From assembly GCA_900547775.1 (NCBI GenBank), contig URHW01000001.1, positions 65,762 through 129,761 on the forward strand: a DNA stretch of 64,000 nt. The letters run 5' to 3'. Positions within the stretch are counted from its first letter, which is position 1, and each line of letters begins with the position of its first letter. Shown piece after piece: positions 1 through 64,000 of the stretch. The DNA is from an uncultured Mycoplasmatota bacterium (GTDB lineage: Bacteria; Bacillota_I; Bacilli_A; RF39; UBA660). The translations under genes and the position numbers were made by a program. The notes below the pieces were generated by a model. The model had not been told where the DNA came from, made no database searches, and saw only the letters and a list, made by a program, of their open reading frames with translations.

Positions 1-612
1 CTTGATTATATTATATTGTCCATCTTCTTTTAAAGCCGTTCCTGTGTATGACTTTCCTTCTAACTGCCTAACAACGTTTTGATATGCTCCAGTTCCTAGA
101 GTTACACATCCCCATGAGTCCTTTGGTTGAATATTATATCCTTGTTTTGTTACTAATGCTCTCATTAAAACGTTTGCAGCTTGTAAGTATTTATTAAAAC
201 AATCGTCTAGATTAGAACACGCACCATTGTTAAAATCATATACAGCTGAATTTACTAGTGATACGTACATTCTTGCTAACATACCATCTAATGTAAATCT
301 GTCTGGGTCTAATGCTCTTGCATAACTATATGATGAGCCACTAGGTGAGGTTAAATTTGAGTCAATACAATATAAATGTTCTGTTTTTCCATTTATACCA
401 CCACGATAGTTATACTGTGCTGCTGGGTGTCCATTTGTTAAGTTATTTACTGAAGGATTAAAAGCAACACTGCTGATTGATACACCACTTTCTAATGTAC
501 AATAGCCTTCACCAGTTACTTCTTTTCCAGCACATATACCATGATCTGAGTCTGCACTAACGTTTAATGCTAGTGTAAATATGCTTATTAATAATACCAA
601 AACCTTTTTCAT
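1..612 (-). CDS. Secreted protein, N-terminal part; the gene continues past the window start
   Basis: Minus-strand ATG at 612..610 opens an ORF with no stop before position 1. N-terminus MKKVLVLLISIFTLALNVSA is a classic signal peptide, followed by a Cys-containing domain. The ATG overlaps the TGA of the upstream gene (ATGA). Absent from the supplied ORF track, probably because it is truncated. Confidence 0.5.
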   Translation of the reverse strand, partial: MKKVLVLLISIFTLALNVSADSDHGICAGKEVTGEGYCTLESGVSISSVAFNPSVNNLTNGHPAAQYNYRGGINGKTEHLYCIDSNLTSPSGSSYSYARALDPDRFTLDGMLARMYVSLVNSAVYDFNNGACSNLDDCFNKYLQAANVLMRALVTKQGYNIQPKDSWGCVTLGTGAYQNVVRQLEGKSYTGTALKEDGQYNIIK

Positions 613-1325
613 AATACTCTCTTCTTTCTATATATAAAGTAAGCTCCTGTGCCTGCGCCAATTACTACAACTCCTACTATGATATAGATGTAGTTATTTT
701 TTAAGAATTTTAAAAATCCATTTTCATTAGTTGTATCGCCACCATTATTTGTTTTATCAATGTCTTTTAAAACTTCTTCTAGTTTTGCTTCGGTAAATTC
801 AAATTCTTTTGTAGTAAATTCTTCACAATATTGAACGTTTTCATGGCCTTTACAAATATCGTAACCAGCGTATGGGTTAACTCTAGGTTTTTTAAAGGTC
901 ATTGTTCTAATTGTTTTTCCTGCGCATCCACCACTTAAGGCACTTGCTTTAATCGTGTAATCTATAATATCACCTAAGTTGTCGCTTGTAAATGTGTATA
1001 CGCCATTTTCAGTATCAGCGTATGTGACTACCTTGTTTGAACCTGCTTTATTACCGATTCTTTCGTTGATGTTTAATGATAAGTTTTCAGCGATATTATA
1101 TATTTTTATTTTAAATGTTGTAATGGTTCTTGTTGTTTCTGTAGTTCCCAATCCGTCTGGATCTTCGAAAGTATATGGTTCTTGTTCTTTGATGACCTCA
1201 TAGTTTGCTTCGATTAGTGCTGCTTCTTTGTTTAAATTAGCTTGTTCTTTATATGAACATTCATCTGCGTAAACATTTAAGGCAATTAAAAAAGGTAAAA
1301 CCAATAAAGATTTTAAATATTTCAT
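609..1325 (-). CDS. Exported protein with signal peptide and C-terminal TM anchor
   Basis: Start placed at the internal Met MKYLKSLLVLPFLIALNVYA, a signal peptide. GGTGAT lies 3 nt upstream (revcomp of 1326-1345). C-terminal IYIIVGVVVIGAGTGAYFIYRKKRVL is a TM helix plus basic tail. Function unknown. Confidence 0.5.
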   Translation of the reverse strand: MKYLKSLLVLPFLIALNVYADECSYKEQANLNKEAALIEANYEVIKEQEPYTFEDPDGLGTTETTRTITTFKIKIYNIAENLSLNINERIGNKAGSNKVVTYADTENGVYTFTSDNLGDIIDYTIKASALSGGCAGKTIRTMTFKKPRVNPYAGYDICKGHENVQYCEEFTTKEFEFTEAKLEEVLKDIDKTNNGGDTTNENGFLKFLKNNYIYIIVGVVVIGAGTGAYFIYRKKRVL

Positions 1326-1420
1326 TTTATCACCTATCCTGTGTCTAGTATAGCATATAGACATATCATTTTCAAACAATTTTTCTTTTTTTATGATAAA
1401 ATATTAAGTGGTGATATCTT

Positions 1421-1993
1421 ATGCAGAAATTTAAATCGATTAAAATTTTATTTATATTTTTGGCATTTAATGTTTTCCTTGCAAAGTATCCACTTTGGAA
1501 TAGTCTTGGAGCACTTATAACTATTTATTTACTTAATTTTGAAGGGATTAATGATGATTTAAAAAATTTTAAAATTAGTAATTATAAGTATTTTTTTGTG
1601 AGTATTCCATTAATTTTAATAAATTACGGCTTACTATTTTTAATATCTAAGGTGAGTTCTTTACCAGAAAATGAAGTCCTTCTTAGAAGTTTGGTTCGGG
1701 TTAGTCCTTTATATTATCTTTTGATATTTGGAGTTTTATCTCCTATTTGTGAAGAGTTAACTTTTAGATATGGATTTAATGGTATTAAAAATAAGTATAT
1801 ATATATAATTTTTACTTCAATTTTATATGCGGTTATGCATTTGTCTAGTTTTAGTGAAATCTTATATGCTATTCCTTATTTTATATTAGGTTTAACATTT
1901 GCTTATGTTTATAAAAAAACTGGTAGTTTGATATATCCGGTAAGTATTCACATTGTTAATAATTTAGTTAGTTTATTATTTATTATATTTTAG
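1421..1993 (+). CDS. CPBP family intramembrane metalloprotease (CAAX protease/Abi-like)
   Basis: Polytopic membrane protein with the EELTFRYGF (EExxxR) motif and a later conserved His (VMHLSSF), typical of the CPBP family. Confidence 0.7.
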   Translation: MQKFKSIKILFIFLAFNVFLAKYPLWNSLGALITIYLLNFEGINDDLKNFKISNYKYFFVSIPLILINYGLLFLISKVSSLPENEVLLRSLVRVSPLYYLLIFGVLSPICEELTFRYGFNGIKNKYIYIIFTSILYAVMHLSSFSEILYAIPYFILGLTFAYVYKKTGSLIYPVSIHIVNNLVSLLFIIF

Positions 1994-2001
1994 GAGATCT
2001 T

Positions 2002-2847
2002 ATGAAAAAGAAAGATAAAGTTAAGGGGCATGGTTTTTTAAAGTTTATTTTGGTATTAATCATTATCTGTGCTGGCACCTATTATTATGCGAGATATGTT
2101 GGAACTACAGGTCTTGTTATTAAAGAGTACTCAGTTATAAATGAAAAAATCCCGGAAAGTTTCCATGGTTTTAAGATTGTACAGTTTAGTGATACACATT
2201 ATGGAATGACGACATTTAATGATGAACTTAAAAATATGGTTAGTAAGATAAATATTCTTAATCCGGATATTGTTGTTTTTACTGGGGACTTAGTTGATTA
2301 TCATTATAATTTAAATGATGATGAGAAGAATGATATTATAAATATTTTAAGTGAGATTGATGCTTCTTTAGGAGTGTATGCGGTTACTGGTAATCACGAT
2401 CAAAATGTGAGTTATGAAGGTATATTAAGTGGTTCTAATATTAACCTTCTTAAAAATAAGTATGAGTATATTTATAATGGAACTAGTGAGAAGATAATGC
2501 TTATTGGTCTTGATGATTATTTGGAAGGCACACTTGATTTAGATGCTGCATTTAGTTATGAAGATGATACTAGTTATAAGATTCTTTTAGCGCATGAGCC
2601 TGATGTTTATGATAAACTAACTAAGGTGCCTGATTTAATGCTTGCAGGTCATTCACATAATGGTCAAGTTAGAATACCGCTTGCTGGTGCTATTTATAAG
2701 ACTGTTGGGGCTAAGAAGTATTACGATCCAGAGTATTCTTTGGGTGATACTAAGATGTATATATCTGGTGGTGTTGGTACTAGTAAGTATAAAGTTAGAC
2801 TATTTGATAGGCCTTCAATAAGTTTATATCGCCTATATTCTAAGTAA
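2002..2847 (+). CDS. Membrane-anchored calcineurin-like metallophosphoesterase
   Basis: Motifs DTHYG, GDLVD, GNHD and GHSHNGQ. N-terminal TM helix. Confidence 0.75.
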   Translation: MKKKDKVKGHGFLKFILVLIIICAGTYYYARYVGTTGLVIKEYSVINEKIPESFHGFKIVQFSDTHYGMTTFNDELKNMVSKINILNPDIVVFTGDLVDYHYNLNDDEKNDIINILSEIDASLGVYAVTGNHDQNVSYEGILSGSNINLLKNKYEYIYNGTSEKIMLIGLDDYLEGTLDLDAAFSYEDDTSYKILLAHEPDVYDKLTKVPDLMLAGHSHNGQVRIPLAGAIYKTVGAKKYYDPEYSLGDTKMYISGGVGTSKYKVRLFDRPSISLYRLYSK

Positions 2848-2883
2848 ACTCTTTTCATATAATACCATGAAAGGAGTTTTTAT

Positions 2884-3117
2884 ATGTATTATAATAATTA
2901 TGGTTATAATAATGCTGGTGATAGACAGTTTTGGTTCCCTTTTTTACTTGGTGGGTTAGGTGGTGCTGCTGTAGTTTCTGCTGCTAGGCCAAGACCTGTT
3001 TATGCAGTTAATAGTGCACCTTATCAGGCTGCTCCATATCAAGTTTATGGTCAATATCCACCTGCTGGTTATAATTATTATGGAGGTTATAACTACTATC
3101 CGCCATATTATAGATAA
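2884..3117 (+). CDS. Small Tyr/Pro/Gly-rich protein (spore coat-like composition)
   Basis: 77 aa with YNYYGGYNYYPPYY and a GLGGAAVV segment. Good RBS (gaaaggag) upstream. Codons are much more GC-rich than the surroundings. Confidence 0.45.
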   Translation: MYYNNYGYNNAGDRQFWFPFLLGGLGGAAVVSAARPRPVYAVNSAPYQAAPYQVYGQYPPAGYNYYGGYNYYPPYYR

Positions 3118-4154
3118 GTATCGTTTGATACTTTTTTTAGTGCTAGAGTAATTAGAATGATGTATGATAAAAGGCTACTTCCGCCATATGAAAGGAATGG
3201 TAATGTTATACCAATTATAGGAAAAAGGCCAATATTCATTAAAACATTTATAATTAACTGAAATGTAATTATAGTGATAAGCGGCGTTATTATGTATTTA
3301 TCTGTTTTTATACTTTTAAGATTAATAATTAGTAAGGCATAAATAATAAGAAAAATAATACTAGGAATTATTCCTATTTGAGATACGAGAAAGGTAAAAG
3401 CGAAATCAGTGGCACTTTCGGGAAAATAAATTAGTTCTCCCCTACCAAATAATTTAGAGGCTTTTAGGGATGATAATGCCTGGTTTCTTTGATATCCATC
3501 TTGGTTTAAAAAGTTTGTTATGCGGTCTATTCTGTAAAATAAAGACGAACCAAATAGTTTTATAAAGAAGTTTCTTTGAAATAAATATAGATAAGTAAAT
3601 GTTAAAATAATACCAATTATTATAATGGTACTCGTTATGTAAAACCATTTATTATATTTTCTCATAAAAATAAAAGTTATAAATATTAAAAGATAGATTA
3701 TGACTGCTCCTGTGTCTGGTTCCATAAATACGAGTACTGAGGGAATTATGGTTATAATAAGAGCATATATAAAATATTTTGTATTTGAGTAATTTTTTAA
3801 AGATATGCTTCTTAGCGAAATAATTAGAGGTATTTTCATGAACTCACTAGGTTGAATACTTACTGGGCCTAGTTTTAACCAGCTAGTGCTTCCGTTGATA
3901 TTGATACCAAAGAAGTGTGTGATAATAAGTAGGAATATTCCTAAAAAATAGATGTATTTTGAATTTTTAAAAATAATATCTAGATTTAATTTAGAACTTA
4001 TTATGATAATTAGAAAACCTAAAGCAAACCAGATTAGTTCTTTTATGTAGTAAGTGCTATAACTTTTAAGCATTACTTTGGCACTATAAAGATTATAAAC
4101 ACTAAATAACATGATAAGGATTAAAAAAATGATTGTTAAATATTTTTTCTTCAT
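3108..4154 (-). CDS. SEDS family peptidoglycan glycosyltransferase (FtsW/RodA/SpoVE)
   Basis: About 10 TM helices. C-terminal GIIGITLPFLSYGGSSLL is the SEDS signature. Confidence 0.8.
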   Translation of the reverse strand: MKKKYLTIIFLILIMLFSVYNLYSAKVMLKSYSTYYIKELIWFALGFLIIIISSKLNLDIIFKNSKYIYFLGIFLLIITHFFGININGSTSWLKLGPVSIQPSEFMKIPLIISLRSISLKNYSNTKYFIYALIITIIPSVLVFMEPDTGAVIIYLLIFITFIFMRKYNKWFYITSTIIIIGIILTFTYLYLFQRNFFIKLFGSSLFYRIDRITNFLNQDGYQRNQALSSLKASKLFGRGELIYFPESATDFAFTFLVSQIGIIPSIIFLIIYALLIINLKSIKTDKYIITPLITIITFQLIINVLMNIGLFPIIGITLPFLSYGGSSLLSYIILITLALKKVSNDTYL

Positions 4155-4210
4155 ATTTTTATTTTGGCTATATTAATGTTTTTTAGACATATATTTAATT
4201 AGGAGGGCTT

Positions 4211-4438
4211 ATGGATTTACCTAAGTTATATAAAAATACTTTTGACGAGGATGAGCAAGTCGTAAGAAGTTCTTTAAATAAGAGTGTTAAGAAAACTACT
4301 TTTCCCTGCAGAGTGCATATGAAAATCAAAAATTTTGATACTGAGAAGATTGTTATTGGTGAGACTGATAATTATTATGTTACTAGTTATAAGGAAGTAA
4401 TTAATAAAAAGGATGTTAGTGAGTTTGAGGTATTATAA
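4211..4438 (+). CDS. Hypothetical small protein
   Basis: 75-aa ORF with a strong RBS (aggaggg) 6 nt upstream. No recognisable motif. Confidence 0.35.
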   Translation: MDLPKLYKNTFDEDEQVVRSSLNKSVKKTTFPCRVHMKIKNFDTEKIVIGETDNYYVTSYKEVINKKDVSEFEVL

Positions 4439-4469
4439 AAGTTATTCTACTATACTGGAATAACTTTTA

Positions 4470-4960
4470 GATTGCTTTAATTACTTTGTTCTTCCTTTTG
4501 CTAAGGTATATCTACTTTTATCAAACATCTGCCATGGTGAAAACTGTTTCCCTTCAGTATGTCCAGAAATAGCAAAGTTAGTAAATCCATAACTCATTAA
4601 TATATCTTCGTTTTTTTCTAATTGTTTTAGAAGATTTTTAATTACACTTAACCATATTAAGTTTGGTATTGCTTGATATTTTTTAAAATTACCAATGTTA
4701 ATTTTTCTTAAGTCATACCATGGTATAAAATATCTTTCGTGATTACAAATACTTTTTGATACTTCTCTTCCATCAAATCATTGGAAACTGCGTCTATTAT
4801 AACGTCTTGACCTAAATCAACTCCGACTGATATTTCCGCCCATCTTTCATATAAAAGTTTAAAAAAAGAACCTAATGGTCCGAATAACTTATTTCTGGTG
4901 CTGAATGACTGAATTGAACAGTCCTCTGAAGCTTACCATGCTTCTGTTCTACCACTAAAC
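4470..4960 (-). pseudogene. Frameshifted remnant of a phosphoesterase-like gene
   Basis: Two adjacent minus-strand frames give coherent peptides: ...FGPLGSFFKLLYERWAEISVGVDLGQDVIIDAVSNDLMEEKYQKVFVITKDILYHGMT* and then RKINIGNFKKYQAIPNLIWLSVIKNLLKQLEKNEDILMSYGFTNFAISGHTEGKQFSPWQMF... The second contains a GHTH-like motif. No intact ORF of 60 aa or more in 4441-5240. Confidence 0.3.
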
Positions 4961-5052
4961 TAAATCAGCATATTTAGATTATATCACAAAAATTTATGCT
5001 TGACAAATATTAGAATGTCATATGTTTTTAGATAATTAAAGATATTTTAAAA

Positions 5053-5086
5053 GGCTGACGAAAGTGTCAGCCTGCTTATATTTTTT
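5053..5086. terminator. Bidirectional rho-independent terminator
   Basis: Hairpin ggctgac-gaaagt-gtcagcc with a T-run on the plus strand and an A-run before it. Lies downstream of the fic-like gene and the pseudogene region. Confidence 0.55.
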
Positions 5087-5239
5087 GGAAATGTAAAATA
5101 GTATTATATCAAATTAAAATTTTTAAACGTATTTAATAATTGTTTTTTATCTTATTATTTATCACCTTTTCCTTTCATGATTTAATGATATTATAGAATT
5201 GTGAAAAATGTGTGATTTTTTTAAGATATTTGTATGAAA

Positions 5240-6364
5240 TTATTTTCCAGTGTAAAGTCGTTTGATTTTTTGCTCACCTGGAGTGTATCTTTCTTTGCTT
5301 ATGCAGATTACTTCATTTGGTTTACTTTCAAACATGGATTTACCGGTGGTTCTTTCCACAACAAGAACTCCTTTTTGAATTAATGGATCAATCATAGTTT
5401 CGTATAATTCTTTAGGTCTTTTATGAGTATTATAAAAGTTAAATAGTGATGTAAACGATAGAACGTTTGCTTCTCCTTTCATTTCAAGAAAGTATGCTAG
5501 GGTTTGATAGTCTAAAACACTTAGTTTAGGCGAACTTTCAGCAATTTGGTGAATTAGGTATTCTTTTTCTAGTTCTCTTTTGGTTCGTGCTAGCATGTAT
5601 CTTATAAAATAACTTATGTCTTTAGATTTTTTAGTGTCAACAAGCATTCTTTCATATGCAGTTTTATCTAGAGTTATTCCTCTATTAAAGATAATGAATG
5701 GATAACAAGCATTTTTCATAAGGTACCATAGAGCAACAGTTCTAGTAGTTCTACTGTTTACATCAAAGTATGGATGAATGTATTCTAGATAAAAATGCAT
5801 AATACACGATTTTATAAAGTAGTCTGTCATACATTCTTCGTTAAATGGTTCATTTATAAAGTTAAGGTAACTTTGAACTAATTCTTCAATTAGAGATGGG
5901 GCTACTCCTTTATCCATTGTGTTATCCATTCTCCCGTTAAACAATATATATACATCATCTTCACGGTAGTACTTACCCATTCTACTTAAATCTCTTGGAG
6001 ATAGTAATCCATTACTTAAAATTCGATAGAGTTCATTTAGAGATTCTTCCGTTATGTCATCATGACTTAGTACATATTTGTATCCTTCATATAAGTTGAT
6101 GATTTGTCTTCTTTGTTTTTCGTCTTTGACTTTTGAGGCGTCGTTTATAACGCTTTGAATTAGGGTAATATCATCTCTTATTCCCTCAAGGGTATTGTTC
6201 GCTTTTATTTCATGAGTTAGCATTACTTTTCTGGCAAATTCGTGAGAGTTTAAGAATTCTTCTCCTTTAAGAAATTCTTCTGTTTCTTCTTTTAGAGCTG
6301 CATATACATCTTTAGTTATGCCAAAATATCCCCCGCTCTCATGTGGTAGTTTTAATTTTATCAT
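5240..6364 (-). CDS. Fic/Doc family protein with non-canonical Fic motif
   Basis: HPYFDVNSRTTR aligns to the Fic motif HPFx[DE]GNGRxxR. His, Pro, Asp, Asn and both Arg are kept; both Gly are replaced. Confidence 0.65.
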   Translation of the reverse strand: MIKLKLPHESGGYFGITKDVYAALKEETEEFLKGEEFLNSHEFARKVMLTHEIKANNTLEGIRDDITLIQSVINDASKVKDEKQRRQIINLYEGYKYVLSHDDITEESLNELYRILSNGLLSPRDLSRMGKYYREDDVYILFNGRMDNTMDKGVAPSLIEELVQSYLNFINEPFNEECMTDYFIKSCIMHFYLEYIHPYFDVNSRTTRTVALWYLMKNACYPFIIFNRGITLDKTAYERMLVDTKKSKDISYFIRYMLARTKRELEKEYLIHQIAESSPKLSVLDYQTLAYFLEMKGEANVLSFTSLFNFYNTHKRPKELYETMIDPLIQKGVLVVERTTGKSMFESKPNEVICISKERYTPGEQKIKRLYTGK

Positions 6365-6421
6365 GTTGTGCCCCCTTAGCGGGTAGTATTATACCACATA
6401 AGAAAAAAAAGACAACTATTG

Positions 6422-7243
6422 TTATCTTTCTTGCATTTTGCAAGCTTCTAATAGGTTGTTAGCAAGCATAGCAATGGTTAGAGGACCTACTCCACCGGGA
6501 ACTGGGGTTATGTAAGAGGTGATATTTTTGATGTTTTCGTAGTCAGCATTTCCATAGAGTTTGCCATTTTCACGAATGATACCAACATCTATTAGAATAC
6601 TTCCTTTTTTAACCATATCACTTGTAACAAGATGTTTTTTATTTGTTGCACAAACTAGGATGTCTGCTGATAAACATATTTCTTTTAGATTTTCAGTGTG
6701 TGAGTGACACATTGTAACTGTTGCATTTTTATTTAATAGTAAGTTATAGAGTGGCTTACCAATAAGATTACTTCTACCGATAATTACTGCATGTTTTCCT
6801 TCAATTTCTGCATTTATTTCTTCTAGAATCTTCATTACTCCCAGGGCAGTACATGGAATTATAGTATGCTCGCCTTTTACCAGTTTAATAATATTTTCAT
6901 CTGTTAAGCCATCAATGTCTTTTTCGCTTTTAATTGTATTAATTATTTTGTCTTTATTAAATTTTGGCGGTAATGGAAGCTGAACTAAAATGCCGGTTGT
7001 TTCGTCTTTATTTAACTTATTTATTAAATTTATAATTTCTTCTTCACTTGTTGTTTCGTCAAATGTATAGTGATTAAAGTTTGCACCTATTTGGGCACAC
7101 ATTTTTTCTTTTTGTTTAACATAAACAGAACTTGCTTCATCATTACCTACTTGAATTACGGCGAGAGTTATTTTTTTACCAGTTATTTCTTTTTTTATTT
7201 TGTCTAAGTATTTTTCTTTAATCTGTTTACCATCTATAATCAT
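6422..7243 (-). CDS. folD: Bifunctional methylene-THF dehydrogenase/methenyl-THF cyclohydrolase
   Basis: GKHAVIIGRSNLIGKPL and PVPGGVGPLTIAML are typical FolD. Length fits (273 aa). Confidence 0.85.
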   Translation of the reverse strand: MIIDGKQIKEKYLDKIKKEITGKKITLAVIQVGNDEASSVYVKQKEKMCAQIGANFNHYTFDETTSEEEIINLINKLNKDETTGILVQLPLPPKFNKDKIINTIKSEKDIDGLTDENIIKLVKGEHTIIPCTALGVMKILEEINAEIEGKHAVIIGRSNLIGKPLYNLLLNKNATVTMCHSHTENLKEICLSADILVCATNKKHLVTSDMVKKGSILIDVGIIRENGKLYGNADYENIKNITSYITPVPGGVGPLTIAMLANNLLEACKMQER

Positions 7244-8082
7244 TTTAATAGTCCTTTACTTTTTAATATTAAATCTTTAATACTTGATGATAGCTTTTCA
7301 TTTGCTTCTTCTAAGTTATCATTTTCTTCTACTTTAAATGGGGTGCCAAATTCGACAGTTAGATTGTTTTTTAGAATATGATATTTACCACTTATAGCAT
7401 AAGGTACAATGGTACTTCCTGTTTTTTGAGCAATTGATACAGTACCGAATTTTATTGGTAGTAAGAGATTGTCTCTATATTCTTCGTATGTTATTTCACC
7501 TTTTTGAAGTAAGTTTATTAAATAGTTATCTAAATCTAGGATTGCGAATGTAGCATCGTTAGATGTTATCCTTTTACTCTCAACTAATTTTTTTAAAAAT
7601 TCATATTGACTAACTAAAGTCATATTTTTTTTCATTAATTTTTTATACTTTTTTAGAGTCATTATGTCCTTTACTAGTTCATAACTTTCTTCTAGTTTTT
7701 CGTCTTTGCAAGCCAAACTGTTTCTGGTACCTTCTGGATATATTCCTAGAGCCCAACCTTTGTTAAGAACACTTATGGCAATTTCTTTAGATGATCCACC
7801 GTGGTGTTCTCTATCGACTGATATGCAACCAGAAGCTTTAAAGAACCAAGCAAATGGTCCATCGAAGTATTCTTTTTTAGCCATGTAATGAAGCATTCTT
7901 TTTGTTGATAAGATTGGTAAGCACTGGTCTAATAAATGAATATGATTACCGCAAACAATTATTGGTCCTTCTTTAGGAATTACTTCTTTATTTTTATATG
8001 TTGGCCTTAAAAGAATGGTAAAGATTGCTCCTAGAACGCCTTTAAATATTCTAAAACCATGAATGTGTTTTTCTTTTTCCAT
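7240..8082 (-). CDS. Lysophospholipid (1-acyl-glycerol-3-phosphate-type) acyltransferase
   Basis: HxxxxD box (NHIHLLD) and PEGTR motif. Overlaps folD by 4 nt. Confidence 0.65.
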   Translation of the reverse strand: MEKEKHIHGFRIFKGVLGAIFTILLRPTYKNKEVIPKEGPIIVCGNHIHLLDQCLPILSTKRMLHYMAKKEYFDGPFAWFFKASGCISVDREHHGGSSKEIAISVLNKGWALGIYPEGTRNSLACKDEKLEESYELVKDIMTLKKYKKLMKKNMTLVSQYEFLKKLVESKRITSNDATFAILDLDNYLINLLQKGEITYEEYRDNLLLPIKFGTVSIAQKTGSTIVPYAISGKYHILKNNLTVEFGTPFKVEENDNLEEANEKLSSSIKDLILKSKGLLK

Positions 8083-8083
8083 C

Positions 8084-9850
8084 TTATTTCACCTTACTAT
8101 ATTTTTTAGTGCATTCTTCTTCTAACTTACGATAGTTTACTTTACCGATTAAGGTTTTGGGAATGCTTTTAATGTATTCGTATCGATATGGCATTGAGTA
8201 TTTAGCAATTGATTTTGCACAATATTCTTTGATATCGTTTGTTAATTCTTCACTTGGTGTGAAGTTACTTCTTAAGACGATGCACGCTACAGGTACTTGT
8301 TTTTTGTATGGGTGTGGTATGCCAACTACTACGCAAGATAGAACTGCTGGATGAGAGTCAACTATTTTTTCAACGAATGATGGATAGATGTTGTAACCGC
8401 TAGAGATAATCATTCTTTTTAGTCTTGATGTGAAGAAGATTAAGCCTTCTTCGTCTTTATACCCCACATCACCAGTGTGTAAGTATGTGTTACCATCTGG
8501 ATGAACTTTTAAGGTGTTTGCAGTTTCTTCCGGTTCGTTTAGATAACCTAACATTACGGTTGGACCACAAATACATATTTCGCCTTCTTTGCCCGTTCTA
8601 ACTTCTTTAGTAGTTCCTGGTTTAATTATTTTTATTTGCATGTCTGGGAATGGTAAACCTAAAGCTCCTTCTTTAAAGTAATGCTTTGGTGTTAGGATAG
8701 TGGCTGCCACTGATTCGGTTAGACCATAACCTACTCTTATTTGAGCATTTGATCCATGGGCTAATAAGTATTCGTTAACTCTGTTTCTTAGTTCTGGTTT
8801 TAAGGTGTCACCACCACAAATACAATTAGTTACACATTTTAGATATTTGGAATTATCTTGATTGTTAATTAGTCCTTCATACATTGTTGGAACACCAATT
8901 AGGAATGCTGGATGATATAATTTAATTAATCTAGCAAATTCGTTTACTTTAAATGCAGGAATTAGAATACATTTCATGCCGGAGATAAGTTCTGTATGAA
9001 CGCTTACACCTAGTCCGAATCCGTGAAAGATTGGCATTACTGTTAGAACGGCTTCACCTACTTTGGCACCAGTCATTTTAAATGCTTGCATACCTTCAGC
9101 GTTGAAGTTTTTGTTTGATAGAACTACTCCTTTTGGTTTACCAGTTGTTCCACCACTATAAAGGATTACGGCTTCTTTAGATGCTCTGTTGGTTACCTTG
9201 TACTTTCCATCATAGCCATATCCTGTGTCAAAGAAGTTTTTAAATGGTACAACTATGTCATTGTATTCTATTTTAGATGTTTTATTTTCTTTGAAGAGGT
9301 TTGTTACAAATGTGTATGCGCTTATTGTTTTTTGCATTACTTTAAACATACCATCAGTTACATCAGCAATAATTATTTTTTTGGCATTTACTCTGCTGGC
9401 TGCTTTGATTACTTTTTCGGCAAAGATGTTTATGGTTAGGATGTATTTACTGTTTGCTGCGTCCATATAAAACTCAATTTCGTTTTCACTTGATAGAGGG
9501 TGAATCATACTTGCTACTGCTCCAGCCATATTAATTGCGTAGAACATAATAATTGCTTCTGGGGTGTTCGGCATACAGATAGTTACACGTTCTCCTTCTT
9601 CTACACCGTTTGCTTTTAAGGCTTTAGCACATGTTTCAATTTTTTCATAAAGTTTTTTATATGATAAGGTTTTGCCATAGTACTGAAGGGCTCCATTATG
9701 AGGATATTTCATAACAGTTTCGTAAACCATTTCATGCATCATTTTATCTGGGTAATCTAAATGAGCAGGCATTTCTCCATATAAATCGTAGTATGGTTTT
9801 TCTAATTCTTTTGTATTAAATATTCTTTTTATAAAATTCATTTTATTCAC
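8084..9850 (-). CDS. AMP-dependent long-chain acyl-CoA synthetase/ligase
   Basis: AMP-binding signature YSGGTTGKPKGV, later GYGLTE and a conserved C-terminal Lys region. 588 aa. Confidence 0.8.
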   Translation of the reverse strand: MNKMNFIKRIFNTKELEKPYYDLYGEMPAHLDYPDKMMHEMVYETVMKYPHNGALQYYGKTLSYKKLYEKIETCAKALKANGVEEGERVTICMPNTPEAIIMFYAINMAGAVASMIHPLSSENEIEFYMDAANSKYILTINIFAEKVIKAASRVNAKKIIIADVTDGMFKVMQKTISAYTFVTNLFKENKTSKIEYNDIVVPFKNFFDTGYGYDGKYKVTNRASKEAVILYSGGTTGKPKGVVLSNKNFNAEGMQAFKMTGAKVGEAVLTVMPIFHGFGLGVSVHTELISGMKCILIPAFKVNEFARLIKLYHPAFLIGVPTMYEGLINNQDNSKYLKCVTNCICGGDTLKPELRNRVNEYLLAHGSNAQIRVGYGLTESVAATILTPKHYFKEGALGLPFPDMQIKIIKPGTTKEVRTGKEGEICICGPTVMLGYLNEPEETANTLKVHPDGNTYLHTGDVGYKDEEGLIFFTSRLKRMIISSGYNIYPSFVEKIVDSHPAVLSCVVVGIPHPYKKQVPVACIVLRSNFTPSEELTNDIKEYCAKSIAKYSMPYRYEYIKSIPKTLIGKVNYRKLEEECTKKYSKVK

Positions 9851-10418
9851 ATTCCTTTATTAGTTTAATTACTTTTTGTTCTAGTAATTTTGTTTCTTTT
9901 TCGATGTCGTTAGTTTCAGGAAAATAAGCATCCCCAAATTTAATCTTTAATTTTCCTCTTTTATATTTTCCATTAATAGCAAATGGCAAGATTTTACAGT
10001 TATTTTCTAAAGACATTCTGACTGCACCTTTTTTAAATGGCATAATTATGTCATCTGTACGATTGATGGTGCCTTCAGGAAATATACCAACCATTCCACC
10101 TTCACTTAAAACTTTATTTACGGCAGGCATTACAGTAGCGTCGTGAATTTTTCTATTGACAGGGATGATGCCCGACATTCTAAACAAGAAACCAAATGGT
10201 GGTTTTAGAAGTTCTCTTTTTGCAACAAATCTAATATCTCTTCTAGTGCAGCATCCTGCTAGTAAGCAACAATCTTTCATGTTTGTATGGGTCCCAGCAA
10301 TAATAATCTTTCCCTCTTTAGGAATACTTTCTTTATTAATAATCACAGGTTTATAAATCAACTTCATATACACACCAACTATAGGTGCACATATACGGTA
10401 CAATAACGTATCAAACAT
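9843..10418 (-). CDS. Second PlsC-type acyltransferase
   Basis: HxxxxD (HTNMKD) and FPEGTINR motifs. Overlaps the ligase gene by 8 nt. Confidence 0.65.
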   Translation of the reverse strand: MFDTLLYRICAPIVGVYMKLIYKPVIINKESIPKEGKIIIAGTHTNMKDCCLLAGCCTRRDIRFVAKRELLKPPFGFLFRMSGIIPVNRKIHDATVMPAVNKVLSEGGMVGIFPEGTINRTDDIIMPFKKGAVRMSLENNCKILPFAINGKYKRGKLKIKFGDAYFPETNDIEKETKLLEQKVIKLIKECE

Positions 10419-10497
10419 ATTCTTACCATCTTTCCAAAATATATTTTAACATATCTTATAGCAAAAAAAAAGTAAACTACTTTATTTTGTAGTTTAA

Positions 10498-11208
10498 TTA
10501 GCTTGCAGCAAGCATTATCAAAACAATAGTAATTGTTATAAGTAAAATTATGGTGTTTATTATTGCTGCAACAAATAAGTTTTTAAAACTGTTCTTTTTA
10601 GCCTTTTCTTTATTAGTAATTGCTTCTTCATCTAGATAAGATTTTATAAATGGACTTACAATTATTCCTCTCTTTTCAAGGCTTGCAAAATAAGCATATT
10701 TATTTTGGATATCTATTTCCTTAGCAATTTTTATTTCACTAATACTATTTTCTTTAGAAAGTGCGTTGTATTTGTGATAGATTTCAATTACTTTTTGCAT
10801 ATTTTCTTCTTCGTTAAATGGTATTTTCTTGCTTTCGGTTTTTATTATAGTCCATGCTCCTGTAATTGTGAAAATTAATGAATAGAGGTAATCACTTGTT
10901 AGACTAGTCATGAATTTGGGACTGTTAAGTAATGATTTTAGTTTTATATCTTGAGTTATGCTTATTAAGTATGGGAATAATATAAAAGAAATTATTGTTG
11001 TTGAAATTAGCGCAGTAATCCAAATGATATATTTTTTATTTATAATGTCTTGCCCACTTGATTTTTTATAAAATAATGTAGCACCATACGGTACAAGCAT
11101 AAAGAAAACACTAGAAAGATAACCAATCATATAAAGAATAATTGCTGGGATGCTGAAAATAAGAGCACCAACAAATGCACTAATAAAATTTCTAATACTA
11201 CTTTTCAT
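10498..11208 (-). CDS. Polytopic membrane protein, unknown function
   Basis: Several TM helices and a central hydrophilic loop. Overlaps the mscL start. Confidence 0.4.
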
Positions 11209-11641
11209 TTTTTAATAAATCTCTAATTTCTTCTAGTAATAATACTTCATCACTTTTTTTAGGTTCTTCCTTTACTTCTTTTTTAGGCTCTTCTTTTTTA
11301 CGGTTTAGTTTATTTATTAGTTTAACAAATGTGAAGATGCAAGCTGCGACAATTAGGAAATCTAAAATGTTTTGAATGAATACTCCATAACTTACTGTGG
11401 CATCTTTAATTTTAAATGTTAGGTTAGTAAAGTCAATTCCACCTATTATGATTCCAATTAAAGGCATAATGATATCATTTACTAGTGATGATACTATTTT
11501 ACTAAAGGCACCACCGATAATAACACCTACTGCTAAGTCAATTACATTACCTTTAGATATAAACTCTTTAAATTCTTTAAATGTTTTATTACTTTTTTCT
11601 TTTATTTCTTTAGTTAATTCTTTATTACTTTTCTTTCCCAT
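11198..11641 (-). CDS. mscL: Large-conductance mechanosensitive channel
   Basis: [26 protein letters not shown] matches the MscL N-terminal signature. Two TM helices and a charged C-terminal helix. The first Met may give a roughly 20-aa N-terminal extension. Confidence 0.8.
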
Positions 11642-11701
11642 ATTACTTCCTTCTTTCTATGGTATTATATCATAAATAAAAAAGAAGAACAATTTATGTT
11701 C

Positions 11702-12187
11702 TTACTCAAATGATACTGATTTTGCCCATGTTTTAAATGTGCTTTCAAATTTTTCTTGATTGCTACTATCACATGCAAAATTAAATAACCAGAAGGCATC
11801 ATTACTTTTATACATTGTAGCGATATAGAAATATGTTTTTCCATTTACATCACTTGTATAAGTAAAGTATGTTAGGCCATCTTCGGTTTTGATTTCGCTA
11901 TCTTTTTGATTGTTAGTAGTTACTGCTTTAGCATAATCTTCGACTGTACTTTCTTTTGTTAAGCCTGCTGCTTCTAATGTGCTGAATTCTTCTTTTAGAC
12001 CAGTTACAATTGCATCCATACTTTCAAAATAAACGGTTGCAGATACTAAATCTTTTTCAGTAAATTCATCTGTTAAGGTTATAGACATACCTTTGTCTTT
12101 AAATGTTTTTTCTTCTGGTTCTAGTAAAGCACAACCAGTAACTGCTACTATAATTAATAATAATACATATAATACTTTTTTCTTCAT
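11702..12187 (-). CDS. Lipoprotein
   Basis: Signal peptide with lipobox LLIIVAVTGC. Confidence 0.45.
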   Translation of the reverse strand: MKKKVLYVLLLIIVAVTGCALLEPEEKTFKDKGMSITLTDEFTEKDLVSATVYFESMDAIVTGLKEEFSTLEAAGLTKESTVEDYAKAVTTNNQKDSEIKTEDGLTYFTYTSDVNGKTYFYIATMYKSNDAFWLFNFACDSSNQEKFESTFKTWAKSVSFE

Positions 12188-12189
12188 TT

Positions 12190-12975
12190 TTATTCCTCTT
12201 TCATTTTAATTTCGATTGAACCTACTCCGCCATCTATTTTAACTAGTGATGAGCCAGTTCCTACTTTTTCTTCGTCTTTTAAATCTTTACCATCTAAGGA
12301 GATTGAACCAATTCCTTTTGAAATATCTAAGGTGTAATCATTTTGAGAACCAATAAGGTTTAGTTCTAATTTACCAACACCTGTGTCGATTTCATTTTCA
12401 CCTGTAAGAATACTGGTAATGGTTGTTTTACCAATACCTAAGTCCATATCTAAGTTATAGATACTACCGTCACTTATAACTACATTACCTGCTCCACCAT
12501 CAATGTCACAGTTTTTAGTTACTACTAAGTTGTTTATTTGAACGCTTCCTGCACCTATATCTAGGCTAAAGTTTTCGGCTTTAAGATTTTCAATATTTAT
12601 TTTGCCAGCACCTGTATCAATTATGGCATCATTTAAAATCATATCTCTAGGGATAGTAATTATTACTTCACTTTTTTTACTTCTAAAGTGTCCTTTTTCT
12701 TTAATAATAATTTTATTAGTGTCTTTTTCAGCAGTAATTTCTTTATTATTTATAATGTAATCAAAAGTATCTCCTTCTTTAATAGTTAAACTACTAGTTG
12801 CTAAATTAACAACTAAGTATGCTTCACTTTGGGGTATTTCGACTTTTTTATCTTTGTATTGAAATCCATCACCAATTAGGCCAATGATGTTTGCTAAGAT
12901 TAGAAATATTTCACAAATTAAATAAACTGCAAATGCAATAGCAGCATATTTGATTATTGTTTGTCCTTTATTCAT
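12190..12975 (-). CDS. DUF4097-like beta-repeat protein (LiaG-like)
   Basis: N-terminal TM, then repeating beta-strand segments (IDTGAGKINI, DIGAGSVQI, IDGGAGNVVI, DLGIGKTTI, IDTGVGKLEL). Confidence 0.5.
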   Translation of the reverse strand: MNKGQTIIKYAAIAFAVYLICEIFLILANIIGLIGDGFQYKDKKVEIPQSEAYLVVNLATSSLTIKEGDTFDYIINNKEITAEKDTNKIIIKEKGHFRSKKSEVIITIPRDMILNDAIIDTGAGKINIENLKAENFSLDIGAGSVQINNLVVTKNCDIDGGAGNVVISDGSIYNLDMDLGIGKTTITSILTGENEIDTGVGKLELNLIGSQNDYTLDISKGIGSISLDGKDLKDEEKVGTGSSLVKIDGGVGSIEIKMKEE

Positions 12976-13634
12976 TTGACTTCAACTCCACCAAATAAGC
13001 ATGTTGCGTTCACATAAATAGTTTTGCCTGGCTTATCCATTTTACTTTTACCATCTACCCCACCAAAGATACTTGTTGAAGTGATTTTAACGTTTACGTC
13101 TTTAGGTACTAGAATAGTTATTCCACCAAAGATTGCACTTGCTTCGATTACAACGTCGTCATTAATGATAGCATTTCTTAAATCACATTTGATACCACCA
13201 AAGACTGCATCTAATTTTGTTCCCGTAAATTCTTCTTTAGATAAGTCTAGATTTTGGCCACTAAATGTAGCATTGTAATTAGTTCCGCCTACGGCTTTTA
13301 CATTTTCAATGTTTTTTGCTTTGATTTTACCTTTAAAGATAAATGATAAACCCGTAACAATTAAAACGCATGGAACAATTAGTTTTAATACGATATCAAA
13401 TTTTAAGACATCTTGACATGATAGTAAGAGAAGTACACCAACAAATAAGCCAATTAATGAGCCAGTTCTATCATCTTCATCAAATAAACCAAGAAAACTT
13501 GGAATAATGATAAATAGTGTCCACCAACCATCAAATAGTAAGTTAACTTTTACTACTCCAGTCGCGTATAAACCAAACCATACACCTACAAGTACTAGGA
13601 TAATACCTAATATAATATTCTTACAATTCTTCAT
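12972..13634 (-). CDS. LiaF-like membrane protein (cell wall-active antibiotic response family)
   Basis: Four N-terminal TM helices plus a C-terminal domain with repeated FGG segments (AVFGGIKCDL, SAIFGGITIL, TSIFGGVDG, TCLFGGVEV). Overlaps the next gene by 4 nt. Confidence 0.5.
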   Translation of the reverse strand: MKNCKNIILGIILVLVGVWFGLYATGVVKVNLLFDGWWTLFIIIPSFLGLFDEDDRTGSLIGLFVGVLLLLSCQDVLKFDIVLKLIVPCVLIVTGLSFIFKGKIKAKNIENVKAVGGTNYNATFSGQNLDLSKEEFTGTKLDAVFGGIKCDLRNAIINDDVVIEASAIFGGITILVPKDVNVKITSTSIFGGVDGKSKMDKPGKTIYVNATCLFGGVEVK

Positions 13635-13746
13635 ACATTTCCTCCTACCATAAGTTTAACATAATCATCTAAAATAGCAATATCTAACGCGAAAAAAGAT
13701 ATGAAATTAATCACATCTTTTATTAAATATAAACATTATTTAGGCC

Positions 13747-14877
13747 TCAGGCAGTTTTATCTGGAGCCCCTGATGTTATTACGTAGTTCTCATTTTCAAT
13801 AATCAATGTTGTTTTTTCTATTAGGTACCTAGCATCAGGAGCTGGAGCAACCCATTGATTTAAAGTATCACTATTGACGTAAACCCAATTATTATTAATT
13901 ACAAATTTATTATCTGGATTATACTCACTATTGATCCACTCTTCCCAAGTCATTCCAATTAGGGCTGTATATGCAGATCCATCAATATTAAAATTTATTG
14001 TATTTTTTGTTTCAAATGATACAGTACACTTCGTATTACCACTTGTTAGGTTAGATACGCTTAGAGACCATTTAGAACCAGTCCAATTTACGGCTGCACC
14101 GATGTCTACTGTTTTATTATCTTGAGTGCATGATACAGAGGCTGAGTAATTTTTAGTTTCTGGGAAAGTACTACTTGCTGTACCATCGATTGTTGTTGCT
14201 ATGAATAAATCGTCTTTTGGTTTTGTTTTTACAGTGCCAACTACTGATATTTTTACTTGATAGTTTTTGCTTTCTACATCTTCACTTGTCCAACTGTCTT
14301 GTAAGTCACCATTAACCCACATTCTATAGTTGAATGTTCTAGACTCATTTTTATATATTCCATCACCTTTTTTAAGGATGTAGTTATTTATTATGTTATA
14401 GCCTGAAAGGCTTTGAGGTGTTGCGATTGTTTCTAGGTTGTTTATTGGTGATGATGTTAGGTCACTGTCACCTAGAAGAGATACTTTTACATACTTTGAA
14501 TCTAAGATATTTGATGTGTTTATCACTGATGCAATTACATAGTATTCAATGTAGTTATCACATTTATTTTTTATAGTAAATGTGTATGGTGTTTGTTCTA
14601 AGGCTTCGCCTTCTGATATTGGGTAAGTATTAAGTAAATTAATTTCATTTTGTCCATTAAATTCTAGATTCATACATGATGCTGCTAGAGTATTAGCATC
14701 TGTTTGACTAGCATAGTTTGTAAATATAGCGTAACTTACACCAGAAAGAAGTACTATTACTAGTAGCATTATACATAAAATTAACATTCTTTTTTTATAT
14801 TTTTGCATACTTGATTGCATACTATATGCACCTCTATTTTCTATTAATATTCTATAATATGTATTAGTTTTAGTCAA
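13747..14877 (-). CDS. Exported or signal-anchored protein, unknown function
   Basis: Hydrophobic N-terminal segment LILCIMLLVIVLLSGVSYA. The true start may be an internal Met. Beta-rich Ser/Thr/Asn-rich body. Confidence 0.4.
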   Translation of the reverse strand: MTKTNTYYRILIENRGAYSMQSSMQKYKKRMLILCIMLLVIVLLSGVSYAIFTNYASQTDANTLAASCMNLEFNGQNEINLLNTYPISEGEALEQTPYTFTIKNKCDNYIEYYVIASVINTSNILDSKYVKVSLLGDSDLTSSPINNLETIATPQSLSGYNIINNYILKKGDGIYKNESRTFNYRMWVNGDLQDSWTSEDVESKNYQVKISVVGTVKTKPKDDLFIATTIDGTASSTFPETKNYSASVSCTQDNKTVDIGAAVNWTGSKWSLSVSNLTSGNTKCTVSFETKNTINFNIDGSAYTALIGMTWEEWINSEYNPDNKFVINNNWVYVNSDTLNQWVAPAPDARYLIEKTTLIIENENYVITSGAPDKTA

Positions 14878-14903
14878 GAAAAAAAGAGTAATTTGCTTAC
14901 TCC

Positions 14904-16541
14904 TTAAACTTCTTGAATTACAGCGATAATCATTGGTTTACATTCTGTTTCAACATAGAAGTATTTGCTTAGTTTTTCTCTTATTTCTGTCTTAATGTTA
15001 TTGTAGTCTACATAACCATTGTTGATGTTTGCTGTTATAACTTCTAAAGATATTCTTTTGATTTCGTCAATCATTTCTTTAGAGTCTTTAACATATATAA
15101 AACCTCTGGTTGTTACTTCTGGACCTACGAGAATAGTTTTATCTTTTTTAGATAATGTTGCACTTACTAGAACAATACCATTTTCAGATAGCATTTCTCT
15201 ATCTTTGATTACTAGGTCACCTACATCGTCTGAACTTGTTCCATCAATTAGAACGTCATCAATAAATATGTGTTCAAAGTTATCTTCTAGTTTTTTATTA
15301 TTGATAACAACAATGTCTCCATTTTGTTTTAGTAAGATATTTTCTTTTTTATAGCCTAAGTCACTTGCTAGATTTGCGGCACCTACCATATAACGATACT
15401 CGCCTTTTACTGGCATAAAGTATTTTGGTTTAAGTAAATTAATCATAAGCATTAAGTCTTCTGAGGAAGCGTGTAGTGATATTCCTTTATCCTTAGGAAT
15501 GCTTATAGTATCAATTCCTTTATATGCTAGTTCATTTTCAATTTTAACGATTATTTTTTCATTTTCGTCATATTTTGGTTCTGCAAAACAGAAAGTATCT
15601 GTTTCTTTTAGATGAATAAATTTATCATTACCATTAACTATTTTTTCAATTGAACTATATGGATGAGCACGATCATCACTTACTAAAAGAATAGCGTTGT
15701 AGTCATCTAGATTTGATAAGTCGCCAATTAGTTTTTCATCTATATTCATGTATTTTTCTTTGATAGCCATGTTTATAATATTTTGAAGTTTTTTACCCAT
15801 TATAATGATTTTGCGATGAGAGTTCTTTGCTGCAGTAAATATTCCTTCAATTGTGTATAAGTGAATTGGTAGTACACTGAAGATTACTCTTCCTTGGGCT
15901 TTATTTATAATATTTTTGAAAAATGAACTCATGTGGTGATTTGGACTTGTGTGACCCTTATTTTCAGAAAATGATGATTCACATAGAAGTGCAAGAACTC
16001 CTTGTTTACCTACATAAGCTATTTTTCCTAAATCCATATAGTAAGAACCCATCATTGATGGATCAATGATAAAGTCGCCAGTATAAACTACTGCACCATC
16101 TTTAGTGTTTAATACGTACATAACAGAATCTGGTACTGAGTGATTTACATTAATAGCAAATACACTTGTTTCTTTATCTATTACTATTTTTTTGTGAGCA
16201 GTAATAAGGTTTAGATTTTTCTCATTAATACCATCAAGTTTCATTTGATTTATAGCGTATTTTGTAGCATATATTTTTATGTCTTTAATATCTTTAATTA
16301 AATCTCTTACTCCACCATAACTTTCTGGATGAGCGTGTGTTATAAAGACACCTACTATACGATTTTTATTTTTTTCTAAATAATCATAGTCTGGAATAAT
16401 GTAATCGATTCCATACATAGTATCATTTGCATATTTTAATCCGGCATCAAAGACAAATATTTTGTCATCTACTTCAACGATATAGGTGTTTTTACCGTTT
16501 TCATTAAGTCCACCCATACCAAAAATTTTTATTTTACTCAT
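14904..16541 (-). CDS. Ribonuclease J family (metallo-beta-lactamase/beta-CASP), possibly J2-like
   Basis: N-terminus KIFGMGGLNENGKNTYIVEVDDKIFVFDAGLKY...GIDYIIPDYDYL...GVFITHAHPESYGG aligns to RNase J. The usual HxHxDH is HAHPES here. Confidence 0.75.
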   Translation of the reverse strand: MSKIKIFGMGGLNENGKNTYIVEVDDKIFVFDAGLKYANDTMYGIDYIIPDYDYLEKNKNRIVGVFITHAHPESYGGVRDLIKDIKDIKIYATKYAINQMKLDGINEKNLNLITAHKKIVIDKETSVFAINVNHSVPDSVMYVLNTKDGAVVYTGDFIIDPSMMGSYYMDLGKIAYVGKQGVLALLCESSFSENKGHTSPNHHMSSFFKNIINKAQGRVIFSVLPIHLYTIEGIFTAAKNSHRKIIIMGKKLQNIINMAIKEKYMNIDEKLIGDLSNLDDYNAILLVSDDRAHPYSSIEKIVNGNDKFIHLKETDTFCFAEPKYDENEKIIVKIENELAYKGIDTISIPKDKGISLHASSEDLMLMINLLKPKYFMPVKGEYRYMVGAANLASDLGYKKENILLKQNGDIVVINNKKLEDNFEHIFIDDVLIDGTSSDDVGDLVIKDREMLSENGIVLVSATLSKKDKTILVGPEVTTRGFIYVKDSKEMIDEIKRISLEVITANINNGYVDYNNIKTEIREKLSKYFYVETECKPMIIAVIQEV

Positions 16542-16619
16542 AATAAATGTTCACTCTTTCTATAAAAAATTACAAGTTTTCTAATTGCTTATTTATTATA
16601 GCAGAGTTTTGGGATTTTA

Positions 16620-17390
16620 TCAAATTTTTTCACTGATTAGGGTACTTAAATAGATTATTTTTAGATCTTGTCTTTCGATTTCCGATATGATTAGTTTAAG
16701 ATTTACTAATTTCATAGTTTTAGGAATATAGATAATACTGCCACTAGATATTTTATTTATTATTTCGTTTACTAGTAGGTCTTCATTAGTTAATAAGACA
16801 ATGTAATGTTCTTTTTTTAAACAGTAATCATAATCATTGTGCATTGTTGTACATATATGTGAATTAATTTTATGTTTTTTTAAAATTGTTTCTAGGGCAT
16901 CATAGTTTTCTTTGTCTTTATAACTATTTAAGTATTCTCTTTCTTTTGTAAAATCGGTATCTAAAGAAGATAGTATGTCGTATTTTATATTATAATTTTC
17001 TAAGTACTCTTCTTTTTCTTTATCTTGTTCTAAGATAAGAGAAACACTTCTTTTTTTAGAGTTACCTTTAATGATTATTTTATCTTTATTGTCTTCTAAG
17101 GATATTTCTGGGGTGATATCATTAAATTTTAAAAAATGTTCATTAAAGGCATTAAAGTCTTCCATTTTAACTAGAGATTTTTTATAATCGATTTCTTTAC
17201 CATTAAGTCCTGGTATAATTGTATTGTTTTCAATGACTGAATTAACTGGAACTGTCTCATACTTTGATGCATTTAGTTTTATTTCTTTCATCAATGGTTT
17301 TTGTTCATCAATGAAGATGAGCACTTTATCAGTTATATAAAATGATAATGCTGATAATGTTAATAATAAGATATACTTTGTTTTTTTCAT
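16620..17390 (-). CDS. Exported protein, unknown function
   Basis: Signal peptide MKKTKYILLLTLSALSFYI. Confidence 0.4.
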   Translation of the reverse strand: MKKTKYILLLTLSALSFYITDKVLIFIDEQKPLMKEIKLNASKYETVPVNSVIENNTIIPGLNGKEIDYKKSLVKMEDFNAFNEHFLKFNDITPEISLEDNKDKIIIKGNSKKRSVSLILEQDKEKEEYLENYNIKYDILSSLDTDFTKEREYLNSYKDKENYDALETILKKHKINSHICTTMHNDYDYCLKKEHYIVLLTNEDLLVNEIINKISSGSIIYIPKTMKLVNLKLIISEIERQDLKIIYLSTLISEKI

Positions 17391-17412
17391 ATGTCACCAA
17401 TAAAGTATATGA

Positions 17413-17763
17413 TTATTCTGATTCAATATTAATTTCTTTTTCTTTGTTTGTTACTAAAAAATTTAATCTATCAACGATTACTTCAGTGATGTATTTCTTT
17501 TCTTTTTTGTCATCTTCGTATGACTCAGTTCTTAATTGTCCACGAACAGCGATTAAGTCTCCCTTATGGCAATATTCGCATGTTCTTTCCGCTATACCAT
17601 CCCATAGTTTACATCTAATAAAGTCAGCTTCATATATTCCATCTGGGTTTTTAAAGTTTCTTTGAACTGCTAAACGAATTGTGAGAACTTTTTTACCAGT
17701 TTCGGTTTTAACTAGTTCTGGTTCGTTAACTAAGCGGCCAATTAGTAGTACTAAATTATGCAT
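17413..17763 (-). CDS. ssb: Single-stranded DNA-binding protein, short form without acidic tail
   Basis: LIGRLVNEPELVKTETGKKVLTIRLAVQR is an OB-fold SSB signature. 116 aa with no C-terminal DDDIPF-type tail. Confidence 0.7.
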   Translation of the reverse strand: MHNLVLLIGRLVNEPELVKTETGKKVLTIRLAVQRNFKNPDGIYEADFIRCKLWDGIAERTCEYCHKGDLIAVRGQLRTESYEDDKKEKKYITEVIVDRLNFLVTNKEKEINIESE

Positions 17764-17916
17764 AATTTCCTCCTTTCAGATGTGTTATAACATATCTTTT
17801 TAGAGGTATGCAAAGCGATAATTTTTAAAAATAGTTAACAGATTTTAAAGGATTGTTCTGACAAAATAAAAAATCTGTGTAAATTTAAATACAGATTTTT
17901 TATTTTATATATCTTT

Positions 17917-19203
17917 TTATATGGTTTTTAATAATCTATTAAGTTCGATAGCATATTCTACTGGTAATTCTTTTTTAAAGTCAGATACAAAGCCCATAAT
18001 AATAAGTTCTTTTGCTTCGTTTTCAGATAGCCCTTTGCTCATTAGATAGAAGAGTTTTTCAGCACTTACTTTTGATACAGTTGCTTCATGCTCAATTGTG
18101 CTTGTATCATTTAATACGATATTTTTAGGGAATGTATCACTTTTACTTTGGTCGTCTAAGATAATTGTATCACATTTAACAAAACTTTCTGAGTTAGTAG
18201 CATTAGCACTTATTTTAACTAATCCACGATAGTTACTTTCTCCACCATTAGATGCAATGCTTTTAGAGATGATTGTACTTTTAGTATTTTTGCCTAAGTG
18301 AATCATTTTTGCTCCAGCGTCTAATTTTTGATTTTCTTTTGCATAAGCGATGCTTATTGATGAAGCACTTGCATAATCGCCTTTTAGAATACATGATGGA
18401 TATTTCATGGTTACTTTGCTACCAATATTTCCATCTATCCACTGCATGAAACCGCCTTCATCTACAATACATCTTTTAGTAACTAGGTTATAGACATCAG
18501 TACTCCAGTTTTGGATTGTGCTATATTTACATTTAGCATTCTTTTTTACATAAATTTCAACTACACCAGCGTGAAGAGAATTTTCGGAGTATGATGCAGC
18601 AGTACATCCTTCAATGTATGAAAGTTCAGCTCCTTCATCAACGATAATGATTGTTCTTTCAAACTGACCCATTGTTATAGTATCTATTCTAAAATAACTT
18701 TGAAGAGGTCTATCTAGTTTAACACCTTTAGGAATGTATATAAATGATCCACCACTCCAAATTGCTCCGTTAAGGGCAGTATATTTATTTTCATCATATT
18801 TTACTAGGTTATTAAAATATTCTTTAAATAGTTCTGGATATTCTTTTAAGGCTTCATCTGTACTTAAAAAGATTACACCGTTTTCTTCTTTCATGTTGTG
18901 ATAGATAACTTCACTTTCAATCTGGTTTGATACCCCACATAGGTATTTATTTTCAGCATCAATTACTCCTAGAGTTTTAAATGTTTGCTTTACTTTTTCT
19001 TCGACGTTGTCCCAGTTGTTAGTTAAATCGCCTATTTTTTTATAATAATTTATTTTGTTTAAATCTAATTCTATTTTTGGGCCAAATGTTGGGTTATCTA
19101 ATTCTTTAAATTTATCAAATGATTTTAATCTAAAGTTTAGCATCCATTTTGGTTCATTTTTTAATTTAGATACTTTTTTAATATATTCTTTTGTTAATTC
19201 CAT
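17917..19203 (-). CDS. sufB: Fe-S cluster assembly protein SufB/SufD family (SufB-like)
   Basis: N-terminal EPKWMLNFRLKSF and core GAKMIHLGKNTKSTIISKSIASNGGESNYRGLVKI are typical SufB. No sufC/D/S/U adjacent. Confidence 0.65.
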   Translation of the reverse strand: MELTKEYIKKVSKLKNEPKWMLNFRLKSFDKFKELDNPTFGPKIELDLNKINYYKKIGDLTNNWDNVEEKVKQTFKTLGVIDAENKYLCGVSNQIESEVIYHNMKEENGVIFLSTDEALKEYPELFKEYFNNLVKYDENKYTALNGAIWSGGSFIYIPKGVKLDRPLQSYFRIDTITMGQFERTIIIVDEGAELSYIEGCTAASYSENSLHAGVVEIYVKKNAKCKYSTIQNWSTDVYNLVTKRCIVDEGGFMQWIDGNIGSKVTMKYPSCILKGDYASASSISIAYAKENQKLDAGAKMIHLGKNTKSTIISKSIASNGGESNYRGLVKISANATNSESFVKCDTIILDDQSKSDTFPKNIVLNDTSTIEHEATVSKVSAEKLFYLMSKGLSENEAKELIIMGFVSDFKKELPVEYAIELNRLLKTI

Positions 19204-19283
19204 ATAAATCGCCAGTCATATTATATCAAATTCTGAAAATCTTTGCAGTATATTTTTAGGTCAAGTAAAGAAAAAAAAGAAAC

Positions 19284-19556
19284 CTATTTGGCTTCTATGA
19301 TAAGTTTGATAGCAGTTTTTTCAGCTCCGTCAATTGTGATGTCAGAAAATGCAGGAATGATGACAAGATTTTTACCGCTTGGCGCGACAAAACCTCTTGC
19401 AATAGCCACTGCTTTAATTGCTTGGTTTAGGCTTCCCGCGCCGATTGTTTGAATTTCTGCTACTCCTTGTTCTCTAAATACATTGGCAATAGCTCCTGCT
19501 ACTTTGCTAGGATTACTTTTGCTTGATACTTTTAAAATTTCCATTTGTGCCTCCAA
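19284..19556 (-). CDS. spoVS: Stage V sporulation protein S
   Basis: Near-complete match to the SpoVS pattern: LKVSSKSNPSKVAGAIANVFREQGVAEIQTIGAGSLNQAIKAVAIARGFVAPSG...IPAF. Confidence 0.8.
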   Translation of the reverse strand: MEAQMEILKVSSKSNPSKVAGAIANVFREQGVAEIQTIGAGSLNQAIKAVAIARGFVAPSGKNLVIIPAFSDITIDGAEKTAIKLIIEAK

Positions 19557-19576
19557 TAAAATTTATGAGGCAAATA

Positions 19577-20158
19577 TTATTTTATGATACCATATTTATA
19601 TTCTTCAGCGGTTGCTAGGTATTCTGGTACTTGTTCTAAGGTGATTATTTTATCAACAAAGTTGTCTATAGATTCTGGGTCAAGGTCTGATACTAAGCAA
19701 AAAACGTTGTTTTTATATTTTGTTTGTCCGGTAAATAGTTCTGACCAGTGGCAATTTACGCACACAATTATGGGAATTAGTTCTAGTTTTCCATTGACAT
19801 TTTTTACTGTAAATGCATTTACTCCATCACTTGGTAAGAAGTTGCCGACAATTGGTAGTAAGTATGTTTTTGGTGATACTCTAACCTTTGTGCCAAAGTT
19901 ATCTACAACGTATTCACTTCCCTTTTCTATTTTAATTTTTTTTCCTAGGAGTTCTTTTGGTGATACTGACATGTCTTCATATTCTTCTTGTAAGTTTTCT
20001 GGTAGGTCAGTTAGTTTATAGAATAGTGTGTTATGATCTAAGCTACGCATTCTAAGAAGAAGTGGCATTACTTCTTTAAATACGCCATTATTATTCATAT
20101 ATATTTTTATTCCAGGAATGTTACCTGTGTATCTTTTACTAATATATTTATCTTCCAT
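19577..20158 (-). CDS. Hypothetical protein
   Basis: 193-aa ORF overlapping the upstream methyltransferase stop. No clear motif. Confidence 0.4.
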   Translation of the reverse strand: MEDKYISKRYTGNIPGIKIYMNNNGVFKEVMPLLLRMRSLDHNTLFYKLTDLPENLQEEYEDMSVSPKELLGKKIKIEKGSEYVVDNFGTKVRVSPKTYLLPIVGNFLPSDGVNAFTVKNVNGKLELIPIIVCVNCHWSELFTGQTKYKNNVFCLVSDLDPESIDNFVDKIITLEQVPEYLATAEEYKYGIIK

Positions 20159-20999
20159 TTTTTTCCCACCTTACTGTTATTCCACAAGGAAGTTTTAAGC
20201 CGTTATTTGCTTCGATTCCGAGTTCTGTGCTTATAAAATTTCCTTTTTTGTTTATTGTTAGTTTTAAGATATTTTCAATTACGGTCATTGATAAACCGGT
20301 TGTGTATGTATTTACTATAAATAGCAAAGCATCATCTGATAATAGAGTGCTAGCATCTTTGATTAGATTGTATAGGTCTTTTTCAACTTGCCATACTTCA
20401 TTTTTAGCACCACGACCAAAGGATGGTGGATCCATGATGATGATATCGTATTTGTTTCCTCTACGCATTTCTCTTTTGACAAGTTTTTTAACATCGTCAA
20501 CGTAGAATTTGATATTTTCATTTTGTAGATTATTTGATATTACGTTTTCTTTAGCCCAGTCAATCATACCTTTTGAAGCATCTACATGGACTACTTCAGC
20601 GTGTTCTTTTAAGGCAGCGATACTAGCAGCACCAGTATATGCAAATAAGTTAAGAACTTTTACTTTACGACCAGCATTTTTGATAGTTTCTCTTATAATA
20701 TTCCAGTTATAGGCTTGTTCTGGGAATAAGCCTGTATGTTTAAATCCCATTAGTTTTAAGTTAAAAATCATATCTTCATATCTTATTTGCCAGCTTTCTT
20801 TCATGTTTGATAGGACGTTCCATGAGCCTCCACCAGTGTTACTTCTCGTATATTCGGCATCTACTTTGATATTTTCATTTCCCGGCCAAATTATTTCTGG
20901 ATCTGGTCTTTTAAGGTAATATTTACCCCATTTCTCATATTTATAACCGTTACTCATACTGATTATTTCATAGTCTTTAAAGTTATTTACTGTTTCCAT
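20148..20999 (-). CDS. Class I SAM-dependent RNA methyltransferase (RlmI/RlmKL-like, no PUA domain)
   Basis: Motif I NLFAYTGAASIAA, acidic HVDASK, and DIIIMDPPSFGRG. Confidence 0.6.
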   Translation of the reverse strand: METVNNFKDYEIISMSNGYKYEKWGKYYLKRPDPEIIWPGNENIKVDAEYTRSNTGGGSWNVLSNMKESWQIRYEDMIFNLKLMGFKHTGLFPEQAYNWNIIRETIKNAGRKVKVLNLFAYTGAASIAALKEHAEVVHVDASKGMIDWAKENVISNNLQNENIKFYVDDVKKLVKREMRRGNKYDIIIMDPPSFGRGAKNEVWQVEKDLYNLIKDASTLLSDDALLFIVNTYTTGLSMTVIENILKLTINKKGNFISTELGIEANNGLKLPCGITVRWEKNGR

Positions 21000-21000
21000 A

Positions 21001-21630
21001 TTATTTATTTAAGTATAAATACTTATCCTTTCTAAATAGTCTTCTTACTTGTCTATAGACCATTCTTATAAATGCGTATGTGTAGGTTATGGTGTATAGG
21101 TCTTTTAGAGACTCTTCTTCAATTGTAAAGTAGTTGTGCGAAGAAACAACCCTATTTTTGAGACTTAGTAGTTTAAGAAGTTTTAAGTCTTTTTTGGTTT
21201 TGAGATTATATTTTTTAGTTATTTCGCTGCAGTTAAATAGTTTGCATGCAATATTTTTTGATGGGCATCCGTTTAATGTTACGTATTCACAGTATCTACA
21301 GCAGCCACATTTTTGCTTGCTTTTGTTTTGTCTTTGAACGATACACTTACCGTCAATAAACCCACAGGCGTCATTTGGAAAGTCATTATCTAGATATTCA
21401 CAGCATTTATCAAATACATATTTAATGCGTTCACGCCTATTTTTGATGTTTAAACCAGTTACTAGGTCATTACTTTCTTTAGAACTACTAATAATTTTAA
21501 ATTTTGTATTTTTGTAAAGAGGGCTTTTATATAAAAATAAATGTTTGTTTAACTGTTTTTCTGTTACTACTTTTTCTTTCATAGAAGCCTCTTTCAAGGT
21601 TATTGTAGCACAAAGTGATTGATTTACCAA
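21001..21630 (-). CDS. Cys-rich putative metal-binding protein (YkgJ-like)
   Basis: Cys cluster CGFIDGKC...CGCCRYCEY...CPSKNIAC. The start may be the internal MKEKVV. Confidence 0.4.
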   Translation of the reverse strand: MVNQSLCATITLKEASMKEKVVTEKQLNKHLFLYKSPLYKNTKFKIISSSKESNDLVTGLNIKNRRERIKYVFDKCCEYLDNDFPNDACGFIDGKCIVQRQNKSKQKCGCCRYCEYVTLNGCPSKNIACKLFNCSEITKKYNLKTKKDLKLLKLLSLKNRVVSSHNYFTIEEESLKDLYTITYTYAFIRMVYRQVRRLFRKDKYLYLNK

Positions 21631-21686
21631 ATATTTGACTATTTTTTGGGTGTAAAGTAAAAGAAAAACATCACTTATTGTGATGC

Positions 21687-22256
21687 TTAGTGAATGTCTT
21701 TAATCTTTAAGTCTTTACCGGTTACAAGGATTCTTATGCCATTTTCTGATAGTGATAGTAAACCATTACATACAAAGAAGAATGCTAGCATTAGGGTTTC
21801 AACTGTTGCATTAAAGTATAGATTGATACTTGTTAAAAGACCTAAAAGTAAGAATAAAGAAAATGATACTAAATTAACATAGAACATACCATTTTTACGA
21901 TCATGATAGTAGTCTAGTTTGATTAGTTTAATTACTGACATAATACCTACCCATGATACTAGTGTAAGACTTAGGACCATTGGAGATGAGTATGAATGAA
22001 ATTTAAAGCCACTTATTGATGCTAGGGTGCAAGCTATTGCTGTATATAGATTTTCTCTATCTGTGCCATTTCTTGTTAGGATATATTCAATTAGTTTTAC
22101 ACCAGCATAGATTGCAAACAGTAAGTATAATAAGTTATTTGGTTCTTCAATATTGAACCATGGGAATATAAATAGTAATACACCAAGTAGTAAGATAACT
22201 CCTGATGAAATTAAATTTATTTTATTTTTAAATCTTCTTTCTTTTGATTTGAACAT
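21687..22256 (-). CDS. Polytopic membrane protein (HdeD/DUF308-like)
   Basis: Six hydrophobic helices with little extramembrane sequence. Confidence 0.4.
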   Translation of the reverse strand: MFKSKERRFKNKINLISSGVILLLGVLLFIFPWFNIEEPNNLLYLLFAIYAGVKLIEYILTRNGTDRENLYTAIACTLASISGFKFHSYSSPMVLSLTLVSWVGIMSVIKLIKLDYYHDRKNGMFYVNLVSFSLFLLLGLLTSINLYFNATVETLMLAFFFVCNGLLSLSENGIRILVTGKDLKIKDIH

Positions 22257-22357
22257 TTCTTTTACCTCTTTTCTATCTTAAGTAAATTATAATTTAATTT
22301 AGGTTTTTTTGCAATCTTTTCATTATTATAATATAATTAATTTAGAAGGGAGAATTT

Positions 22358-23113
22358 ATGGATACTTTTATAATTATTGTTTTAGTGGTTGTTGCAGTTA
22401 TTTTACTACGCTCTATTAGACAGGTTGATGAGTATGAACGCGGTGTTAAGTTTAGATTCGGTAAATACAAGAAAATTGTTGAACCAGGTTGGAGACTTGT
22501 TTTACCAATTATTGAAAGCATGAAGAAGATTGATGTTCGTACTAAAGCAGTTGATGTTCCAGAGCAAGATGCTATTACAAAGGATAATGTTTCTATTAGA
22601 ATTAATGCAGTTTTGTACTATAGTATATTTGATGCAGCTAAGGTTATTATTTCAGTAGAAAATTATAAGTTTGCTGTTGGTCAGCTTGCTCAAACAACTA
22701 TGAGAAATGCTGTTGGTGCTGTTACTTTAGATGAGTTATTAGCACAGAGAGATAGAATTTCTGAAGAGATTTGTAAGATAATTGATGAAGCTACTGATCC
22801 TTGGGGTATTAAGGTTGAAAATGTTGAACTTAAAGATATTTCACTTCCTGAGGAAATGAAGAGAGTTTTAGCAATTGCTGCTGAAGCTGAAAGAGAAAAA
22901 GCCGCTGTTATTACTAAGGCTGAGGGTGAAGCTATGGCTGCTGAGAATTTAGCTAAGGCTGCTGAAACTATGACTTCTACTCCGGGTGCATTACATTTAA
23001 GAACTTTATCAACTTTAAGTGATATTTCAGCAGATAAGTCTAATACGATAGTAGTTGCTTTACCTATTGAAGTACTTGAAGCTATTAAAGGAAAAGATAA
23101 AGATAAAAAGTAA
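22358..23113 (+). CDS. SPFH/band 7 (stomatin-like) family protein
   Basis: N-terminal TM, then EYERGVKFRFGKY...GWRLVLP...VDVPEQDAITKDNVSIRINAVLYY and an Ala/Glu-rich coiled C-terminus. Confidence 0.8.
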   Translation: MDTFIIIVLVVVAVILLRSIRQVDEYERGVKFRFGKYKKIVEPGWRLVLPIIESMKKIDVRTKAVDVPEQDAITKDNVSIRINAVLYYSIFDAAKVIISVENYKFAVGQLAQTTMRNAVGAVTLDELLAQRDRISEEICKIIDEATDPWGIKVENVELKDISLPEEMKRVLAIAAEAEREKAAVITKAEGEAMAAENLAKAAETMTSTPGALHLRTLSTLSDISADKSNTIVVALPIEVLEAIKGKDKDKK

Positions 23114-23121
23114 TAAGAAAA

Positions 23122-23155
23122 AATACAATAGATTTTATTCTACTGTATTTTTTTA
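23122..23155 (+). terminator. Rho-independent terminator after the SPFH gene
   Basis: aatacaatag-attttatt-ctactgtatt hairpin (one mismatch) followed by a T-run. Confidence 0.5.
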
Positions 23156-23286
23156 TTTACTTTCAAAAAAACAATTTAATTGGTAGTTAATCTTATTTTA
23201 AATACGATCACGAATGATATTTTGAATTTATTTAACATTTAGTTTACTAAAAATGACCATTTATATTATGGTCTGTTTTATTTATT

Positions 23287-24150
23287 TTATATATTCATTA
23301 TTTTTTGAACTAGTTCATTGTTATTATAAATTATAAGAGCATCTTCAATCATTTCGATTTCGATATTTTTAGAAATTGTTATTTCTCCGTCTATATTTAC
23401 AATTAGATTATTTTCGGATGTTATTGTGATATTTTTACCAGTGTATTTTCGTACTTCATTATATTTTTCGTGTTCACTTTTTAAGAGAGCTAATAATATT
23501 TTTATTAACTTGAATTTACTTGCTTTGCTTACTAGGTAGATGTCGAACTGGTTATCGTCAAATGAAGCTACTGGGGCTATTTTAAAGCCACCACCATAAT
23601 ATTTTCCGTTGCAGATTGCAGCAATTATGTAGTCACCAGCATAAACATTTTTGTCTATTTTTAATTTTAAAGATTTACTTTTGAATGTTAAGAATGTGTG
23701 GATAAGTGCTAGGTAATAAGATGAATGCAACTTGATTTTGCTTTTTATTTTGTTTGCATTATTGCATGTTTCAGCATCCATTCCTACACTTGCTATGTTT
23801 ATAAAATATCTACCATTTACTTTTCCTAAGTCTAATCTAACATTTTCAGTTTGTGCTTCTTTTAGAGTTCTGTAGAAATCATTTCCTGAACCTGTAGGAA
23901 TTATTCCTAATTTGCATTTGCCTTCTGCAATTCCGTTAACAACTTCATTGAGAGTACCATCACCGCCAACTGAGTAGACAATTGTGTTTTCTTCATTTTT
24001 AAATCTTGATGCTATTTCAGTTGCTTCTTTTGGAGCCTTAGTTTCATAGATTTCATAATTTTCATTTTCTAAGGTTTTCATGATATTTTGTTTAATTTTA
24101 TCATAGTCAGTTTTTCCACTTGCAGGATTTATTATAAATACATACTTCAT
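23287..24150 (-). CDS. Diacylglycerol kinase catalytic-domain lipid kinase (DagK/YegS family)
   Basis: VGGDGTLNEVVNG and GIIPTGSGNDF motifs. Confidence 0.75.
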   Translation of the reverse strand: MKYVFIINPASGKTDYDKIKQNIMKTLENENYEIYETKAPKEATEIASRFKNEENTIVYSVGGDGTLNEVVNGIAEGKCKLGIIPTGSGNDFYRTLKEAQTENVRLDLGKVNGRYFINIASVGMDAETCNNANKIKSKIKLHSSYYLALIHTFLTFKSKSLKLKIDKNVYAGDYIIAAICNGKYYGGGFKIAPVASFDDNQFDIYLVSKASKFKLIKILLALLKSEHEKYNEVRKYTGKNITITSENNLIVNIDGEITISKNIEIEMIEDALIIYNNNELVQKIMNI

Positions 24151-24158
24151 ACTATCTC

Positions 24159-25031
24159 CTACTTTGTTTTAGTAAATTTGTTTGATTCTTTATCGTAAAT
24201 GTATTTGGTTCTCTTTGCGGTTTCTTCGTTGATAATCTGTAATGTTTCATCTTCATATTTTTCGATTATTTCATTCTTGTTTAAAACCAGTTTTTCGCTT
24301 ATAATGTTTCCTTGCTCATCAATTAGATAGATAGAATTATTTTCTCTTACAATGTTGTTTTGAGTTAAAGGAATTAGCTCGTCATATCCAGTTTTAATTG
24401 TTTTACGATTGTCCTTACCAATTAGATACCATTTACTATTTTCTTTTGCGATTATTTTATTGTTTTTTATAGTAATGTTTTCATATTGGAAGTCGATTAC
24501 TCCTTTACCATTTGATAAAGATATTAATCCATATTTGTTATCACTTAAAGCAGTGATATAGTCTTCTTTAACGTTTAAATTCGTAACATTTACGCCGTCT
24601 ATTTTACCTAATTCTTTATAGTTTAGGTTCACAGTCACAGAACCAGACATATTGATAATTCCATAGTACTGACCATTTTTTACTAGTAAGTAGTTTACTT
24701 TGTCGTTTTCATCTTTTATAAAATAAACATTTTCGTAGTCAGATGATAGTTTACTACCTTTTACTAGATCATATAAATATATTTTATTATTTTCTTGTAA
24801 AAGAATTTTACCATTGTCAAAGTAATTTTCGTATACAGTACATTCGTTATCACAGTTGTAAAAGTTTACTATTTTGCCGTTTGCTAAAAGGGTTAAAGAA
24901 TTGTTTTTTAGTTCATAGTAATAAATTTTATTTTCAATTTTTTGATTTTTTTTGATTATATAATAAATAGGATAAATGCTTCCTAATATGATTAATAGTA
25001 TAATAATTATTATTAACTTCTTGTTTTTCAT
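24159..25031 (-). CDS. Membrane-anchored repeat protein, unknown function
   Basis: N-terminal TM, then Tyr/Asn-rich beta-repeat body. Possibly WG-like repeats (KYGLISLSNGKGVIDFQYENI). Confidence 0.4.
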   Translation of the reverse strand: MKNKKLIIIIILLIILGSIYPIYYIIKKNQKIENKIYYYELKNNSLTLLANGKIVNFYNCDNECTVYENYFDNGKILLQENNKIYLYDLVKGSKLSSDYENVYFIKDENDKVNYLLVKNGQYYGIINMSGSVTVNLNYKELGKIDGVNVTNLNVKEDYITALSDNKYGLISLSNGKGVIDFQYENITIKNNKIIAKENSKWYLIGKDNRKTIKTGYDELIPLTQNNIVRENNSIYLIDEQGNIISEKLVLNKNEIIEKYEDETLQIINEETAKRTKYIYDKESNKFTKTK

Positions 25032-25106
25032 TTCTACCTCACTTTAAAAGTATATCATGAATGAATATTAATGTAAAATCTAAAGTATATGGGATGTAAA
25101 GAGATT

Positions 25107-26156
25107 TTATAAGTGCTTGACATTATCTGTTATGCTTATACTGATATCATTTAATAGTTTGTTTTCGCTTGTTAGCCTGCCAGCCACTTCTAATGATAAG
25201 TATGAGTCAATTTCATATGGATAGGCAGTAATATTTAAGTTATTATATTGTTCTGATAATCTTAGAAATGTTCTTAAGAATTTTTCTGTTAGATTTGCTT
25301 GGATTCTTTCCTGCTCTTTAATTAATTTTTCAGTTTCTTCATTTGTTAAATTTTTATATTTTGCTTTTTTAGAAATTGCTATTCTTTTTGCGTTCCATCT
25401 TTCAATAAGGATGCTTGATATTTTTATTTTGTTGATATTTTTTGCTTGCATAAATGAAAGCAAGATTGCACTTACAATGAGAAAACTAGCGGTGGTGTCC
25501 TTTAAGTCTGCTGTACTTTCATCTGTAAAACCATCATTAACTTTGTAAAGTGCTCTATTTATTTTCTTTGTATAGTTTGTCTTTTCTTGTGGAATATTTT
25601 GAATTGCGTATATGTAAAGTGTGTCATCCATAATGCCAAATTTTACTTCTGGAAGTTTAAATACTCCATCTTCAGATCTAAGTGCTGCATTTAAATAATA
25701 AGGTGATTCGTTATATATTTTATCTTTAGATATAGATGCGTTTAGTGAACTATTAAATGATGAAATAAATGTACTTTTCAGTGTTTCTTCTTTGGAGTTT
25801 TCAAAAAAAGCTATTCTGCGATTTAGGAAATCTATAGGATGTGCAAAGTCATCAAATGTGGCGTTAGCAAATAGTGATACGATAATCATTTTTATTTTCT
25901 CTTTTTCATTTCCTTCAAATGATGATAAGTCATAGAATTCTAGTGACTTTTTTATATAAATTTCAAGTAATTTAGTAAAGTTACTTAAGTTTTTGATAGT
26001 AAGACAAGGAATAATTGTTCCTTCTTTAACTTCTGATGTGGTTACTTTTTTAGTGCCAATGATAGTTTCAAAAATGATGTTGTATGTGAAGTAAGCGTCT
26101 ATTTCACCATGAGATGCTTCAATTATAAATTCTTTAAGTATATTTGTGATATCCAT
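25107..26156 (-). CDS. Hypothetical protein
   Basis: 349-aa ORF immediately upstream of the NERD gene (10-nt gap). Confidence 0.4.
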   Translation of the reverse strand: MDITNILKEFIIEASHGEIDAYFTYNIIFETIIGTKKVTTSEVKEGTIIPCLTIKNLSNFTKLLEIYIKKSLEFYDLSSFEGNEKEKIKMIIVSLFANATFDDFAHPIDFLNRRIAFFENSKEETLKSTFISSFNSSLNASISKDKIYNESPYYLNAALRSEDGVFKLPEVKFGIMDDTLYIYAIQNIPQEKTNYTKKINRALYKVNDGFTDESTADLKDTTASFLIVSAILLSFMQAKNINKIKISSILIERWNAKRIAISKKAKYKNLTNEETEKLIKEQERIQANLTEKFLRTFLRLSEQYNNLNITAYPYEIDSYLSLEVAGRLTSENKLLNDISISITDNVKHL

Positions 26157-26165
26157 TTTTACCTC

Positions 26166-26951
26166 TTAATTTATTTTCTTAATGAATTTGCATTTAGGAT
26201 AGTTTGAGCAACCAATAAATGGGCCATATTTGCCATTTCTTTCGATTAAGCTTCCGTGACATTTTGGACATATCATTTGCTCTTCTAAAGTTTTATTTTC
26301 TTTAATTTTTGTTTTGATATTACTTACATGATTTTTTATTTCTTTTTTATCTGTAATATTTAATTTTAATAATTTTTCATATATTTCTTCTGGATTTAAA
26401 TTTTTAATTTCTGTATATTTTAATATTTCATCTTTTATATAGTCTGTTTGGGTTAATGGTGTTGTGGTTTTGGCTTTAATTTTTGCTTGATTTGAAAAGC
26501 AGATTATTGATATAAAATTATCCTCGTTAATTTCGAGTAGACTAACAAGTGATTTTATATGCCCATAATTTTGATGGATGGGATTAGTGAATTCTCTTTT
26601 TTGATTTCTTATTTTTTGTGTCCATTTATGATTATATTCTGAACCATAGATAGTCCCAAAGTAATTTTTCATTTCGATAACAAAAATACCATATTTAGAA
26701 ATCACGAGATGATCTATTTGATGAGTTCCTCTTTCATCTTTAACCATAATATTGTTAAGAACTTTATATTCGTTTGGAAGTTTATTTAGTTCTTCTCTTA
26801 TCCATTTTTCACCAAAGTATCCTCTCATTTTGGGATAGGCTTTTTTTAGGATAATGTTTAATATACCAAGTATAATGACAATTATCCATATTTTTTTTGT
26901 GGCATTTAATCCAATAAGCACGCCTTCTATTAATGAAGTTATAATAGTCAT
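26166..26951 (-). CDS. NERD domain nuclease-like protein with C-terminal topoisomerase-type C4 zinc ribbon
   Basis: N-terminal TM. EKWIREELNKL...HQIDHLVISKYGIFVIEMKNY fits a NERD domain. C-terminus CPKCHGSLIERNGKYGPFIGCSNYPKCKF is a zinc ribbon. Confidence 0.6.
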   Translation of the reverse strand: MTIITSLIEGVLIGLNATKKIWIIVIILGILNIILKKAYPKMRGYFGEKWIREELNKLPNEYKVLNNIMVKDERGTHQIDHLVISKYGIFVIEMKNYFGTIYGSEYNHKWTQKIRNQKREFTNPIHQNYGHIKSLVSLLEINEDNFISIICFSNQAKIKAKTTTPLTQTDYIKDEILKYTEIKNLNPEEIYEKLLKLNITDKKEIKNHVSNIKTKIKENKTLEEQMICPKCHGSLIERNGKYGPFIGCSNYPKCKFIKKIN

Positions 26952-27016
26952 AATTTCACTCTTTTCTGTGTTTATTATAGCAGATGTAAGGCAAAATAAA
27001 AACCTCTTTAGAGGCT

Positions 27017-27277
27017 TTATTTACTACATGGGTTGCAGTCGTATACGTGAGTGATTTCGTTTTCTTCACAGCAAGTATAGCATGGAGTGTATGTGTGATG
27101 ATATATATGATGATTGATTATTCTAGTGTTTACTGGTTGCATATGAGGTACTACATGATTGATTTCTCTATGACAAACTCTTTCACATGGACATTCATAG
27201 ATTGGTTCACATGCCTCTTTTGGAAATGTTGCTGTCATAGTAGGTCCTTCTTCTACACAGCGATTTGATCTATACAT
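27017..27277 (-). CDS. Cys/His-rich CotD-like spore coat protein
   Basis: 86 aa: HHIYHHTYTPCYTCCEENEITHVYDCNPC. Composition resembles the CotD family. Confidence 0.45.
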   Translation of the reverse strand: MYRSNRCVEEGPTMTATFPKEACEPIYECPCERVCHREINHVVPHMQPVNTRIINHHIYHHTYTPCYTCCEENEITHVYDCNPCSK

Positions 27278-27299
27278 AAAAAATACACTATCCTTTCTA

Positions 27300-27335
27300 G
27301 TGTATTTTATGTAATTTTAGGTTTTTGGTTATGTT
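27300..27335 (-). promoter_or_regulatory. Putative sigma-K-type sporulation promoter for the CotD-like gene
   Basis: Minus strand reads AC (N16) CATAAAATA, matching the sigma-K consensus AC...CATAnnnTA, about 35 nt before the ATG. Confidence 0.2.
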
Positions 27336-27909
27336 CTTTGCCTACTTGTTACCTTTTAGTGAGGTTACCATATCTATTTTTTCAACCTTTTTAGATAGGA
27401 TATTAGATACGATGTATGTTATTAGATGTGGCCGATAGCGGTGATGATGTAGGATAAGATGCCAATGTTATAGATAATTATGATTTGATTTTGAAGGTCT
27501 TTGTTCGTCCAAACTATTGTTGATGTGGAGTATTTATCTGTACCTTGTAATCTTCAAGTGATGGTGTTTCCTACTTTTAGATTTTCATTGATACCTAGTT
27601 CGTTTGAGTGAACTAAATTTATATATAGATTGAAAGATATTTAAGTGATATTTGGTGAGTTTATGTGGGTTATGTTATAATTTGGCAGTCGGTGATGGAC
27701 ATAATCCAATACATTTGAAAGAACGAGTGCATATTGCGACATATTTGAGTGAAAATTTCTGCCATGAAACTATTTATCATAAACATGAAGAAATAGATTA
27801 TAATGTAATGAAAGAAGAAGTTATTAAGTTGATTAATGATTTGCTTAGGTAATTAAGTTGACTTCTTCTTTTGTTTTATAGTAAAATTTTAGAGTAAGGA
27901 TGTGAAAAT

Positions 27910-29094
27910 ATGAGACTTGTTGGTACAACAGTTAGAGGGATAAGAACCCCAATTATAAAAGAAAATGATGATTTAGCTAGTATTGTAGTTGATAGTGTTA
28001 TTAATGCTAGTGAAAGCGAAGGATTTAATTTTAAAGATAAGGATATTATTGCAATTACAGAAGCAGTAGTTGGAATTAGTGAAGGAAATTATGTTACAGT
28101 TGATAATATAGTTAGTGATTTAAATGCTAAATTTCCTAGTAAGGAAATTGGTATTGTCTACCCTATTTTATCTAGAAATAGATTTTCAATGATTTTAAAG
28201 GCAATTGCTAGAGCAATGGATAAGGTTACAATACTTTTATCTTTTCCAAGTGATGAAGTTGGTAATGGTATAATGGATGAAAACTTACTTAGTGCTTCTC
28301 CATTTAATTTAGGTAGTTTGATAAGTGAAGAAGATTATGAGAAATATTTTGGAACATTTATTCATCCTTTTACGGGTATTAATATGGTTGATTATTATAG
28401 AGACTTAGTTAAAAGTGAAAATTGTGATGTTGAGTTTGTTTTTTCAAATAATCCAAGTGATATTTTAAAGTATACTAATAATGTTTTAACTTGTGATATT
28501 CATAGTAGGTTTAAAACTAAGAAAGTGTTAAGTGAACAAGGTGCATTTGTGCTTAGTTTAAGTGATATTTTGAATGAAAGTGTTGGAGGCTCTGGGTTTA
28601 ATTTAGATTATGGACTTCTTGGAAGTAATAAATCAACTGATGAAAGATTAAAGTTATTTCCTAAAGATGGTGCTAGTTTAGTTTTAAAGATTAAAGATGA
28701 GATGTTTAAGAGAACTGGTAAAAACTTTGAGGTAATGGTTTATGGTGATGGTGCCTTTAAAGATCCAGTTGGGGGAATTTGGGAGCTTGCTGATCCAGTT
28801 GTTAGTCCATTTTATACAGAAGGTCTTAAAGGTACTCCTAATGAGATTAAATTAAAGTATGTTTCTGATAATATGTTTGCTGATTTAAGAGGTGATGAAC
28901 TTAAAGATGCGATTAAAGAAGAAATTAAGAAAAAAGATAATGATTTGAAAGGACAAAATGTTAGTTTAGGTACAACACCTAGAAGAATTACTGATTTAGT
29001 TGGATCTCTTTGTGATTTAACTAGTGGTTCTGGTGATAAAGGTACTCCAGTTGTGCTTGTTCAAGGATATTTTGATAATTTAGCTGATGAGTAG
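27910..29094 (+). CDS. CofE-like (F420-0:gamma-glutamyl ligase family) protein
   Basis: N-terminus VRGIRTPIIKENDDLASIVVDSV...DKDIIAITEAVVGISEGNYV follows the CofE pattern (GIPxI..GDDL...GDIvvIsEkvVskaEG). Confidence 0.45.
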   Translation: MRLVGTTVRGIRTPIIKENDDLASIVVDSVINASESEGFNFKDKDIIAITEAVVGISEGNYVTVDNIVSDLNAKFPSKEIGIVYPILSRNRFSMILKAIARAMDKVTILLSFPSDEVGNGIMDENLLSASPFNLGSLISEEDYEKYFGTFIHPFTGINMVDYYRDLVKSENCDVEFVFSNNPSDILKYTNNVLTCDIHSRFKTKKVLSEQGAFVLSLSDILNESVGGSGFNLDYGLLGSNKSTDERLKLFPKDGASLVLKIKDEMFKRTGKNFEVMVYGDGAFKDPVGGIWELADPVVSPFYTEGLKGTPNEIKLKYVSDNMFADLRGDELKDAIKEEIKKKDNDLKGQNVSLGTTPRRITDLVGSLCDLTSGSGDKGTPVVLVQGYFDNLADE

Positions 29095-29980
29095 TATTTT
29101 AGATTTAATTAATAATTTAGATAGAAGTAAAAAGATTTTAGTTATTGGGCATAAGAAACCTGATACTGATACAATCTTTTCTTCTTATTTAATGAGTAAG
29201 GTGTTACAGTCTTTGGGTTATGATGCTATGTATGCAGTTCTTGATGGAGAAAAGATAAGTGAAGACTGCACAAAACAAGTTATGGATAATTTTGATTACT
29301 CCCCTTTTATATTAGATAAGAAAGATATTTTTAAATATAATTATTTTTTAACTGATCATAATGATGTTAATCAAAGTATTGAAGATGCTTCTTTGGTTTT
29401 GGGTGCGATTGATCATCACCCTGATGCTGGTATGGTAAATGTTATTGTAACTAGTTATGTTAGTACATGCCTTGCTATATACGATATGTGTTCTAGTTTT
29501 TATGATTTTAGTGATTATGAGAAGAATTTAGTTTATATAGCTTCAATGGATGATAGTACTTATGGGCTTAATGCTAGATATAAAGATAGTGATAAAGCGC
29601 TTATTAAGAAAATGGGTTTTGATGAGACATTTGATGGAATGCTTGAGAAATATTTTATAGCTACTGATATGAGTGATAAGTTAAAAGCATATAATGAAAA
29701 CGGTTTTAAAGCTTATGATTTTAATGGGATAAAGTTTGTTAGCACTTATCTTAAACTTCTTAATTTAGATTATTTAGAGGATTATAGGAAGTTTATTTAT
29801 GAAAGTACTGAAAATATTTTGGGATTATATATAGATATGAAAAATTTGAAGACTTATACTTTTTTAAGATATAATGAGCATTATTTAGAGAGAAGTTATG
29901 ATTTTATTGCACCTAGATCAACAGTCGTACTTAATAACACGCTTGCTTATTTGAGGAGTGTTTATGAACAAGATATTTAA
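29087..29980 (+). CDS. DHH family phosphoesterase (NrnA-like)
   Basis: LVIGHKKPDTDTIFSSYLMS and GAIDHHPD motifs. Confidence 0.7.
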   Translation: MSSILDLINNLDRSKKILVIGHKKPDTDTIFSSYLMSKVLQSLGYDAMYAVLDGEKISEDCTKQVMDNFDYSPFILDKKDIFKYNYFLTDHNDVNQSIEDASLVLGAIDHHPDAGMVNVIVTSYVSTCLAIYDMCSSFYDFSDYEKNLVYIASMDDSTYGLNARYKDSDKALIKKMGFDETFDGMLEKYFIATDMSDKLKAYNENGFKAYDFNGIKFVSTYLKLLNLDYLEDYRKFIYESTENILGLYIDMKNLKTYTFLRYNEHYLERSYDFIAPRSTVVLNNTLAYLRSVYEQDI

Positions 29981-30383
29981 AGATAGAAGTATATTATTAT
30001 TTATTATTTGTTTAGTAGAGATTGCTTTTTGTTTCTGGGTGCTTATTTATTTTAATCATTTAGATCATCTGACTTATCAGCAGTCAAAAACTGATACGGC
30101 ATCTTTGGCATTACTTGTTCAGAATATGTTTACAAGTACTTGGTGGGGGCTTATTATTTTAACTTTTGCTTTAATATGTATATTTAGTTTAACTGCTTTT
30201 ATTTATAGGGATTTAAAATTTCAGTTTTTAAGTATTTGCTTATATGTTGTTTTGTTTATGTTATCTCTTAATTTTGAAGATACTTTTATGAATAATTTTA
30301 GTAATTTTTTAATTTTTGTACCTCTTGTTGTAGTTAATATAGTTGCATATTTTAAGCAGAAAAAAATAAGCCATGCGGCTTAA
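29958..30383 (+). CDS. Membrane protein, unknown function
   Basis: Four hydrophobic helices. Confidence 0.4.
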   Translation: MFMNKIFKDRSILLFIICLVEIAFCFWVLIYFNHLDHLTYQQSKTDTASLALLVQNMFTSTWWGLIILTFALICIFSLTAFIYRDLKFQFLSICLYVVLFMLSLNFEDTFMNNFSNFLIFVPLVVVNIVAYFKQKKISHAA

Positions 30384-30661
30384 ATATATTCTTCAATTTT
30401 AGTAAATTCACTACTTGATAGTAGTGTTTTTATTTTCTCTTTGTTGTGATATAGTTTTAGTTTTTCTTCGTAATAGTCTAGTTTTTCTTTAACTTCTTTT
30501 AAGGTTTTACTTACAGCGTTTTTGGATACTTTGTAGTTTTCAGCAATTTCTTCTTGGGTTAGGTTGTTAAAATAGTAATCAATAAAGTAGTCTTTCTTTG
30601 TTTTTGTAAATAAATCTTTGTAGTAGTCAAATAGACATGTATAGTATAATAAGTCTTCCAT
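30380..30661 (-). CDS. ylxM: YlxM/UPF0122 helix-turn-helix protein (SRP-operon associated)
   Basis: LFDYYKDLFT...YFIDYYFNNLTQEEIAENYKVSKNAVSKTLKEVKEKLDYYEEKL matches the YlxM pattern. Immediately downstream of ftsY, as in Bacillus. Confidence 0.6.
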   Translation of the reverse strand: MEDLLYYTCLFDYYKDLFTKTKKDYFIDYYFNNLTQEEIAENYKVSKNAVSKTLKEVKEKLDYYEEKLKLYHNKEKIKTLLSSSEFTKIEEYI

Positions 30662-31635
30662 TACATCATATCCTTAAATAGCCCGTAGATATATTCTTCT
30701 ATATCGAATGGTTTTAGATCATTTATCTGCTCGCCAAGGCCAATGTATTTTACTGGAAGAGATGTTTCTTCTTTGATTGCAAGAACGATTCCACCTTTGG
30801 CTGTGCCATCCATTTTGGTTAAAACTATACCAGTTATGTTAGTGATTTCTTTAAAGCTTTTGGCTTGACTGATTCCGTTTTGACCGGTTGTAGCGTCAAT
30901 TATTAGAAGTGTTTCATGAGGAGCACCAGGAATAAGTTTACCAATTACTTTATTTATTTTTTCTAGTTCTTTCATTAAACCTATTTTATTTTGAAGTCTA
31001 CCAGCGGTATCTATAAGGATAATGTCAGCATTTTCTTCTTTGGCTTTTTCTAGTCCATCATAGATGACACTTGCTGGGTCAGCATTTTCTTTACCAACGA
31101 ATAGTGAGTTTGTTCTATCTGCCCATTCTTTTAACTGCTCTACAGCACCTGCTCTAAAGGTATCTGCTGCAACTAGCAAGACTTTTTTATTTTGGTTGTT
31201 AAAGAGGTTTGCAAGTTTACCAATTGTGGTAGTTTTACCTACTCCATTAACACCAACCATTAGAATTACAGTTGGGCCATCTGTTTGGATATTTATTTTA
31301 TCTGTTAGAAAGTCTTCTTTAACGTAAATCATGAATAGTTCATCAACGATGACTTCTTTTAGTTCTTCTGTACTTGTGATATTTTCACTTTTAACACGTT
31401 TTTTTAGTTTGTCAGTAAAGTCCATGACTGTTTTAATGCCGATGTCTGCTTTGATTAAAATATTTTCTAATTCGTCAAAATATTCGTCTGTTACTTTAGT
31501 GTATTTGTGTCCAAGAATAGATAAACTGCTTATAAATTCAGTTCTACTTTTTTCTAGACCTTTATCGTATGTTTCACGATTATCGTTAGTTTCTTTTCCT
31601 TTAAAGATTTCTTTAAATTTGTTAAATAATCCCAT
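30661..31635 (-). CDS. ftsY: Signal recognition particle receptor
   Basis: GVNGVGKTTTIGKLA P-loop, DTAGR, and TKMDGTAKGG (SRP GTPase). Confidence 0.85.
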   Translation of the reverse strand: MGLFNKFKEIFKGKETNDNRETYDKGLEKSRTEFISSLSILGHKYTKVTDEYFDELENILIKADIGIKTVMDFTDKLKKRVKSENITSTEELKEVIVDELFMIYVKEDFLTDKINIQTDGPTVILMVGVNGVGKTTTIGKLANLFNNQNKKVLLVAADTFRAGAVEQLKEWADRTNSLFVGKENADPASVIYDGLEKAKEENADIILIDTAGRLQNKIGLMKELEKINKVIGKLIPGAPHETLLIIDATTGQNGISQAKSFKEITNITGIVLTKMDGTAKGGIVLAIKEETSLPVKYIGLGEQINDLKPFDIEEYIYGLFKDMM

Positions 31636-31639
31636 GTTA

Positions 31640-32059
31640 TCACCTACATTCTATATTGCTTCCATCTGCTTCGGGATTGGCGTTATTTATTTTTAGGGTT
31701 ACTGTACCAGAGCACTGCTCATCGTAGTCAGTTAAGTAGTTGTATTTTTTTAGAATATCCATTGATACTTCGATGCCACCTTTTAAGGCATTTCTTGTGC
31801 TTAGACAGTAAGATTCACCTTGAGTTTCAGTTAAGATGTTTTCCGTTTTTAAGATGTTTAGAGCTTCACTATCACATGTGTTTAAGTCTGTTATAAGTAG
31901 TAAAGCACTTTCTTCAGCGTTTTTGATATTCATTTTTCTTAGGGCATCTTTGGAATTTGATAGTTGTTTAGTTACTGCTGGTATTACTATAACCATGATG
32001 ATTCCTAAAACAGCAATTACAGAGATGAGTTCTACTAAGGTAAATCCTTTTTGTTTCAT
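31640..32059 (-). CDS. Type IV pilin / ComGC-like pseudopilin (orphan)
   Basis: Internal start MKQKGFTLVELISVIAVLGIIMVIVIPAV is a class III prepilin signal (G/FTLVE). AGGAGG lies 5 nt upstream (revcomp of 32060-32075). Two C-terminal Cys pairs. No stop codon separates it from queH upstream. Confidence 0.65.
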   Translation of the reverse strand: MKQKGFTLVELISVIAVLGIIMVIVIPAVTKQLSNSKDALRKMNIKNAEESALLLITDLNTCDSEALNILKTENILTETQGESYCLSTRNALKGGIEVSMDILKKYNYLTDYDEQCSGTVTLKINNANPEADGSNIECR

Positions 32060-32641
32060 ACGTTCCTCCTTACTATATATACAGCCACAATAGTCTTGTC
32101 TATATAGATTATATTTTTTAGATAGTTCAATGCTTCTTTTATAGCCTTCTTCTTTTTTGAAGTCTGCTGGCAAAAAGTTAATACCTTCTTTTTCGGCTTC
32201 TTTAAAACCAATTTTGTTGATAAGTTCACTGTTTTTATGAGGACTTACAGTTAATGTTGTACCGAAGTAATCAAAGTTATTTTCTTTAGCAAGTTTGGCG
32301 GTTTTAGATAATCTTAGCATAAAGCATAGGGTACATCTTGCCCCACCTTCTTTTTCTTCCTCGGTTCCTTTGATTTTTTCGTGATAGATATCATTATCAT
32401 AATCACAGTCCATGTATTTAATATTTAACTCTTTAAGAAGTCTTATTTGTTCAGATTTTCTTTTTTCGTATTCTTCTTTTGGTTCAATGTTTGGATTATA
32501 ATATAGGACAGTTATATCAAAATATGATTTTAATCTTTCAATAACACTTGATGAACATGGCCCACAGCAACTATGCAAGAGGATTGTTTTTTTATTATCA
32601 AATGTTTTTATTATTTTTTTCATTTCTTCATTGTAGTTCAT
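32060..32641 (-). CDS. queH: Epoxyqueuosine reductase QueH (DUF208), read through into the pilin gene
   Basis: LLHSCCGPCSS, CTLCF and a C-terminal DYCGCIYS. The ORF continues in frame ...SKEER-MKQKGFTLVE with no stop (ORF track 31640..32641). Confidence 0.65.
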
Positions 32642-32643
32642 AT

Positions 32644-33357
32644 TTACTCCTCATAAAGTGTTAATACATATCTTTCATAGTTACCACTATCTAGGTTTAG
32701 GACACCTTTTTTATCTTTAAGACTTGCATATATTTGATTATAATAAGATAAGACGTTACATTTTTTGACGTTTATGTAGACAGTATTTCCGTCTTTCATT
32801 TTTAGTTTGAATCTGGTACTATCTATTGTTTCGCCTGTTTCATTTTTACTTGGTGAATATTCGATTTCACTGATGTCAGCGATAATATCTTCGTCTAGTT
32901 TGCCCAATTCTTCGGCAAAGTTTTTTAAAACGTCTTCTGGGGTGTAATTATTTAACTGAGGCACTCCTAGAAAGTTCTTATCATTTATATAGGTTCCATT
33001 TGATAGAAGATAACTTTGATTGGTTAAGTTATATGCGACTACTTTTTCTTCAGTAACATTGATTGTTATTTGAAATTTGAAATTTTTCTTAATTTGTACA
33101 TCTTTTATAAACGGATTTTGTTTTAAGGTTTTAGTAATTTTTGATTTGTTGATGCTTATAAATGATGGATAGTTTTTAAGGTTTGCTGCTTCGATTATTT
33201 CGTAGTCTTTTACTTCTTTGTTTCCAGTTATGATTATATTTTTAACTGGTCTTTTTAAAAGGTAATATGTTCCATTTATGACTAGATAAACTAGTAAAAT
33301 GAGAATTAAAAATTTTTTAAAATTAAATTTTCTTTTAACTACCTTTTTAGTTTTCAT
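32644..33357 (-). CDS. Cell division protein DivIB/FtsQ
   Basis: N-terminal TM and POTRA-like region, C-terminal beta domain. Sits between murG and the SRP genes. Confidence 0.6.
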   Translation of the reverse strand: MKTKKVVKRKFNFKKFLILILLVYLVINGTYYLLKRPVKNIIITGNKEVKDYEIIEAANLKNYPSFISINKSKITKTLKQNPFIKDVQIKKNFKFQITINVTEEKVVAYNLTNQSYLLSNGTYINDKNFLGVPQLNNYTPEDVLKNFAEELGKLDEDIIADISEIEYSPSKNETGETIDSTRFKLKMKDGNTVYINVKKCNVLSYYNQIYASLKDKKGVLNLDSGNYERYVLTLYEE

Positions 33358-33368
33358 GTTTTCTCCTT

Positions 33369-34442
33369 TTATTCTTTAATTAATTCTTTGATTTTTTCAT
33401 ATATTAGAGTACTACTGTTATCAATGCTCATTTTTTTTGCGTTTTCGCTTATTTCTTTGTATAGTTTTTCGTTTGTTAGAAGTTTATTTATTTCTTCTTT
33501 TAGTTTGTCTTTTGTTAAATCTTTTTCTTCAATCATGATACCGGCATTTGCATCACTTAAACTTTTAGCATTGTAATATTGGTGATTATTTGCGACATAT
33601 GGGCTTGGAATAAGAATGCTTGGTTTACCTAAAGCCATTATTTCACTTATAACACTTGCTCCTGCTCTTGTTACTAGAATGTCGATGTCTTTAATTAAAG
33701 CACTCATATTATCGATGTATGGCACTATGTGAACATTTTTAGAGAAGTCTTTAGGAAATGCATCAAAGTAACTTTTACCAGTAACGTATATAACGTCGTA
33801 GTTTTCTTCTTTAATACTTCTTAAGTATTCTTCCATTTTTTTGTTTATAATACCACTACCTAGGCTACCTTGAACGATTAGAACGCATTTATGGTTTAGA
33901 GGCACACCAAATTCTTTTTTACTAATTGGTTTTCTGTCAATAGCCATTTCACCGCAAGGATTACCGGATAGGAAGGCATTATTGCCAAAATATTTTAAAG
34001 TGTCTTTAAATGATACACCAATAAGGTCTACTTTTTTACTTAATACTTTGTTGCTTTTTCCTGGAATGCTATTTTGTTCGTGGATAAATGTTTTGATTTT
34101 TAGTTTTCTAGCGGCTCTTAGAACTGGAAATGTTACATAGCCACCTACTCCAATGACTATATCCGGTTTAAATTCTTTCATTATTTTCAAACATTTCTTT
34201 TCAGCTTTTAAAATTAGGCCAATATTTTTAATGTCTCTTTTAATCATCGTTTTACTGAAACCGTAGATTTCGATACTTTCATATTTGATATTTTCTTTTG
34301 GCACAATATCTTTTTCCATACGATTGTGAGTACCAATGTAAAGAATATCACTATTTGGTTCTTTTTCTTTTATTTTTTTAACAATTGCTAGGGCAGGATA
34401 AATATGACCCCCTGTACCGCCAGCACTAATTATTACTTTCAT
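33369..34442 (-). CDS. murG: UDP-GlcNAc:lipid I N-acetylglucosaminyltransferase
   Basis: N-terminal GGTGGHIYPALA and a C-terminal GT-B domain. Confidence 0.85.
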   Translation of the reverse strand: MKVIISAGGTGGHIYPALAIVKKIKEKEPNSDILYIGTHNRMEKDIVPKENIKYESIEIYGFSKTMIKRDIKNIGLILKAEKKCLKIMKEFKPDIVIGVGGYVTFPVLRAARKLKIKTFIHEQNSIPGKSNKVLSKKVDLIGVSFKDTLKYFGNNAFLSGNPCGEMAIDRKPISKKEFGVPLNHKCVLIVQGSLGSGIINKKMEEYLRSIKEENYDVIYVTGKSYFDAFPKDFSKNVHIVPYIDNMSALIKDIDILVTRAGASVISEIMALGKPSILIPSPYVANNHQYYNAKSLSDANAGIMIEEKDLTKDKLKEEINKLLTNEKLYKEISENAKKMSIDNSSTLIYEKIKELIKE

Positions 34443-34483
34443 GTAATCACCTATTTCTATTATATAATAAATACCTCTTTTTT

Positions 34484-35242
34484 TTAATTATTTTGTAAGA
34501 GTTTATTGTAAAGAGTCTCTAATTCTTCGTTTTTGATAAGGGAAAATGGTTTATTTAAGATAGTTTCATCAATATTAAGGCCATTTACAATTTCTTTTGC
34601 TTCTTTTTGGGTGAGATTATCTCTAATTATTAAACTTTCAATAATCGCATTTTTGCATTTTTTATGATCTAAGTTATAGATTTTTTGAAATAGTTCCTCT
34701 ATTTTTGTTAGTTCTTTTTTGGGTGTTAATCTAACTAGACAAGATGTTACCCTAGGTGATGGATTAAAGGCTTCTTTAGGAACGTCAATTATTTTTTCAA
34801 TATTAAAGAAGACGTTAGTCATTAAACTTAAATATGTGATTTTTTTATCAATGACATTCATGCAGTAATTTTTCCCCATCATCATAATTAGTTCATCAAA
34901 GTTCTCTTTGGTTAGTTTTTTTATGAAGGGCTCAATGATACTGTATGGGATGCTAGTGATGATTTTATTTACTTTAGGCCATGGTTCTTTGATGGCATCG
35001 CCAATAATGATGTTTATATTTGGTATTTCTTTTAAGTATTCTTCTAAACGTTCGTCTTTTTCGATTACTGTAAGTTTTTTTACTTTGGGTGCGATAATTT
35101 TTGTTAGAATGCCTTTGCCGGGACCTATTTCTAAGCATATATCATTTTTTGTAAGATTAGACGCTTCAATAAATTTATTTATAACTGTTTCACTTACTAG
35201 AAAATGTTGGTCCAAATTATCAGTGTTATTTTTAAAGTTCAT
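34484..35242 (-). CDS. rRNA adenine N6-dimethyltransferase family (KsgA/RsmA or Erm-like)
   Basis: QHFL, EIGPGKGILT and SIPYSI motifs. 252 aa with an SIPY motif is closer to Erm proportions. Cannot be assigned from sequence alone. Confidence 0.6.
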   Translation of the reverse strand: MNFKNNTDNLDQHFLVSETVINKFIEASNLTKNDICLEIGPGKGILTKIIAPKVKKLTVIEKDERLEEYLKEIPNINIIIGDAIKEPWPKVNKIITSIPYSIIEPFIKKLTKENFDELIMMMGKNYCMNVIDKKITYLSLMTNVFFNIEKIIDVPKEAFNPSPRVTSCLVRLTPKKELTKIEELFQKIYNLDHKKCKNAIIESLIIRDNLTQKEAKEIVNGLNIDETILNKPFSLIKNEELETLYNKLLQNN

Positions 35243-36557
35243 GGTTAATCCTTTCTAGTTCTTCTTTGGCTTTAGTTATGCCGTTATTAAGAGCAATTTT
35301 TAAGTACTCTACCCCTTTATTTTTATCTTCTTTGACAATTTCATTTGGCGTTAGATAGAAGTATTTTGCAAGATTATAGTAACCATAATAGTATTTTTCC
35401 AGAACTGGGGCTTCAATTGATTTTTGATAGTAGAAGAAAGCTTTTTGGTAGTCTCCTTTTTTCCTTGATATTTCACCTAATTTGTTTAGAGCCCAGCTTT
35501 CATTGTTATCTGCTGATAGTTTATAATAGTTTAAGGCTTTTTCTTCATCGATGTTTTCGTAGTATCTACCAAGATTGTTATAGGCATATACATAACCTAG
35601 TTCTGCTGCTTTAGTGTAGCACTCTAGGGCTTTATCAATGTCTTTTTTGTTATCTAGAGTAAAGCCATTATAGTAAAAGTTTCCTAGGGTGTTAATAGCG
35701 GCAATGCTTCCTAGTTTGATGGCTTTATTAATGTATTCATAAGCAAACTCTGTGGTATATCCAGATATCTTTTTATAATAGATAAGGTTAGCTACCATCC
35801 ATGATGCTTTAGGGTGATTTTTCTTTGCAGCTTTAAGATAATAATTAAAGCACGATTCATAGTTTACTTTACCAGTGATTAAGCCGGAGTATTCTAGAGA
35901 GCCAAGTTCAGCAAGTGCATACATATTATTTCTTTTAGCTAGTATTTTAAGTGAATTTATGTAACTTACTCCTTCTTGCAAGTTTATTTGTAAGTATTCA
36001 GCAAGTTCTTTACTTTTGATATCTATTTTAGTTTCATAGTTTGCAAGGGGTTGCTCGTTTTCTAGGATAGCATAGAAAAGAATTAGAACAAATGCATTGT
36101 ATAAGTCATTTTTTTCATAGTAGTTAATAATTTTATTTAAGTATTCTTCTTTTATTGATGTATCTGTTTTGGCAATGCTTATTAGGTTATCAATTACTTT
36201 TGATAGTCTTTTATTTGAGTTTATTATTTTAAGTGCATCGTCTTCTTCTGTATAGATTATTTCATCTAAGATGCTTACGATACTTAATACGATTTTAGTT
36301 AAGGAGTTTTCATCTTCTTCATATAATTTTTGATAGTCGTAGTAAATTTTTTTATAGTCCATGCTTATTGCTCTGTATCCAATGCAGTAGTTATTTACGG
36401 TTTTAGAACTAATGTCATTTATATTAAAAAGTGAACAAAATATTTCGGTTTGAATGCTTGTCAATTTGTTTGTGGAGTTTTTTTTGATTGAATTAAAGAG
36501 ATTACCTAGTGATAGATAGTCTTTACCTTCATTCATTTTAATAAATGCTTTTTTCAT
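35232..36557 (-). CDS. Sel1/TPR-like repeat protein
   Basis: Repeated A..G...A...LG..Y..G units. Start set at MKKAF with AAGGAGG 5 nt upstream. Confidence 0.6.
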   Translation of the reverse strand: MKKAFIKMNEGKDYLSLGNLFNSIKKNSTNKLTSIQTEIFCSLFNINDISSKTVNNYCIGYRAISMDYKKIYYDYQKLYEEDENSLTKIVLSIVSILDEIIYTEEDDALKIINSNKRLSKVIDNLISIAKTDTSIKEEYLNKIINYYEKNDLYNAFVLILFYAILENEQPLANYETKIDIKSKELAEYLQINLQEGVSYINSLKILAKRNNMYALAELGSLEYSGLITGKVNYESCFNYYLKAAKKNHPKASWMVANLIYYKKISGYTTEFAYEYINKAIKLGSIAAINTLGNFYYNGFTLDNKKDIDKALECYTKAAELGYVYAYNNLGRYYENIDEEKALNYYKLSADNNESWALNKLGEISRKKGDYQKAFFYYQKSIEAPVLEKYYYGYYNLAKYFYLTPNEIVKEDKNKGVEYLKIALNNGITKAKEELERINHEL

Positions 36558-36686
36558 GTGACCTCCTTTGCACATATATTTTAGCATATTTTTCTTAATT
36601 TTGTTAGGGGTGTGGAATTTACGTGGAATACCTTTATTTATATAAATGAAGTCTTTTTAATATAATTTTATTGGAAAGGAAAAATT

Positions 36687-37919
36687 ATGAAGAAGATAAT
36701 TAAAAATTATAAACAATCTATTATATTGATAGGTTCACTTATTATAGGTACAATCGTTGGATTAATATTTAAGGAGAAAGCTACTGTTTTGGAACCACTA
36801 GGTACGTTATTTATTAATATGTTACTTGTTGTTGTAGTACCACTTATTTTCTTATCTATTACAACGTCAATTGGTAAGATTGATAAACCTAAGAGAGTTG
36901 GTAAGATATTAAGGAGTATTATTATAGCATTTGTATTTACTTCACTTGTTAGTGTTGTTATTGGACTTACTTCACTTAAAATAAGACTTGTTGATAGTGG
37001 TGATGCCAAGAAGATTACGGCTTTACTTGATGAGTCTACAGAGGTAAGTGATGATGCTTCTGTACTTGATAAGTTAGTTAATTCAGTAAGTACTAATGAT
37101 TTTGTTAATTTACTTAGTAAGAATAATATTCTAGCTCTTATTGTTATTTCTATTTTAAGTGGTCTTGCAATTAATAAGAGTGGTGAGAAAGGAAAGAGTT
37201 TTCTTAAAGTATTAGATAGTGCTTATGAGGTATTACAGAATCTTATAAAGATACTTATGTATTATGCACCAATTGGACTTGGATGTTATTTTGCATCATT
37301 TACGGGTACGTTTGGAGCAAGTGTTACACAAGGATTTGTTAAGATGCTTGTAATATATACGATACTAGTTCTATTTGTATATTTTGTTATTTATAGTTTA
37401 TATGCTTATATGGCAGCTGGTAAGATTGGAGTTAAGAAATACTGGGCTAATATTATTCCTGCTAGTGTTACTGCTCTATCTACATGTAGTTCTGCTGCAT
37501 CTATACCAGTTAATACTGAGTGTGCTAAGAAAATTGGTGTTAGTGAAGATATTGCTAGTCCAACTATTACACTTGGAACATCATTTCATAAGGATGGTTC
37601 TATTATAGGTAGTGTATTTAAGATTATGTTCTTAGTTTATTTATTTGATATGCCAGTTAGTGGAATTAAAGTTTTAGGTGTATCATTACTTGCTACTATT
37701 TTAGTTACTGCTGTACCTATTGGTGGTGGTACTATATCAGAGATGCTTATTTTAAAACTTATGGGATTTCCAGTAGCAGCACTACCAATTCTTACTATTA
37801 TTGCTACGATAATTGATGCGCCAGCTACTCTTTTAAATGTTACTGGTGACTGTGCTAGTTCTATGTTAGTATCTAGAATGGTTGATGGTAAAGACTCATT
37901 AAAAAAAGAACTTGAATAA
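36687..37919 (+). CDS. Dicarboxylate/amino acid:cation symporter (DAACS; SstT/GltP-like)
   Basis: 410 aa with 8-10 TM helices and hairpin-like SAASIP/ITLGTSF and GGGTISE segments. Confidence 0.7.
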   Translation: MKKIIKNYKQSIILIGSLIIGTIVGLIFKEKATVLEPLGTLFINMLLVVVVPLIFLSITTSIGKIDKPKRVGKILRSIIIAFVFTSLVSVVIGLTSLKIRLVDSGDAKKITALLDESTEVSDDASVLDKLVNSVSTNDFVNLLSKNNILALIVISILSGLAINKSGEKGKSFLKVLDSAYEVLQNLIKILMYYAPIGLGCYFASFTGTFGASVTQGFVKMLVIYTILVLFVYFVIYSLYAYMAAGKIGVKKYWANIIPASVTALSTCSSAASIPVNTECAKKIGVSEDIASPTITLGTSFHKDGSIIGSVFKIMFLVYLFDMPVSGIKVLGVSLLATILVTAVPIGGGTISEMLILKLMGFPVAALPILTIIATIIDAPATLLNVTGDCASSMLVSRMVDGKDSLKKELE

Positions 37920-37997
37920 AAAAAGCACTTTGTAGTATAATTAATTTAAGGAAGAGCACTAACCCCTGAAAGTTAGGCTTCTCCACTATTGTGTTTT

Positions 37998-38035
37998 GAA
38001 GCTACTTAACAGGTTAGTTAGTAGCTTCTTTTTTT
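37998..38035 (+). terminator. Rho-independent terminator of the symporter gene
   Basis: gaagctact-N13-agtagcttc hairpin followed by TTTTTTT. Confidence 0.6.
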
Positions 38036-38117
38036 AATATTTTATAGTGATTATAAAAATTATCAAAAGGATTACTAAGATGCATAACAATTGAAGTATT
38101 TCTTTAATTTGTTTCAT
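38034..38117 (-). CDS. 27-aa hydrophobic peptide, candidate type I toxin
   Basis: MKQIKEILQLLCILVILLIIFIITIKY with GGGGTGA 8 nt upstream of the ATG. Sits between convergent genes. Flanked by inverted 13-mers gttaggcttctcc (37971-37983) and ggagaagcctaac (38153-38165). Confidence 0.25.
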   Translation of the reverse strand: MKQIKEILQLLCILVILLIIFIITIKY

Positions 38118-38287
38118 CTTTTCATCACCCCTTTCACACTTAAAATGTAAAAGGAGAAGCCTAACATAGTACCCTTCAATGAGGTATAATAGCATAATTA
38201 TTAAACTAGTGCAAACCCTTTATTTATGCTGGTTTGCAGACTTTTAAAATCTGTGATTTTAACATAAAAAACGCCTTAAATGACGTT

Positions 38288-39685
38288 TTAAATTGTTTTT
38301 TCATCACTTATATTTAATGTTTTTAAGTAGTTTTCTACTTCTTCTTTATCACTGAAGTGATGTTTTTGTTTACCAATAATTTGGTAGTCTTCATGACCTT
38401 TTCCTAGTATTAAGAGAGTGTCTCCTGGTTTAATCATGTTAAGGCCAGAGATGATAGCTTTTCTTCTGTCTGGTTCTACTATGTAGTTTTCTTCAGTTAC
38501 TCCTTTTAAGATGTCTTTTAGGATATCTAGTTCATTTTCTTCTCTTGGATTATCATCTGTGAAGATAACGAAGTCTGATAAGTTAGATGCTATGTTTCCC
38601 ATTATAGGTCTTTTAAGTGGATCACGGTTACCACCACAGCCAACTATTGTTATGATTTTTCCATTAGTAACTTCTCTATTTGAAGTGATTATTTTTTCAA
38701 CAGCATCTGGTGTATGCGCATAGTCAATGATTGCTCTAGCACCATTTACTCCTATTATTTCATTTCTTCCTTTTGGTGGTTTTAATTTAGAAGCACAACT
38801 TATAACTTTTGTTGGATCAAATCCCATTGATGTTACTAGTCCTAGAGAGGTTAAATAGTTGTAAATATTAAACTCACATAACATGTTTGTTCTTACACCG
38901 AATTGTCTGTCAAAATATTTAAACCATATTTTTGTACCAGTAGCATCTGGTTCATAATCCATAAAAGCAATATCACCAGTTTTACCGATTTTAACTGTGT
39001 TTTCTGTTTCAAAATCTTTGGCGTGAGGATCATCATTATTTACAATCATCTTTGCTTCTGGTTTTAGGTGTGTAAGAATTTTTTGTTTTGCTTTTAGATA
39101 TTCCTCCATAGTTTTATGATAATCTAGATGATCTTCAGTTAGATTGGTAAATGCTGCTACATCGAAGTTAATACCATCTATTCTTCCTAAGGATAAAGCG
39201 TGACTACTTACTTCCATTACAATATATTTTACACCTTGTTCTTTAGCTTCATAAATCAAGTTATAAAGAGTTAGAATGTCAGGTGTTGTGTTTGGTAGTT
39301 CTCTTACTAGTTCTCCGTTTATATAAAAACCGATTGTACCAATGTATGCAGATGACTCGCCTAGTTCATTTAAGGTTTCACTTGTTAATAATGCAGTTGT
39401 TGTTTTTCCATTAGTTCCAGTAATACCAATAAATTTTAGATCTTTAAAATCTTTAGAATAATCTTTACTTAAAGTTTCTCTTAGATATTCTGTAGTATCT
39501 TTGACAATTAATGTTGGTACTTTATATTCTCCGTGTTCAGCGACGATGAATCTGGCACCTTTATTAATTGCTTCTTCTATATATTGGTGACCATCAACTG
39601 TGTTTCCTTTTATTGCGACAAATGTGTCACCTGGCTCTACTAATTTTGAATTTGTTTTAATTTTTAACATATTTTTTGCCTCCAT
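38288..39685 (-). CDS. murE: UDP-MurNAc-tripeptide synthetase, probably meso-DAP-adding
   Basis: Mur ligase P-loop GITGTNGKTTT and C-terminal DDNPREE (DNPR motif, associated with mDAP specificity). Confidence 0.85.
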   Translation of the reverse strand: MEAKNMLKIKTNSKLVEPGDTFVAIKGNTVDGHQYIEEAINKGARFIVAEHGEYKVPTLIVKDTTEYLRETLSKDYSKDFKDLKFIGITGTNGKTTTALLTSETLNELGESSAYIGTIGFYINGELVRELPNTTPDILTLYNLIYEAKEQGVKYIVMEVSSHALSLGRIDGINFDVAAFTNLTEDHLDYHKTMEEYLKAKQKILTHLKPEAKMIVNNDDPHAKDFETENTVKIGKTGDIAFMDYEPDATGTKIWFKYFDRQFGVRTNMLCEFNIYNYLTSLGLVTSMGFDPTKVISCASKLKPPKGRNEIIGVNGARAIIDYAHTPDAVEKIITSNREVTNGKIITIVGCGGNRDPLKRPIMGNIASNLSDFVIFTDDNPREENELDILKDILKGVTEENYIVEPDRRKAIISGLNMIKPGDTLLILGKGHEDYQIIGKQKHHFSDKEEVENYLKTLNISDEKTI

Positions 39686-39747
39686 AATAATTATACGTCT
39701 TTTAATAATGGTTTTGCTTTTAGTTATTCCACATGTGGAAAAAAGAG

Positions 39748-39963
39748 TTAGTCGGTAACCCTTGTAACATTGTATCCGTATGCTTCAAGAATTGCGGTAA
39801 CTCTTTTACTTTTTACTCCCTTGGCACAGTAGATGTAATATTTCTTCTTTTTATCAAAATATTTTTGATGATTTAGTATTAAATTTTCGTATGCACCTTG
39901 ATATTTTTCTAGATTAATTAGTGTGCCACCTTTAGGAATATCTTTTATATTAATGGTTTTCAT
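39748..39963 (-). CDS. Single-domain rhodanese-like protein
   Basis: YCAKGVKSKRVTAILEAYGYNV is an active-site Cys loop. Confidence 0.55.
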   Translation of the reverse strand: MKTINIKDIPKGGTLINLEKYQGAYENLILNHQKYFDKKKKYYIYCAKGVKSKRVTAILEAYGYNVTRVTD

Positions 39964-40026
39964 ATTGTATTGTATGATTATTATTTTTAGGTGTATAAAA
40001 AAAGAGCCTAGTTAACTGGCTCATCA

Positions 40027-40785
40027 TTACCATGGTGTGTTGCAAAGTGGATAGTATAAATTATCACTTTTTACTTGTTCGATTTTTCCATCTTTAAATG
40101 TATATTTATTTTCAGTAACAATCTCTGATTTACTTATGTCTTTAGGTAATACTAATTCTGATAGATAATCATCAACAACATCAATAGTTTTCCTATCTAA
40201 ACACTGCATATTTTCAGTTTGTTTTTGGTAGGTTTCATAAGTTACTACACCGTAATCTTGATTAAATCCTAGATCTTTAAGATTCTTAAATTCTTTAGTT
40301 GTTTTATTTTCACTTATTGCAAGATTATTTAAATTTGGTACATTAAATAGGTAATAATTGTAATTATTATCAGAAGTTATCTTTTTAATATTAAATATAT
40401 CTCGATGATTATTATCTTCGATGTCATATATATAAACTTCACATTCTTTCCAAGTATTTATTGGGAATACGTCAATTCCTCCAACCCTATCTTTATACAA
40501 ATCTAAATTATATGTATATATTGATTTATTATTTACAAGGTAATCAATTTTATTATTTTTTTTGCCATCTTCTACTTTATAAATTGCTATTTTATATTCA
40601 TTATTATCCAAAGTTTTTGATGTTGTGCATAGTTTAGTTTCTTTTACATCTTTTTGAGTGTTGTTATCTGTATTATTAACTTTATTATTTTTATTGAAAC
40701 TAATTACGTCTGTTACACATAAAATGCTAAATATACAAGCACATACTATGAGTGCAATGATTGCTCCAAATATAGTATTTTTCAT
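40027..40785 (-). CDS. Signal-anchored extracellular protein at the distal end of the secretion locus
   Basis: N-terminal hydrophobic anchor, Asn/Thr-rich linker, then a beta-rich domain with two Cys. Hairpin gagcc-agttaacta-ggctc plus T-run lies just after its stop on the minus strand (39998-40030). Confidence 0.4.
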   Translation of the reverse strand: MKNTIFGAIIALIVCACIFSILCVTDVISFNKNNKVNNTDNNTQKDVKETKLCTTSKTLDNNEYKIAIYKVEDGKKNNKIDYLVNNKSIYTYNLDLYKDRVGGIDVFPINTWKECEVYIYDIEDNNHRDIFNIKKITSDNNYNYYLFNVPNLNNLAISENKTTKEFKNLKDLGFNQDYGVVTYETYQKQTENMQCLDRKTIDVVDDYLSELVLPKDISKSEIVTENKYTFKDGKIEQVKSDNLYYPLCNTPW

Positions 40786-40908
40786 TGGTACACTTCCTTA
40801 TTTCTGACCTTATTTTAGCACAGTTTTTTATTTTACTTATTATTAATTTTATTTAAATGAATTTATTATACATTTTTTTACAAAAAAGGAACCTAGTTAA
40901 TAGGTCTC

Positions 40909-43245
40909 TTAATCATTAAAGAAATCGTCATAATATTGATCATCTGTCGTTTCATCACTTACAACGATACTATCATTGTCGATATTAACAACCGGTTCTT
41001 CCTTTTCTGAAGTATCATATGTTGTTCCTAAATCAAAGCGTTCTATTTCTGGTTCTTCTTTCTTTGGCTTAGTTTGTTGCTCAATAGTTGGTTGTTTAAT
41101 ACTTTCTTCTTTTTGTGCGGACTTTTGAGCCTCTTCTTCTTTTTCTAATTCCGCTATTTTAGCATCTATTCTCTTTACTAAGTCATCAACATCAAATTTA
41201 GGTGTCGCTGGCTTTTCTTCTGGCTTGGATAAGTTTTCTTCAAATGATGGATATTTGCTGAAATCAAAAGTTGAATTATTTTCTTTTACTGGTTTTTCCT
41301 CAACTGCTGGTTCTTCCTTAGATTTTTCCACTTCGTTTTCAATAAATGATTTTTCAAATTTTGAATTTGAGGTTTTAATATCTTTGGGAGTAGTTTCTGC
41401 TGTATTAAATGGATTGAACCCTTTACTTGCAAATTTGTTTTCTTCTTTGATTTCTTCTTTTTCTTTTTCGAGTTCAGGAACTGGTGTTGGAGTTGTTGGA
41501 GCTTTTTTATCAAGCGCATCAAATAATTTATTACGTTTTTTTACTTTAACAAATTCTTTGATATCAAATAAATCAATTGGTCTTTTCTCTCTTTCGACAA
41601 GTACTCCGTTACCATAGTTTGCTGATCCCCAGTCGATTTCGAAACTTGGTGTAAGTTTAGTTCTGAATGGATTTAATCTTGACCTTAAGATGATAACTTC
41701 AAATAGTTTTAATTTTTGAAGATCACTTACTGTAATAAGTGGTGTTGATGCTGTTTTATCTTTATCTTTTGATTTTACTTCTCCACATAATTTACTTATT
41801 TCTTCTAATGCTGCTAATTCGGTTGTAATTAGATAGATAATATTACCACAGTTACTTCTAATTGTTTCTGCCTGTTCTTTTCCATATACGTCATTTAATT
41901 GAGCAAAGTTTTGAATGATAAATGTGAAACGGATTGCTCTACTACGAGCCGCAGTTACCATTGTTGTTACATCTTTTAGTGGCGGCATGTTAGCAAATTC
42001 ATCTAGAATAAAGTTTGTACGATGTGGTAGTTTTCCTTTTGGACTATTTTGAGCTACATCAATTAATGTTTCATATGCTTGTTTTAGGAAGATTGTAGCT
42101 AGAGCATGGTATGTTGTTTTTTCGTCATGAATAATCATGAATACTGCTGTTTTTTGCTTACCAATGTCTTCCATGTTGAAGTCACTATACGAAAGCATTT
42201 CACTTAATTGTTCACGTGAAGCGAATAGTCTTATTTTTTGTCTGAATACAGATAAAATACTTCCTTTTGTTTCGTTTGGCGCATTTATTGTGTTAGATGC
42301 AAATACGTATGGACTTGAGTCTTCGCCTTTTAAAAGAAAATATTCTTTTGTATAGTTACTTGTGGCAAAGTTTTCTTCCCCTACTGTTGACATGTAGTTT
42401 ATTGAGTTTAAGTTGATTTGTGATTCTTTAGCGTCTTCGAATAGGCCTAGAGCTAGACCTGAGAAGAAGTCTGCAGCACTTTTTTCCCAGAATGGGTCAT
42501 TTTTATTTTCGGGATCATAAAGAATATTTAAAGCAACATCATCTAGTAATTCGGTTGCTTTATCAGTGTTTCCTTCTTGATATAATTTATAAGGAAGTGT
42601 AAGTGGATTCCACGCGTTACCCATGTTCGGATTACGGAAGTTAAGAACGATTATTTTGTAACCTCTTTGTCTTAACATTTCTGAGTGATCTCTGTAAAGT
42701 TCACCTTTAGGGTCAGTTAGAATCATACTCTCGCCTTTACGAGCAAGGCTTTGAACTTGTGGGTCAACCAAGCATTTAGTTTTACCTGAACCGGTTGCTC
42801 CGATTACTAAATTGTGGTAGTCTCCATTATCTACCCACATATTTTTACCATCATTTATTAATGGTATACCGGCGGCTTTTGCTTCTTGTTCCTTAATTAC
42901 AATTTTTTCAACGCCAGCGTCTTTTTTTATTTCGCTTGCTTTGGCCCATCTACTATATCCTTTTTCATCTTTTTCGCCTATTTTTAAGCCAATTCCCTTA
43001 CCTTTTTCTCTTTCAAAAATATAAGATGATACACTATAGAAGATAGACACAAGTACAGCGGCAAAGACAATTAAAGTTGCTGCTATATAATCTTTGGTAA
43101 ATCCCATAAAAAAATTTAAGCCATAAAATTCAGTTGAAGTAAGTAAACTTGTTACATTAAGCACTGCTAAAGATGATAGAATTAGTAATGCTATGCAGAA
43201 TATTATAAATATAATTAAATCTTTTGCAGATACTCTAAATCTCAT
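40909..43245 (-). CDS. Type IV coupling protein (VirD4/TraG/PcfC-like ATPase)
   Basis: Two N-terminal TM helices, Walker A LVIGATGSGKTK, ILTDPKGELY, FILDEFANMPPL, and SRAIRFTFIIQNFAQL. About 230-aa Lys/Glu-rich C-terminal tail ending DDFFND. Confidence 0.8.
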   Translation of the reverse strand: MRFRVSAKDLIIFIIFCIALLILSSLAVLNVTSLLTSTEFYGLNFFMGFTKDYIAATLIVFAAVLVSIFYSVSSYIFEREKGKGIGLKIGEKDEKGYSRWAKASEIKKDAGVEKIVIKEQEAKAAGIPLINDGKNMWVDNGDYHNLVIGATGSGKTKCLVDPQVQSLARKGESMILTDPKGELYRDHSEMLRQRGYKIIVLNFRNPNMGNAWNPLTLPYKLYQEGNTDKATELLDDVALNILYDPENKNDPFWEKSAADFFSGLALGLFEDAKESQINLNSINYMSTVGEENFATSNYTKEYFLLKGEDSSPYVFASNTINAPNETKGSILSVFRQKIRLFASREQLSEMLSYSDFNMEDIGKQKTAVFMIIHDEKTTYHALATIFLKQAYETLIDVAQNSPKGKLPHRTNFILDEFANMPPLKDVTTMVTAARSRAIRFTFIIQNFAQLNDVYGKEQAETIRSNCGNIIYLITTELAALEEISKLCGEVKSKDKDKTASTPLITVSDLQKLKLFEVIILRSRLNPFRTKLTPSFEIDWGSANYGNGVLVEREKRPIDLFDIKEFVKVKKRNKLFDALDKKAPTTPTPVPELEKEKEEIKEENKFASKGFNPFNTAETTPKDIKTSNSKFEKSFIENEVEKSKEEPAVEEKPVKENNSTFDFSKYPSFEENLSKPEEKPATPKFDVDDLVKRIDAKIAELEKEEEAQKSAQKEESIKQPTIEQQTKPKKEEPEIERFDLGTTYDTSEKEEPVVNIDNDSIVVSDETTDDQYYDDFFND

Positions 43246-43297
43246 TTAAGTCACTCCTCATTTTTTATTATATCTTAATTTTAAATTATTTTCCAGA

Positions 43298-43984
43298 TTA
43301 TTTACCAGTATTTTTTGTCTTTATTGCAATATAGGTAGTAAAGCTTATTATAATGATACCAATGATAATAAATATTATGTTATAATTAAATTTTTCTTCT
43401 TCAGTTTCGCTATGTTTTTCGTTTTTGTTATAGTTAAGATATATTTCTTTTTTATTATAGTTATCTTTAGTTAAATTCCAAGTGTATATATTATTATTAA
43501 CGCCATCAGCATTATGTTTGGTTACTTTATTGTTTATAGTTATATTTATAGTTAGTTTATCTAAATCTGGATAGTTATCAAATATGTTTTCCTTTTTGCC
43601 TAGATTTAGGCTTATTATGTTGCCGGTCTCATTTAGTTTAAAGTTAGGAAAGTGTTCTTTGACTAGTGTTGATGTTAGATATTCTTCTTTAGTGAGATTG
43701 GCTTTATAACGAGCCCCTAATTCGTTATCTGTGTCTATTTTTGATATCTGATAATATTTTAAATTATTTTGCTTGAAATTAACTTCTGGCTTGTAGTAGT
43801 TATCATCTACTGGTATTTTTGATTTTAAGGCAACATTTACTGTTTTTTGAGATTTACTACTTTTATCGTTAGTTGTTAGGACAAGTTCTTCAGTGAATGT
43901 ATTATTATTTATGTCTAGATTATAGACGGCTTCACATCCAGTTAGTGATATCATTAGAATTAATAATATTAGTATTTTTTTCAT
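43298..43984 (-). CDS. Lipoprotein with C-terminal TM helix
   Basis: Start at MKKILILLILMISLTGC (lipobox LTGC) with GGAGGATAAT immediately upstream. C-terminal IIFIIIGIIIISFTTYIAI anchor. Confidence 0.5.
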   Translation of the reverse strand: MKKILILLILMISLTGCEAVYNLDINNNTFTEELVLTTNDKSSKSQKTVNVALKSKIPVDDNYYKPEVNFKQNNLKYYQISKIDTDNELGARYKANLTKEEYLTSTLVKEHFPNFKLNETGNIISLNLGKKENIFDNYPDLDKLTINITINNKVTKHNADGVNNNIYTWNLTKDNYNKKEIYLNYNKNEKHSETEEEKFNYNIIFIIIGIIIISFTTYIAIKTKNTGK

Positions 43985-43985
43985 A

Positions 43986-45788
43986 TTATCCTCCACAGTG
44001 ATTTGCGTAGTATGCACTCATTGAGACGCCAGTATAGTATGCTGATTGGTCATATCCATAGGTTCTATATTGAACTCCGCCTCCAGTGGATTCGGCAGTT
44101 TTAAGTTGTGAACCAGTATTTTCTAGTACTAGGATGACATGGCCAGAGTTTGCGATAACATCTCCTGGAGATAGTTTGCTGAATGGAATGTGATCTCCAA
44201 GTGATAGGAATCCAGCAGCGGTATATGTTCCAGTTATATTTGCGGCATGCATTGCCCATGAAACGAAACCAGAGCAATCTAGTCCCTTGTAGTAGTCATA
44301 ACTACCGTTAGGTTTTTGAATACTTGCACCAATATTTGCACCCCACTGTCTATCAACAATAGGATTTTTTGCTACATGTCCTCCGCCATAGTAATATGGT
44401 AGGTGAAAACCTTTAGCATGAAGGCCATCGATAAGAGCAATTGCGGCTCTAGCCACTGATGCTCCACTACATCCACTACCAACTGCTGAGCGTATTTTGT
44501 TTTCGAGTTCAATTACGCCTGCTTCACCTATTGCTTCAACAAGGCTAGTACCTTTTAGCTCAGTACTATCAGTATTAGGTGGATATCCATAATCTGATGA
44601 AGCACCTGGTATTGTGTTTTTACTTAGTATATAGTTTATAACAATTTCGTGGATTTTTTTGTAAGTTTCTACATTGTAATGAAGGCCATCTACTGTTTCG
44701 AAATTATCTTTTATTTGTGAGTAAACGTCGATAAAGTTTTCGCCAAAGCCATTTTTCATAACTGTATTAAAGCCTTCAATATTTGCATTAGTTACTGAGT
44801 ATCCATTTTCTGTTTCTTTTGCTTCATCAACGGGATTGACACTCATTACATAGACACTTACTTCAGAATATTTATTTTTTAATTCTTGATATTTTGCAAG
44901 GTAGTTTGAACTATTTGACAAATCATTAACGCCAAATGCAAGAACGATAAATTTTTTACCTTCTATTTTAGTTTCTAACTCTGGTATCGCACTATCTACA
45001 AACCATGAATATCCAGCACCGTTTTGGGCGATACTACTGATGCTTTTGTTAGTAATACTGCTCATCATACCTACTATACGAGAGTCACCCATGTATATAA
45101 GAAGGTTTTCGGCTTCTGCTGCTGTGTATACTGAAGCATTATAGTTTGTATCTGAGTTGTATCCGACATCTCCTCCTTTACTTGTTAAATCAAGCATTGC
45201 TCCTGAGTTTGGCCCCATTATAATTAATAATATCATTACAAAGAAAAAGAAAAGACAAGCAGAGGCTATACCGATAATTAAAAATTTGTTTTTGAGTTTC
45301 TTTTTGGGAAATAGTGAAGTTGTTCCACTTCCTTTTGCGTTGTTGGAACCATTGTTATTGTTTGTGGCTTTTTCAGCGGCTGATACTGCTTTTTGAGCTT
45401 GTTCTGTTTTATCTATTGAGGTGGCTGCTCCAACGGCATCACTTACACCACTTTCATTTATTCGATTTGAAGCTTCTTGGATTTTATTTCCTAGGGGAAT
45501 TCTTTTGTTAATGTCATTTAGTGCTTTACCTACAATTTGACTAGATTTTCCACCAGTAAGTTTGTCGGCGCCTTTAACGATTGCTCCAGCTGCTACGGCA
45601 TGGGGAATTTTAGTTTTCATTGCAACATTGGCAGCATTACGAAGATTATTAGCATTATTTTCAATGTTTCTGGCATCTTCATTCTGCTCTATTTGCTTAT
45701 TATCTTCTGGACTTGAATCATTTTGTGTTTGTGCATTATCTTCCGGCATTAAACCATTAGACTTTGCTTTGTAAGTTTCATCATCCAT
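43986..45788 (-). CDS. Membrane-anchored cell-wall hydrolase: SGNH/GDSL esterase domain plus NlpC/P60 endopeptidase domain
   Basis: Hydrophilic N-tail, TM FLIIGIASACLFFFFVMILLIIM, SGNH blocks (GDSRIVG, FGVNDL, DGLHYN), and C-terminal NlpC/P60 (YYKGLDCSGFVSWAMH...GHVILV). Confidence 0.6.
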   Translation of the reverse strand: MDDETYKAKSNGLMPEDNAQTQNDSSPEDNKQIEQNEDARNIENNANNLRNAANVAMKTKIPHAVAAGAIVKGADKLTGGKSSQIVGKALNDINKRIPLGNKIQEASNRINESGVSDAVGAATSIDKTEQAQKAVSAAEKATNNNNGSNNAKGSGTTSLFPKKKLKNKFLIIGIASACLFFFFVMILLIIMGPNSGAMLDLTSKGGDVGYNSDTNYNASVYTAAEAENLLIYMGDSRIVGMMSSITNKSISSIAQNGAGYSWFVDSAIPELETKIEGKKFIVLAFGVNDLSNSSNYLAKYQELKNKYSEVSVYVMSVNPVDEAKETENGYSVTNANIEGFNTVMKNGFGENFIDVYSQIKDNFETVDGLHYNVETYKKIHEIVINYILSKNTIPGASSDYGYPPNTDSTELKGTSLVEAIGEAGVIELENKIRSAVGSGCSGASVARAAIALIDGLHAKGFHLPYYYGGGHVAKNPIVDRQWGANIGASIQKPNGSYDYYKGLDCSGFVSWAMHAANITGTYTAAGFLSLGDHIPFSKLSPGDVIANSGHVILVLENTGSQLKTAESTGGGVQYRTYGYDQSAYYTGVSMSAYYANHCGG

Positions 45789-45809
45789 AAAGGCACCTTC
45801 CTTTCTTTT

Positions 45810-46298
45810 TTATTTTTCGATTGTGTAACTATCTAAGTATACGGTATAATTCATAATACTTTTTTCTTTAAATATGAATGTATTGTTATCGCCATCTATA
45901 ATATAAAATAGTTTATAATTTGTTTTATCTACTACTGTGTATGAAACAACTTTTGCACTTAAAAATTTAGTTGAGTAAATGTTTTTTAAGGCATTTTCAA
46001 AGTCAGTATATGTTTGAAGTTTTTGTGATTTGTAGTAATCATCTATCTTGGCGTATGCTGCTTCTTTGTCATTTATTGTTAAATTTACAAAATCTGCAAG
46101 GTATTTTTTTGCCATATCTTGTTCAGTTACGTATGTGTATGTTACTTCATTGACTTCGTAGTTGTGAAGATATTGATAGTTGTCTATAGTATTATCTTCT
46201 TGTTCTTTTTTATTATATATAACGGAGAAAATAATAGCTCCTATAACTATTATAACGCATATTATTATTGATATTTTATCTGAATCTAGTTTTCTCAT
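45810..46298 (-). CDS. Bitopic membrane protein, candidate VirB8-like (PrgL/TcpC-type) component
   Basis: N-terminal TM plus an extracytoplasmic domain of about 130 aa, placed after the hydrolase as PrgL is in pCF10. The fold cannot be verified from sequence. Confidence 0.3.
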   Translation of the reverse strand: MRKLDSDKISIIICVIIVIGAIIFSVIYNKKEQEDNTIDNYQYLHNYEVNEVTYTYVTEQDMAKKYLADFVNLTINDKEAAYAKIDDYYKSQKLQTYTDFENALKNIYSTKFLSAKVVSYTVVDKTNYKLFYIIDGDNNTFIFKEKSIMNYTVYLDSYTIEK

Positions 46299-46300
46299 AG

Positions 46301-46804
46301 TTATTCCTCCTTAAAGATCTTTCCATCGTATGGAGTTATATCAAATAATTTTTGAGAGTTATCAATTGTAACAATTAGGTAGTAATCTCCTGCTTTAGAA
46401 CTTCCATCAATTGAATCTTCATATAATACACCTTTTATGTAATATTTATTTACTTTTTTACTTAACTTTTCTTCATACATTTTAGTTGCACTAAATGTTA
46501 AATTTTTCCCAGAAAAGTTATCCAATTTTGTTAGAATATTTTCTTCAGTAATTTTATTTTTACTTGTGTATGATTCATTAAGTACTTTAATAAGGGCTTC
46601 TTTGTTTTCGCTCGTTAAGTAGTTAATGTATTTTGTAGCACATCCGTTTGCAGTAAAGAAATCGGAGTAGTTTTCTACTAAATTAATAGATGATGAATTA
46701 GGGTTATCGTTAGAAGAATCGTTTTTTAATACTTTATTTATAATTACAGCACCAAGAATTGTAACTACTCCTATTATAATTATTATATATGTTTTCTTAT
46801 CCAT
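46301..46804 (-). CDS. Bitopic membrane protein, second candidate VirB8-like component
   Basis: Same architecture as the previous ORF (N-terminal TM plus about 140-aa domain). Confidence 0.3.
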   Translation of the reverse strand: MDKKTYIIIIIGVVTILGAVIINKVLKNDSSNDNPNSSSINLVENYSDFFTANGCATKYINYLTSENKEALIKVLNESYTSKNKITEENILTKLDNFSGKNLTFSATKMYEEKLSKKVNKYYIKGVLYEDSIDGSSKAGDYYLIVTIDNSQKLFDITPYDGKIFKEE

Positions 46805-46818
46805 TAATAATCTCCTTA

Positions 46819-48900
46819 CTAATATCCATGAACGAATATTTTACATTCTTTTTGACGTCTATTTCTTAGTCCTTGCTCAAATTGAGTTCCAGGCATGACA
46901 GCTGTTTCATTCCACCAATTTGTACATAACGCGTCAGTTGATCCATACGATGCATAGGCTTCGAAGAAACCATTTATATTTCCATGATTATATTTTAGAG
47001 ATGTTAAGGCGTCTAATTGATTATCATTTAAAGTTAATCCATTACTTGCACATAGTGCTTTTACTGATTCTCTATCTTGGTTAAGCCGGTCAGCAAAGAT
47101 TTGATCAACAACTGATTTATTCATAGTTGTTCCACAGTAATTCATATAATTATTTGTAGTTGTTAGGTTAATACCATATCTTTGAAATAGAACTACATTA
47201 TTTGCTAGAGTGATACCATGACCTACTGTTGGAATATCACCAGAGTTACAGTAGACTGTATAAGTATCTCCTGATCCTACGCTTCCTTCTAACATTTCGA
47301 TAAGTTCTACTAAGTTTGATGACGCAGATGAGGCTGGTCTAGGATTTTTTTGATCTACATAGTTTAAGGGATCTACTCTTGTTGATATATCAGTTCTTAC
47401 TTCAAAATGTAAGTGTGTTCCTGTAGAACGACCTGATGAACCTACTTTAGCGATTACTTGTCCTTGACGTACTGAATCATTTACTTTTACATTAATTGTT
47501 CCTTCATGAAGGTGGGCATATAGTGTGTACATTCCATCAGAGTGACTTATCATAATGTAGTTTCCGTAACCTCCACCGCAATTTTTATCACCAAATGATA
47601 CGCAGTTATTGATTACTTTGGTTACAATACCATCTTTAGAAGCAATGACGTTTACTACGCCAGCACTTCCTCCTGGAGCAATGTCGATTCCTGTATGTCC
47701 GCTGTTTGCTGCTCCAGTTATCGGGTCTACTCTAAGTCCAAACATACTTGTTATTGTAGTTGGTACAGGTTCCCCTGTAGCATATGTTATTCCGCCTTCT
47801 TCAGTTGTTTCTGCTGATCCAATTGGCCACCAAAATGCATTTGGATTTCCTGCACTAGTGTAATTTACAATATTATCTTCTTGTCCATAATTATTTAGTA
47901 AGTCTTTAATCATTTCAACTATTTTTTTTCTAGCTTCGGTGATATCATCGATATTGGCTTCTTTTTCAGCCTCGGTAAGTTCAGTATTTCTTTTTTTACC
48001 TGTTTTTTCTAATATTTTGGTGTAGTAGTTGCTTAAGTGAGGCTTTTTATCAAAGTAGTTTCCTTTTATTAAAAACTCCCAATATTTACTTTCTGCTACT
48101 TCTTGAGCATTGTTAACTTTATAGTCGTAGCCTGAGTAACCACCGCTTGCGGCTTCATTTTTACATTCATCTTCAGCCTCAGATTTTATTCCAAAGAATG
48201 ATAATACACCACTATTTGCAAGAACTTTTTCCCAGAAACCAACGAAATCTTGTTTAATAAGGTCCTTGCATACACCATTTTCTAGAATAGCCATGCTACC
48301 TACGCATTCGGTAGTTGTTGTACCATCTTCATTTTGGATTGTTGTTGGCGCATATGTTCCATAACATTGTGAACGATATCCTAACATTGATTTTATTAAA
48401 AGTTTAATGCTATCAGATTCGTTTTCCCAATATGATGCATCATATTCTTTGTCAATATCATAATCAGTATCTGATTCATCTCCTGTATAAGGATTACTTG
48501 ATGATCCAGTTACTTCCTTATAATATTCTCCTGAATCGGCAAATAAGTCTGGATCTAGTTCAAAAAATGCAGTCATGATAATTATTTTATCATCAATAAA
48601 CAATCCTCTTGCTTGATATTTTGCGAGTAATTTATATAGCCTTGTGTAGAAAACTCTTTGACTTGCAATTATTCTTTCTTTACATTTATCTATTTCCGGT
48701 TGATTGTCATAGTCTTCACTACATAAAAATGTCCAATAGCCTAAATTTTCTTCTGCAAATTTGTCAAAATCAAAATCTGCATATTTGAAACTTGCTGCTT
48801 TCGTTATGTTTGGACTAAGGAAAAAAACTATTAAAAAGAAAGGTATTAGTAAAATACCTATTTTTAATAGTTTATTAGTTAAATGTTTAAAATTAAACAT
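46819..48900 (-). CDS. Secretion-associated peptidoglycan hydrolase: M23 peptidase plus GH24 phage-type lysozyme domains (VirB1/PrgK/CwlT analogue)
   Basis: Signal-anchor N-terminus. M23 motifs GHTGIDIA and GSSGRSTGTHLHFEV. GH24 motifs LEG..D..T, DALTSLKYNHGN and FEQGLRNRRQKECKIF. Confidence 0.75.
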   Translation of the reverse strand: MFNFKHLTNKLLKIGILLIPFFLIVFFLSPNITKAASFKYADFDFDKFAEENLGYWTFLCSEDYDNQPEIDKCKERIIASQRVFYTRLYKLLAKYQARGLFIDDKIIIMTAFFELDPDLFADSGEYYKEVTGSSSNPYTGDESDTDYDIDKEYDASYWENESDSIKLLIKSMLGYRSQCYGTYAPTTIQNEDGTTTTECVGSMAILENGVCKDLIKQDFVGFWEKVLANSGVLSFFGIKSEAEDECKNEAASGGYSGYDYKVNNAQEVAESKYWEFLIKGNYFDKKPHLSNYYTKILEKTGKKRNTELTEAEKEANIDDITEARKKIVEMIKDLLNNYGQEDNIVNYTSAGNPNAFWWPIGSAETTEEGGITYATGEPVPTTITSMFGLRVDPITGAANSGHTGIDIAPGGSAGVVNVIASKDGIVTKVINNCVSFGDKNCGGGYGNYIMISHSDGMYTLYAHLHEGTINVKVNDSVRQGQVIAKVGSSGRSTGTHLHFEVRTDISTRVDPLNYVDQKNPRPASSASSNLVELIEMLEGSVGSGDTYTVYCNSGDIPTVGHGITLANNVVLFQRYGINLTTTNNYMNYCGTTMNKSVVDQIFADRLNQDRESVKALCASNGLTLNDNQLDALTSLKYNHGNINGFFEAYASYGSTDALCTNWWNETAVMPGTQFEQGLRNRRQKECKIFVHGY

Positions 48901-48918
48901 ATTATCACCGCCTAATTA

Positions 48919-50709
48919 TTATAGTCCTCCACCTGAGCCAAATGAATCTAGTTCATCTTGAGTTAGAACTACATTTATTCTCATACGTCTGTTACCGCAG
49001 ACAAATAAAGCCTCACCTTGACTATATGTCTTAATGCTTTCTTTCTCATTGTCGTTTAAGTCAATTAATCTTGATAAGTCTTCAACTGCTTGTTTTTTTA
49101 ATCCCATTACTAAGTAATATGCGGCATTATCAAAGATTGCTTTACCATGAACAAAAATATTTTCAGCAGCAAAGTCTGTTGGTTGCTGTGTAATGATAAT
49201 TGTTCCAGTATTGTATTTACGACTACGTCTTTGAATTTGTGCAAGGAACTCGGCACCTAATTCATTTTTGCTTGATAATAGAACATGAGCTTCATCTACA
49301 AACATAACTGTATTTGTAGATTTATCTAAACATAATCCCCATGCATATTTTAGGATATTGAAGAACAAAGCATTTCGAATATTTTCATCACTATTCATTA
49401 GTTCTTTAATATTAAATACGATGAAATCACTCTTAGTTTCAATCGTAGTGTGACCGTTAAAATAGAACCTTAATTCTTTTACGAATGGTCTAATTCTTAG
49501 TTCTAGACGCTCCATGACATCTTTTTCTCTAGTTGCTTCTGGCATTGATAAAAGTTTACCTTTTATGGTTGCATAGACATCATCAAAGATTGGAAAGTCT
49601 TTAGATGTAAATTTACTAAAGTCTGTATTAAAGTCAATGCCAAATCTTTTATAAGTATCTTGAACTACTTCACTAAACATTGCTAGAACGTCTTCTTCAA
49701 TAGATGGATAGTAGTATTTCATGAAGGCTTTTAGTGATTGTAAGGTTCTTGTTAGAACTGTATATCCTAATCCTTCTTTAATCTCATCTTCATCAGCATC
49801 AAAGATTACTTCCAGTGGGTTTACCATACCAAATGCTCCACCACGGCCTAAGTCAATGAAGTCTCCACCAAAATTGTGAGTCATTTCACTTAATTCACCT
49901 TCTGGGTCGATTGCTACTATTTTACATCCGTTTCTGATGTGAGTTCTAAGCATTAATTTAGCAGCTGTAGATTTACCACTACCTGATGTACCCAAAATAA
50001 TCATGTTAGCATTATTTCGATTAAATTCTTTTTTTGTTTGATATAAAAATTGGTTAAATAAAACTACACCGCCAGAGAAATCAACACCTAATAATGTGCT
50101 TGATCCTGGATCTTTAATGCTATCAAATACGAATGGATACATTGCTGCTATTGTTGGACTTGGTATAGGGATACCTACTCTTTGCTCAACATCTTGTTTT
50201 GGGAATATTGGAATCATAGATTTTAAGACTTTTTCTTGTTCAAACATCATTGGGATTCCTCTCATACCCATCGCGTCAAGATAATTTCTAACTTGCATCT
50301 TTTTATTTTCTAATTCTTCTTTAGTATCAGCAGTTAACATGATATGCATTTGAAAGTCGAATATTTTTGATTGAGTTGCTGCTAGCATTTGGACAAATGA
50401 TTCTAAAGATTCATAGTCTTGACGAATTCTTTCTTGAAGAGTTCTTTCATTTTCATGTTGATAACGTTCTTTTAAGTCAGCAATTTCTTTATTAATCATA
50501 CGACTCATTGTTGAAAAGTCGATCGGAATATGTTTAATTACTACTTTTACTCCTGGTAAGTTAGTAACGTTTGCTAGAAACCCTGGCCCGATTATTTTAG
50601 GATAACTTATGATAGTTAATATTGTTGCATATTTATCGCTAATCATAAATTCATTTACGTCGAATTTCATACCTTTAGGAGCTATTTCACTTTTAAATGT
50701 ATTAGACAT
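48919..50709 (-). CDS. VirB4/PrgJ/TrsE-like ATPase, C-terminal 596-aa part
   Basis: Walker A ILGTSGSGKST, VAIDPEGELS, Walker B VMFVDEAHVL, and arginine-finger region QIQRRSRKYNTGTIIITQQ. Confidence 0.8.
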   Translation of the reverse strand: MSNTFKSEIAPKGMKFDVNEFMISDKYATILTIISYPKIIGPGFLANVTNLPGVKVVIKHIPIDFSTMSRMINKEIADLKERYQHENERTLQERIRQDYESLESFVQMLAATQSKIFDFQMHIMLTADTKEELENKKMQVRNYLDAMGMRGIPMMFEQEKVLKSMIPIFPKQDVEQRVGIPIPSPTIAAMYPFVFDSIKDPGSSTLLGVDFSGGVVLFNQFLYQTKKEFNRNNANMIILGTSGSGKSTAAKLMLRTHIRNGCKIVAIDPEGELSEMTHNFGGDFIDLGRGGAFGMVNPLEVIFDADEDEIKEGLGYTVLTRTLQSLKAFMKYYYPSIEEDVLAMFSEVVQDTYKRFGIDFNTDFSKFTSKDFPIFDDVYATIKGKLLSMPEATREKDVMERLELRIRPFVKELRFYFNGHTTIETKSDFIVFNIKELMNSDENIRNALFFNILKYAWGLCLDKSTNTVMFVDEAHVLLSSKNELGAEFLAQIQRRSRKYNTGTIIITQQPTDFAAENIFVHGKAIFDNAAYYLVMGLKKQAVEDLSRLIDLNDNEKESIKTYSQGEALFVCGNRRMRINVVLTQDELDSFGSGGGL

Positions 50710-51259
50710 TACTCATCACCGTCCCATACTCATTTTTTGCTCCCCCATTAAGGAAGTTCTGAAGCAAAAATTTTAAGTCTTCATCACTTGCTTGTCTTGA
50801 ATTTAGTCCACAACCGGCTAAGTTTGCAATCATGGTTTGAATTCTTTTTTGAACTACTTCTAATTTTTTATCTCTGAACAAGAAGAAATATTCTGTATCA
50901 ACTGCATTAACACTGCTGCCGCCAAACATCTCGGCTTTTTGAATATCCTGATTAATTAATTTTCTTACGGCTTGATTTTGCGCATTGTCATATTGAAGTT
51001 GTAGTTGTGATAAGTATAGTTTTATATCTACTGGTCTATCTGCAACTACTAGCCAAAATTCGTAGTCAAGTGTGTTATAAAAGTTCCTTAAGTTAAAGAT
51101 AATATTATTTTGTGTTTGATAATCTAATATGAAAATATTTTTGGGTTCAACTTTAATTCCTGTTACATAATAATTATTATTTAAGATAATCATTCCGTTT
51201 TGAATTGCTTTAACAGGTACCCAATCTTCAGAAAATTTACTTGTCTTCTGTTTTGCCAT
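50702..51259 (-). CDS. VirB4 N-terminal domain as a separate 185-aa ORF
   Basis: FYNTLDYEFWLVVADRPVD and upstream IILNNNYYVTGIKVEP match the CagE/TrbE/VirB4 N-terminal region. 8-nt overlap (ATGTCTAA) with the ATPase ORF. MSN occurs at both ends of the junction. Confidence 0.55.
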   Translation of the reverse strand: MAKQKTSKFSEDWVPVKAIQNGMIILNNNYYVTGIKVEPKNIFILDYQTQNNIIFNLRNFYNTLDYEFWLVVADRPVDIKLYLSQLQLQYDNAQNQAVRKLINQDIQKAEMFGGSSVNAVDTEYFFLFRDKKLEVVQKRIQTMIANLAGCGLNSRQASDEDLKFLLQNFLNGGAKNEYGTVMSNV

Positions 51260-51560
51260 AGCTATTACACCAACCTTTCCAATAATAAACTCGATTATTT
51301 GTATAATATGTGAATACGTTTTTGATAAACGTTCTAACGTTATGCTGATTTGGCAGAGGAACTATTAAGAACGTGCATACAAGAGCTGGAGTTAATATTA
51401 AGAATGCCGTTTTCATATCATTAGTTTGAATTGATAGCATAAGTACAAAACTTACTACTACTCCAGTTATGAAGATTATCAAATCCGTTGTATTGAATAG
51501 GCCCAATATCAGCATAGATTTTTTTGAGTTTGCTGGTATCAAGTAATTATTGTTTCCCAC
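51237..51560 (-). CDS. PrgI/VirB3-like small membrane protein
   Basis: 107 aa, two TM helices (MLILGLFNTTDLIIFITGVVVSFVL; AFLILTPALVCTFLIV), C-terminal NVFTYYTNNRVYYWKG. Sits directly upstream of VirB4. Confidence 0.5.
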   Translation of the reverse strand: MGNNNYLIPANSKKSMLILGLFNTTDLIIFITGVVVSFVLMLSIQTNDMKTAFLILTPALVCTFLIVPLPNQHNVRTFIKNVFTYYTNNRVYYWKGWCNSYGKTEDK

Positions 51561-51574
51561 TTTTTATTCCTCCT

Positions 51575-52006
51575 TTATTTAATTCCAAATGAACCTAGAA
51601 GTGCTTTGCATCTATCAAGTGCTTTTCCTGAAAATAGATAATTTACAAAGTACTCAGTATTTGTATATCTGTCATCCTGATGTACTATTAGTCCTGCTTT
51701 TTTAGAAAATGAAGAATTAGTTCTAAGTGTTTTGTTAAGTTCTTTAACACATGCTCTGTATAAACTGGGATTTTCTTTCATAACTCTGTCTAAAAGACCT
51801 ACCATCTGTGTATAATAATATGTATCAATTTCTTTTAATGTTTTAAATCTTCTAAAGTTTCCAGAGTAAAATTCTTCCTTTTCATTTTCCCAAGCACTTT
51901 TTATTATGCTTTCTTCTCCTGATTGCGTGCTTAGTAATAATTCATATTGGGTACGATATTCTGTACATAATTTGCTTATAATTTTTGCATCAATTTTGTC
52001 TATCAT
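51575..52006 (-). CDS. Cytoplasmic hypothetical protein within the secretion operon
   Basis: 143 aa, no TM. Start ATG shares one nt with the upstream stop (TAATG). Confidence 0.35.
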   Translation of the reverse strand: MIDKIDAKIISKLCTEYRTQYELLLSTQSGEESIIKSAWENEKEEFYSGNFRRFKTLKEIDTYYYTQMVGLLDRVMKENPSLYRACVKELNKTLRTNSSFSKKAGLIVHQDDRYTNTEYFVNYLFSGKALDRCKALLGSFGIK

Positions 52007-54147
52007 TATTTACCATCCTTCTTTGCTTGTTCTGATGCTAAACTAGATTGACTCTTCGCAATTGAGTTATTAAGTGCCGTTTCTAAATCCTCATATTGTT
52101 TTGCAAATTGTGCATAATTAATGTTTTCGGACTTAGCTTGAGTTACTAAGTCATTTACCATGCCAGAAAGTTTATCTCTTTGTTCTGGGTCATCTATTGT
52201 AAATGCAACCTGTTCAAATTGTTTTGAAAGTGTTTGTGCATAATTGATGCATCCATCTTGTCCAAGTTTTTCTAAACTCTTTGCTTGTTCTGCTGATAAT
52301 AAATCTTTGTAAACGGCCTTAATTGTTTTTTCTCTATCGTTTGCTGTACCAAAATTGTATGTCTTGTCACCTACTGTAATTGAGTTTCCACTTTGTACTA
52401 CACGTTTTCCAGAGACACTTGCTAGTCTGCTTGCTAATTCAGCACTAGTTAGTTTACCTTGATATGAATCAGTAATAAGGTCATCTCTACCTTTTTTGAT
52501 GTTATTATATGAGCCTTTATTAGCAACGTTTTTCAAGAATGAACCAACTGTATTTTTTAGTTTTGTTTGATTATCTACAGAACGTTGTAATACTGAATTG
52601 CTTCCATCAGTAAGGTAGTCTGCAAATGTTGAAGCTGCATCCGCGATATTATCTGTCATACGGTCAAATACTGTAGAGTATTCTTTTGCTTTTTCTGCAA
52701 CTGCTTTTTTAATTTGCTCTTCACTCCACTCTGGATGTAATGTACGTAAAGTGTTTGTGTATTCTTCACCATGTTCCTCAATCCACTTATTTTCAAGTTG
52801 TCTATTATGTGCTTCTCTATCATCTCTATGCTCATCAGCGGTTGAACGCGCTCCGACAATTGTATCTTTTACTTTGGTAATATCATTAAGGCCTCTACTT
52901 TGAACCCATCCTTGACGACCGCCACCGATAAGTCCTCCAAAACCAGTTTTAATAACTTGACCAACGCTTTTTCCAGCACCAATTCCTTTTATTACATTTC
53001 CAACTGCTGTTGTTCCTGCAGCACCTAACACAGATGCACCACGTAATGCGTATTCATTTTCATTAAGTTTTTTCTTGATGGACATTTGAGGTATTTTAAC
53101 GCTGAAGATTTCTTCGAGAAGTTTCGGAGCATCTTTAGCAAATTTTAAGATTCCTAGAATTACTACTACTGTAGCAATAACATTAATAAAAAGTCCTCCA
53201 CCACTTGCAAAGATATTTATATCTGACACAAACGATATTAATAACATCGCAAAGTTTATTATGACTATTCTTTCAAAAACCTGGAGATATGTTTTAGTAA
53301 ATTCACTGAACCATTTGTCAAACTGACCACCTTTTGGCTTCGTTATCCTTAAAAATATTGGAATTGGAGCGATTAACTTTAAAGCGCCTAGTTTTGCTGC
53401 TCTAACGCCCAAATCAAGTGAAAATGATAAGAATAAATATGCTGCAACTACTCCGGCAATCGTGCTTAATGGAAATAAATATTCCATATCATCATCATAT
53501 ATTCCATCTTTTAGGTCTTCATCATGCATGAAGTTCCAAAGACCACCTATACCATTTTTAGCATTATCGGCCATTTCTTTGTATCTTGAACATAACTTGA
53601 CGGATGAGCTCTCACATTCGGTTAGCGTAACCGGCTCTTTGTTTTCATCTATCGGATGGTAAAATGCCGTAAAGATTGTTACCGAAACATTTAGAGCACC
53701 TTTCGTTTGTCCATTTTCACCAGAATCACTTGCGGTTGAACCCATGATAAGATTACCAATTGTGTTGTTTTCTATTATATGATTTTGAAATATTTGCATG
53801 TATTCACATATTAATGGAAATAAGGTAACTAAAACAATTGAAATTATTGTATTTTGAACAATATTTTTTACTGATTTTTCTCCTTTGCTCAATGAGTCAG
53901 GGTCAACGATTGCCAAGATTATATTATATGCAAAAACGAATAGCATGACTATTCCGATTATTGTATAAATCCTTCTGGATATTACACCAACATTTTCTGT
54001 TGAAAATACTTCTACTTTACTTACTACTTCAAATAGTTGATAACATATATTAATTGCTAAATAGATTACATAGTCAATTGTAAGAAGAATTCCATAAAAG
54101 GCATTTGATACCCAATTTCCAATTATACTTCCTGTGAGTGTTCCCAT
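52006..54147 (-). CDS. VirB6-like polytopic membrane protein (TrbL/PrgH/TcpH/ConG-type) with long hydrophilic C-terminal extension
   Basis: Start at MGTLTGS with AGGAGG 7 nt upstream. About 7 TM helices in the first 400 aa, a Gly-rich segment, then a roughly 300-aa charged C-terminal domain. Confidence 0.5.
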   Translation of the reverse strand: MGTLTGSIIGNWVSNAFYGILLTIDYVIYLAINICYQLFEVVSKVEVFSTENVGVISRRIYTIIGIVMLFVFAYNIILAIVDPDSLSKGEKSVKNIVQNTIISIVLVTLFPLICEYMQIFQNHIIENNTIGNLIMGSTASDSGENGQTKGALNVSVTIFTAFYHPIDENKEPVTLTECESSSVKLCSRYKEMADNAKNGIGGLWNFMHDEDLKDGIYDDDMEYLFPLSTIAGVVAAYLFLSFSLDLGVRAAKLGALKLIAPIPIFLRITKPKGGQFDKWFSEFTKTYLQVFERIVIINFAMLLISFVSDINIFASGGGLFINVIATVVVILGILKFAKDAPKLLEEIFSVKIPQMSIKKKLNENEYALRGASVLGAAGTTAVGNVIKGIGAGKSVGQVIKTGFGGLIGGGRQGWVQSRGLNDITKVKDTIVGARSTADEHRDDREAHNRQLENKWIEEHGEEYTNTLRTLHPEWSEEQIKKAVAEKAKEYSTVFDRMTDNIADAASTFADYLTDGSNSVLQRSVDNQTKLKNTVGSFLKNVANKGSYNNIKKGRDDLITDSYQGKLTSAELASRLASVSGKRVVQSGNSITVGDKTYNFGTANDREKTIKAVYKDLLSAEQAKSLEKLGQDGCINYAQTLSKQFEQVAFTIDDPEQRDKLSGMVNDLVTQAKSENINYAQFAKQYEDLETALNNSIAKSQSSLASEQAKKDGK

Positions 54148-54158
54148 TGTTTTTCCTC

Positions 54159-54506
54159 CTACTCTATGCAAGTTGTGTATGAATCATTGATGAAGCTTAA
54201 TAAAAGATTTAATATTATTGGCAAGAAAAATAATACTACTATTAAAATTAGCCTTGTAATAAGTTTTTTATTAACTTTTTTATATTCTTCTGGGTCTTTG
54301 TTCACTAAAGCAACTATATAGTCATAAGTTGAATAAGCAATTACCAGTATTGGTCCTAAAATTTTCATATATTTGAAAATATTTGATAAATCTTCCATTG
54401 TTGATTCACCTAATAGTCCTGAACATGTTTCTTCTGATAATGCATAAACATTATTATTTATAGTTAAAATTAAACCTAGTATTATAAGCCAAGCCTTTTT
54501 TTTCAT
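54159..54506 (-). CDS. VirB2/TrbC-like small membrane protein, paralog 3
   Basis: Start at MKKKAWLIILGLILTINNNVYA (signal peptide). Two hydrophobic segments (ILGPILVIAYSTY; LILIVVLFFLPIILNLL). C-terminal Cys. Paralogous to 55593..55919 and 57862..58263. Confidence 0.45.
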   Translation of the reverse strand: MKKKAWLIILGLILTINNNVYALSEETCSGLLGESTMEDLSNIFKYMKILGPILVIAYSTYDYIVALVNKDPEEYKKVNKKLITRLILIVVLFFLPIILNLLLSFINDSYTTCIE

Positions 54507-54574
54507 ATTAATCAAACCTCTATATATACAACATAATTTTAATATAAAATCAATCATATTGCAAGGAAAATGCT

Positions 54575-55483
54575 TTAATTATTTTTATATGCATTTTCAT
54601 TTTGATTTTTGGGTTCGTAAATATCAGTTATTCGAATAAATAATGCTTGGCGTCCCATTGAGTCATAGCTTTTATTGAATTTTTTTCTTGGAACTTTGAT
54701 TTCTTTTTCGTCTTTTAATGGGTCATTTATATAATAATTATTTTTATCCATACCAATTACTACAACAACATGTGCATTTTTTGGATATGTATAGGTTTTA
54801 GATTTATCGTAACTAAACCATTCATAAACTTCTTTGGCTTCGGTGTAATCGGTTGTTGTCCACACTAGGACAGGATCCCCACTTTGAACATATTCTTCTA
54901 GTGGCCTTTTGTCATTTGAGGTAAAAACGTGACCGGCAGTATCTTCGGGAAGCATTTCTTTAAATATAGAATATATAGAATTTTTTATAACTGGTAAGAA
55001 TGTTCCCCAGCCTCTTTTAGGATCGCTTGGGTCTCCAGCATAATATTCGCTAGGGTCTGGCCCGTAACGAACACCATTTTTTTCATAAACATCTTCTTTT
55101 GGAAGAAATGTATCAACATATGTTGCCATATCAATATCGATGCCAGCATAATTAAGTAACATTGTAGCACTAGCCACTTCACATCCATTTGGATAATCTG
55201 GATTTTGCTTTACTAGTGGAAAGTTTTTAGTAATGAAACTATATTGTAGGTTACTATAGTATTTATCTAATAAGTCTTCATACTCATATATACTATAATT
55301 ATTTCCTCCTTTTGAGAGTATTAGTTGGTTTGTAAAATAGTCATCTTTTAATGATGGAATTATTGCATGCTTTAATTTTTCTTTTTCACTAGTAAAAAGT
55401 TTATACCATATAAAATTGCTAGATATGATTGTTATTATTAATAAAATTATTATAAGTTTGTATTCTTTTTTCATATATATCAC
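54575..55483 (-). CDS. Membrane-anchored C39-like cysteine peptidase (Peptidase_C39_2/BtrH-like)
   Basis: N-terminal TM. NPDYPNGCEVASATMLLNYAG (catalytic Cys) and HVVVVIGMDKNNYYINDP (catalytic His). Confidence 0.6.
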   Translation of the reverse strand: MIYMKKEYKLIIILLIITIISSNFIWYKLFTSEKEKLKHAIIPSLKDDYFTNQLILSKGGNNYSIYEYEDLLDKYYSNLQYSFITKNFPLVKQNPDYPNGCEVASATMLLNYAGIDIDMATYVDTFLPKEDVYEKNGVRYGPDPSEYYAGDPSDPKRGWGTFLPVIKNSIYSIFKEMLPEDTAGHVFTSNDKRPLEEYVQSGDPVLVWTTTDYTEAKEVYEWFSYDKSKTYTYPKNAHVVVVIGMDKNNYYINDPLKDEKEIKVPRKKFNKSYDSMGRQALFIRITDIYEPKNQNENAYKNN

Positions 55484-55566
55484 GATTTAATTATAACAGA
55501 TTGTAATAGTAAAAGTATTTTTATAGTAAATATTTTACATTTTATTAGTTATTTTTACAAAGAAAA

Positions 55567-55590
55567 AAATCTCAGTAATCTGAGATTTTC
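55567..55590 (-). terminator. Strong rho-independent terminator inside the secretion locus
   Basis: Perfect 9-bp stem aaatctcag/ctgagattt with a 4-nt loop. A 7-nt T-run follows on the minus strand (A-run 55562-55569 on plus). Sits between paralog 2 and the C39 peptidase gene. Confidence 0.6.
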
Positions 55591-55592
55591 GA

Positions 55593-55919
55593 TTAGTCAC
55601 AATTCCAAGGACTTAAAATGCAGTCTTGACATTTTTTGAAGTTATCAACTGGCATATCTTTGTATCCATTGATAGTTCCAAATAGCCACATTACTACTGT
55701 TGGTACGAAGAAAATTAGCACGCCAGCAATTGCACGATACATTAAACGCTTACTAGCAACTTTAATATCATCATCTTTACTTCCAACTACTGCTTTTCCT
55801 AAATCGAACATACCATATCCAATAATTAATAATGGAATAGCTATTTTAAATACTGTTAGGATCCAACCAATAAATCCTAATACGTCTGACGCTTGATCAC
55901 AAAATCCGGTAACGTTCAT
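55593..55919 (-). CDS. VirB2/TrbC-like small membrane protein, paralog 2
   Basis: 108 aa. Hydrophobic segments KIAIPLLIIGYGMF and AIAGVLIFFVPTVVMWLF. C-terminal CQDCILSPWNC. No cleavable signal peptide. Confidence 0.45.
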   Translation of the reverse strand: MNVTGFCDQASDVLGFIGWILTVFKIAIPLLIIGYGMFDLGKAVVGSKDDDIKVASKRLMYRAIAGVLIFFVPTVVMWLFGTINGYKDMPVDNFKKCQDCILSPWNCD

Positions 55920-55978
55920 AATTCACATCTCCCTTACATAATTAAATTTTATCTAAATTTTTAAATATTGTCAACAAA

Positions 55979-57064
55979 TTATTTGAAAAGGCCGAAAAAA
56001 CTTGTACTTCCTTGTTTTCCAAACCCTAGTTTTAGTAATAATTTGTCAACTACTAATAGTCTGTCTGCTCGGTCGTTAATTACCGGCATATTATAATAAA
56101 CTTTAAATTTTGTTTCATATTCAAAGTTTGATAATTCTTCATCCTTAATTGCACTTTGATTTAATATTATTTTTCCATCTGCAATTTTTTCTTTAATGTT
56201 AATGTCTTTTTTTAGTGCTTTATTTAAACTTATTATGCCTGGATTTACTAAGTATAAAATATCCTGGCACAGATTTCTTTCTGATAAACCATTTAGGTCT
56301 ATAAGAATTATTTCTGTATCTTTTAAAGTGTTTATTTTATATTTTAAATCTTCTACTGATGTACAAAATGAAATGTCACTATCTTTTAAATATATTGAAT
56401 CTTGTTTAAACATTTCAAATGCTTTAACTTTATAGTTTATTCTTAGTTGTTTTAGTATCATGTACATAAGGGTAGTTGCACCAGCATGCTCAGTTACATT
56501 TTGAATACCTATAATTCTTGCACCTGTTTTAATAGATTCTTCGGCTCTTACATATCCTGGGTTGTAGTCATCATTTATATAAGAATTACTTGTATAAGGA
56601 TTACTTTGGAATGTTTGATTTCCAAATGTGTTTGGTCCCATTCTATTTAATTCTATACTTTGATTTTGTGCTTGACTTAAACTATTAATATATTTAGTAA
56701 CATCATTTAATGTGTTTGGGTGTGTTAATAAATAGTTTATGCCAGCAGCGTTTCTCGTAAAATTGTAATAGCCGTTTTGTACTAAAAGTGTTAGATAACT
56801 ACTGCTATTTACTAGTTCACTATTATTTAATAGAAGAACTGTTTTATTTGGCCCAAAGAAACTTAAAAATCTTAATACTTCTTTTATATCAAAGAAGTTT
56901 TTGATAGCGGTTATATCTATTACGGCTTTGCTATATAATAGATTTCCAAGTTCGGCTTCAATAGTTTCTCTAGTAAACTCTCCAGTTATGGTTTTAATTG
57001 AGTTAATGTCAACACTATCAATAACTTTACTATTTTGATTTTTAATTATTATGTTTATATTCAT
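55979..57064 (-). CDS. CpaE/TadZ-like ParA/MinD-family protein with degenerate Walker A
   Basis: N-terminal receiver-like region of about 150 aa. ARIIGIQNVTEHAGATTLMYMIL aligns to the CpaE P-loop G-x-K-G-G-x-G-x-T-T but lacks the Lys and second Gly. Confidence 0.45.
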   Translation of the reverse strand: MNINIIIKNQNSKVIDSVDINSIKTITGEFTRETIEAELGNLLYSKAVIDITAIKNFFDIKEVLRFLSFFGPNKTVLLLNNSELVNSSSYLTLLVQNGYYNFTRNAAGINYLLTHPNTLNDVTKYINSLSQAQNQSIELNRMGPNTFGNQTFQSNPYTSNSYINDDYNPGYVRAEESIKTGARIIGIQNVTEHAGATTLMYMILKQLRINYKVKAFEMFKQDSIYLKDSDISFCTSVEDLKYKINTLKDTEIILIDLNGLSERNLCQDILYLVNPGIISLNKALKKDINIKEKIADGKIILNQSAIKDEELSNFEYETKFKVYYNMPVINDRADRLLVVDKLLLKLGFGKQGSTSFFGLFK

Positions 57065-57075
57065 AGAATCACCAA

Positions 57076-57540
57076 TTAGAAGACGTCATTTTTAGGGAAA
57101 TATATTGGCTTTGTTTCACCTGTTACAGGGAATGTAAATATTTCACCCATTATTGGTAAGTCAACTCTAAAAAAGACAGTTACCTTGTAGTAAGTCTTTT
57201 TTATATTTCCATTAGTATCTTCTGTTTTAGCAATGCAATATTTGAATTTTCTTGAGTTTGTATTACTTGCTTCAAAACCGTGTGCACCTTCACTAGATTG
57301 TGATGATACATAATCAGGGCAACTACTATATACAAGGTAACCAACATTATTTAAATAGTCTGAAATTTCAGCAACTGTTGAGTCACTTACTCCTTCTTTT
57401 TTTTCAATAATATTTATAATACCATTTTTTACTTTGAAGGCTTTTGAGTAGTTTACAGATATAGCTAAAAAACTTGTAAAAAGTACTATAAAGACAATAA
57501 CGATAGAAAAAATCCAGGTTCCACCTATCGCTTCTCTCAT
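57076..57540 (-). CDS. N-terminally anchored extracytoplasmic protein (possible minor pilin/TadE-like)
   Basis: MREAIGGTWIFSIVIVFIVLFTSFLAISV anchor plus a beta-rich domain with two Cys. Confidence 0.35.
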   Translation of the reverse strand: MREAIGGTWIFSIVIVFIVLFTSFLAISVNYSKAFKVKNGIINIIEKKEGVSDSTVAEISDYLNNVGYLVYSSCPDYVSSQSSEGAHGFEASNTNSRKFKYCIAKTEDTNGNIKKTYYKVTVFFRVDLPIMGEIFTFPVTGETKPIYFPKNDVF

Positions 57541-57550
57541 AATTTACCTA

Positions 57551-57799
57551 TTAATTACCTGCTGCTTCGCTATTAGGACATTTAACGTCTACTGTAGTTT
57601 CACATGCTTCGTCTTCACAATAATAACAATCACATATTTCAGTAGTACAGTTTGGACAAGTGGCTGCTGAGCAATGAAGTTTAGATAAAATGTTTGATTT
57701 CATTGATGGCCAGATAAGTGTAGTAAACACTACTCCTATTGCAGCGATAGCAACTACTGCTACTGCAGTCATACTTAATTCACCTGAAGCTTCTTTCAT
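57551..57799 (-). CDS. Flp-like mini-pilin with Cys-rich C-terminus
   Basis: 82 aa: MKEASGELSMTAVAVVAIAAIGVVFTTLI (Gly plus a long Ala/Val/Ile helix, like class III or Flp prepilins but without EY), then 9 Cys in the last 40 residues. GGAGGAATAAATA RBS. Confidence 0.4.
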   Translation of the reverse strand: MKEASGELSMTAVAVVAIAAIGVVFTTLIWPSMKSNILSKLHCSAATCPNCTTEICDCYYCEDEACETTVDVKCPNSEAAGN

Positions 57800-57835
57800 T
57801 ATTTATTCCTCCTTATCTTAAATTAATTATATAAT

Positions 57836-57861
57836 AAAAAGAATTGTAAATCAATTCTTTT
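57836..57861 (-). terminator. Rho-independent terminator after paralog 1
   Basis: aaaagaattg-taaat-caattctttt hairpin directly after the stop, then a T-run on the minus strand. Confidence 0.5.
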
Positions 57862-58263
57862 TTAGCAATTGTTTGGATGGAATAGACACTCTGTACATGT
57901 TTCATATTCGCCTTGATAATTTGTCCAATCATTAACTGTTGATAGTGCTACGTCAATGATTGTTGGGAGTAACATAATGATTACTCCAGTTAAAATTCTT
58001 TTTCCTAATGTTTGAGCACTTTTCTTAAGTTCATCCTCTTTTCCGGCTTTTACGCTATTGTAGAAGATGAATATGCCTTGGCCAATTATTATCAATGGAA
58101 CAAATAGTTTTACAAACATAATTATATATCCAACAAACTTCATTACATTTTGGATTTCTTCTCTTGCACACATGTTTTCACCTACTGCTTCAGCATGTAC
58201 AGTAAGTGGTAATATTAATAGAACTAATAATAAATATTTGTAGTATTTTTTATTCGTAGTCAT
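57862..58263 (-). CDS. VirB2/TrbC-like small membrane protein, paralog 1
   Basis: Signal peptide YLLLVLLILPLTVHA. Segments KLFVPLIIIGQGIF and ILTGVIIMLLPTIIDVAL. C-terminal CTECLFHPNNC. Confidence 0.45.
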   Translation of the reverse strand: MTTNKKYYKYLLLVLLILPLTVHAEAVGENMCAREEIQNVMKFVGYIIMFVKLFVPLIIIGQGIFIFYNSVKAGKEDELKKSAQTLGKRILTGVIIMLLPTIIDVALSTVNDWTNYQGEYETCTECLFHPNNC

Positions 58264-59386
58264 AACCGTCGTCCTCTTTCTGCTCTGGCATTTTTGTTAC
58301 TAATTTATAGATTACATAGCCACATATTCCAAGTAATATTAAGATTAGAAGTACTAAACCAAAGTTGCTTGATTTTTTGATAGTTATTGTATAGTCTTTA
58401 GTGTCGCCGTTTTCAGCGGTTACAGTTACTACTACTTTACTTTTATTTTTTAAGTTAGAATTGTTTTTTATTTCATATGTTGATGAATCGCTTTCGGTTT
58501 CAACAATCATGTCTAACTTTTTATCACTTCTACTTATTTTTAATTTATATTCAGTTACATCTGTTTTAAATTCTAAGTTGTATCCTTGAATCTCAATTTT
58601 TGAAAGGTTTGTGTTACTATCTAATTCATCTTCATATGAAAGAATTATTCTGTATACACGGCTTGTATCATCTTCTGCTGTTACAGTTACTAATATTGGT
58701 TTATCAATATCAATATTTTCATTGTTTTCAATTTTAACTGTGGCTTTATCACTTTCTGGTTTAGCAGTAACTTCAATACTTGTTATATCTTTAGAGATTT
58801 TTAGATTGTATGTTTCAACTTCTCTACTAAAAATAAAGTCAGTATCTTTTAAATCTAGTTCTCTTAAATAATTGTTACTATCTTTTAAAGTAGTTGTTGT
58901 AGTCGTGGTAGTTGTTTGTGAGGTAGTTGTATTTGGTTTAGTATTGTTTGGACGATTTGGTTTTTTTGTTGTAGTCGTTGTTGTGGTAGTAGTTGTTTTC
59001 TTAGTAGTTGTTTGATAAGTTAGACCATTACTTGTTCTAGAGCAATCATATGATGCTAGTATTGCACAATATTTTGGATAAGCATCACTTCTACAAGCAC
59101 CACTATAAGCAGTACAAGAACTTTTAGCAACAAAATATAATGGGTCTTGATTACCATTTGAGCATTTTACTAGACCTTCTGTATAAAATTGTGTTTGCCA
59201 AGTTCCACTATAGCATGTTGCTTTGATGCAGTGACCGAAATATCCTTGATTAAAGTTTGCTTGCCCGTAACTTGCTTGAAAGTCTAGACATGTTTGATAG
59301 TCTTTTACATAACCGATATCTAGGGCAGCATTAACTTTTAATGGAACTAAAATTGATAACATAGCCATTATTATATACTTTTTCAT
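58250..59386 (-). CDS. Surface protein: Cys-rich N-domain, Thr-rich linker, two cadherin-like repeats, C-terminal TM anchor
   Basis: Signal peptide. Six or more Cys in the first 110 aa. Linker TTTKKTTTTTTTTTTKKPNRPNN. Repeats ending TYEIKNN..KVVVTVTAENGDTKDYTITIKK. C-terminal TM. Confidence 0.55.
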   Translation of the reverse strand: MKKYIIMAMLSILVPLKVNAALDIGYVKDYQTCLDFQASYGQANFNQGYFGHCIKATCYSGTWQTQFYTEGLVKCSNGNQDPLYFVAKSSCTAYSGACRSDAYPKYCAILASYDCSRTSNGLTYQTTTKKTTTTTTTTTTKKPNRPNNTKPNTTTSQTTTTTTTTTLKDSNNYLRELDLKDTDFIFSREVETYNLKISKDITSIEVTAKPESDKATVKIENNENIDIDKPILVTVTAEDDTSRVYRIILSYEDELDSNTNLSKIEIQGYNLEFKTDVTEYKLKISRSDKKLDMIVETESDSSTYEIKNNSNLKNKSKVVVTVTAENGDTKDYTITIKKSSNFGLVLLILILLGICGYVIYKLVTKMPEQKEDDGYDYE

Positions 59387-59394
59387 ATTACCTC

Positions 59395-59435
59395 CAAAAA
59401 AAGATACCGACTTGTTTAACCAAATTCAGGTATCT
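59395..59435 (-). terminator. Hairpin plus T-run between adhesin genes 2 and 3
   Basis: agatacc...ggtatct stem with a 20-nt loop. Its minus-strand T-run abuts the RBS GGAGGTAAT of the next gene. Confidence 0.35.
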
Positions 59436-59473
59436 TCAAATCTATATTAATAATATCATAAAATTATTAATAT

Positions 59474-64000: not shown

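Follow-up and report, generated by a model that had tools for sequence, protein, structure and literature searches.

How can the reading frame of QueH, an Fe-S enzyme that works on tRNA in the cytoplasm, run straight into that of a type IV prepilin, and what would become of the protein that joins them? An earlier note on this DNA had claimed that queH runs into the pilin without a stop codon, and a single uninterrupted ORF of 333 amino acids was indeed found in the open reading frame listing of the window (the whole 64-kb stretch of DNA that was analysed). The features of the locus were as follows.

33357 down to 32644 (32644..33357), minus strand: divIB/ftsQ (POTRA_1), directly upstream, with its stop 2 nt before the queH ATG
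31640..32641, minus strand: in-frame QueH-prepilin fusion, ending with the stop codon TGA (31642..31640), then TAA
32063..32641, minus strand: QueH (epoxyqueuosine reductase) moiety, aa 1-193, from Pfam PF02677, the 7LC5 match and AF2
32065..32071, minus strand: internal Shine-Dalgarno sequence (SD) AAGGAGG, within QueH codons K191-E192-E193
32057..32059, minus strand: in-frame ATG (M194), the ancestral pilin start, retained in 6/6 fused sequences
32045..32059, minus strand: prepilin leader MKQKG (N_methyl/TIGR02532), G-1 invariant in 20 orthologues
between 32045 and 32044, minus strand: predicted prepilin-peptidase cleavage after G198 (motif match)
31973..32044, minus strand: hydrophobic alpha1-N FTLVELISVIAVLGIIMVIVIPAV with E+5 (AF2, profile hits)
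31643..31972, minus strand: pilin globular domain, with Cys62/Cys85 and the invariant, C-terminal disulfide-loop-like Cys116/Cys138
30661..31635, minus strand: ftsY (SRP receptor), starting 4 nt past the pilin stop
30380..30661, minus strand: ylxM, next after ftsY

The fused reading frame and its two halves

The codons across the junction were TGT GGC TGT ATA TAT AGT AAG GAG GAA CGT ATG AAA CAA AAA GGA TTT ACC, which gave the protein sequence ...CGCIYSKEER-MKQKGFT, in frame and with the stop absent. Since QueH (aa 20-193) and the N_methyl domain PF07963 (aa 194-219) abutted at 193/194 in the Pfam search, there was no linker between QueH and the pilin. The AF2 model of the fused protein had its lowest pLDDT, 63, at residues 191-200, around the predicted cleavage site, which suggests a flexible joint there. 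Two other readings of the frame were considered and rejected. One was an alternative genetic code, in which the terminal TGA is read as Trp (...ECRW), as in some pipelines; the long ORFs of the window were free of in-frame TGA and 6/56 ended in TGA, and table 11 therefore applies. The other was a frameshift to a concealed stop. A TGA overlapping the ATG does close the +1 frame, yet this reading was rejected because the catalytic C-G-C motif would be lost.

The first half of the ORF was a complete QueH. PF02677 was matched over the full profile (1-175/175; aa 20-193, E=2.8e-70, 236.4 bits), the solved QueH 7LC5 was matched with E=2.4e-31, and the pLDDT of the QueH part of the AF2 model was 93-98 up to residue 180. 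The motifs CCGPC, C103/C106 and C185-G-C187 were present, and they were invariant among the fused QueH proteins. The gene also had its own SD, GAGGAG, upstream and overlapping the end of divIB. It was the C-terminus that departed from stand-alone QueH, which has ~190-200 aa and ends shortly after C-G-C. Comparison of the orthologues, a check that the earlier note had proposed, placed their ends 5-19 residues past YCGC in 70+ related genomes, and the solved Thermotoga maritima QueH aligned through ...YCGCVFS and was 18 residues longer; the fused ORF continued for 146 residues past the CGC motif.

The second half carried the class III prepilin leader that had been claimed for it, M194-KQKG followed by FTLVE, that is, a leader ending in Gly-1, then ~21 hydrophobic residues with Glu+5. 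PF07963 and TIGR02532 both scored above their cutoffs (30.2 vs 21.2 bits and 27.7 vs 16.3 bits, respectively). Among 20 orthologues, G-1, L+3, E+5, C116 and C138 were invariant, and F+1 and T+2 were at least 90% conserved. The reported Cys pairs were also found, at Cys 62, 85, 116 and 138 in pilin numbering. In the full ORF the motif began at residue 194 and the leader amounted to 198 aa; only with translation from the internal ATG was the signal N-terminal, with a 5-aa leader. An AF2 model of the pilin, built on a 46-sequence alignment, had a pLDDT of 85.7 with a helix at 8-60 (53 residues) and strands at 96-99, 116-125 and 128-138, so the predicted fold is the pilin lollipop of an alpha1 helix and a small beta-sheet. 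No significant match to this model was found by Foldseek in the PDB, and the head domain was without a solved relative. A profile search of PDB sequences matched type IV pilins through alpha1-N only, including Geobacter PilA-N (3.5e-11), Streptococcus sanguinis PilE1 (8e-9), MshA, PilA and GspG.

The description of the pilin as ComGC-like was not upheld. ComGC was the best NCBIfam match by E-value, but it was sub-threshold (NF040999 equivalog, 32.9 bits vs cutoff 75), and GspG (TIGR01710) was matched over the N-terminal 50 residues only (32.6 bits vs cutoff 88.85). Both this pilin and ComGC are short prepilins of Bacilli-class organisms. However, ComGC is a highly conserved monophyletic group with a processed length of ~94 aa (PMC7212644), whereas the processed pilin here would have 134 aa, four Cys and the modelled beta-strands, and a comG operon is absent here. 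These results indicated a real type IV pilin that is not ComGC.

Gene neighbourhood and origin of the junction

The fused gene lies in the conserved string murG-divIB-queH-pilin-ftsY-ylxM. This had been called an unusual home for a pilin, and the opposite was found: queH-pilin-ftsY is a conserved pilin home, with a prepilin gene directly after queH in 28/80 species representatives. The absence of comG/pil assembly genes nearby was confirmed within the 64-kb window, where no match to T2SSE, T2SSF or Peptidase_A24 was obtained among ~60 ORFs with Pfam and no second prepilin motif was present. Genes for a prepilin peptidase, a pilus ATPase or a platform protein were likewise absent from the flanks of ~30 related loci. 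The term 'orphan' given to the pilin holds for the window and the flanks of related loci, and for these only. A Com system with prepilin peptidase occurs in 88.7% of sequenced Bacilli (PMC7212644), and this prior, along with the strictly conserved cleavage motif, speaks for a peptidase in the organism. Two pilin-like matches on long contigs (P0225 and P0209), tried as a route to the machinery, were rejected as belonging to unrelated spore-forming or dockerin-bearing Firmicutes. The window also encoded large cadherin-like surface proteins and, at 40.9-57 kb, a Gram-positive conjugative type IV secretion region.

The origin of the junction was traced in a scan of relatives with one genome per species (80 loci). 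Where the prepilin gene followed queH, the two genes were separate in 25/28 and fused in 3/28 species representatives. Most of the separate pairs overlapped by 8 or 11 nt. In the commonest layout the pilin ATG lay 8 nt before the queH stop (ATGAATAA, the stop being formed from pilin codons 2-3); elsewhere the genes overlapped by 11, 4 or 23 nt, were spaced 8-69 nt apart or, at three loci, had an insertion at the joint. With the genes mostly separate in relatives, the pilin-like segment was not the bona fide C-terminal extension of QueH that the earlier note had named as an alternative, and QueH did not carry it ancestrally. L001 and L013, the closest relatives with separate genes, whose FtsY is 98% identical to that of the window, had the junction AAG GAG TGG CGT AAT GAA TAA; their QueH ended with ...SKEWRNE*, the stop lying inside ATGAATAA, and the pilin started from the embedded ATG. 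The stop codon that had been proposed as a check at orthologous loci was thus present in both, and against them queH of the window has lost its own stop, one of the two possibilities that had been raised. The window was one base shorter than L001/L013 (CGTAATG to CGTATG), which placed the ATG in the queH frame. Among these uncultured gut Bacilli, the queH and prepilin genes have been neighbours ancestrally, usually sharing the 8-nt overlap with the pilin in the +1 frame; a 1-nt length change ahead of the pilin ATG then brought them into one frame and cost queH its stop.

The queH-pilin joint is a small hotspot. A KilA-N-like gene was inserted exactly at the pilin start in three species, flanked by a duplicated SD-ATG junction. 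At the same position one relative, L060, carried a pilin of 419 aa that was extended by a long C-terminal region. In L002 a 99.5% identical copy of the pilin CDS alone lay in another context, preceded by an AT-rich region of its own and followed by a Fic module.

Neighbour-joining trees of MurG+QueH, with FtsY added or left out, placed the fused genes on different branches. One clade united the window, L011 and L012 (80% bootstrap), and its sister was the unfused pair L001/L013 (100%). The fused L015 grouped with the unfused L017/L026 (97% bootstrap); L006, a fused metagenome sequence that was in neither tree, was assigned to L015 because their junctions match and their sequences are highly similar. 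A split with 100% support separated the fused L007, which stood close to the unfused L028/L030, from these. The three junctions differed in sequence and length (SKEER-MKQKGF, SKGE[SN]-M(KKNDS/QNRNS)GF and SKRSTD-MNKKNGF). The in-frame fusion arose independently at least three times, three gains being far more parsimonious than a single gain followed by numerous reversions. In pairwise Nei-Gojobori comparisons, partly near saturation, dN/dS was 0.042 for queH (dS 0.73) and 0.065 for the pilin (dS 1.28) between the window and L012, and 0.079 (dS 0.79) and 0.121 (dS 1.0), respectively, between L015 and L006; within the fused clades it was 0.05-0.13 for the globular domain. Both halves are thus under strong purifying selection in two fused clades, and with dN/dS low in both, the fused state has outlasted species-level divergence without decay. 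Of the genes in the string, the pilin evolved fastest (76% identity vs 98% for FtsY, window vs L001). Exposed pilins usually evolve fast.

The first doubt to be met was a sequencing or assembly artefact, namely a missed base at 32060 that hides a stop or an overlap. Such an error could be suspected from the single base, just 5' of the ATG, that separates the window from its closest unfused relatives, and several low-coverage metagenome contigs of this locus were chimeric (L004, L005, L091). However, the same junction recurred in at least 8 further assemblies, for which different assemblers had been used: base for base in an independent MEGAHIT contig (L003), and also in a Hadza-gut MAG that is a GTDB species representative (L011) and in six contigs from different samples (L095-L100). 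L012, with 90% protein identity, was also fused and had synonymous differences around the junction. In a public collection the exact 333-aa protein occurred on 4 contigs, the longest of 582 kb, and its 90% cluster had 1014 members, with hundreds of fused members and single fused variants recorded on as many as 64 contigs. Moreover, restoring the old frame in the window would not recreate TAA, because its pilin codons 2-3 are AAA CAA. The fusion is genuine and heritable, and the chance of an artefact is negligible. A more biological doubt is that queH, an orphan pilin without machinery, or both are on the way to becoming pseudogenes and that the fusion is one step of this decay, with which the lack of pilus machinery nearby and an apparently small genome (relatives' contigs of ~1.1 Mb) would agree. 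Against it stand dN/dS values of 0.04-0.12 for both halves in two fused clades at dS 0.7-1.3, the intact QueH catalytic Cys motifs and pilin hallmarks, and the absence of frameshifts from the inspected variants; decay is accordingly very improbable, and the fusion is almost certainly both real and selected.

Several sequences that seemed to depart from the fused state were rejected as evidence of it. Pilin-only members of the cluster (140 aa), considered as unfused alleles, were due to 100-N scaffold gaps inside queH or to contig ends, and the junction was in frame in every such case. P0013, a QueH with another tail, came from a contig of 0.36x coverage that is probably chimeric with another species. 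Apparent recombinants joining the QueH N-terminus (L004) or a foreign signal peptide (L005) to the pilin C-terminus had ~1.6-1.7x coverage and are probable chimeras.

Fate of the fusion protein

As the queH stop is lost, the 333-aa chimera must be translated: every ribosome starting at queH makes QueH-prepilin. Free prepilin would very probably be made as well, from the retained strong SD and ATG. The AGGAGG described 5 nt 5' of the internal ATG was located at 32070..32065, followed by the spacer AACGT (32064..32060), and the strong internal ribosome binding site claimed for free pilin was not only present but conserved in all fused lineages. The predicted anti-SD duplex was -11.1 kcal/mol in the window clade vs -7.7 in the unfused sister species. 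GGAG(G) and ATG were kept in 6/6 fused sequences amid a variable linker (SKEERMKQKG vs SKEARMNQKG; SKGENMQNRNSG vs SKGESMKKNDSG). Since the SD and ATG are also coding positions, their retention is suggestive and not proof of internal initiation, which is nevertheless probably still used.

Prepilin leaders have 6-26 aa and stay in the cytoplasm, insertion proceeds via SRP/Sec, and the peptidase suffices for cleavage of the leader; Gly-1 is critical, and in some systems a shorter leader has no adverse effects (PMC4471445). Because the leader stays cytoplasmic, a QueH placed before it is on the right side of the membrane. QueH-first is the only workable layout, as the reverse gene order would export QueH. 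In the proposed topology, the chimera would be inserted by the pilin helix, with QueH in the cytoplasm, alpha1-N (FTLVELISVIAVLGIIMVIVIPAV) spanning the membrane and serving as membrane anchor and pilus assembly interface, and the globular pilin domain facing outward. Prepilin peptidase would then cut G198|F199, leaving QueH with a 5-residue tail and a normal mature pilin. Such a cut would separate both halves, so the fusion would be nearly cost-free, and this near-neutrality together with an easy mutation (one indel beside the 8-nt overlap) would account for recurrence and persistence.

Whether the peptidase does cleave the chimera is, on the motif and its conservation, at or slightly below an even chance. 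Only ~12 flexible residues lie between the QueH C-x-C motif and the membrane, which counts against cleavage, and we know of no case in which a prepilin peptidase accepted a folded 22-kDa domain. The explanation as a whole, a tolerated stop-loss fusion with putative insertion, cleavage and internal initiation, was given a probability of about 0.5. A bolder form, in which prepilin peptidase acts as a polyprotein-processing protease and the 198-residue QueH 'leader' is released active, with at least three origins and maintenance by selection, is held more tentatively, at somewhat less than even odds; the QueH 'leader' would then be ~8x longer than any described.

Other QueH fusions bear on this question. 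Among database representatives, QueH was fused to a CysK-like PALP, a HemK-like methyltransferase, an alanine racemase, a CCA-adding enzyme, a HAD hydrolase, an epimerase and a 5-FTHF cyclo-ligase, and in P0276 a TM segment and Amidase_3 followed QueH with no cleavage site. These had surfaced in a profile search with the fusion alignment that listed no fused QueH-pilin representative, because the latter were absorbed into clusters with unfused or chimeric representatives. QueH may therefore tolerate C-terminal cargo, even membrane tethering. So many other fusions make the QueH-pilin fusion less surprising, and since they lack a cleavage site, cleavage is not needed to explain persistence.

It follows that the chimera might also stay uncleaved, as a membrane-tethered QueH-pilin whose pilin part is inert or mildly harmful, the functional pilin coming from the internal SD/ATG only; the fusion would then persist through tolerance of C-terminal cargo by QueH. 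The fusions of QueH to many unrelated downstream enzymes, including TM + Amidase_3, the retention of the strong internal SD, and the fact that no peptidase gene was seen in the window and related flanks all fit this possibility. Against it, an unprocessed prepilin cannot assemble and would presumably be a competitor of free prepilin for both peptidase and assembly machinery. G-1, F+1 and E+5 are intact in all fused lineages, and a peptidase able to process free prepilin would find an identical site in the chimera. In view of the possible tolerance of QueH for C-terminal cargo, this alternative was kept as unlikely but still deserving serious weight. Much less probable is an adaptive coupling of QueH to pilin biogenesis for example through 1:1 co-production, SRP delivery or cleavage-dependent release of active QueH. 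Three independent origins, long persistence under purifying selection, tight overlaps (4 to 23 nt) conserved in most unfused relatives and the SRP receptor gene directly downstream could all be cited for it. However, only 3/28 species representatives are fused, the sisters L001/L013 get by with unfused genes, little mutation is needed for the fusion (one indel beside ATGAATAA), and the same stop-loss pattern with unrelated partners speaks for neutrality. We also know of no functional link between queuosine and pili, which counts against such coupling. A tolerated stop-loss fusion, with both proteins probably separated at the pilin signal, was thus retained as the preferred reading.

Significance and comparison with known systems

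No paper linking QueH and pilins and no description of unusually long prepilin leaders was found in the literature. The parts are ordinary and the architecture is a new variation on known ones, and we regard it as a solid, reproducible curiosity and not as a new kind of system. The locus documents how an 8-nt overlap toggles into a fusion via a single indel. It also shows how a pilin of a gut lineage becomes invisible in annotation, since the NCBI name of the 336-aa orthologue in L012 is just 'epoxyqueuosine reductase QueH'; pilin surveys needing an N-terminal signal would also miss the fused pilin. If the chimera is cleaved, prepilin peptidases would have no upper limit of leader size and would accept a folded domain beside the site, which bears on substrate recognition by intramembrane aspartyl proteases, and the ORF would be a natural 'self-separating' design from which an enzyme for the cytoplasm and a protein for export are both obtained. 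Without cleavage, the chimera would be a natural membrane-tethered yet working tRNA-modification enzyme.

Compared with type IV pilins such as S. sanguinis PilE1, the pilin half has the same Gly-ending leader, F+1, E+5 and alpha1-N of ~21 residues, and a lollipop model with a C-terminal Cys pair. It differs in that the class III signal is internal, behind a whole enzyme of 193 aa, that no solved relative of the globular domain could be detected, and that the gene lies in a cell-division/SRP string instead of a pil or com operon. The modular pilins, represented by S. sanguinis PilB/PilC, are alike in combining a pilin module with a domain that is not pilus-specific, and >1,200 such proteins in 264 architectures have been collected in a survey that required an N-terminal IPR012902 (PMC8179133). 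Their extra module lies C-terminally and is exported for display on the filament, whereas QueH is N-terminal to the cleavage site and cytoplasmic and would be removed. The fusion does not have the N-terminal pilin and C-terminal module by which that survey defined its members, and the QueH-pilin architecture therefore fell outside it (PMC8179133).

On the enzyme side, the fusion agrees with QueH (DUF208, PF02677; non-B12 epoxyqueuosine reductase) in its full-length Pfam match and all Cys motifs; QueH orthologues end 5-19 residues after C-G-C, whereas the present ORF lacks a stop there and reads on through another 140 residues. The unfused relatives have the classic overlap of translationally coupled genes (ATGA / ATGAATAA). 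The closest parallel is found in the other stop-loss fusions of QueH with downstream genes (PALP, methyltransferase, alanine racemase, CCA-adding enzyme, HAD and TM-amidase), from which the present one differs in that the pilin partner supplies a protease site at the joint and the same partner recurs three times.

Fusions of QueH and reading of the stop codon

In-frame fusions of QueH with many unrelated downstream genes were found in public data (protein sequences P0250-P0276), the partners including PALP/CysK-like proteins, a HemK-like methyltransferase, alanine racemase, CCA-adding enzyme, HAD, epimerase and 5-FTHF cyclo-ligase proteins, and a TM segment with Amidase_3. These fusions suggested that queH commonly reads through into the next gene after losing its stop, and that this is tolerated. 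At the other end of the fused ORF, several public gene calls (P0001, P0008 and P0010) finished in ...ECRW, the TGA stop (window 31640-31642) being taken as Trp under table 4; the MAGs behind these calls were presumably labelled Mollicutes or Tenericutes. Table 11 agreed with the ORF structure of the window.

Variants of the queH-pilin locus

A KilA-N-like ORF sat exactly at the pilin start in three related loci, whole in L023 (3590-4350) and decayed in L025 (3590-3890) and L027 (3590-4350). The remnant ATGAATAAAAAATAA followed queH, and beyond the insert the pilin restarted, preceded by a duplicated SD-ATG junction of ~25 nt. In one sub-clade (L028, L030, L033 and L037, ~4100-6050), a gene for a multi-pass membrane protein of ~645 aa separated the pilin gene from ftsY. 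A more distant relative (L060, 3700-4959) had, after queH, a pilin gene for a 419-aa protein with a class III signal and then a long additional C-terminal region; this protein is possibly a modular pilin occupying the same locus.

Two contigs with coverage of about 1.6-1.7x carried other in-frame joints, of the QueH N-terminal half to the pilin C-terminal half (L004, 1040-1070) and of a foreign signal-peptide ORF to the pilin C-terminal half (L005, 420-500). Both joints probably arose by chimeric assembly across short stretches of similarity; real deletions are a less likely alternative. The public contig L003 started (1-34) with Illumina adapter-like sequence (...CTCTTCCGATCT) abutting queH sequence.

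Conjugation region and cadherin-like proteins of the window

At 40909-57064 (-) lay a conjugative type IV secretion region of the Gram-positive type, which probably represents an integrated conjugative element and has the features below.

Features of the conjugation region
40909-43245 (-), VirD4/TraG coupling protein
43986-45788 (-), NlpC/P60
46819-48900 (-), M23 peptidase and lysozyme
48919-50709 (-), VirB4-like ATPase
54159-54557 (-), T4SS_pilin-like protein, first of two
54575-55483 (-), C39-like peptidase
55593-55919 (-), T4SS_pilin-like protein, second of two

The type IV pilin of the window is unrelated to this region. Two large proteins (378 aa and 1181 aa; 58250-63635, -) adjoined the region; both contained cadherin-like beta-sandwich domains and were possibly surface adhesins.

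Pilin genes in other contexts

The pilin coding sequence alone (nt 111-516) was also present outside the queH-ftsY context, on contig L002 (1-1373), and was 99.5% identical to that of L095, L098 and L099, three of the contigs from other samples sharing the in-frame queH-pilin junction. This copy, whose cluster held 24 members, had its own AT-rich upstream region and started with MDKKGF, and a 63-aa ORF and a Fic-domain gene followed it in place of ftsY. A second copy, a mobile capture and a chimera are all possible explanations for it. Short prepilin genes of unrelated Firmicutes likewise stood alone amid housekeeping genes (L092, 7583-8399; L094, 8001-8351), in the order mutS-pilin-pilin-gyrB or next to spoVA genes, so pilin genes distant from pilus machinery are not rare.

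Follow-up and report, generated by a model that had tools for sequence, protein, structure and literature searches.

Three small membrane-protein genes of an uncultured gut bacterium raise the question of whether a pilin-type subunit may serve a Gram-positive-type T4SS, and what else such proteins might be. In a sequence-only reading of the 64-kb stretch of DNA analysed here (the window), they were proposed to be paralogous VirB2/TrbC-like proteins, unexpected in such systems, with termini matured by a cysteine peptidase encoded among them. The premise agrees with the literature, in which Gram-positive T4SSs are without VirB2, Patescibacteria excepted (PMC12857230, PMC12102498). With moderate confidence, we regard the three proteins, named Pil1, Pil2 and Pil3, as paralogous subunits of a VirB2-like 'T4SS_pilin' (PF18895-type) family, working in a chromosomally fixed Gram-positive-type T4SS of an uncultured low-GC gut Bacilli lineage.

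The gene cluster and its parts

The three ORFs are housed in a 24-kb cluster of a Gram-positive-type T4SS on the minus strand, to which all features below belong, and the host is a MAG lineage of uncultured low-GC gut "Bacilli/Tenericutes". Profile matches identify VirD4, VirB4, VirB3 and VirB6 together with three wall hydrolases, and the cluster is flanked by dnaB-dnaI on one side and murC on the other. It is headed by three Cys- and Thr-rich surface proteins of 378, 202 and 1181 aa (58250..63635), putative adhesins each having a C-terminal anchor and two of them Cadherin-like domains. Pil1 (57862..58263, 133 aa) is followed by two proteins assigned to no family: the small TM protein u82 (57551..57799), in which a near-invariant N-terminus, MK(E/A)A(S/T)GEL..T, and a TM helix are combined with a hypervariable, Cys-rich tail, and the N-terminal TM protein u154 (57076..57540) with the conserved start MRE(A/S)IGGTW. 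The next gene, u361 (55979..57064), encodes a cytoplasmic two-domain protein, part receiver-like and part degenerate MinD/ParA-like, with a fold resembling TadZ; in almost every one of the ~50 related loci that cover this side it is the gene immediately upstream of Pil2. Pil2 (55593..55919, 108 aa), a membrane-anchored Peptidase_C39_2 cysteine peptidase (54575..55483, 302 aa) and Pil3 (54159..54506, 115 aa) come next; the longest ORF of Pil3 extends to 54557, and the MKKKAWL start was chosen, as by gene callers on identical contigs.

The start of Pil3's neighbour, an extended VirB6-like polytopic protein (52006..54171) that matches positions 172-301 of the Mbov_0396 profile and has a hypervariable hydrophilic C-terminal domain, overlaps Pil3 by 13 nt. 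Between it and the VirB3-like gene lies the soluble u143 (51575..52006), which has no family match and is recognisable in only some related loci. Three ORFs then cover the Mbov_0397 VirB4 (fused) profile, namely a VirB3/TcpE-like two-TM protein (51237..51560, positions 2-96), the VirB4 N-terminal (TraC-like) domain as an ORF of its own (50702..51259, positions 97-280) and the VirB4 ATPase (48919..50709, positions 294-891, 356 bits). The remaining part comprises a cell-wall hydrolase with Peptidase_M23 and lysozyme domains, of VirB1-like role (46819..48900); two single-pass membrane proteins of ~165 aa each, u167 and u162 (45810..46804), candidate VirB8-like components by size and position; an NlpC/P60-domain hydrolase (43986..45788); the putative lipoprotein u239 with a C-terminal TM segment (43298..44017), for which no family match over threshold was found; a VirD4-type coupling protein (40909..43245), scoring 184 bits to PF02534 and 304 bits to the NCBIfam CD1115 family (cut-off 250); and, at the murC-proximal end, the membrane-anchored u252 (40027..40785) without a family match.

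Three paralogues of one family

The coordinates and sequences of the four ORFs given in the sequence-only reading, and the single design it saw in Pil1, Pil2 and Pil3, were all borne out. The common design consists of an outside Cys, a Pro-kinked TM helix, a K/D-rich loop, a second Pro-kinked TM helix and a Cys-containing tail; the first helices carry KLFVPLIIIGQG, KIAIPLLIIGYG and KILGPILVIAYS, the loops GKEDE, SKDDD and NKDPEE, and the second helices LLPTII, FFVPTVV and FFLPIIL, respectively. The similarity is well past chance rather than generic, with BLASTP E values of 1e-21 for Pil1 and Pil2, 2e-10 for Pil1 and Pil3 and 5e-11 for Pil2 and Pil3, at 25-34% identity across 65-100 residues, and a family HMM run on six frames of the window found exactly these three ORFs (E 1e-51, 1e-42 and 5e-26). 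These alignments show the three genes to be paralogues. The two signal peptides expected were also recognised: Pil1 and Pil3 have Sec-type N-termini, read directly from the letters, with a K-rich n-region, a hydrophobic core and the sites VHA|E and VYA|L, and Pil2 has none. In Pil1, Cys32, TM1 (P56), the loop GKEDELKK, TM2 (P100) and a tail C-x2-C-x6-C follow one another; Pil2 has Cys7, TM1, the loop SKDDDIK, TM2 and the tail C97-x2-C100-x6-C107, and Pil3 has one N-tail and one C-tail Cys after its signal peptide. The AF2 model is a helical hairpin with a short C-terminal helix (pLDDT 82).

The three proteins belong to a large family that has no name and counts 9,846 clusters at 50% identity. 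Its sole recurrent Pfam match is PF18895, T4SS_pilin, obtained for 27 of 40 members in one set and 16 of 42 in another, with a best E of 1e-7, always in register and up to the profile end; in a control, five of five forward sequences matched and none of the five reversed ones. The window copies all score below the gathering score of 26.6 bits (Pil3 26.0, Pil2 21.1, Pil1 no hit), which we counted against the pilin reading. Pil3 further matches NCBIfam Mbov_0395, a 'pilin-like conjugal transfer protein', and the N-terminal part of the Mbov_0396/MMCAP2_0566 profiles of Mycoplasma ICE. The proposed likeness to T4SS pilins is therefore upheld by the PF18895 family and the T4SS locus, but not as direct similarity to TrbC/VirB2: the classical VirB2 profile PF04956 gave no hit, hhalign against 11 real VirB2 sequences gave ~1% probability, equal to reversed controls, and a profile search of PDB sequences returned only spurious GPCR matches. 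Foldseek hits of the hairpin model all had E > 4 and were uninformative.

Pilin subunit, membrane anchor or mobile element

Many family members bear N-terminal domains of 100-330 residues, including esterase/lipase domains; such additions are unusual in a tightly packing pilin and suit a membrane anchor just as well. A possible, though in our judgement rather doubtful, alternative is that the Pil proteins are integral-membrane components of the T4SS channel, either accessory subunits or anchors, where a Cys-stapled hairpin would dock on VirB6 and, in many family members, tether an extracellular adhesin or enzyme domain at the site of secretion without forming any filament. In orthologues of Pil1 and Pil3, as in most of the 150 top-ranking family representatives, the hairpin forms the C-terminus of a protein of 200-450 aa, in some cases with a GDSL-lipase or esterase domain; Pil1 orthologues elsewhere total ~190-340 aa with N-terminal extracellular extensions, and Pil3 likewise has such domains in other species. 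Moreover, Pil3 is fused to a VirB6-like protein in the Mycoplasma ICE profiles, the sequence link to filament-forming VirB2 is missing in the hhalign comparison, and adhesins, not pili, serve the Gram-positive T4SSs that have been studied to date (PMC12102498).

Against this alternative stands above all Pil2, the short copy, which is always present, is better conserved than Pil1 or Pil3 and carries a passenger domain in no species. Its promoter and attenuator features are those of an abundantly made structural protein: the best sigma-70-like site of the region, TTGACA-17-TAAAAT (55946..55974, 11/12, a consensus match only), sits in the 59-nt gap upstream of Pil2, and a terminator/attenuator-like hairpin of an 11-bp stem and a T-run (55565..55590) begins 3 nt past its stop and recurs in 32 of 48 loci with differing stem sequences. 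The sole profile match of the family is, besides, a pilin family. Known conjugative pilins have their N-terminus facing outward, an orientation that would allow a pilin to display an N-terminal domain. Against the pilin reading, no PF18895 protein is known to form a filament.

It is less likely still that the locus is an ordinary element of the Mycoplasma ICE type, with Pil1-3 as its known 'pilin-like' proteins and the relaxase or transposase outside the sequence examined. The closest curated families are indeed the CD1115 VirD4 family and those of Mycoplasma ICE (Mbov_0395, 0396 and 0397; NF045849, NF045889 and NF045975), which score best with Pil3, the VirB6-like protein and VirB4; the order pilin-like, VirB6-like, VirB3/VirB4 is shared and a coupling protein is retained. 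However, the scores to the ICE families remain far under the equivalog cut-offs (22 against 40, 32 against 70 and 356 against 590), Mbov_0396 is split here into Pil3 and VirB6 and Mbov_0397 into three ORFs, and there are three paralogues instead of one. Neither in the 64-kb window nor in the flanks seen did Pfam give an integrase, DDE transposase or relaxase hit, and tblastn found no plasmid homologue of Pil2. The order Pil1-u82-u154-u361-Pil2-Pil3-VirB6-VirB3-VirB4 is kept in ~50 loci of 47 species-level genomes, and in many species the cluster sits at one and the same chromosomal position (dnaB-dnaI ... murC), with surface components that are 30-50% identical and have diverged at least as fast as housekeeping genes. 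VirB4, which is 83-89% identical between species that share only 63-69% identity in DnaI, may on the other hand reflect horizontal spread.

That the C39_2 peptidase trims or cyclises the Pil1-3 termini, as TraF does on TrbC of RP4, is very improbable, even though its gene is flanked by Pil2 and Pil3 and shares their strand, and its outward-facing catalytic domain would be on the side of the pilin tails. The enzyme itself is as described, with an N-terminal TM anchor and a match to PF13529 (E 9.5e-20, 72 bits, cut-off 24). The expected co-conservation fails: the gene is restricted to the six closest of ~50 syntenic loci (L001-L004, L008 and L009), being absent from L010, where Pil2 is 92% identical, and from ~40 others, so the maturation idea is not supported; the Pil termini do not differ according to its presence, and no double-glycine-type leaders were found. 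Unlike this C39 enzyme, TraF is of the serine signal-peptidase-like type. The peptidase is a recent insertion of this species group into the T4SS operon, dispensable for the module. Its nearest annotated relatives, sharing the Cys and His motifs at 30-34% identity, are generic stand-alone 'C39 family peptidase' genes of the kind found in Bacillus and relatives, located on Bacillus megaplasmids that are mostly non-mobilisable. A bacteriocin-exporter fragment was rejected, as this is a stand-alone membrane-anchored enzyme with neither an ABC-exporter fusion nor a nearby double-glycine peptide.

Cysteine pattern and comparison with known pilin systems

One Cys, immediately ahead of the first helix and missed by the sequence-only reading, is invariant in all three window copies and across the family, in which C7, P29, R62, P73 and C97 are invariant. 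Among 397 members, 310 combine a single N-tail Cys with three C-tail ones and 65 have one of each, which makes the total Cys number even in 94% of members. Returning to the pilin-type reading, each Pil protein would form a helical hairpin with both tails outward and the K/R/D-rich loop in the cytoplasm; the Cys before helix 1 would bond to the first Cys after helix 2, and in four-Cys copies the other two tail Cys to each other. Pairing of N-tail and C-tail Cys as a disulfide staple is probable, and it may be a non-enzymatic stand-in, by analogy, for the head-to-tail cyclisation of TrbC/VirB2, although disulfides may fail to form on the outside of an obligate anaerobe. Pil2 is likely the major subunit, with its own promoter-like site and terminator-like hairpin, and may work at the VirB6/VirB3/VirB4 platform or assemble into a polymer from it; Pil1 and Pil3 would be fast-evolving accessory copies, the latter perhaps translationally coupled to VirB6, whose counterpart in Mycoplasma ICEs forms one protein with that of Pil3.

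TrbC (RP4) and VirB2 (Ti plasmid) of PF04956 share with the Pil proteins the hairpin of two hydrophobic helices, the short charged loop and the position beside virB3/virB4-type genes. The joining of the N- and C-termini is a further shared trait, made by a peptide bond in TrbC/VirB2 and probably by a disulfide in Pil. In contrast, sequence homology is not detectable, Pil2 has no long signal peptide, the module lacks a TraF-like maturation peptidase and the cell an outer membrane, and a filament is putative here.

The only Gram-positive-type system reported until now with VirB2-like pilins is that of Patescibacteria (PMC12857230, PMC12102498), with relaxase-poor chromosomal T4SSs and arrays of 2-11 divergent VirB2-like pilins (PMC12102498). 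The arrays of these CPR bacteria (Southlakia epibionticum, TM7x; PMC12102498, PMC12857230) resemble the window locus in the monoderm host, the MPF-FATA-like T4SS with VirB3, VirB4 and VirB6, the chromosomal location with no relaxase nearby, the divergence of paralogues (~25% average identity there, ~25-34% here) and the two-helix hairpin with the same Pfam profile, to which the window copies score below cut-off. The host here, however, is a gut lineage of Bacillota (Bacilli), not CPR; other genes lie among the paralogues, which are not in tandem, the locus also encodes a VirD4 coupling protein along with three wall hydrolases, and the invariant N-tail/C-tail Cys and the frequent N-terminal passengers are features known from the window family. 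In the Bartonella Trw T4SS (TrwL; as summarised in PMC12857230), one locus likewise holds several variable pilin paralogues, but that system is Gram-negative with classical VirB2 and no coupling protein, whereas the window locus has a coupling protein and only its accessory copies are highly variable. In both, the surface parts evolve fast, which suggests that an exposed structure is being varied.

A T4SS cluster beside cell-division genes and its hosts

Between 40.0 and 63.6 kb of the window, in DNA of about 30% G+C, lies a single gene cluster on the minus strand. At its head, in the order of transcription, stand three surface proteins rich in Cys and Thr, 1181, 202 and 378 aa long (58250-63635, -), which have Cys-rich N-terminal modules and poly-Thr/Asn linkers in common, and the first and third of which carry Cadherin-like domains. 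There follow Pil1 (57862..58263, -), the ORFs u82, u154 and u361, Pil2 (55593..55919, -), a Peptidase_C39_2 protein (54575..55483, -) and Pil3 (54159..54506, -), and then an extended VirB6-like protein, u143, a VirB3/TcpE-like protein, the N-terminal domain of VirB4 as an ORF of its own, and VirB4. The cluster continues with an M23-plus-lysozyme hydrolase, two small single-pass membrane proteins, an NlpC/P60 hydrolase, a lipoprotein and a VirD4-type coupling protein, and ends with a 252-aa membrane protein. The coordinates and motifs of the three Pil genes in the sequence-only reading, together with the position of the peptidase between the second and the third of them, all proved correct when the window was re-examined.

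The cluster is flanked by murC and other cell-division genes on one side and by dnaI-dnaB on the other, with housekeeping genes around, and neither the window ORFs scanned nor the flanks showed a relaxase, integrase or transposase domain. This gene order is kept across about 50 loci, and the dnaB-dnaI or murC neighbourhood recurs also in more distant loci of the family. A scan of GTDB species representatives, run with Pil2-type sequences only, gave 47 genomes. The majority carry the label uncultured Bacilli, and several others Tenericutes, Mollicutes or Mycoplasma sp. CAG:877; roughly twelve contigs were binned as Muribaculaceae, Phocaeicola, Acidaminococcus, Clostridium, Clostridiales or 'bacterium', several of them apparently by mis-binning. 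For the related loci L014, L017-L019, L026, L037, L038 and L048, found in public MAGs labelled Phocaeicola vulgatus, Muribaculaceae or Acidaminococcus, the label probably stems from the mis-binning of short contigs. An index of public assemblies has the exact Pil1 sequence in about 4,965 data blocks, on contigs >1 Mb, and the four contigs listed are ENA metagenome assemblies. Neither a 10-kb query (megablast) nor Pil2 (tblastn) matched any plasmid in PLSDB, and a PHROGs search with ten locus proteins gave nothing useful.

Between species, VirB4 is 83-89% identical where DnaI (and DnaB) are 63-69% identical, while Pil1, Pil3, the VirB6-like protein, the surface proteins and the hydrolases are merely 30-50% identical in the same comparison. 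Judged from these sequence comparisons, the cluster seems to be a machine of long residence, whose motor is under strong constraint and whose exposed parts evolve fast; its horizontal spread retains a small residual probability. The VirB6-like protein (52006-54171, -) has a hydrophilic C-terminal domain that is hypervariable even among very close relatives: the window copy is 82% identical to that of the related locus L001 and 52-53% identical to those of L008 and L009, although Pil2 is 96-100% identical. In two further related loci, DUF1016/YhcG-type nuclease genes are repeated around murC and inside the T4SS locus (L056:10595-12421, L057:5958-7802 and 17630-17953), and these may be a mobile or defence gene disrupting the cluster. 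Outside the cluster, a single ORF at 31640-32641 (-) joins a QueH epoxyqueuosine-reductase domain (residues 20-193) to a prepilin-type N-methylation motif (194-219); two neighbouring genes may have been taken for one here, or the ORF may encode a fused competence pseudopilin.

Three paralogues of a large pilin-type family

Pil1, Pil2 and Pil3 had been proposed as paralogues, and this is borne out by pairwise BLASTP among them (E = 1e-21, 2e-10 and 5e-11) and by the family HMM, which picked exactly these three from a six-frame translation of the whole window. They are 25-34% identical and lie 3.5-9.5 kb from VirB4, while relatives carry two to four copies per locus. The common design consists of an outside Cys followed by a helix with an invariant Pro, a K/D/E-rich loop followed by an invariant Arg, and a second helix with an invariant Pro followed by a Cys-containing tail. 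Hydropathy scan, alignment and AF2 agree on two hydrophobic helices with a short charged loop, and the AF2 model of Pil2 (pLDDT 82) has helices at 6-45, 49-82 and 91-102. As read from the sequence, the N-termini of Pil1 and Pil3 are ordinary short Sec-type signal peptides; Pil2 has no signal peptide, and six residues precede its first Cys.

A database search with a profile of the three sequences yielded 167 clusters at 90% identity, none with a name or a precomputed Pfam domain. With a 40-sequence profile, an exhaustive HMM search returned 9,846 representatives (50% identity) at E<=1e-3 and 4,470 at E<=1e-10; many are of 200-450 aa with the hairpin at the C-terminus, and none of the ten representatives looked up has a recorded name. 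The only family repeatedly matched by the members is PF18895 (T4SS_pilin), which was hit by 27/40 members at E<=0.01 and by 16/42 at E<=0.001, with best E-values of 2.7e-6 in the 40-member set and 1.1e-7 in the 42-member set; the scores behind these two best E-values exceed the gathering cut-off. These alignments are always in register and reach the last profile position. Mere hydrophobic composition does not account for the match, since all five sequences tested matched in forward orientation and none of the five did when reversed. In the window itself, Pil3 scores 26.0 bits and Pil2 21.1 bits against the gathering score of 26.6 bits, and Pil1 has no match; being below the cut-off, such genes stay unannotated.

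The NCBIfam profile for the pilin-like Mbov_0395, a conjugation protein of Mycoplasma ICEs (NF045849), matches Pil3 at 22.4 bits (E 7.4e-5), short of its equivalog cut-off of 40 bits; it has no match in Pil1 or Pil2, and 1 of 42 wider family members matches it. The position of Pil3 fits that of Mbov_0395, directly upstream of an Mbov_0396-type TM protein and an Mbov_0397-type VirB4. The N-terminal part of the Mbov_0396 profile matches Pil3 weakly and its C-terminal part the VirB6-like ORF, and the VirB3-like, TraC-like and VirB4 ORFs cover the Mbov_0397 VirB4 profile in successive pieces, so that the order of tiling is Pil3, VirB6-like, VirB3-like, TraC-like and VirB4. The three ORFs at 48919-51560 (-), VirB3-like, VirB4 N-terminal domain and VirB4 ATPase, are separate here and form one fused protein in the Mbov_0397 profile. 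From this tiling, with all scores far under the equivalog cut-offs, a pilin-like/VirB6/VirB3/VirB4 module is common to the window and the Mycoplasma ICEs.

As to classical VirB2, PF04956 (TrbC/VirB2) gave no match at E<=1 for Pil1-3, nor at E<=0.01 for 40 relatives. When the family alignments were compared by hhalign with 11 non-redundant VirB2 proteins, chosen from 120 PF04956 proteins that had been fetched with a VirB2 bait (84% identity to its top match), the probabilities were 0.4-1.4%, no better than the 0.1-0.4% of reversed controls. A profile search of PDB sequences gave only GPCR TM5-TM6 artefacts, and Foldseek with the AF2 hairpin model of Pil2 found nothing significant. TrbC and VirB2 have a long leader that is cut by signal peptidase, and a dedicated peptidase (TraF in RP4) processes or cyclises their termini. 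Unlike them, Pil2 lacks a signal peptide, Pil1 and Pil3 have short ones, and a scan of the cluster ORFs found no S26/TraF-like gene. The Pil proteins resemble them in having two helices and a short charged loop, the size expected of TrbC/VirB2 being about 70-100 mature residues, and in lying within a T4SS operon beside virB3/virB4/virB6-type genes: Pil3 overlaps the VirB6-like gene, and the VirB3-like and VirB4 genes are within the next 5 kb. Of the earlier description as VirB2/TrbC-like, the topology and the T4SS context stand, and sequence homology to PF04956 or VirB2 proper is undetectable. The label 'VirB2-like' is used here on the strength of the PF18895 link, the topology and the gene context, PF18895 being treated in the literature as a VirB2-like family (PMC12102498).

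The peptidase and the possibly Tad-like neighbours

The C39_2 protein (302 aa) scores 72.1 bits against PF13529 (cut-off 24) and 24.8 bits against PF03412 (cut-off 22), and carries the catalytic Cys and His motifs of a papain-like C39 domain (NGCEVAS and HVVVVIG); its nearest annotated relatives are generic C39 peptidases of Bacillus megaplasmids. The gene occurs solely in the closest relatives of the window (six loci, L001-L004, L008 and L009), and is missing from about 45 syntenic loci in total, including L010, whose Pil2 is 92% identical; in all these loci Pil2 adjoins Pil3 directly. It is best read as a recent insertion, and a species-specific accessory role is possible. The sequence-only reading had suggested that this peptidase matures the pilin termini, in which case it should be conserved together with them; the synteny speaks against a conserved partner, and the tails of Pil1-3 are the same in loci with and without the gene, so a general role in pilin maturation is not supported. 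That it is a fragment of a bacteriocin exporter is rejected: its architecture has an N-terminal TM anchor only, ABC-exporter families match it weakly (E ~0.007-0.05) and solely over the peptidase part, and there is no ABC exporter in the cluster, no double-glycine peptide nearby and no GG leader at the Pil N-termini.

Of the related loci that extend upstream of the Pil2-type gene, nearly all have u361 (55979-57064, -) immediately in front of it; u361 has no family match at the level of sequence. Its AF2 model, built with database homologues (pLDDT 83), predicts two alpha/beta domains, one receiver-like and one MinD/ParA-like with a degenerate Walker A motif. Foldseek matched this model to MinD, FlhG, HypB and ParF at E 1e-5 to 1e-4, and to TadZ (3FKQ) at E 7e-5 with an alignment that spans both domains at an rmsd of 15 A. 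TadZ/CpaE, the localisation factor of the Tad pilus, is composed of an atypical receiver and a MinD/ParA-like domain whose Walker A is deviant; by the resemblance of its predicted fold, u361 is a candidate for this kind of protein. No TadA, TadB or TadC was found in the window.

The two ORFs between u361 and Pil1 each begin with a near-invariant N-terminus that leads into a TM helix, MRE[AS]IGGTW (here MREAIGGTW) in u154 (57076-57540, -) and MK[EA]A[ST]GEL..T (e.g. MKEASGELSMT) in u82 (57551-57799, -), and end in hypervariable, Cys-rich parts. Their N-termini look like those of processed pilin-type proteins. Neither ORF matches a known family, and membership in Flp/TadE has no backing from Pfam, no family of which recurs among 28 orthologues. 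Both ORFs are duplicated in loci L036, L037 and L040, and in L042 and L054 only a duplication of u154 was detected. With the surface proteins, u82 and the Pil tails taken together, almost all exposed parts of the machine are Cys-rich, an unusual trait in an organism presumed to be a strict anaerobe.

In the related locus L056, Pil1-u82-u154-u361 are replaced, upstream of the Pil2-type gene (5776-10414), by a DUF5411 protein, an N-terminally anchored protein of 298 aa that appears CpaB-like by eye, a T2SSE-family ATPase (PF00437) and two polytopic membrane proteins. This set may be a Tad-like or VirB11-like module, and a helper set of one of these kinds seems to be linked to Pil2.

Cysteine pattern, proposed subunit roles and the place of the family

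The loop carries six K/R residues and all Cys lie in the tails, so both Pil termini should face outward, as those of VirB2 do. Of 397 distinct family sequences, 310 have a single Cys ahead of helix 1 and three Cys beyond helix 2, and 65 have one Cys on each side, most of the remainder being apparently truncated; the Cys of the N-tail and the first of the C-tail are invariant, and the other two are present or absent jointly. The simplest reading of this pattern is that one disulfide would link the N-tail with the C-tail and a second would lie inside the C-tail; alternatively, the four Cys would bind a metal. A disulfide staple of this kind would be the non-enzymatic counterpart of the head-to-tail cyclisation that TrbC and VirB2 undergo.

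Pil2 is likely the major subunit, as it is always short and better conserved than the other copies, has the strongest promoter-like site of the region in front of it and is directly followed by a hairpin with a T-run, which recurs in 32 of 48 loci with differing stem sequences. Such a hairpin is as frequent after the gene of the 202-aa surface protein (59474-60082, -; 15/23 loci, 65%), which suggests that the operon holds several internal attenuation points; for u82 and Pil1 the rates are 35-47%, and for the remaining genes tested 0-23%. Pil1 and Pil3 evolve fast and bear N-terminal extracellular domains in other species, which fits accessory or display subunits. The overlap of Pil3 with the VirB6-like start (13 nt) and the joining of Pil3 and VirB6 in one protein in Mycoplasma point to direct contact of the two; VirB6 is the proposed pilin-recruiting platform of Gram-negative systems (PMC12857230). 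In all, the trio probably represents pilin-family subunits of the T4SS, while it is rather doubtful that they build a filament.

According to reviews, Gram-positive-type T4SSs have no VirB2 pilin, the Patescibacteria being the sole exception, and it is undecided whether the latter borrowed theirs from diderm systems (PMC12857230, PMC12102498). Among known systems, two come closest: the arrays of VirB2-like pilins in Patescibacteria, which likewise belong to chromosomal, mostly relaxase-less T4SSs and have several divergent paralogues near virB4 in a monoderm-type system, as does the present locus, and the pilin-like/VirB6/VirB4 module of Mycoplasma ICEs. The kind of family is thus already known; what is new is the host, which belongs to the Bacillota of the human gut, how large the unannotated family is, the putative conserved Cys staple with the passenger-domain variants, and the possibly Tad-like neighbours. 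The locus and about 10,000 related unnamed clusters show a pilin-type family in MPF-FATA-like T4SSs of Bacillota, in contradiction to the current textbook statement, and its presence there, together with the gene order common to Mycoplasma ICEs, argues that monoderm T4SSs have long had a pilin-like subunit among their core parts and that it was overlooked. Annotators gain a large set of proteins missed by standard thresholds, a disulfide staple that would replace cyclisation is raised as a structural idea, and attention is drawn to a widespread human-gut lineage that keeps a costly secretion machine in its chromosome. In the broadest reading, the locus would encode the first T4SS of Bacillota to build a VirB2-type filament, with Pil2 as a disulfide-stapled, pseudo-cyclic major pilin, Pil1 and Pil3 as domain-bearing minor pilins, and Tad-like helpers (u82, u154 and the TadZ-like u361, or the full T2SSE-ATPase module in L056) assisting assembly; the relaxase-less system would be vertically inherited under strong selection in a whole lineage of uncultured small-genome gut Bacilli, and would serve cell-cell interaction instead of the spread of a mobile element. 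As a joint claim this is improbable; if true, the system would be a counterpart to the essential T4SS of epibiotic Patescibacteria, and an ancestral place of VirB2-like pilins in monoderm T4SSs would follow.

Follow-up and report, generated by a model that had tools for sequence, protein, structure and literature searches.

Introduction

Tad/Flp (type IVc) systems, such as tad of A. actinomycetemcomitans, cpa of Caulobacter and tad of Bifidobacterium breve, combine a small pilin with a protein of TadZ/CpaE architecture. The same combination is predicted in the locus described here, a trio of genes encoding proteins of 82, 154 and 361 aa that lies beside a conjugation-type type IV secretion system (T4SS) in the window (the whole 64-kb stretch of DNA that was analysed). 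Thin type IV pili serve cell contact for some conjugative elements. In the R64 pil operon and in ICEs of the PAPI-1 type, a type IV filament module used for cell-cell contact is found beside a conjugation-type T4SS; these modules are of type IVb, have their own ATPase, platform and peptidase, and are carried on mobile elements of Gram-negative bacteria. The trio resembles the thin pili of R64 and PAPI-1 in adjoining a conjugation-type T4SS, but its locus has no motor of its own. A ParA-like protein, VirC1, is encoded with the VirB/D4 T4SS of Agrobacterium; it is an active Walker ATPase and has neither a receiver-like domain nor any linkage to pilin-like genes. Finally, an uncharacterised DUF5411/CpaF/PilC-like system has been predicted in Roseburia, Ruminococcus and Eubacterium (Miller et al. 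2022, PMC9523054).

Based on the analysis below, we propose, with a probability of about 0.6, that the trio encodes the fibre-side and scaffold parts of a lineage-specific Tad-like (type IVc-like) filament, whose motor would act in trans and whose fibre would aid the adjacent T4SS.

Results

Organization of the operon

The genes for the 82-aa mini-pilin (57551..57799), the 154-aa minor-pilin-like protein (57076..57540) and the 361-aa protein of predicted TadZ/CpaE architecture (55979..57064) are closely packed into a single operon on the minus strand. Only 10 and 11 nt separate the ORFs, and the first gene, that of the 82-aa protein, is preceded by a strong ribosome-binding site, AAGGAGG. The three ORFs exist as a sequence-only reading of this DNA had described them, at the coordinates it gave. 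The TadZ-like gene is the last of the three, whereas in Tad/Flp loci it comes first.

The upstream boundary of the operon (57826..57862, minus strand) consists of an AT-rich hairpin and a promoter-like site. The hairpin (57862-57836; 11-bp stem, dG -9, z -5.2), which the terminator scanner overlooks because it demands GC pairs, ends the preceding 133-aa gene and is overlapped by the promoter-like sequence TTGATT-17-TATAAT (57854-57826). The 133-aa gene (57862..58263, minus strand) lies directly upstream of the trio and was recognized by tblastn as encoding a VirB2-like pilin paralogue, its region matching the 129-aa and 160-aa pilin-like proteins of another locus (L003) at E values of 8e-12 and 2e-13. 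The conserved downstream neighbour of the trio encodes a second such paralogue, of 108 aa (55593..55919, minus strand), with a Pfam T4SS_pilin match at E 3.4e-4 that falls under the gathering score; this gene is served by a promoter-like site of its own, TTGACA-17-TAAAAT (55974-55946). T4SS-pilin-like genes therefore lie on both flanks of the trio. An intrinsic-terminator-like hairpin picked up by the terminator scan (55565..55590, minus strand; dG -11.8 kcal/mol) follows the 108-aa gene, so that the terminator-bounded unit comprises four genes. The earlier view of a module set between its own terminators thus holds as far as the existence of both hairpins is concerned, but the downstream one encloses the VirB2-like gene as well.

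The 361-aa protein has a predicted TadZ/CpaE architecture and an unusual P-loop

In a confident AlphaFold model, the 361-aa protein consists of a receiver-like domain (residues 1-135), a disordered linker (136-175) and a ParA/MinD-fold domain (181-350), followed by a conserved hydrophobic C-terminal tail that ends in FFGLFK. Foldseek matched the model to MinD, FlhG and HypB. The protein has both an atypical receiver-like N-domain and a C-domain with a ParA/MinD-type P-loop, and the architecture predicted by the model is that of TadZ/CpaE; TadZ of Eubacterium rectale (PDB 3FKQ) and the CpaE2 N-domain (PDB 4MYR) are among its closest known counterparts. Profile searches found no family match at E values up to 1 in Pfam (including AAA_31, CbiA and ParA) or NCBIfam, while as a control a canonical CpaE of the same lineage (L040) matched AAA_31 at 1e-17. 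Aligned by hhalign, the 361-aa family and a canonical CpaE of the same lineage gave a probability of 7%, over a 61-column Walker-B-to-NRS stretch only. Among PDB sequences, phmmer found nothing and profile hmmsearch was empty at E values up to 10. The receiver-like and ParA/MinD-like domains first proposed from the letters alone are thus supported by structure (AlphaFold and Foldseek) but not by AAA_31/CpaE profiles.

In the model, the segment GIQNVTEHAGATTL, at residues 186-199, falls where a Walker A loop has its strand-loop-helix, with a strand at 183-189 and a helix from residue 196. At this position the P-loop reads TEHAGATT with both lysines gone, and the Lys-less P-loop that had been claimed is confirmed. 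The Walker-A-like consensus of TadZ proteins is K/RGGxGxS/T (bioRxiv 10.64898/2026.07.08.737194). Set against this consensus, the loop has no GG and, unlike TadZ, not even a K/R; this holds family-wide, and in both clades of relatives described below (A, to which the window belongs, and B) the residues of the P-loop vary little or not at all. From the sequence of the loop we infer that ATPase activity has been lost. TadZ itself acts as a weakly active or inactive hub (PMC6668835).

The two small proteins share a short pilin-like leader

The 82-aa mini-pilin begins with MKEASGELSMT, followed by ~22 hydrophobic residues and an invariant WP; as in a small prepilin, a stretch of the N-terminal part (residues 8-31) is hydrophobic and highly conserved. 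Its C-terminal 40 aa are hypervariable and contain 8 Cys, one fewer than the 9 counted previously. A homology search with this protein returned 603 homologues, and among the 120 listed there was no annotation and no Pfam domain. In 93 distinct family members, M1, E3, G6, L8, F25 and P31 are invariant, and the number of Cys is 4, 6 or 8, always even, with none among residues 1-33. Cysteines that come in even numbers and lie clear of the membrane segment would fit an extracellular disulfide-bonded tip. Two features of Flp pilins are missing: the protein has no match to Flp_Fap (PF04964) at E values up to 1, and the motif G/xxxxEY is absent, since the stretch after Gly6, ELSMTA, lacks both the Glu at +5 and the Tyr at +6, where a canonical Flp (L040) reads G/QALVEY. 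The trio thus differs from Tad/Flp systems in lacking this motif and in the absence of any Pfam or NCBIfam profile match for all three proteins. Cleavage of the mini-pilin would probably occur after Gly6.

The 154-aa protein begins with MREAIGG followed by a TM helix, and a structure prediction, built with database homologues, suggests the "lollipop" form of a pilin. In Pfam, neither this protein nor its L003 homologues matched the TadE-like N-terminal profiles PF07811 and PF13400, and a canonical TadE (L040), used as a control, matched at 3e-12. The N-termini of the mini-pilin, the 154-aa family and DUF5411, a protein encoded near the trio in relatives, have in common the pattern M-[KR]-E-[AS]-x(1-2)-G and a following TM segment. 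Such a short shared leader ending in Gly is a point of likeness to Tad/Flp pseudopilins, and canonical Tad proteins of the same lineage have similarly short leaders (MGKRG/QALVEY and MKKG/QALVEF). We do not claim the 154-aa family and DUF5411 as paralogues; hhalign aligned their first 20 residues only, with 22% probability.

The small size, Cys-rich composition and variable C-terminus of the 82-aa product, together with a Peptidase_C39_2 gene (54575-55483; Pfam), could also be read as signs of a secreted peptide, a bacteriocin or signal cut by the nearby C39-like peptidase, with the other two genes providing immunity or export. This idea was dropped, as a search of 86 sequences found the C39-like gene in only 3, namely the window plus two loci. 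Moreover, the N-terminus is a 22-residue transmembrane helix and not an amphipathic double-glycine leader, its motif is common to two larger pilin-like families, and there is no ABC exporter; we regard a secreted peptide as scarcely credible.

The surrounding T4SS and the missing motor

Downstream of the trio, the minus strand carries a third VirB2-like gene (54159-54557) and genes for a VirB6-like protein (52006-54171; weak Mbov_0396-like TM match), a TcpE/VirB3-like protein (51237-51560), a split VirB4 (50702-51259 and 48919-50709) with an AAA_10/TraG P-loop, and a VirD4 coupling protein (40909-43245; T4SS-DNA_transf, 5e-54). An M23/lysozyme hydrolase and an NlpC/P60 protein are encoded on the same strand within 40909..54557. 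The locus therefore contains the VirB4 ATPase, coupling protein, VirB6-like channel protein and cell-wall hydrolase of a Gram-positive (MPF_FA/FATA-like) T4SS. Its pilin-like, VirB6-like TM and VirB4 genes have weak NCBIfam matches to the T4SS of Mycoplasma ICEs (Mbov_0395/0396/0397). Unlike that system, the locus has housekeeping flanks, cross-species synteny and the additional trio, and neither a relaxase nor an integrase was seen in the window. In the literature on T4SSs of RF39 and on Tad and conjugation in Firmicutes, we found nothing on a link between a Tad-like system and a T4SS.

Among all scanned window ORFs of >=100 aa, there was no Pfam match to a T2SSE ATPase, a T2SSF platform protein or an A24 prepilin peptidase, and tblastn with divergent and canonical Tad proteins of relatives found nothing in the 64-kb window. 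These results agree with the sequence-only reading, which had reported no CpaF/TadA, platform or prepilin peptidase. The locus thus lacks the ATPase, platform and A24 peptidase that make up a complete type IV filament machine, and the window differs from Tad/Flp loci in having no motor, platform or peptidase genes. A complete tad operon just outside the window would have made this an ordinary Tad locus; on a contig whose 154-aa protein is 99% identical, the region just beyond the window end instead carries dnaB-like, dnaI and C1 peptidase genes. In the window's lineage the site of the trio is fixed on the chromosome, in the order dnaB-dnaI, adhesins, trio, T4SS. The window does contain a canonical type IV prepilin gene (MKQKG/FTLVE), which suggests that a prepilin peptidase is encoded elsewhere in the genome.

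Conservation and synteny in related genomes

At least 541 species-level genomes have kept the trio, and its three families comprise 666, 288 and 603 clusters; all hosts are uncultured, reduced-genome gut Bacilli ("Tenericutes"), from humans and animals. In 74 of 75 loci, the pilin and 154-aa genes lie directly upstream of the TadZ-like gene.

In clade A, motor genes were found within 10 kb of the trio in none of the 22 genomes with enough flanking sequence. This absence would be expected if the trio were an evolutionary relic, functionless leftovers after motor-gene loss. However, 35 clade-A loci, which range over 40-100% identity, have intact ORFs, dN/dS of the trio genes against L006 is 0.06-0.20, the motifs are invariant, and a strong ribosome-binding site and a promoter-like site are still present. 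The trio genes are under purifying selection in the window's clade, and we consider a relic highly improbable.

In more distant relatives, the trio closes an operon whose other genes encode DUF5411, a CpaB-like protein, a CpaF-like ATPase and two polytopic membrane proteins. This motor module (DUF5411, CpaB-like, T2SSE, 297 aa, 262 aa) immediately precedes the trio in 19/33 clade-B genome loci and, when the search was started from the ATPase, the trio was found downstream in 36 of 42 metagenome loci; 6 of the 42 are stand-alone motor clusters without the trio. Among solved structures, the ATPase is nearest to CpaF (E 1.6e-18). The 297-aa and 262-aa proteins gave no significant hhalign match to canonical TadB/TadC, and these putative platform proteins, unlike those of Tad/Flp, are not recognisably T2SSF. 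The CpaF-like ATPase and the CpaB/RcpC-like protein in the trio operon are shared with Tad/Flp, and this operon links the trio to a divergent Tad-like system. The DUF5411 of one stand-alone motor cluster is 78% identical to the trio-adjacent DUF5411 of a 65%-identity subclade; the regions compared for such a cluster and a trio do not overlap. Clade-B loci recall the uncharacterised Gram-positive gut operon of Miller et al. 2022 (PMC9523054), in which DUF5411 and a CpaF-type ATPase are joined by a large adhesin-like protein and several genes of no recognisable kind. Neither the three families of the trio (pilin, minor-pilin and TadZ-like) nor a connection with a T4SS are described there; moreover, its hosts are Clostridia whereas those of the trio are reduced-genome Bacilli, and the window has no DUF5411.

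The relation to the T4SS differs between the clades. VirB4 lies downstream of the trio in 21/21 clade-A loci, and in 28/33 clade-A, 2/2 A65 and 15/39 clade-B loci the gene after the TadZ-like one is VirB2-like. By contrast, no T4SS accompanies the trio in 20 of 25 clade-B loci or in the 65%-identity subclade, and in many clade-B loci (for example L059, L046 and L049) neither a T4SS nor a motor lies within 10 kb, suggesting that physical linkage is not required for function. The strict adjacency in clade A could indicate a T4SS accessory unrelated to Tad, with the 361-aa protein acting like VirC1, as a ParA-family factor that positions or recruits for the secretion channel, and the small proteins as ordinary Gram-positive T4SS membrane components. 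The T4SS-free loci, the distal position of the trio in operons with a CpaF-like ATPase and a CpaB-like protein, the TadZ/CpaE-type combination of receiver-like and ParA-like domains and the predicted pilin form of the 154-aa protein all make such an accessory improbable. The sequence-only reading had left two roles side by side, positioning of the machine or nucleation of a pilus-like fibre; since most clade-B trios have no T4SS, the former is less likely than membership in a fibre, which we favour.

The clade-A arrangement, in which VirB4 always accompanies the trio, a motor module never does within 10 kb and, in the window, VirB2-like genes stand on both sides, could also reflect a chimeric machine, in which the T4SS has captured the trio and VirB4/VirB6/VirD4 assemble or use it with no PilB/TadA-type motor. 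Purifying selection despite the absent motor is in keeping with this idea. If true, this would be a real hybrid of two secretion/filament superfamilies, VirB4/VirD4 building or using a Tad-like fibre. However, we know of no T4SS that polymerises type IV-like pilins, stand-alone motor clusters occur in related organisms, and many clade-B trios have neither a T4SS nor a motor within 10 kb. We therefore consider a chimera unlikely, although it is the strongest of the alternatives.

Discussion

We return to a Tad-like filament with its motor in trans as the preferred reading. According to this model, the 82-aa protein would be the major subunit, its hydrophobic alpha-1 segment serving membrane extraction and packing and its exposed knob being small, hypervariable and disulfide-locked, and the 154-aa protein would act as a minor pilin, for priming or at the tip. 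As for the 361-aa protein, it may be a non-catalytic hub of the TadZ/CpaE type, with the receiver-like domain used for interaction; its MinD-like hydrophobic C-terminal tail probably anchors it to the membrane, and there it would organise the site of assembly. Genes located elsewhere in the genome would supply the motor and the prepilin peptidase that assemble a short adhesive fibre, which could provide cell contact for the adjacent T4SS. The stand-alone motor clusters of relatives, one of them with a DUF5411 close to that beside a trio, lend support to a motor in trans. Because no motor, platform or peptidase is encoded in the 64 kb or within 10 kb in 22 related genomes, the step in trans stays a proposal.

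With this interpretation, three large unannotated families gain a structural and genomic reading, as the putative core of an undescribed Tad-like surface fibre. The hypervariable, disulfide-locked tip suggests an exposed structure under diversifying pressure, such as adhesion or interaction with host or phage. The clade-A trio raises the question of whether a pilin side can work with a motor from another part of the genome or with one of another kind, and its fixed pairing with a T4SS in this clade that of whether type IV-like fibres are enlisted by Gram-positive T4SSs to make contact between cells.

Layout of the locus

Almost every gene of the window (G+C about 30%) is carried on the minus strand, as are the three open reading frames of the trio, which lie exactly where the sequence-only reading had placed them: an 82-aa mini-pilin (57551-57799), a 154-aa minor-pilin-like protein (57076-57540) and a 361-aa TadZ-like protein (55979-57064), with gaps of 10 and 11 nt between them. 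AAGGAGG stands 5′ of the first gene, and a promoter-like TTGATT-17-TATAAT (57854-57826, minus strand) overlaps an AT-rich hairpin (57862-57836, minus strand; dG -9 kcal/mol, z -5.2) at the end of the gene upstream. That reading had also set the trio between terminators of its own. Both hairpins are real; however, the downstream one (55590-55565, minus strand) closes a 108-aa VirB2-like gene rather than the trio, and this gene has its own strong promoter-like site, TTGACA-17-TAAAAT (55974-55946, minus strand). The reported lack of a motor, platform and prepilin peptidase was upheld: no scanned ORF of the window contains a T2SSE, T2SSF or A24 peptidase domain, and tblastn of the window with divergent and canonical Tad proteins from relatives gave no match. 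A tad operon just past the window end, which the same reading had allowed for, is likewise absent from a near-identical relative's contig (154-aa protein 99% identical to the window's).

Three VirB2-like 'T4SS pilin' paralogues surround the trio on the minus strand, of 133 (57862-58263), 108 (55593-55919) and 132 aa (54159-54557); the first two have Cys-containing tails, e.g. CQDCILSPWNCD. The 108-aa protein and its orthologue in the related locus L006 are 100% identical, with a dS of 0.015 against about 0.5-0.9 for neighbouring genes, which suggests recent recombination or unusually strong constraint. VirB4 is encoded by two genes, one for a 185-aa TraC-like N-terminal protein (50702-51259, minus strand) and one for a 596-aa ATPase (48919-50709, minus strand), which overlap by 8 nt; the identical split occurs in every related locus examined (L003, L004, L005, L086 and L168), which marks it as a trait of the family, not a frameshift. 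Upstream of the trio (58250-63635, minus strand) are three surface proteins, two with cadherin-like beta-sandwich domains (1181 and 378 aa; the smaller also has a poly-Thr linker and, at its C-terminus, a TM segment) and one of 202 aa with an LPXTG-like C-terminus; clade-B operons, those of distant relatives, are likewise headed by a large adhesin-like gene. Between the VirB2-like genes sits a Peptidase_C39_2 protein (54575-55483, minus strand; E 1e-19) with an N-terminal TM segment. That this enzyme processes the 82-aa product as a secreted peptide is barely credible; among 86 sequences searched, its gene turned up in just the window and two further loci.

The 361-aa protein and the putative pilins

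At E up to 1 the 361-aa protein had no hit in Pfam or NCBIfam, so the profile check proposed from sequence gave nothing, and neither phmmer nor a 41-sequence profile matched PDB sequences; hhalign of the family with canonical CpaE of the same lineage reached only 7% probability. An AlphaFold2 model (41 homologues, mean pLDDT 85) nonetheless has two alpha/beta domains (residues 1-135 and 181-350) with a disordered linker between them, and in a Foldseek search the C-domain falls with SIMIBI P-loop proteins (HypB, MinD, FlhG, FleN, ParF and NifH). The proposed receiver-like and ParA/MinD-like domains were thus borne out, and this combination is the architecture of TadZ/CpaE. The motif T-E-H-A-G-A-T-T occupies the strand-loop-helix position of Walker A, where it had been predicted, with the classical Lys missing. 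The TadZ P-loop consensus is K/RGGxGxS/T (bioRxiv 10.64898/2026.07.08.737194); relative to this the 361-aa protein is more degenerate, lacking the signature K/R, both glycines and the classical Lys. Because the motif is invariant or nearly so family-wide, in clades A (the window's own) and B alike, the pocket is constrained, and it is reasonable to infer from sequence that hydrolysis has been lost while ligand binding may be retained. In most members the C-terminus is a short hydrophobic stretch (FFGLFK, LFSIFK) that may resemble the MinD/FlhG membrane-targeting helix.

A search with the 82-aa protein returned 603 clusters. In 93 distinct sequences from the fetched loci, the N-terminus is almost frozen (MKEA[ST]GEL[NS]MT, a hydrophobic stretch, F25, W30-P31) and the C-terminal half is hypervariable, a putative combination of conserved packing helix and variable exposed tip that is the pattern of a pilin. 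The first 33 residues are Cys-free, and the even number of Cys per member (4, 6 or 8; 8 in the window's protein, not 9 as first counted) argues for extracellular disulfides. The mini-pilin, the 154-aa family and DUF5411 share the start M-[KR]-E-[AS]-x(1-2)-G, after which comes a TM segment, and this leader is about as long as the leaders found in canonical Tad proteins from the same lineage (MGKRG|QALVEY, MKKG|QALVEF). The Flp signature E+5/Y+6 is missing, and Flp_Fap, the profile check suggested for the mini-pilin, and TadE matched neither the 82-aa nor the 154-aa protein.

Distribution and linkage

Homologues of the 361-aa protein form 666 clusters, every one unannotated, and in a scan of one genome per GTDB species at least 541 genomes encode it. 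All loci among those listed are from MAGs or uncultured isolates of gut samples (human, rabbit, goat, chicken), labelled mostly as Bacilli, Tenericutes, Mycoplasma sp. CAG:776 and Erysipelotrichaceae, with a minority as Muribaculaceae, Clostridium and Phocaeicola. Synteny was counted in the window and 85 fetched loci, grouped by identity to the 361-aa protein into clade A (at least 40%), a 65%-identity subclade (A65), and clade B (35-38%). In 74/75 loci overall, the TadZ-like gene has the mini-pilin and 154-aa genes immediately upstream. VirB4 was present within 10 kb downstream in 21/21 loci of clade A, 0/2 of A65 and 5/25 of clade B, a downstream VirB2-like gene in 28/33, 2/2 and 15/39, and a T2SSE ATPase within 10 kb upstream in 0/22, 0/3 and 19/33, respectively; DUF5411 occurs in 3/3 A65 loci although the ATPase does not. 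These A65 loci (L001/L002, L008, L009) have DUF5411, the trio and the 108-aa VirB2-like gene, with neither T4SS nor ATPase nearby, and in L001/L002 a polysaccharide deacetylase and a SpaA-type sortase pilus cluster follow. One contig, CACZRB010000064.1 (L029 and L034), has two TadZ-like genes: some 19 kb downstream of the first is a second paralogue, which shares 43% identity with the window protein and has no adjoining pilin genes.

Members of the window's clade keep dnaB-like, dnaI and cadherin-like adhesin genes as the upstream flank at identities between 48% and 99%; downstream of the window's T4SS are mur genes, ftsQ and ftsY, and the window has no relaxase or integrase. The region of the trio and T4SS is chromosomal and has been inherited vertically; it is no obvious mobile element. 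Housekeeping genes bracket the T4SS locus as a whole (40027-63635 in the window, compared with L086, L004, L167 and L168), with dnaB-like and dnaI upstream and murD-like, ksgA, murG, ftsQ and ftsY downstream. The T4SS itself looks chromosomal and vertically inherited.

In clade B the trio is directly preceded by a motor module consisting of DUF5411 (E 1.9e-57), a 276-aa protein matching RcpC/CpaB below threshold (1.8e-4), a 370-aa ATPase (T2SSE, 1.7e-29) whose closest solved structure is Caulobacter CpaF, ahead of FlaI and VirB11, and two polytopic membrane proteins, for which likeness to T2SSF could not be shown. Searching from the ATPase side found the trio downstream in 36/42 metagenome loci with enough flank. 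This shared operon membership places the trio in a divergent Tad-like system; that the 361-aa protein is instead a VirC1-like T4SS accessory with no relation to Tad, as its place beside VirB4 in clade A might suggest, is quite improbable. A related DUF5411/CpaF system lacking these trio components has been predicted computationally in Clostridia (PMC9523054).

In the remaining 6/42 metagenome loci (L135, L139, L141, L143, L144, L164) the motor cluster stands alone: genes for a CpaB-like protein, a CpaF-like ATPase and two membrane proteins are present, and no trio lies within 10 kb. L139 has its DUF5411 domain at the N-terminal end of a 391-aa protein, and in L164 the motor cluster is directly followed by a VirB2-like gene. 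The DUF5411 of one stand-alone cluster is 78% identical to the trio-adjoining copy of A65, against 52-59% to clade-B copies. Five clade-B loci (L040, L048, L050, L053, L058) have a fully canonical Gram-positive Tad operon 3-6 kb downstream of the trio, beyond obg, encoding Flp (MGKRG|QALVEY), TadE (PF07811), TadG, CpaE with KGGVGKT, a 482-aa CpaF, TadB and TadC, so such organisms can hold two different Tad-type gene sets.

Where the motor may lie

With no motor at hand the trio might be taken for a relic, which is very improbable: against L006 (a 90%-identical relative) dN/dS is 0.095, 0.06 and 0.20 for the 361-, 154- and 82-aa genes, so these are not relics. Many clade-B loci have the trio with neither motor nor T4SS within 10 kb, so the linkage is dispensable. 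The window also encodes a 333-aa ORF (31640-32641, minus strand) in which a QueH epoxyqueuosine reductase domain (aa 20-193) is in frame with a type IV prepilin, with no stop between; the prepilin part (MKQKG|FTLVELISV; N_methyl PF07963, E 3e-7) has an internal start at 32059 and its own strong RBS, AAGGAGG, 6 nt upstream, and the ORF is either a fusion or an in-frame overlap. Such a canonical prepilin (MKQKG|FTLVE) suggests a prepilin peptidase elsewhere in the genome. Together with the unlinked clade-B trios and the stand-alone motor clusters, it favors the conservative and most likely explanation, that the motor is encoded elsewhere. A true T4SS-Tad hybrid with no PilB-family motor would fit the constant VirB4 linkage of clade A, but the unlinked trios and stand-alone motor clusters make it unlikely.

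The trio would correspond to the pilins and TadZ of a Tad system, but differs from them in having no profile match, no Flp motif, a P-loop more degenerate than that of TadZ and no local motor. We propose that the 82-aa protein could act as major subunit of a short fibre whose variable tip is locked by disulfides, the 154-aa protein as a minor pilin that primes the fibre or sits at its tip, and the 361-aa protein as a catalytically inert, membrane-associated TadZ-type hub, with a CpaF-like motor and peptidase supplied in trans. By analogy, the fibre may provide cell contact for the adjoining T4SS; thin type IV pili of some conjugative elements are cell-contact fibres of this kind. Literature searches returned no account of the trio families, nor of a Tad-like module in a fixed position next to a Gram-positive T4SS. 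The trio families are large, have no annotation and are specific to gut bacteria that are uncultured; their motor-less, T4SS-linked arrangement is unusual.
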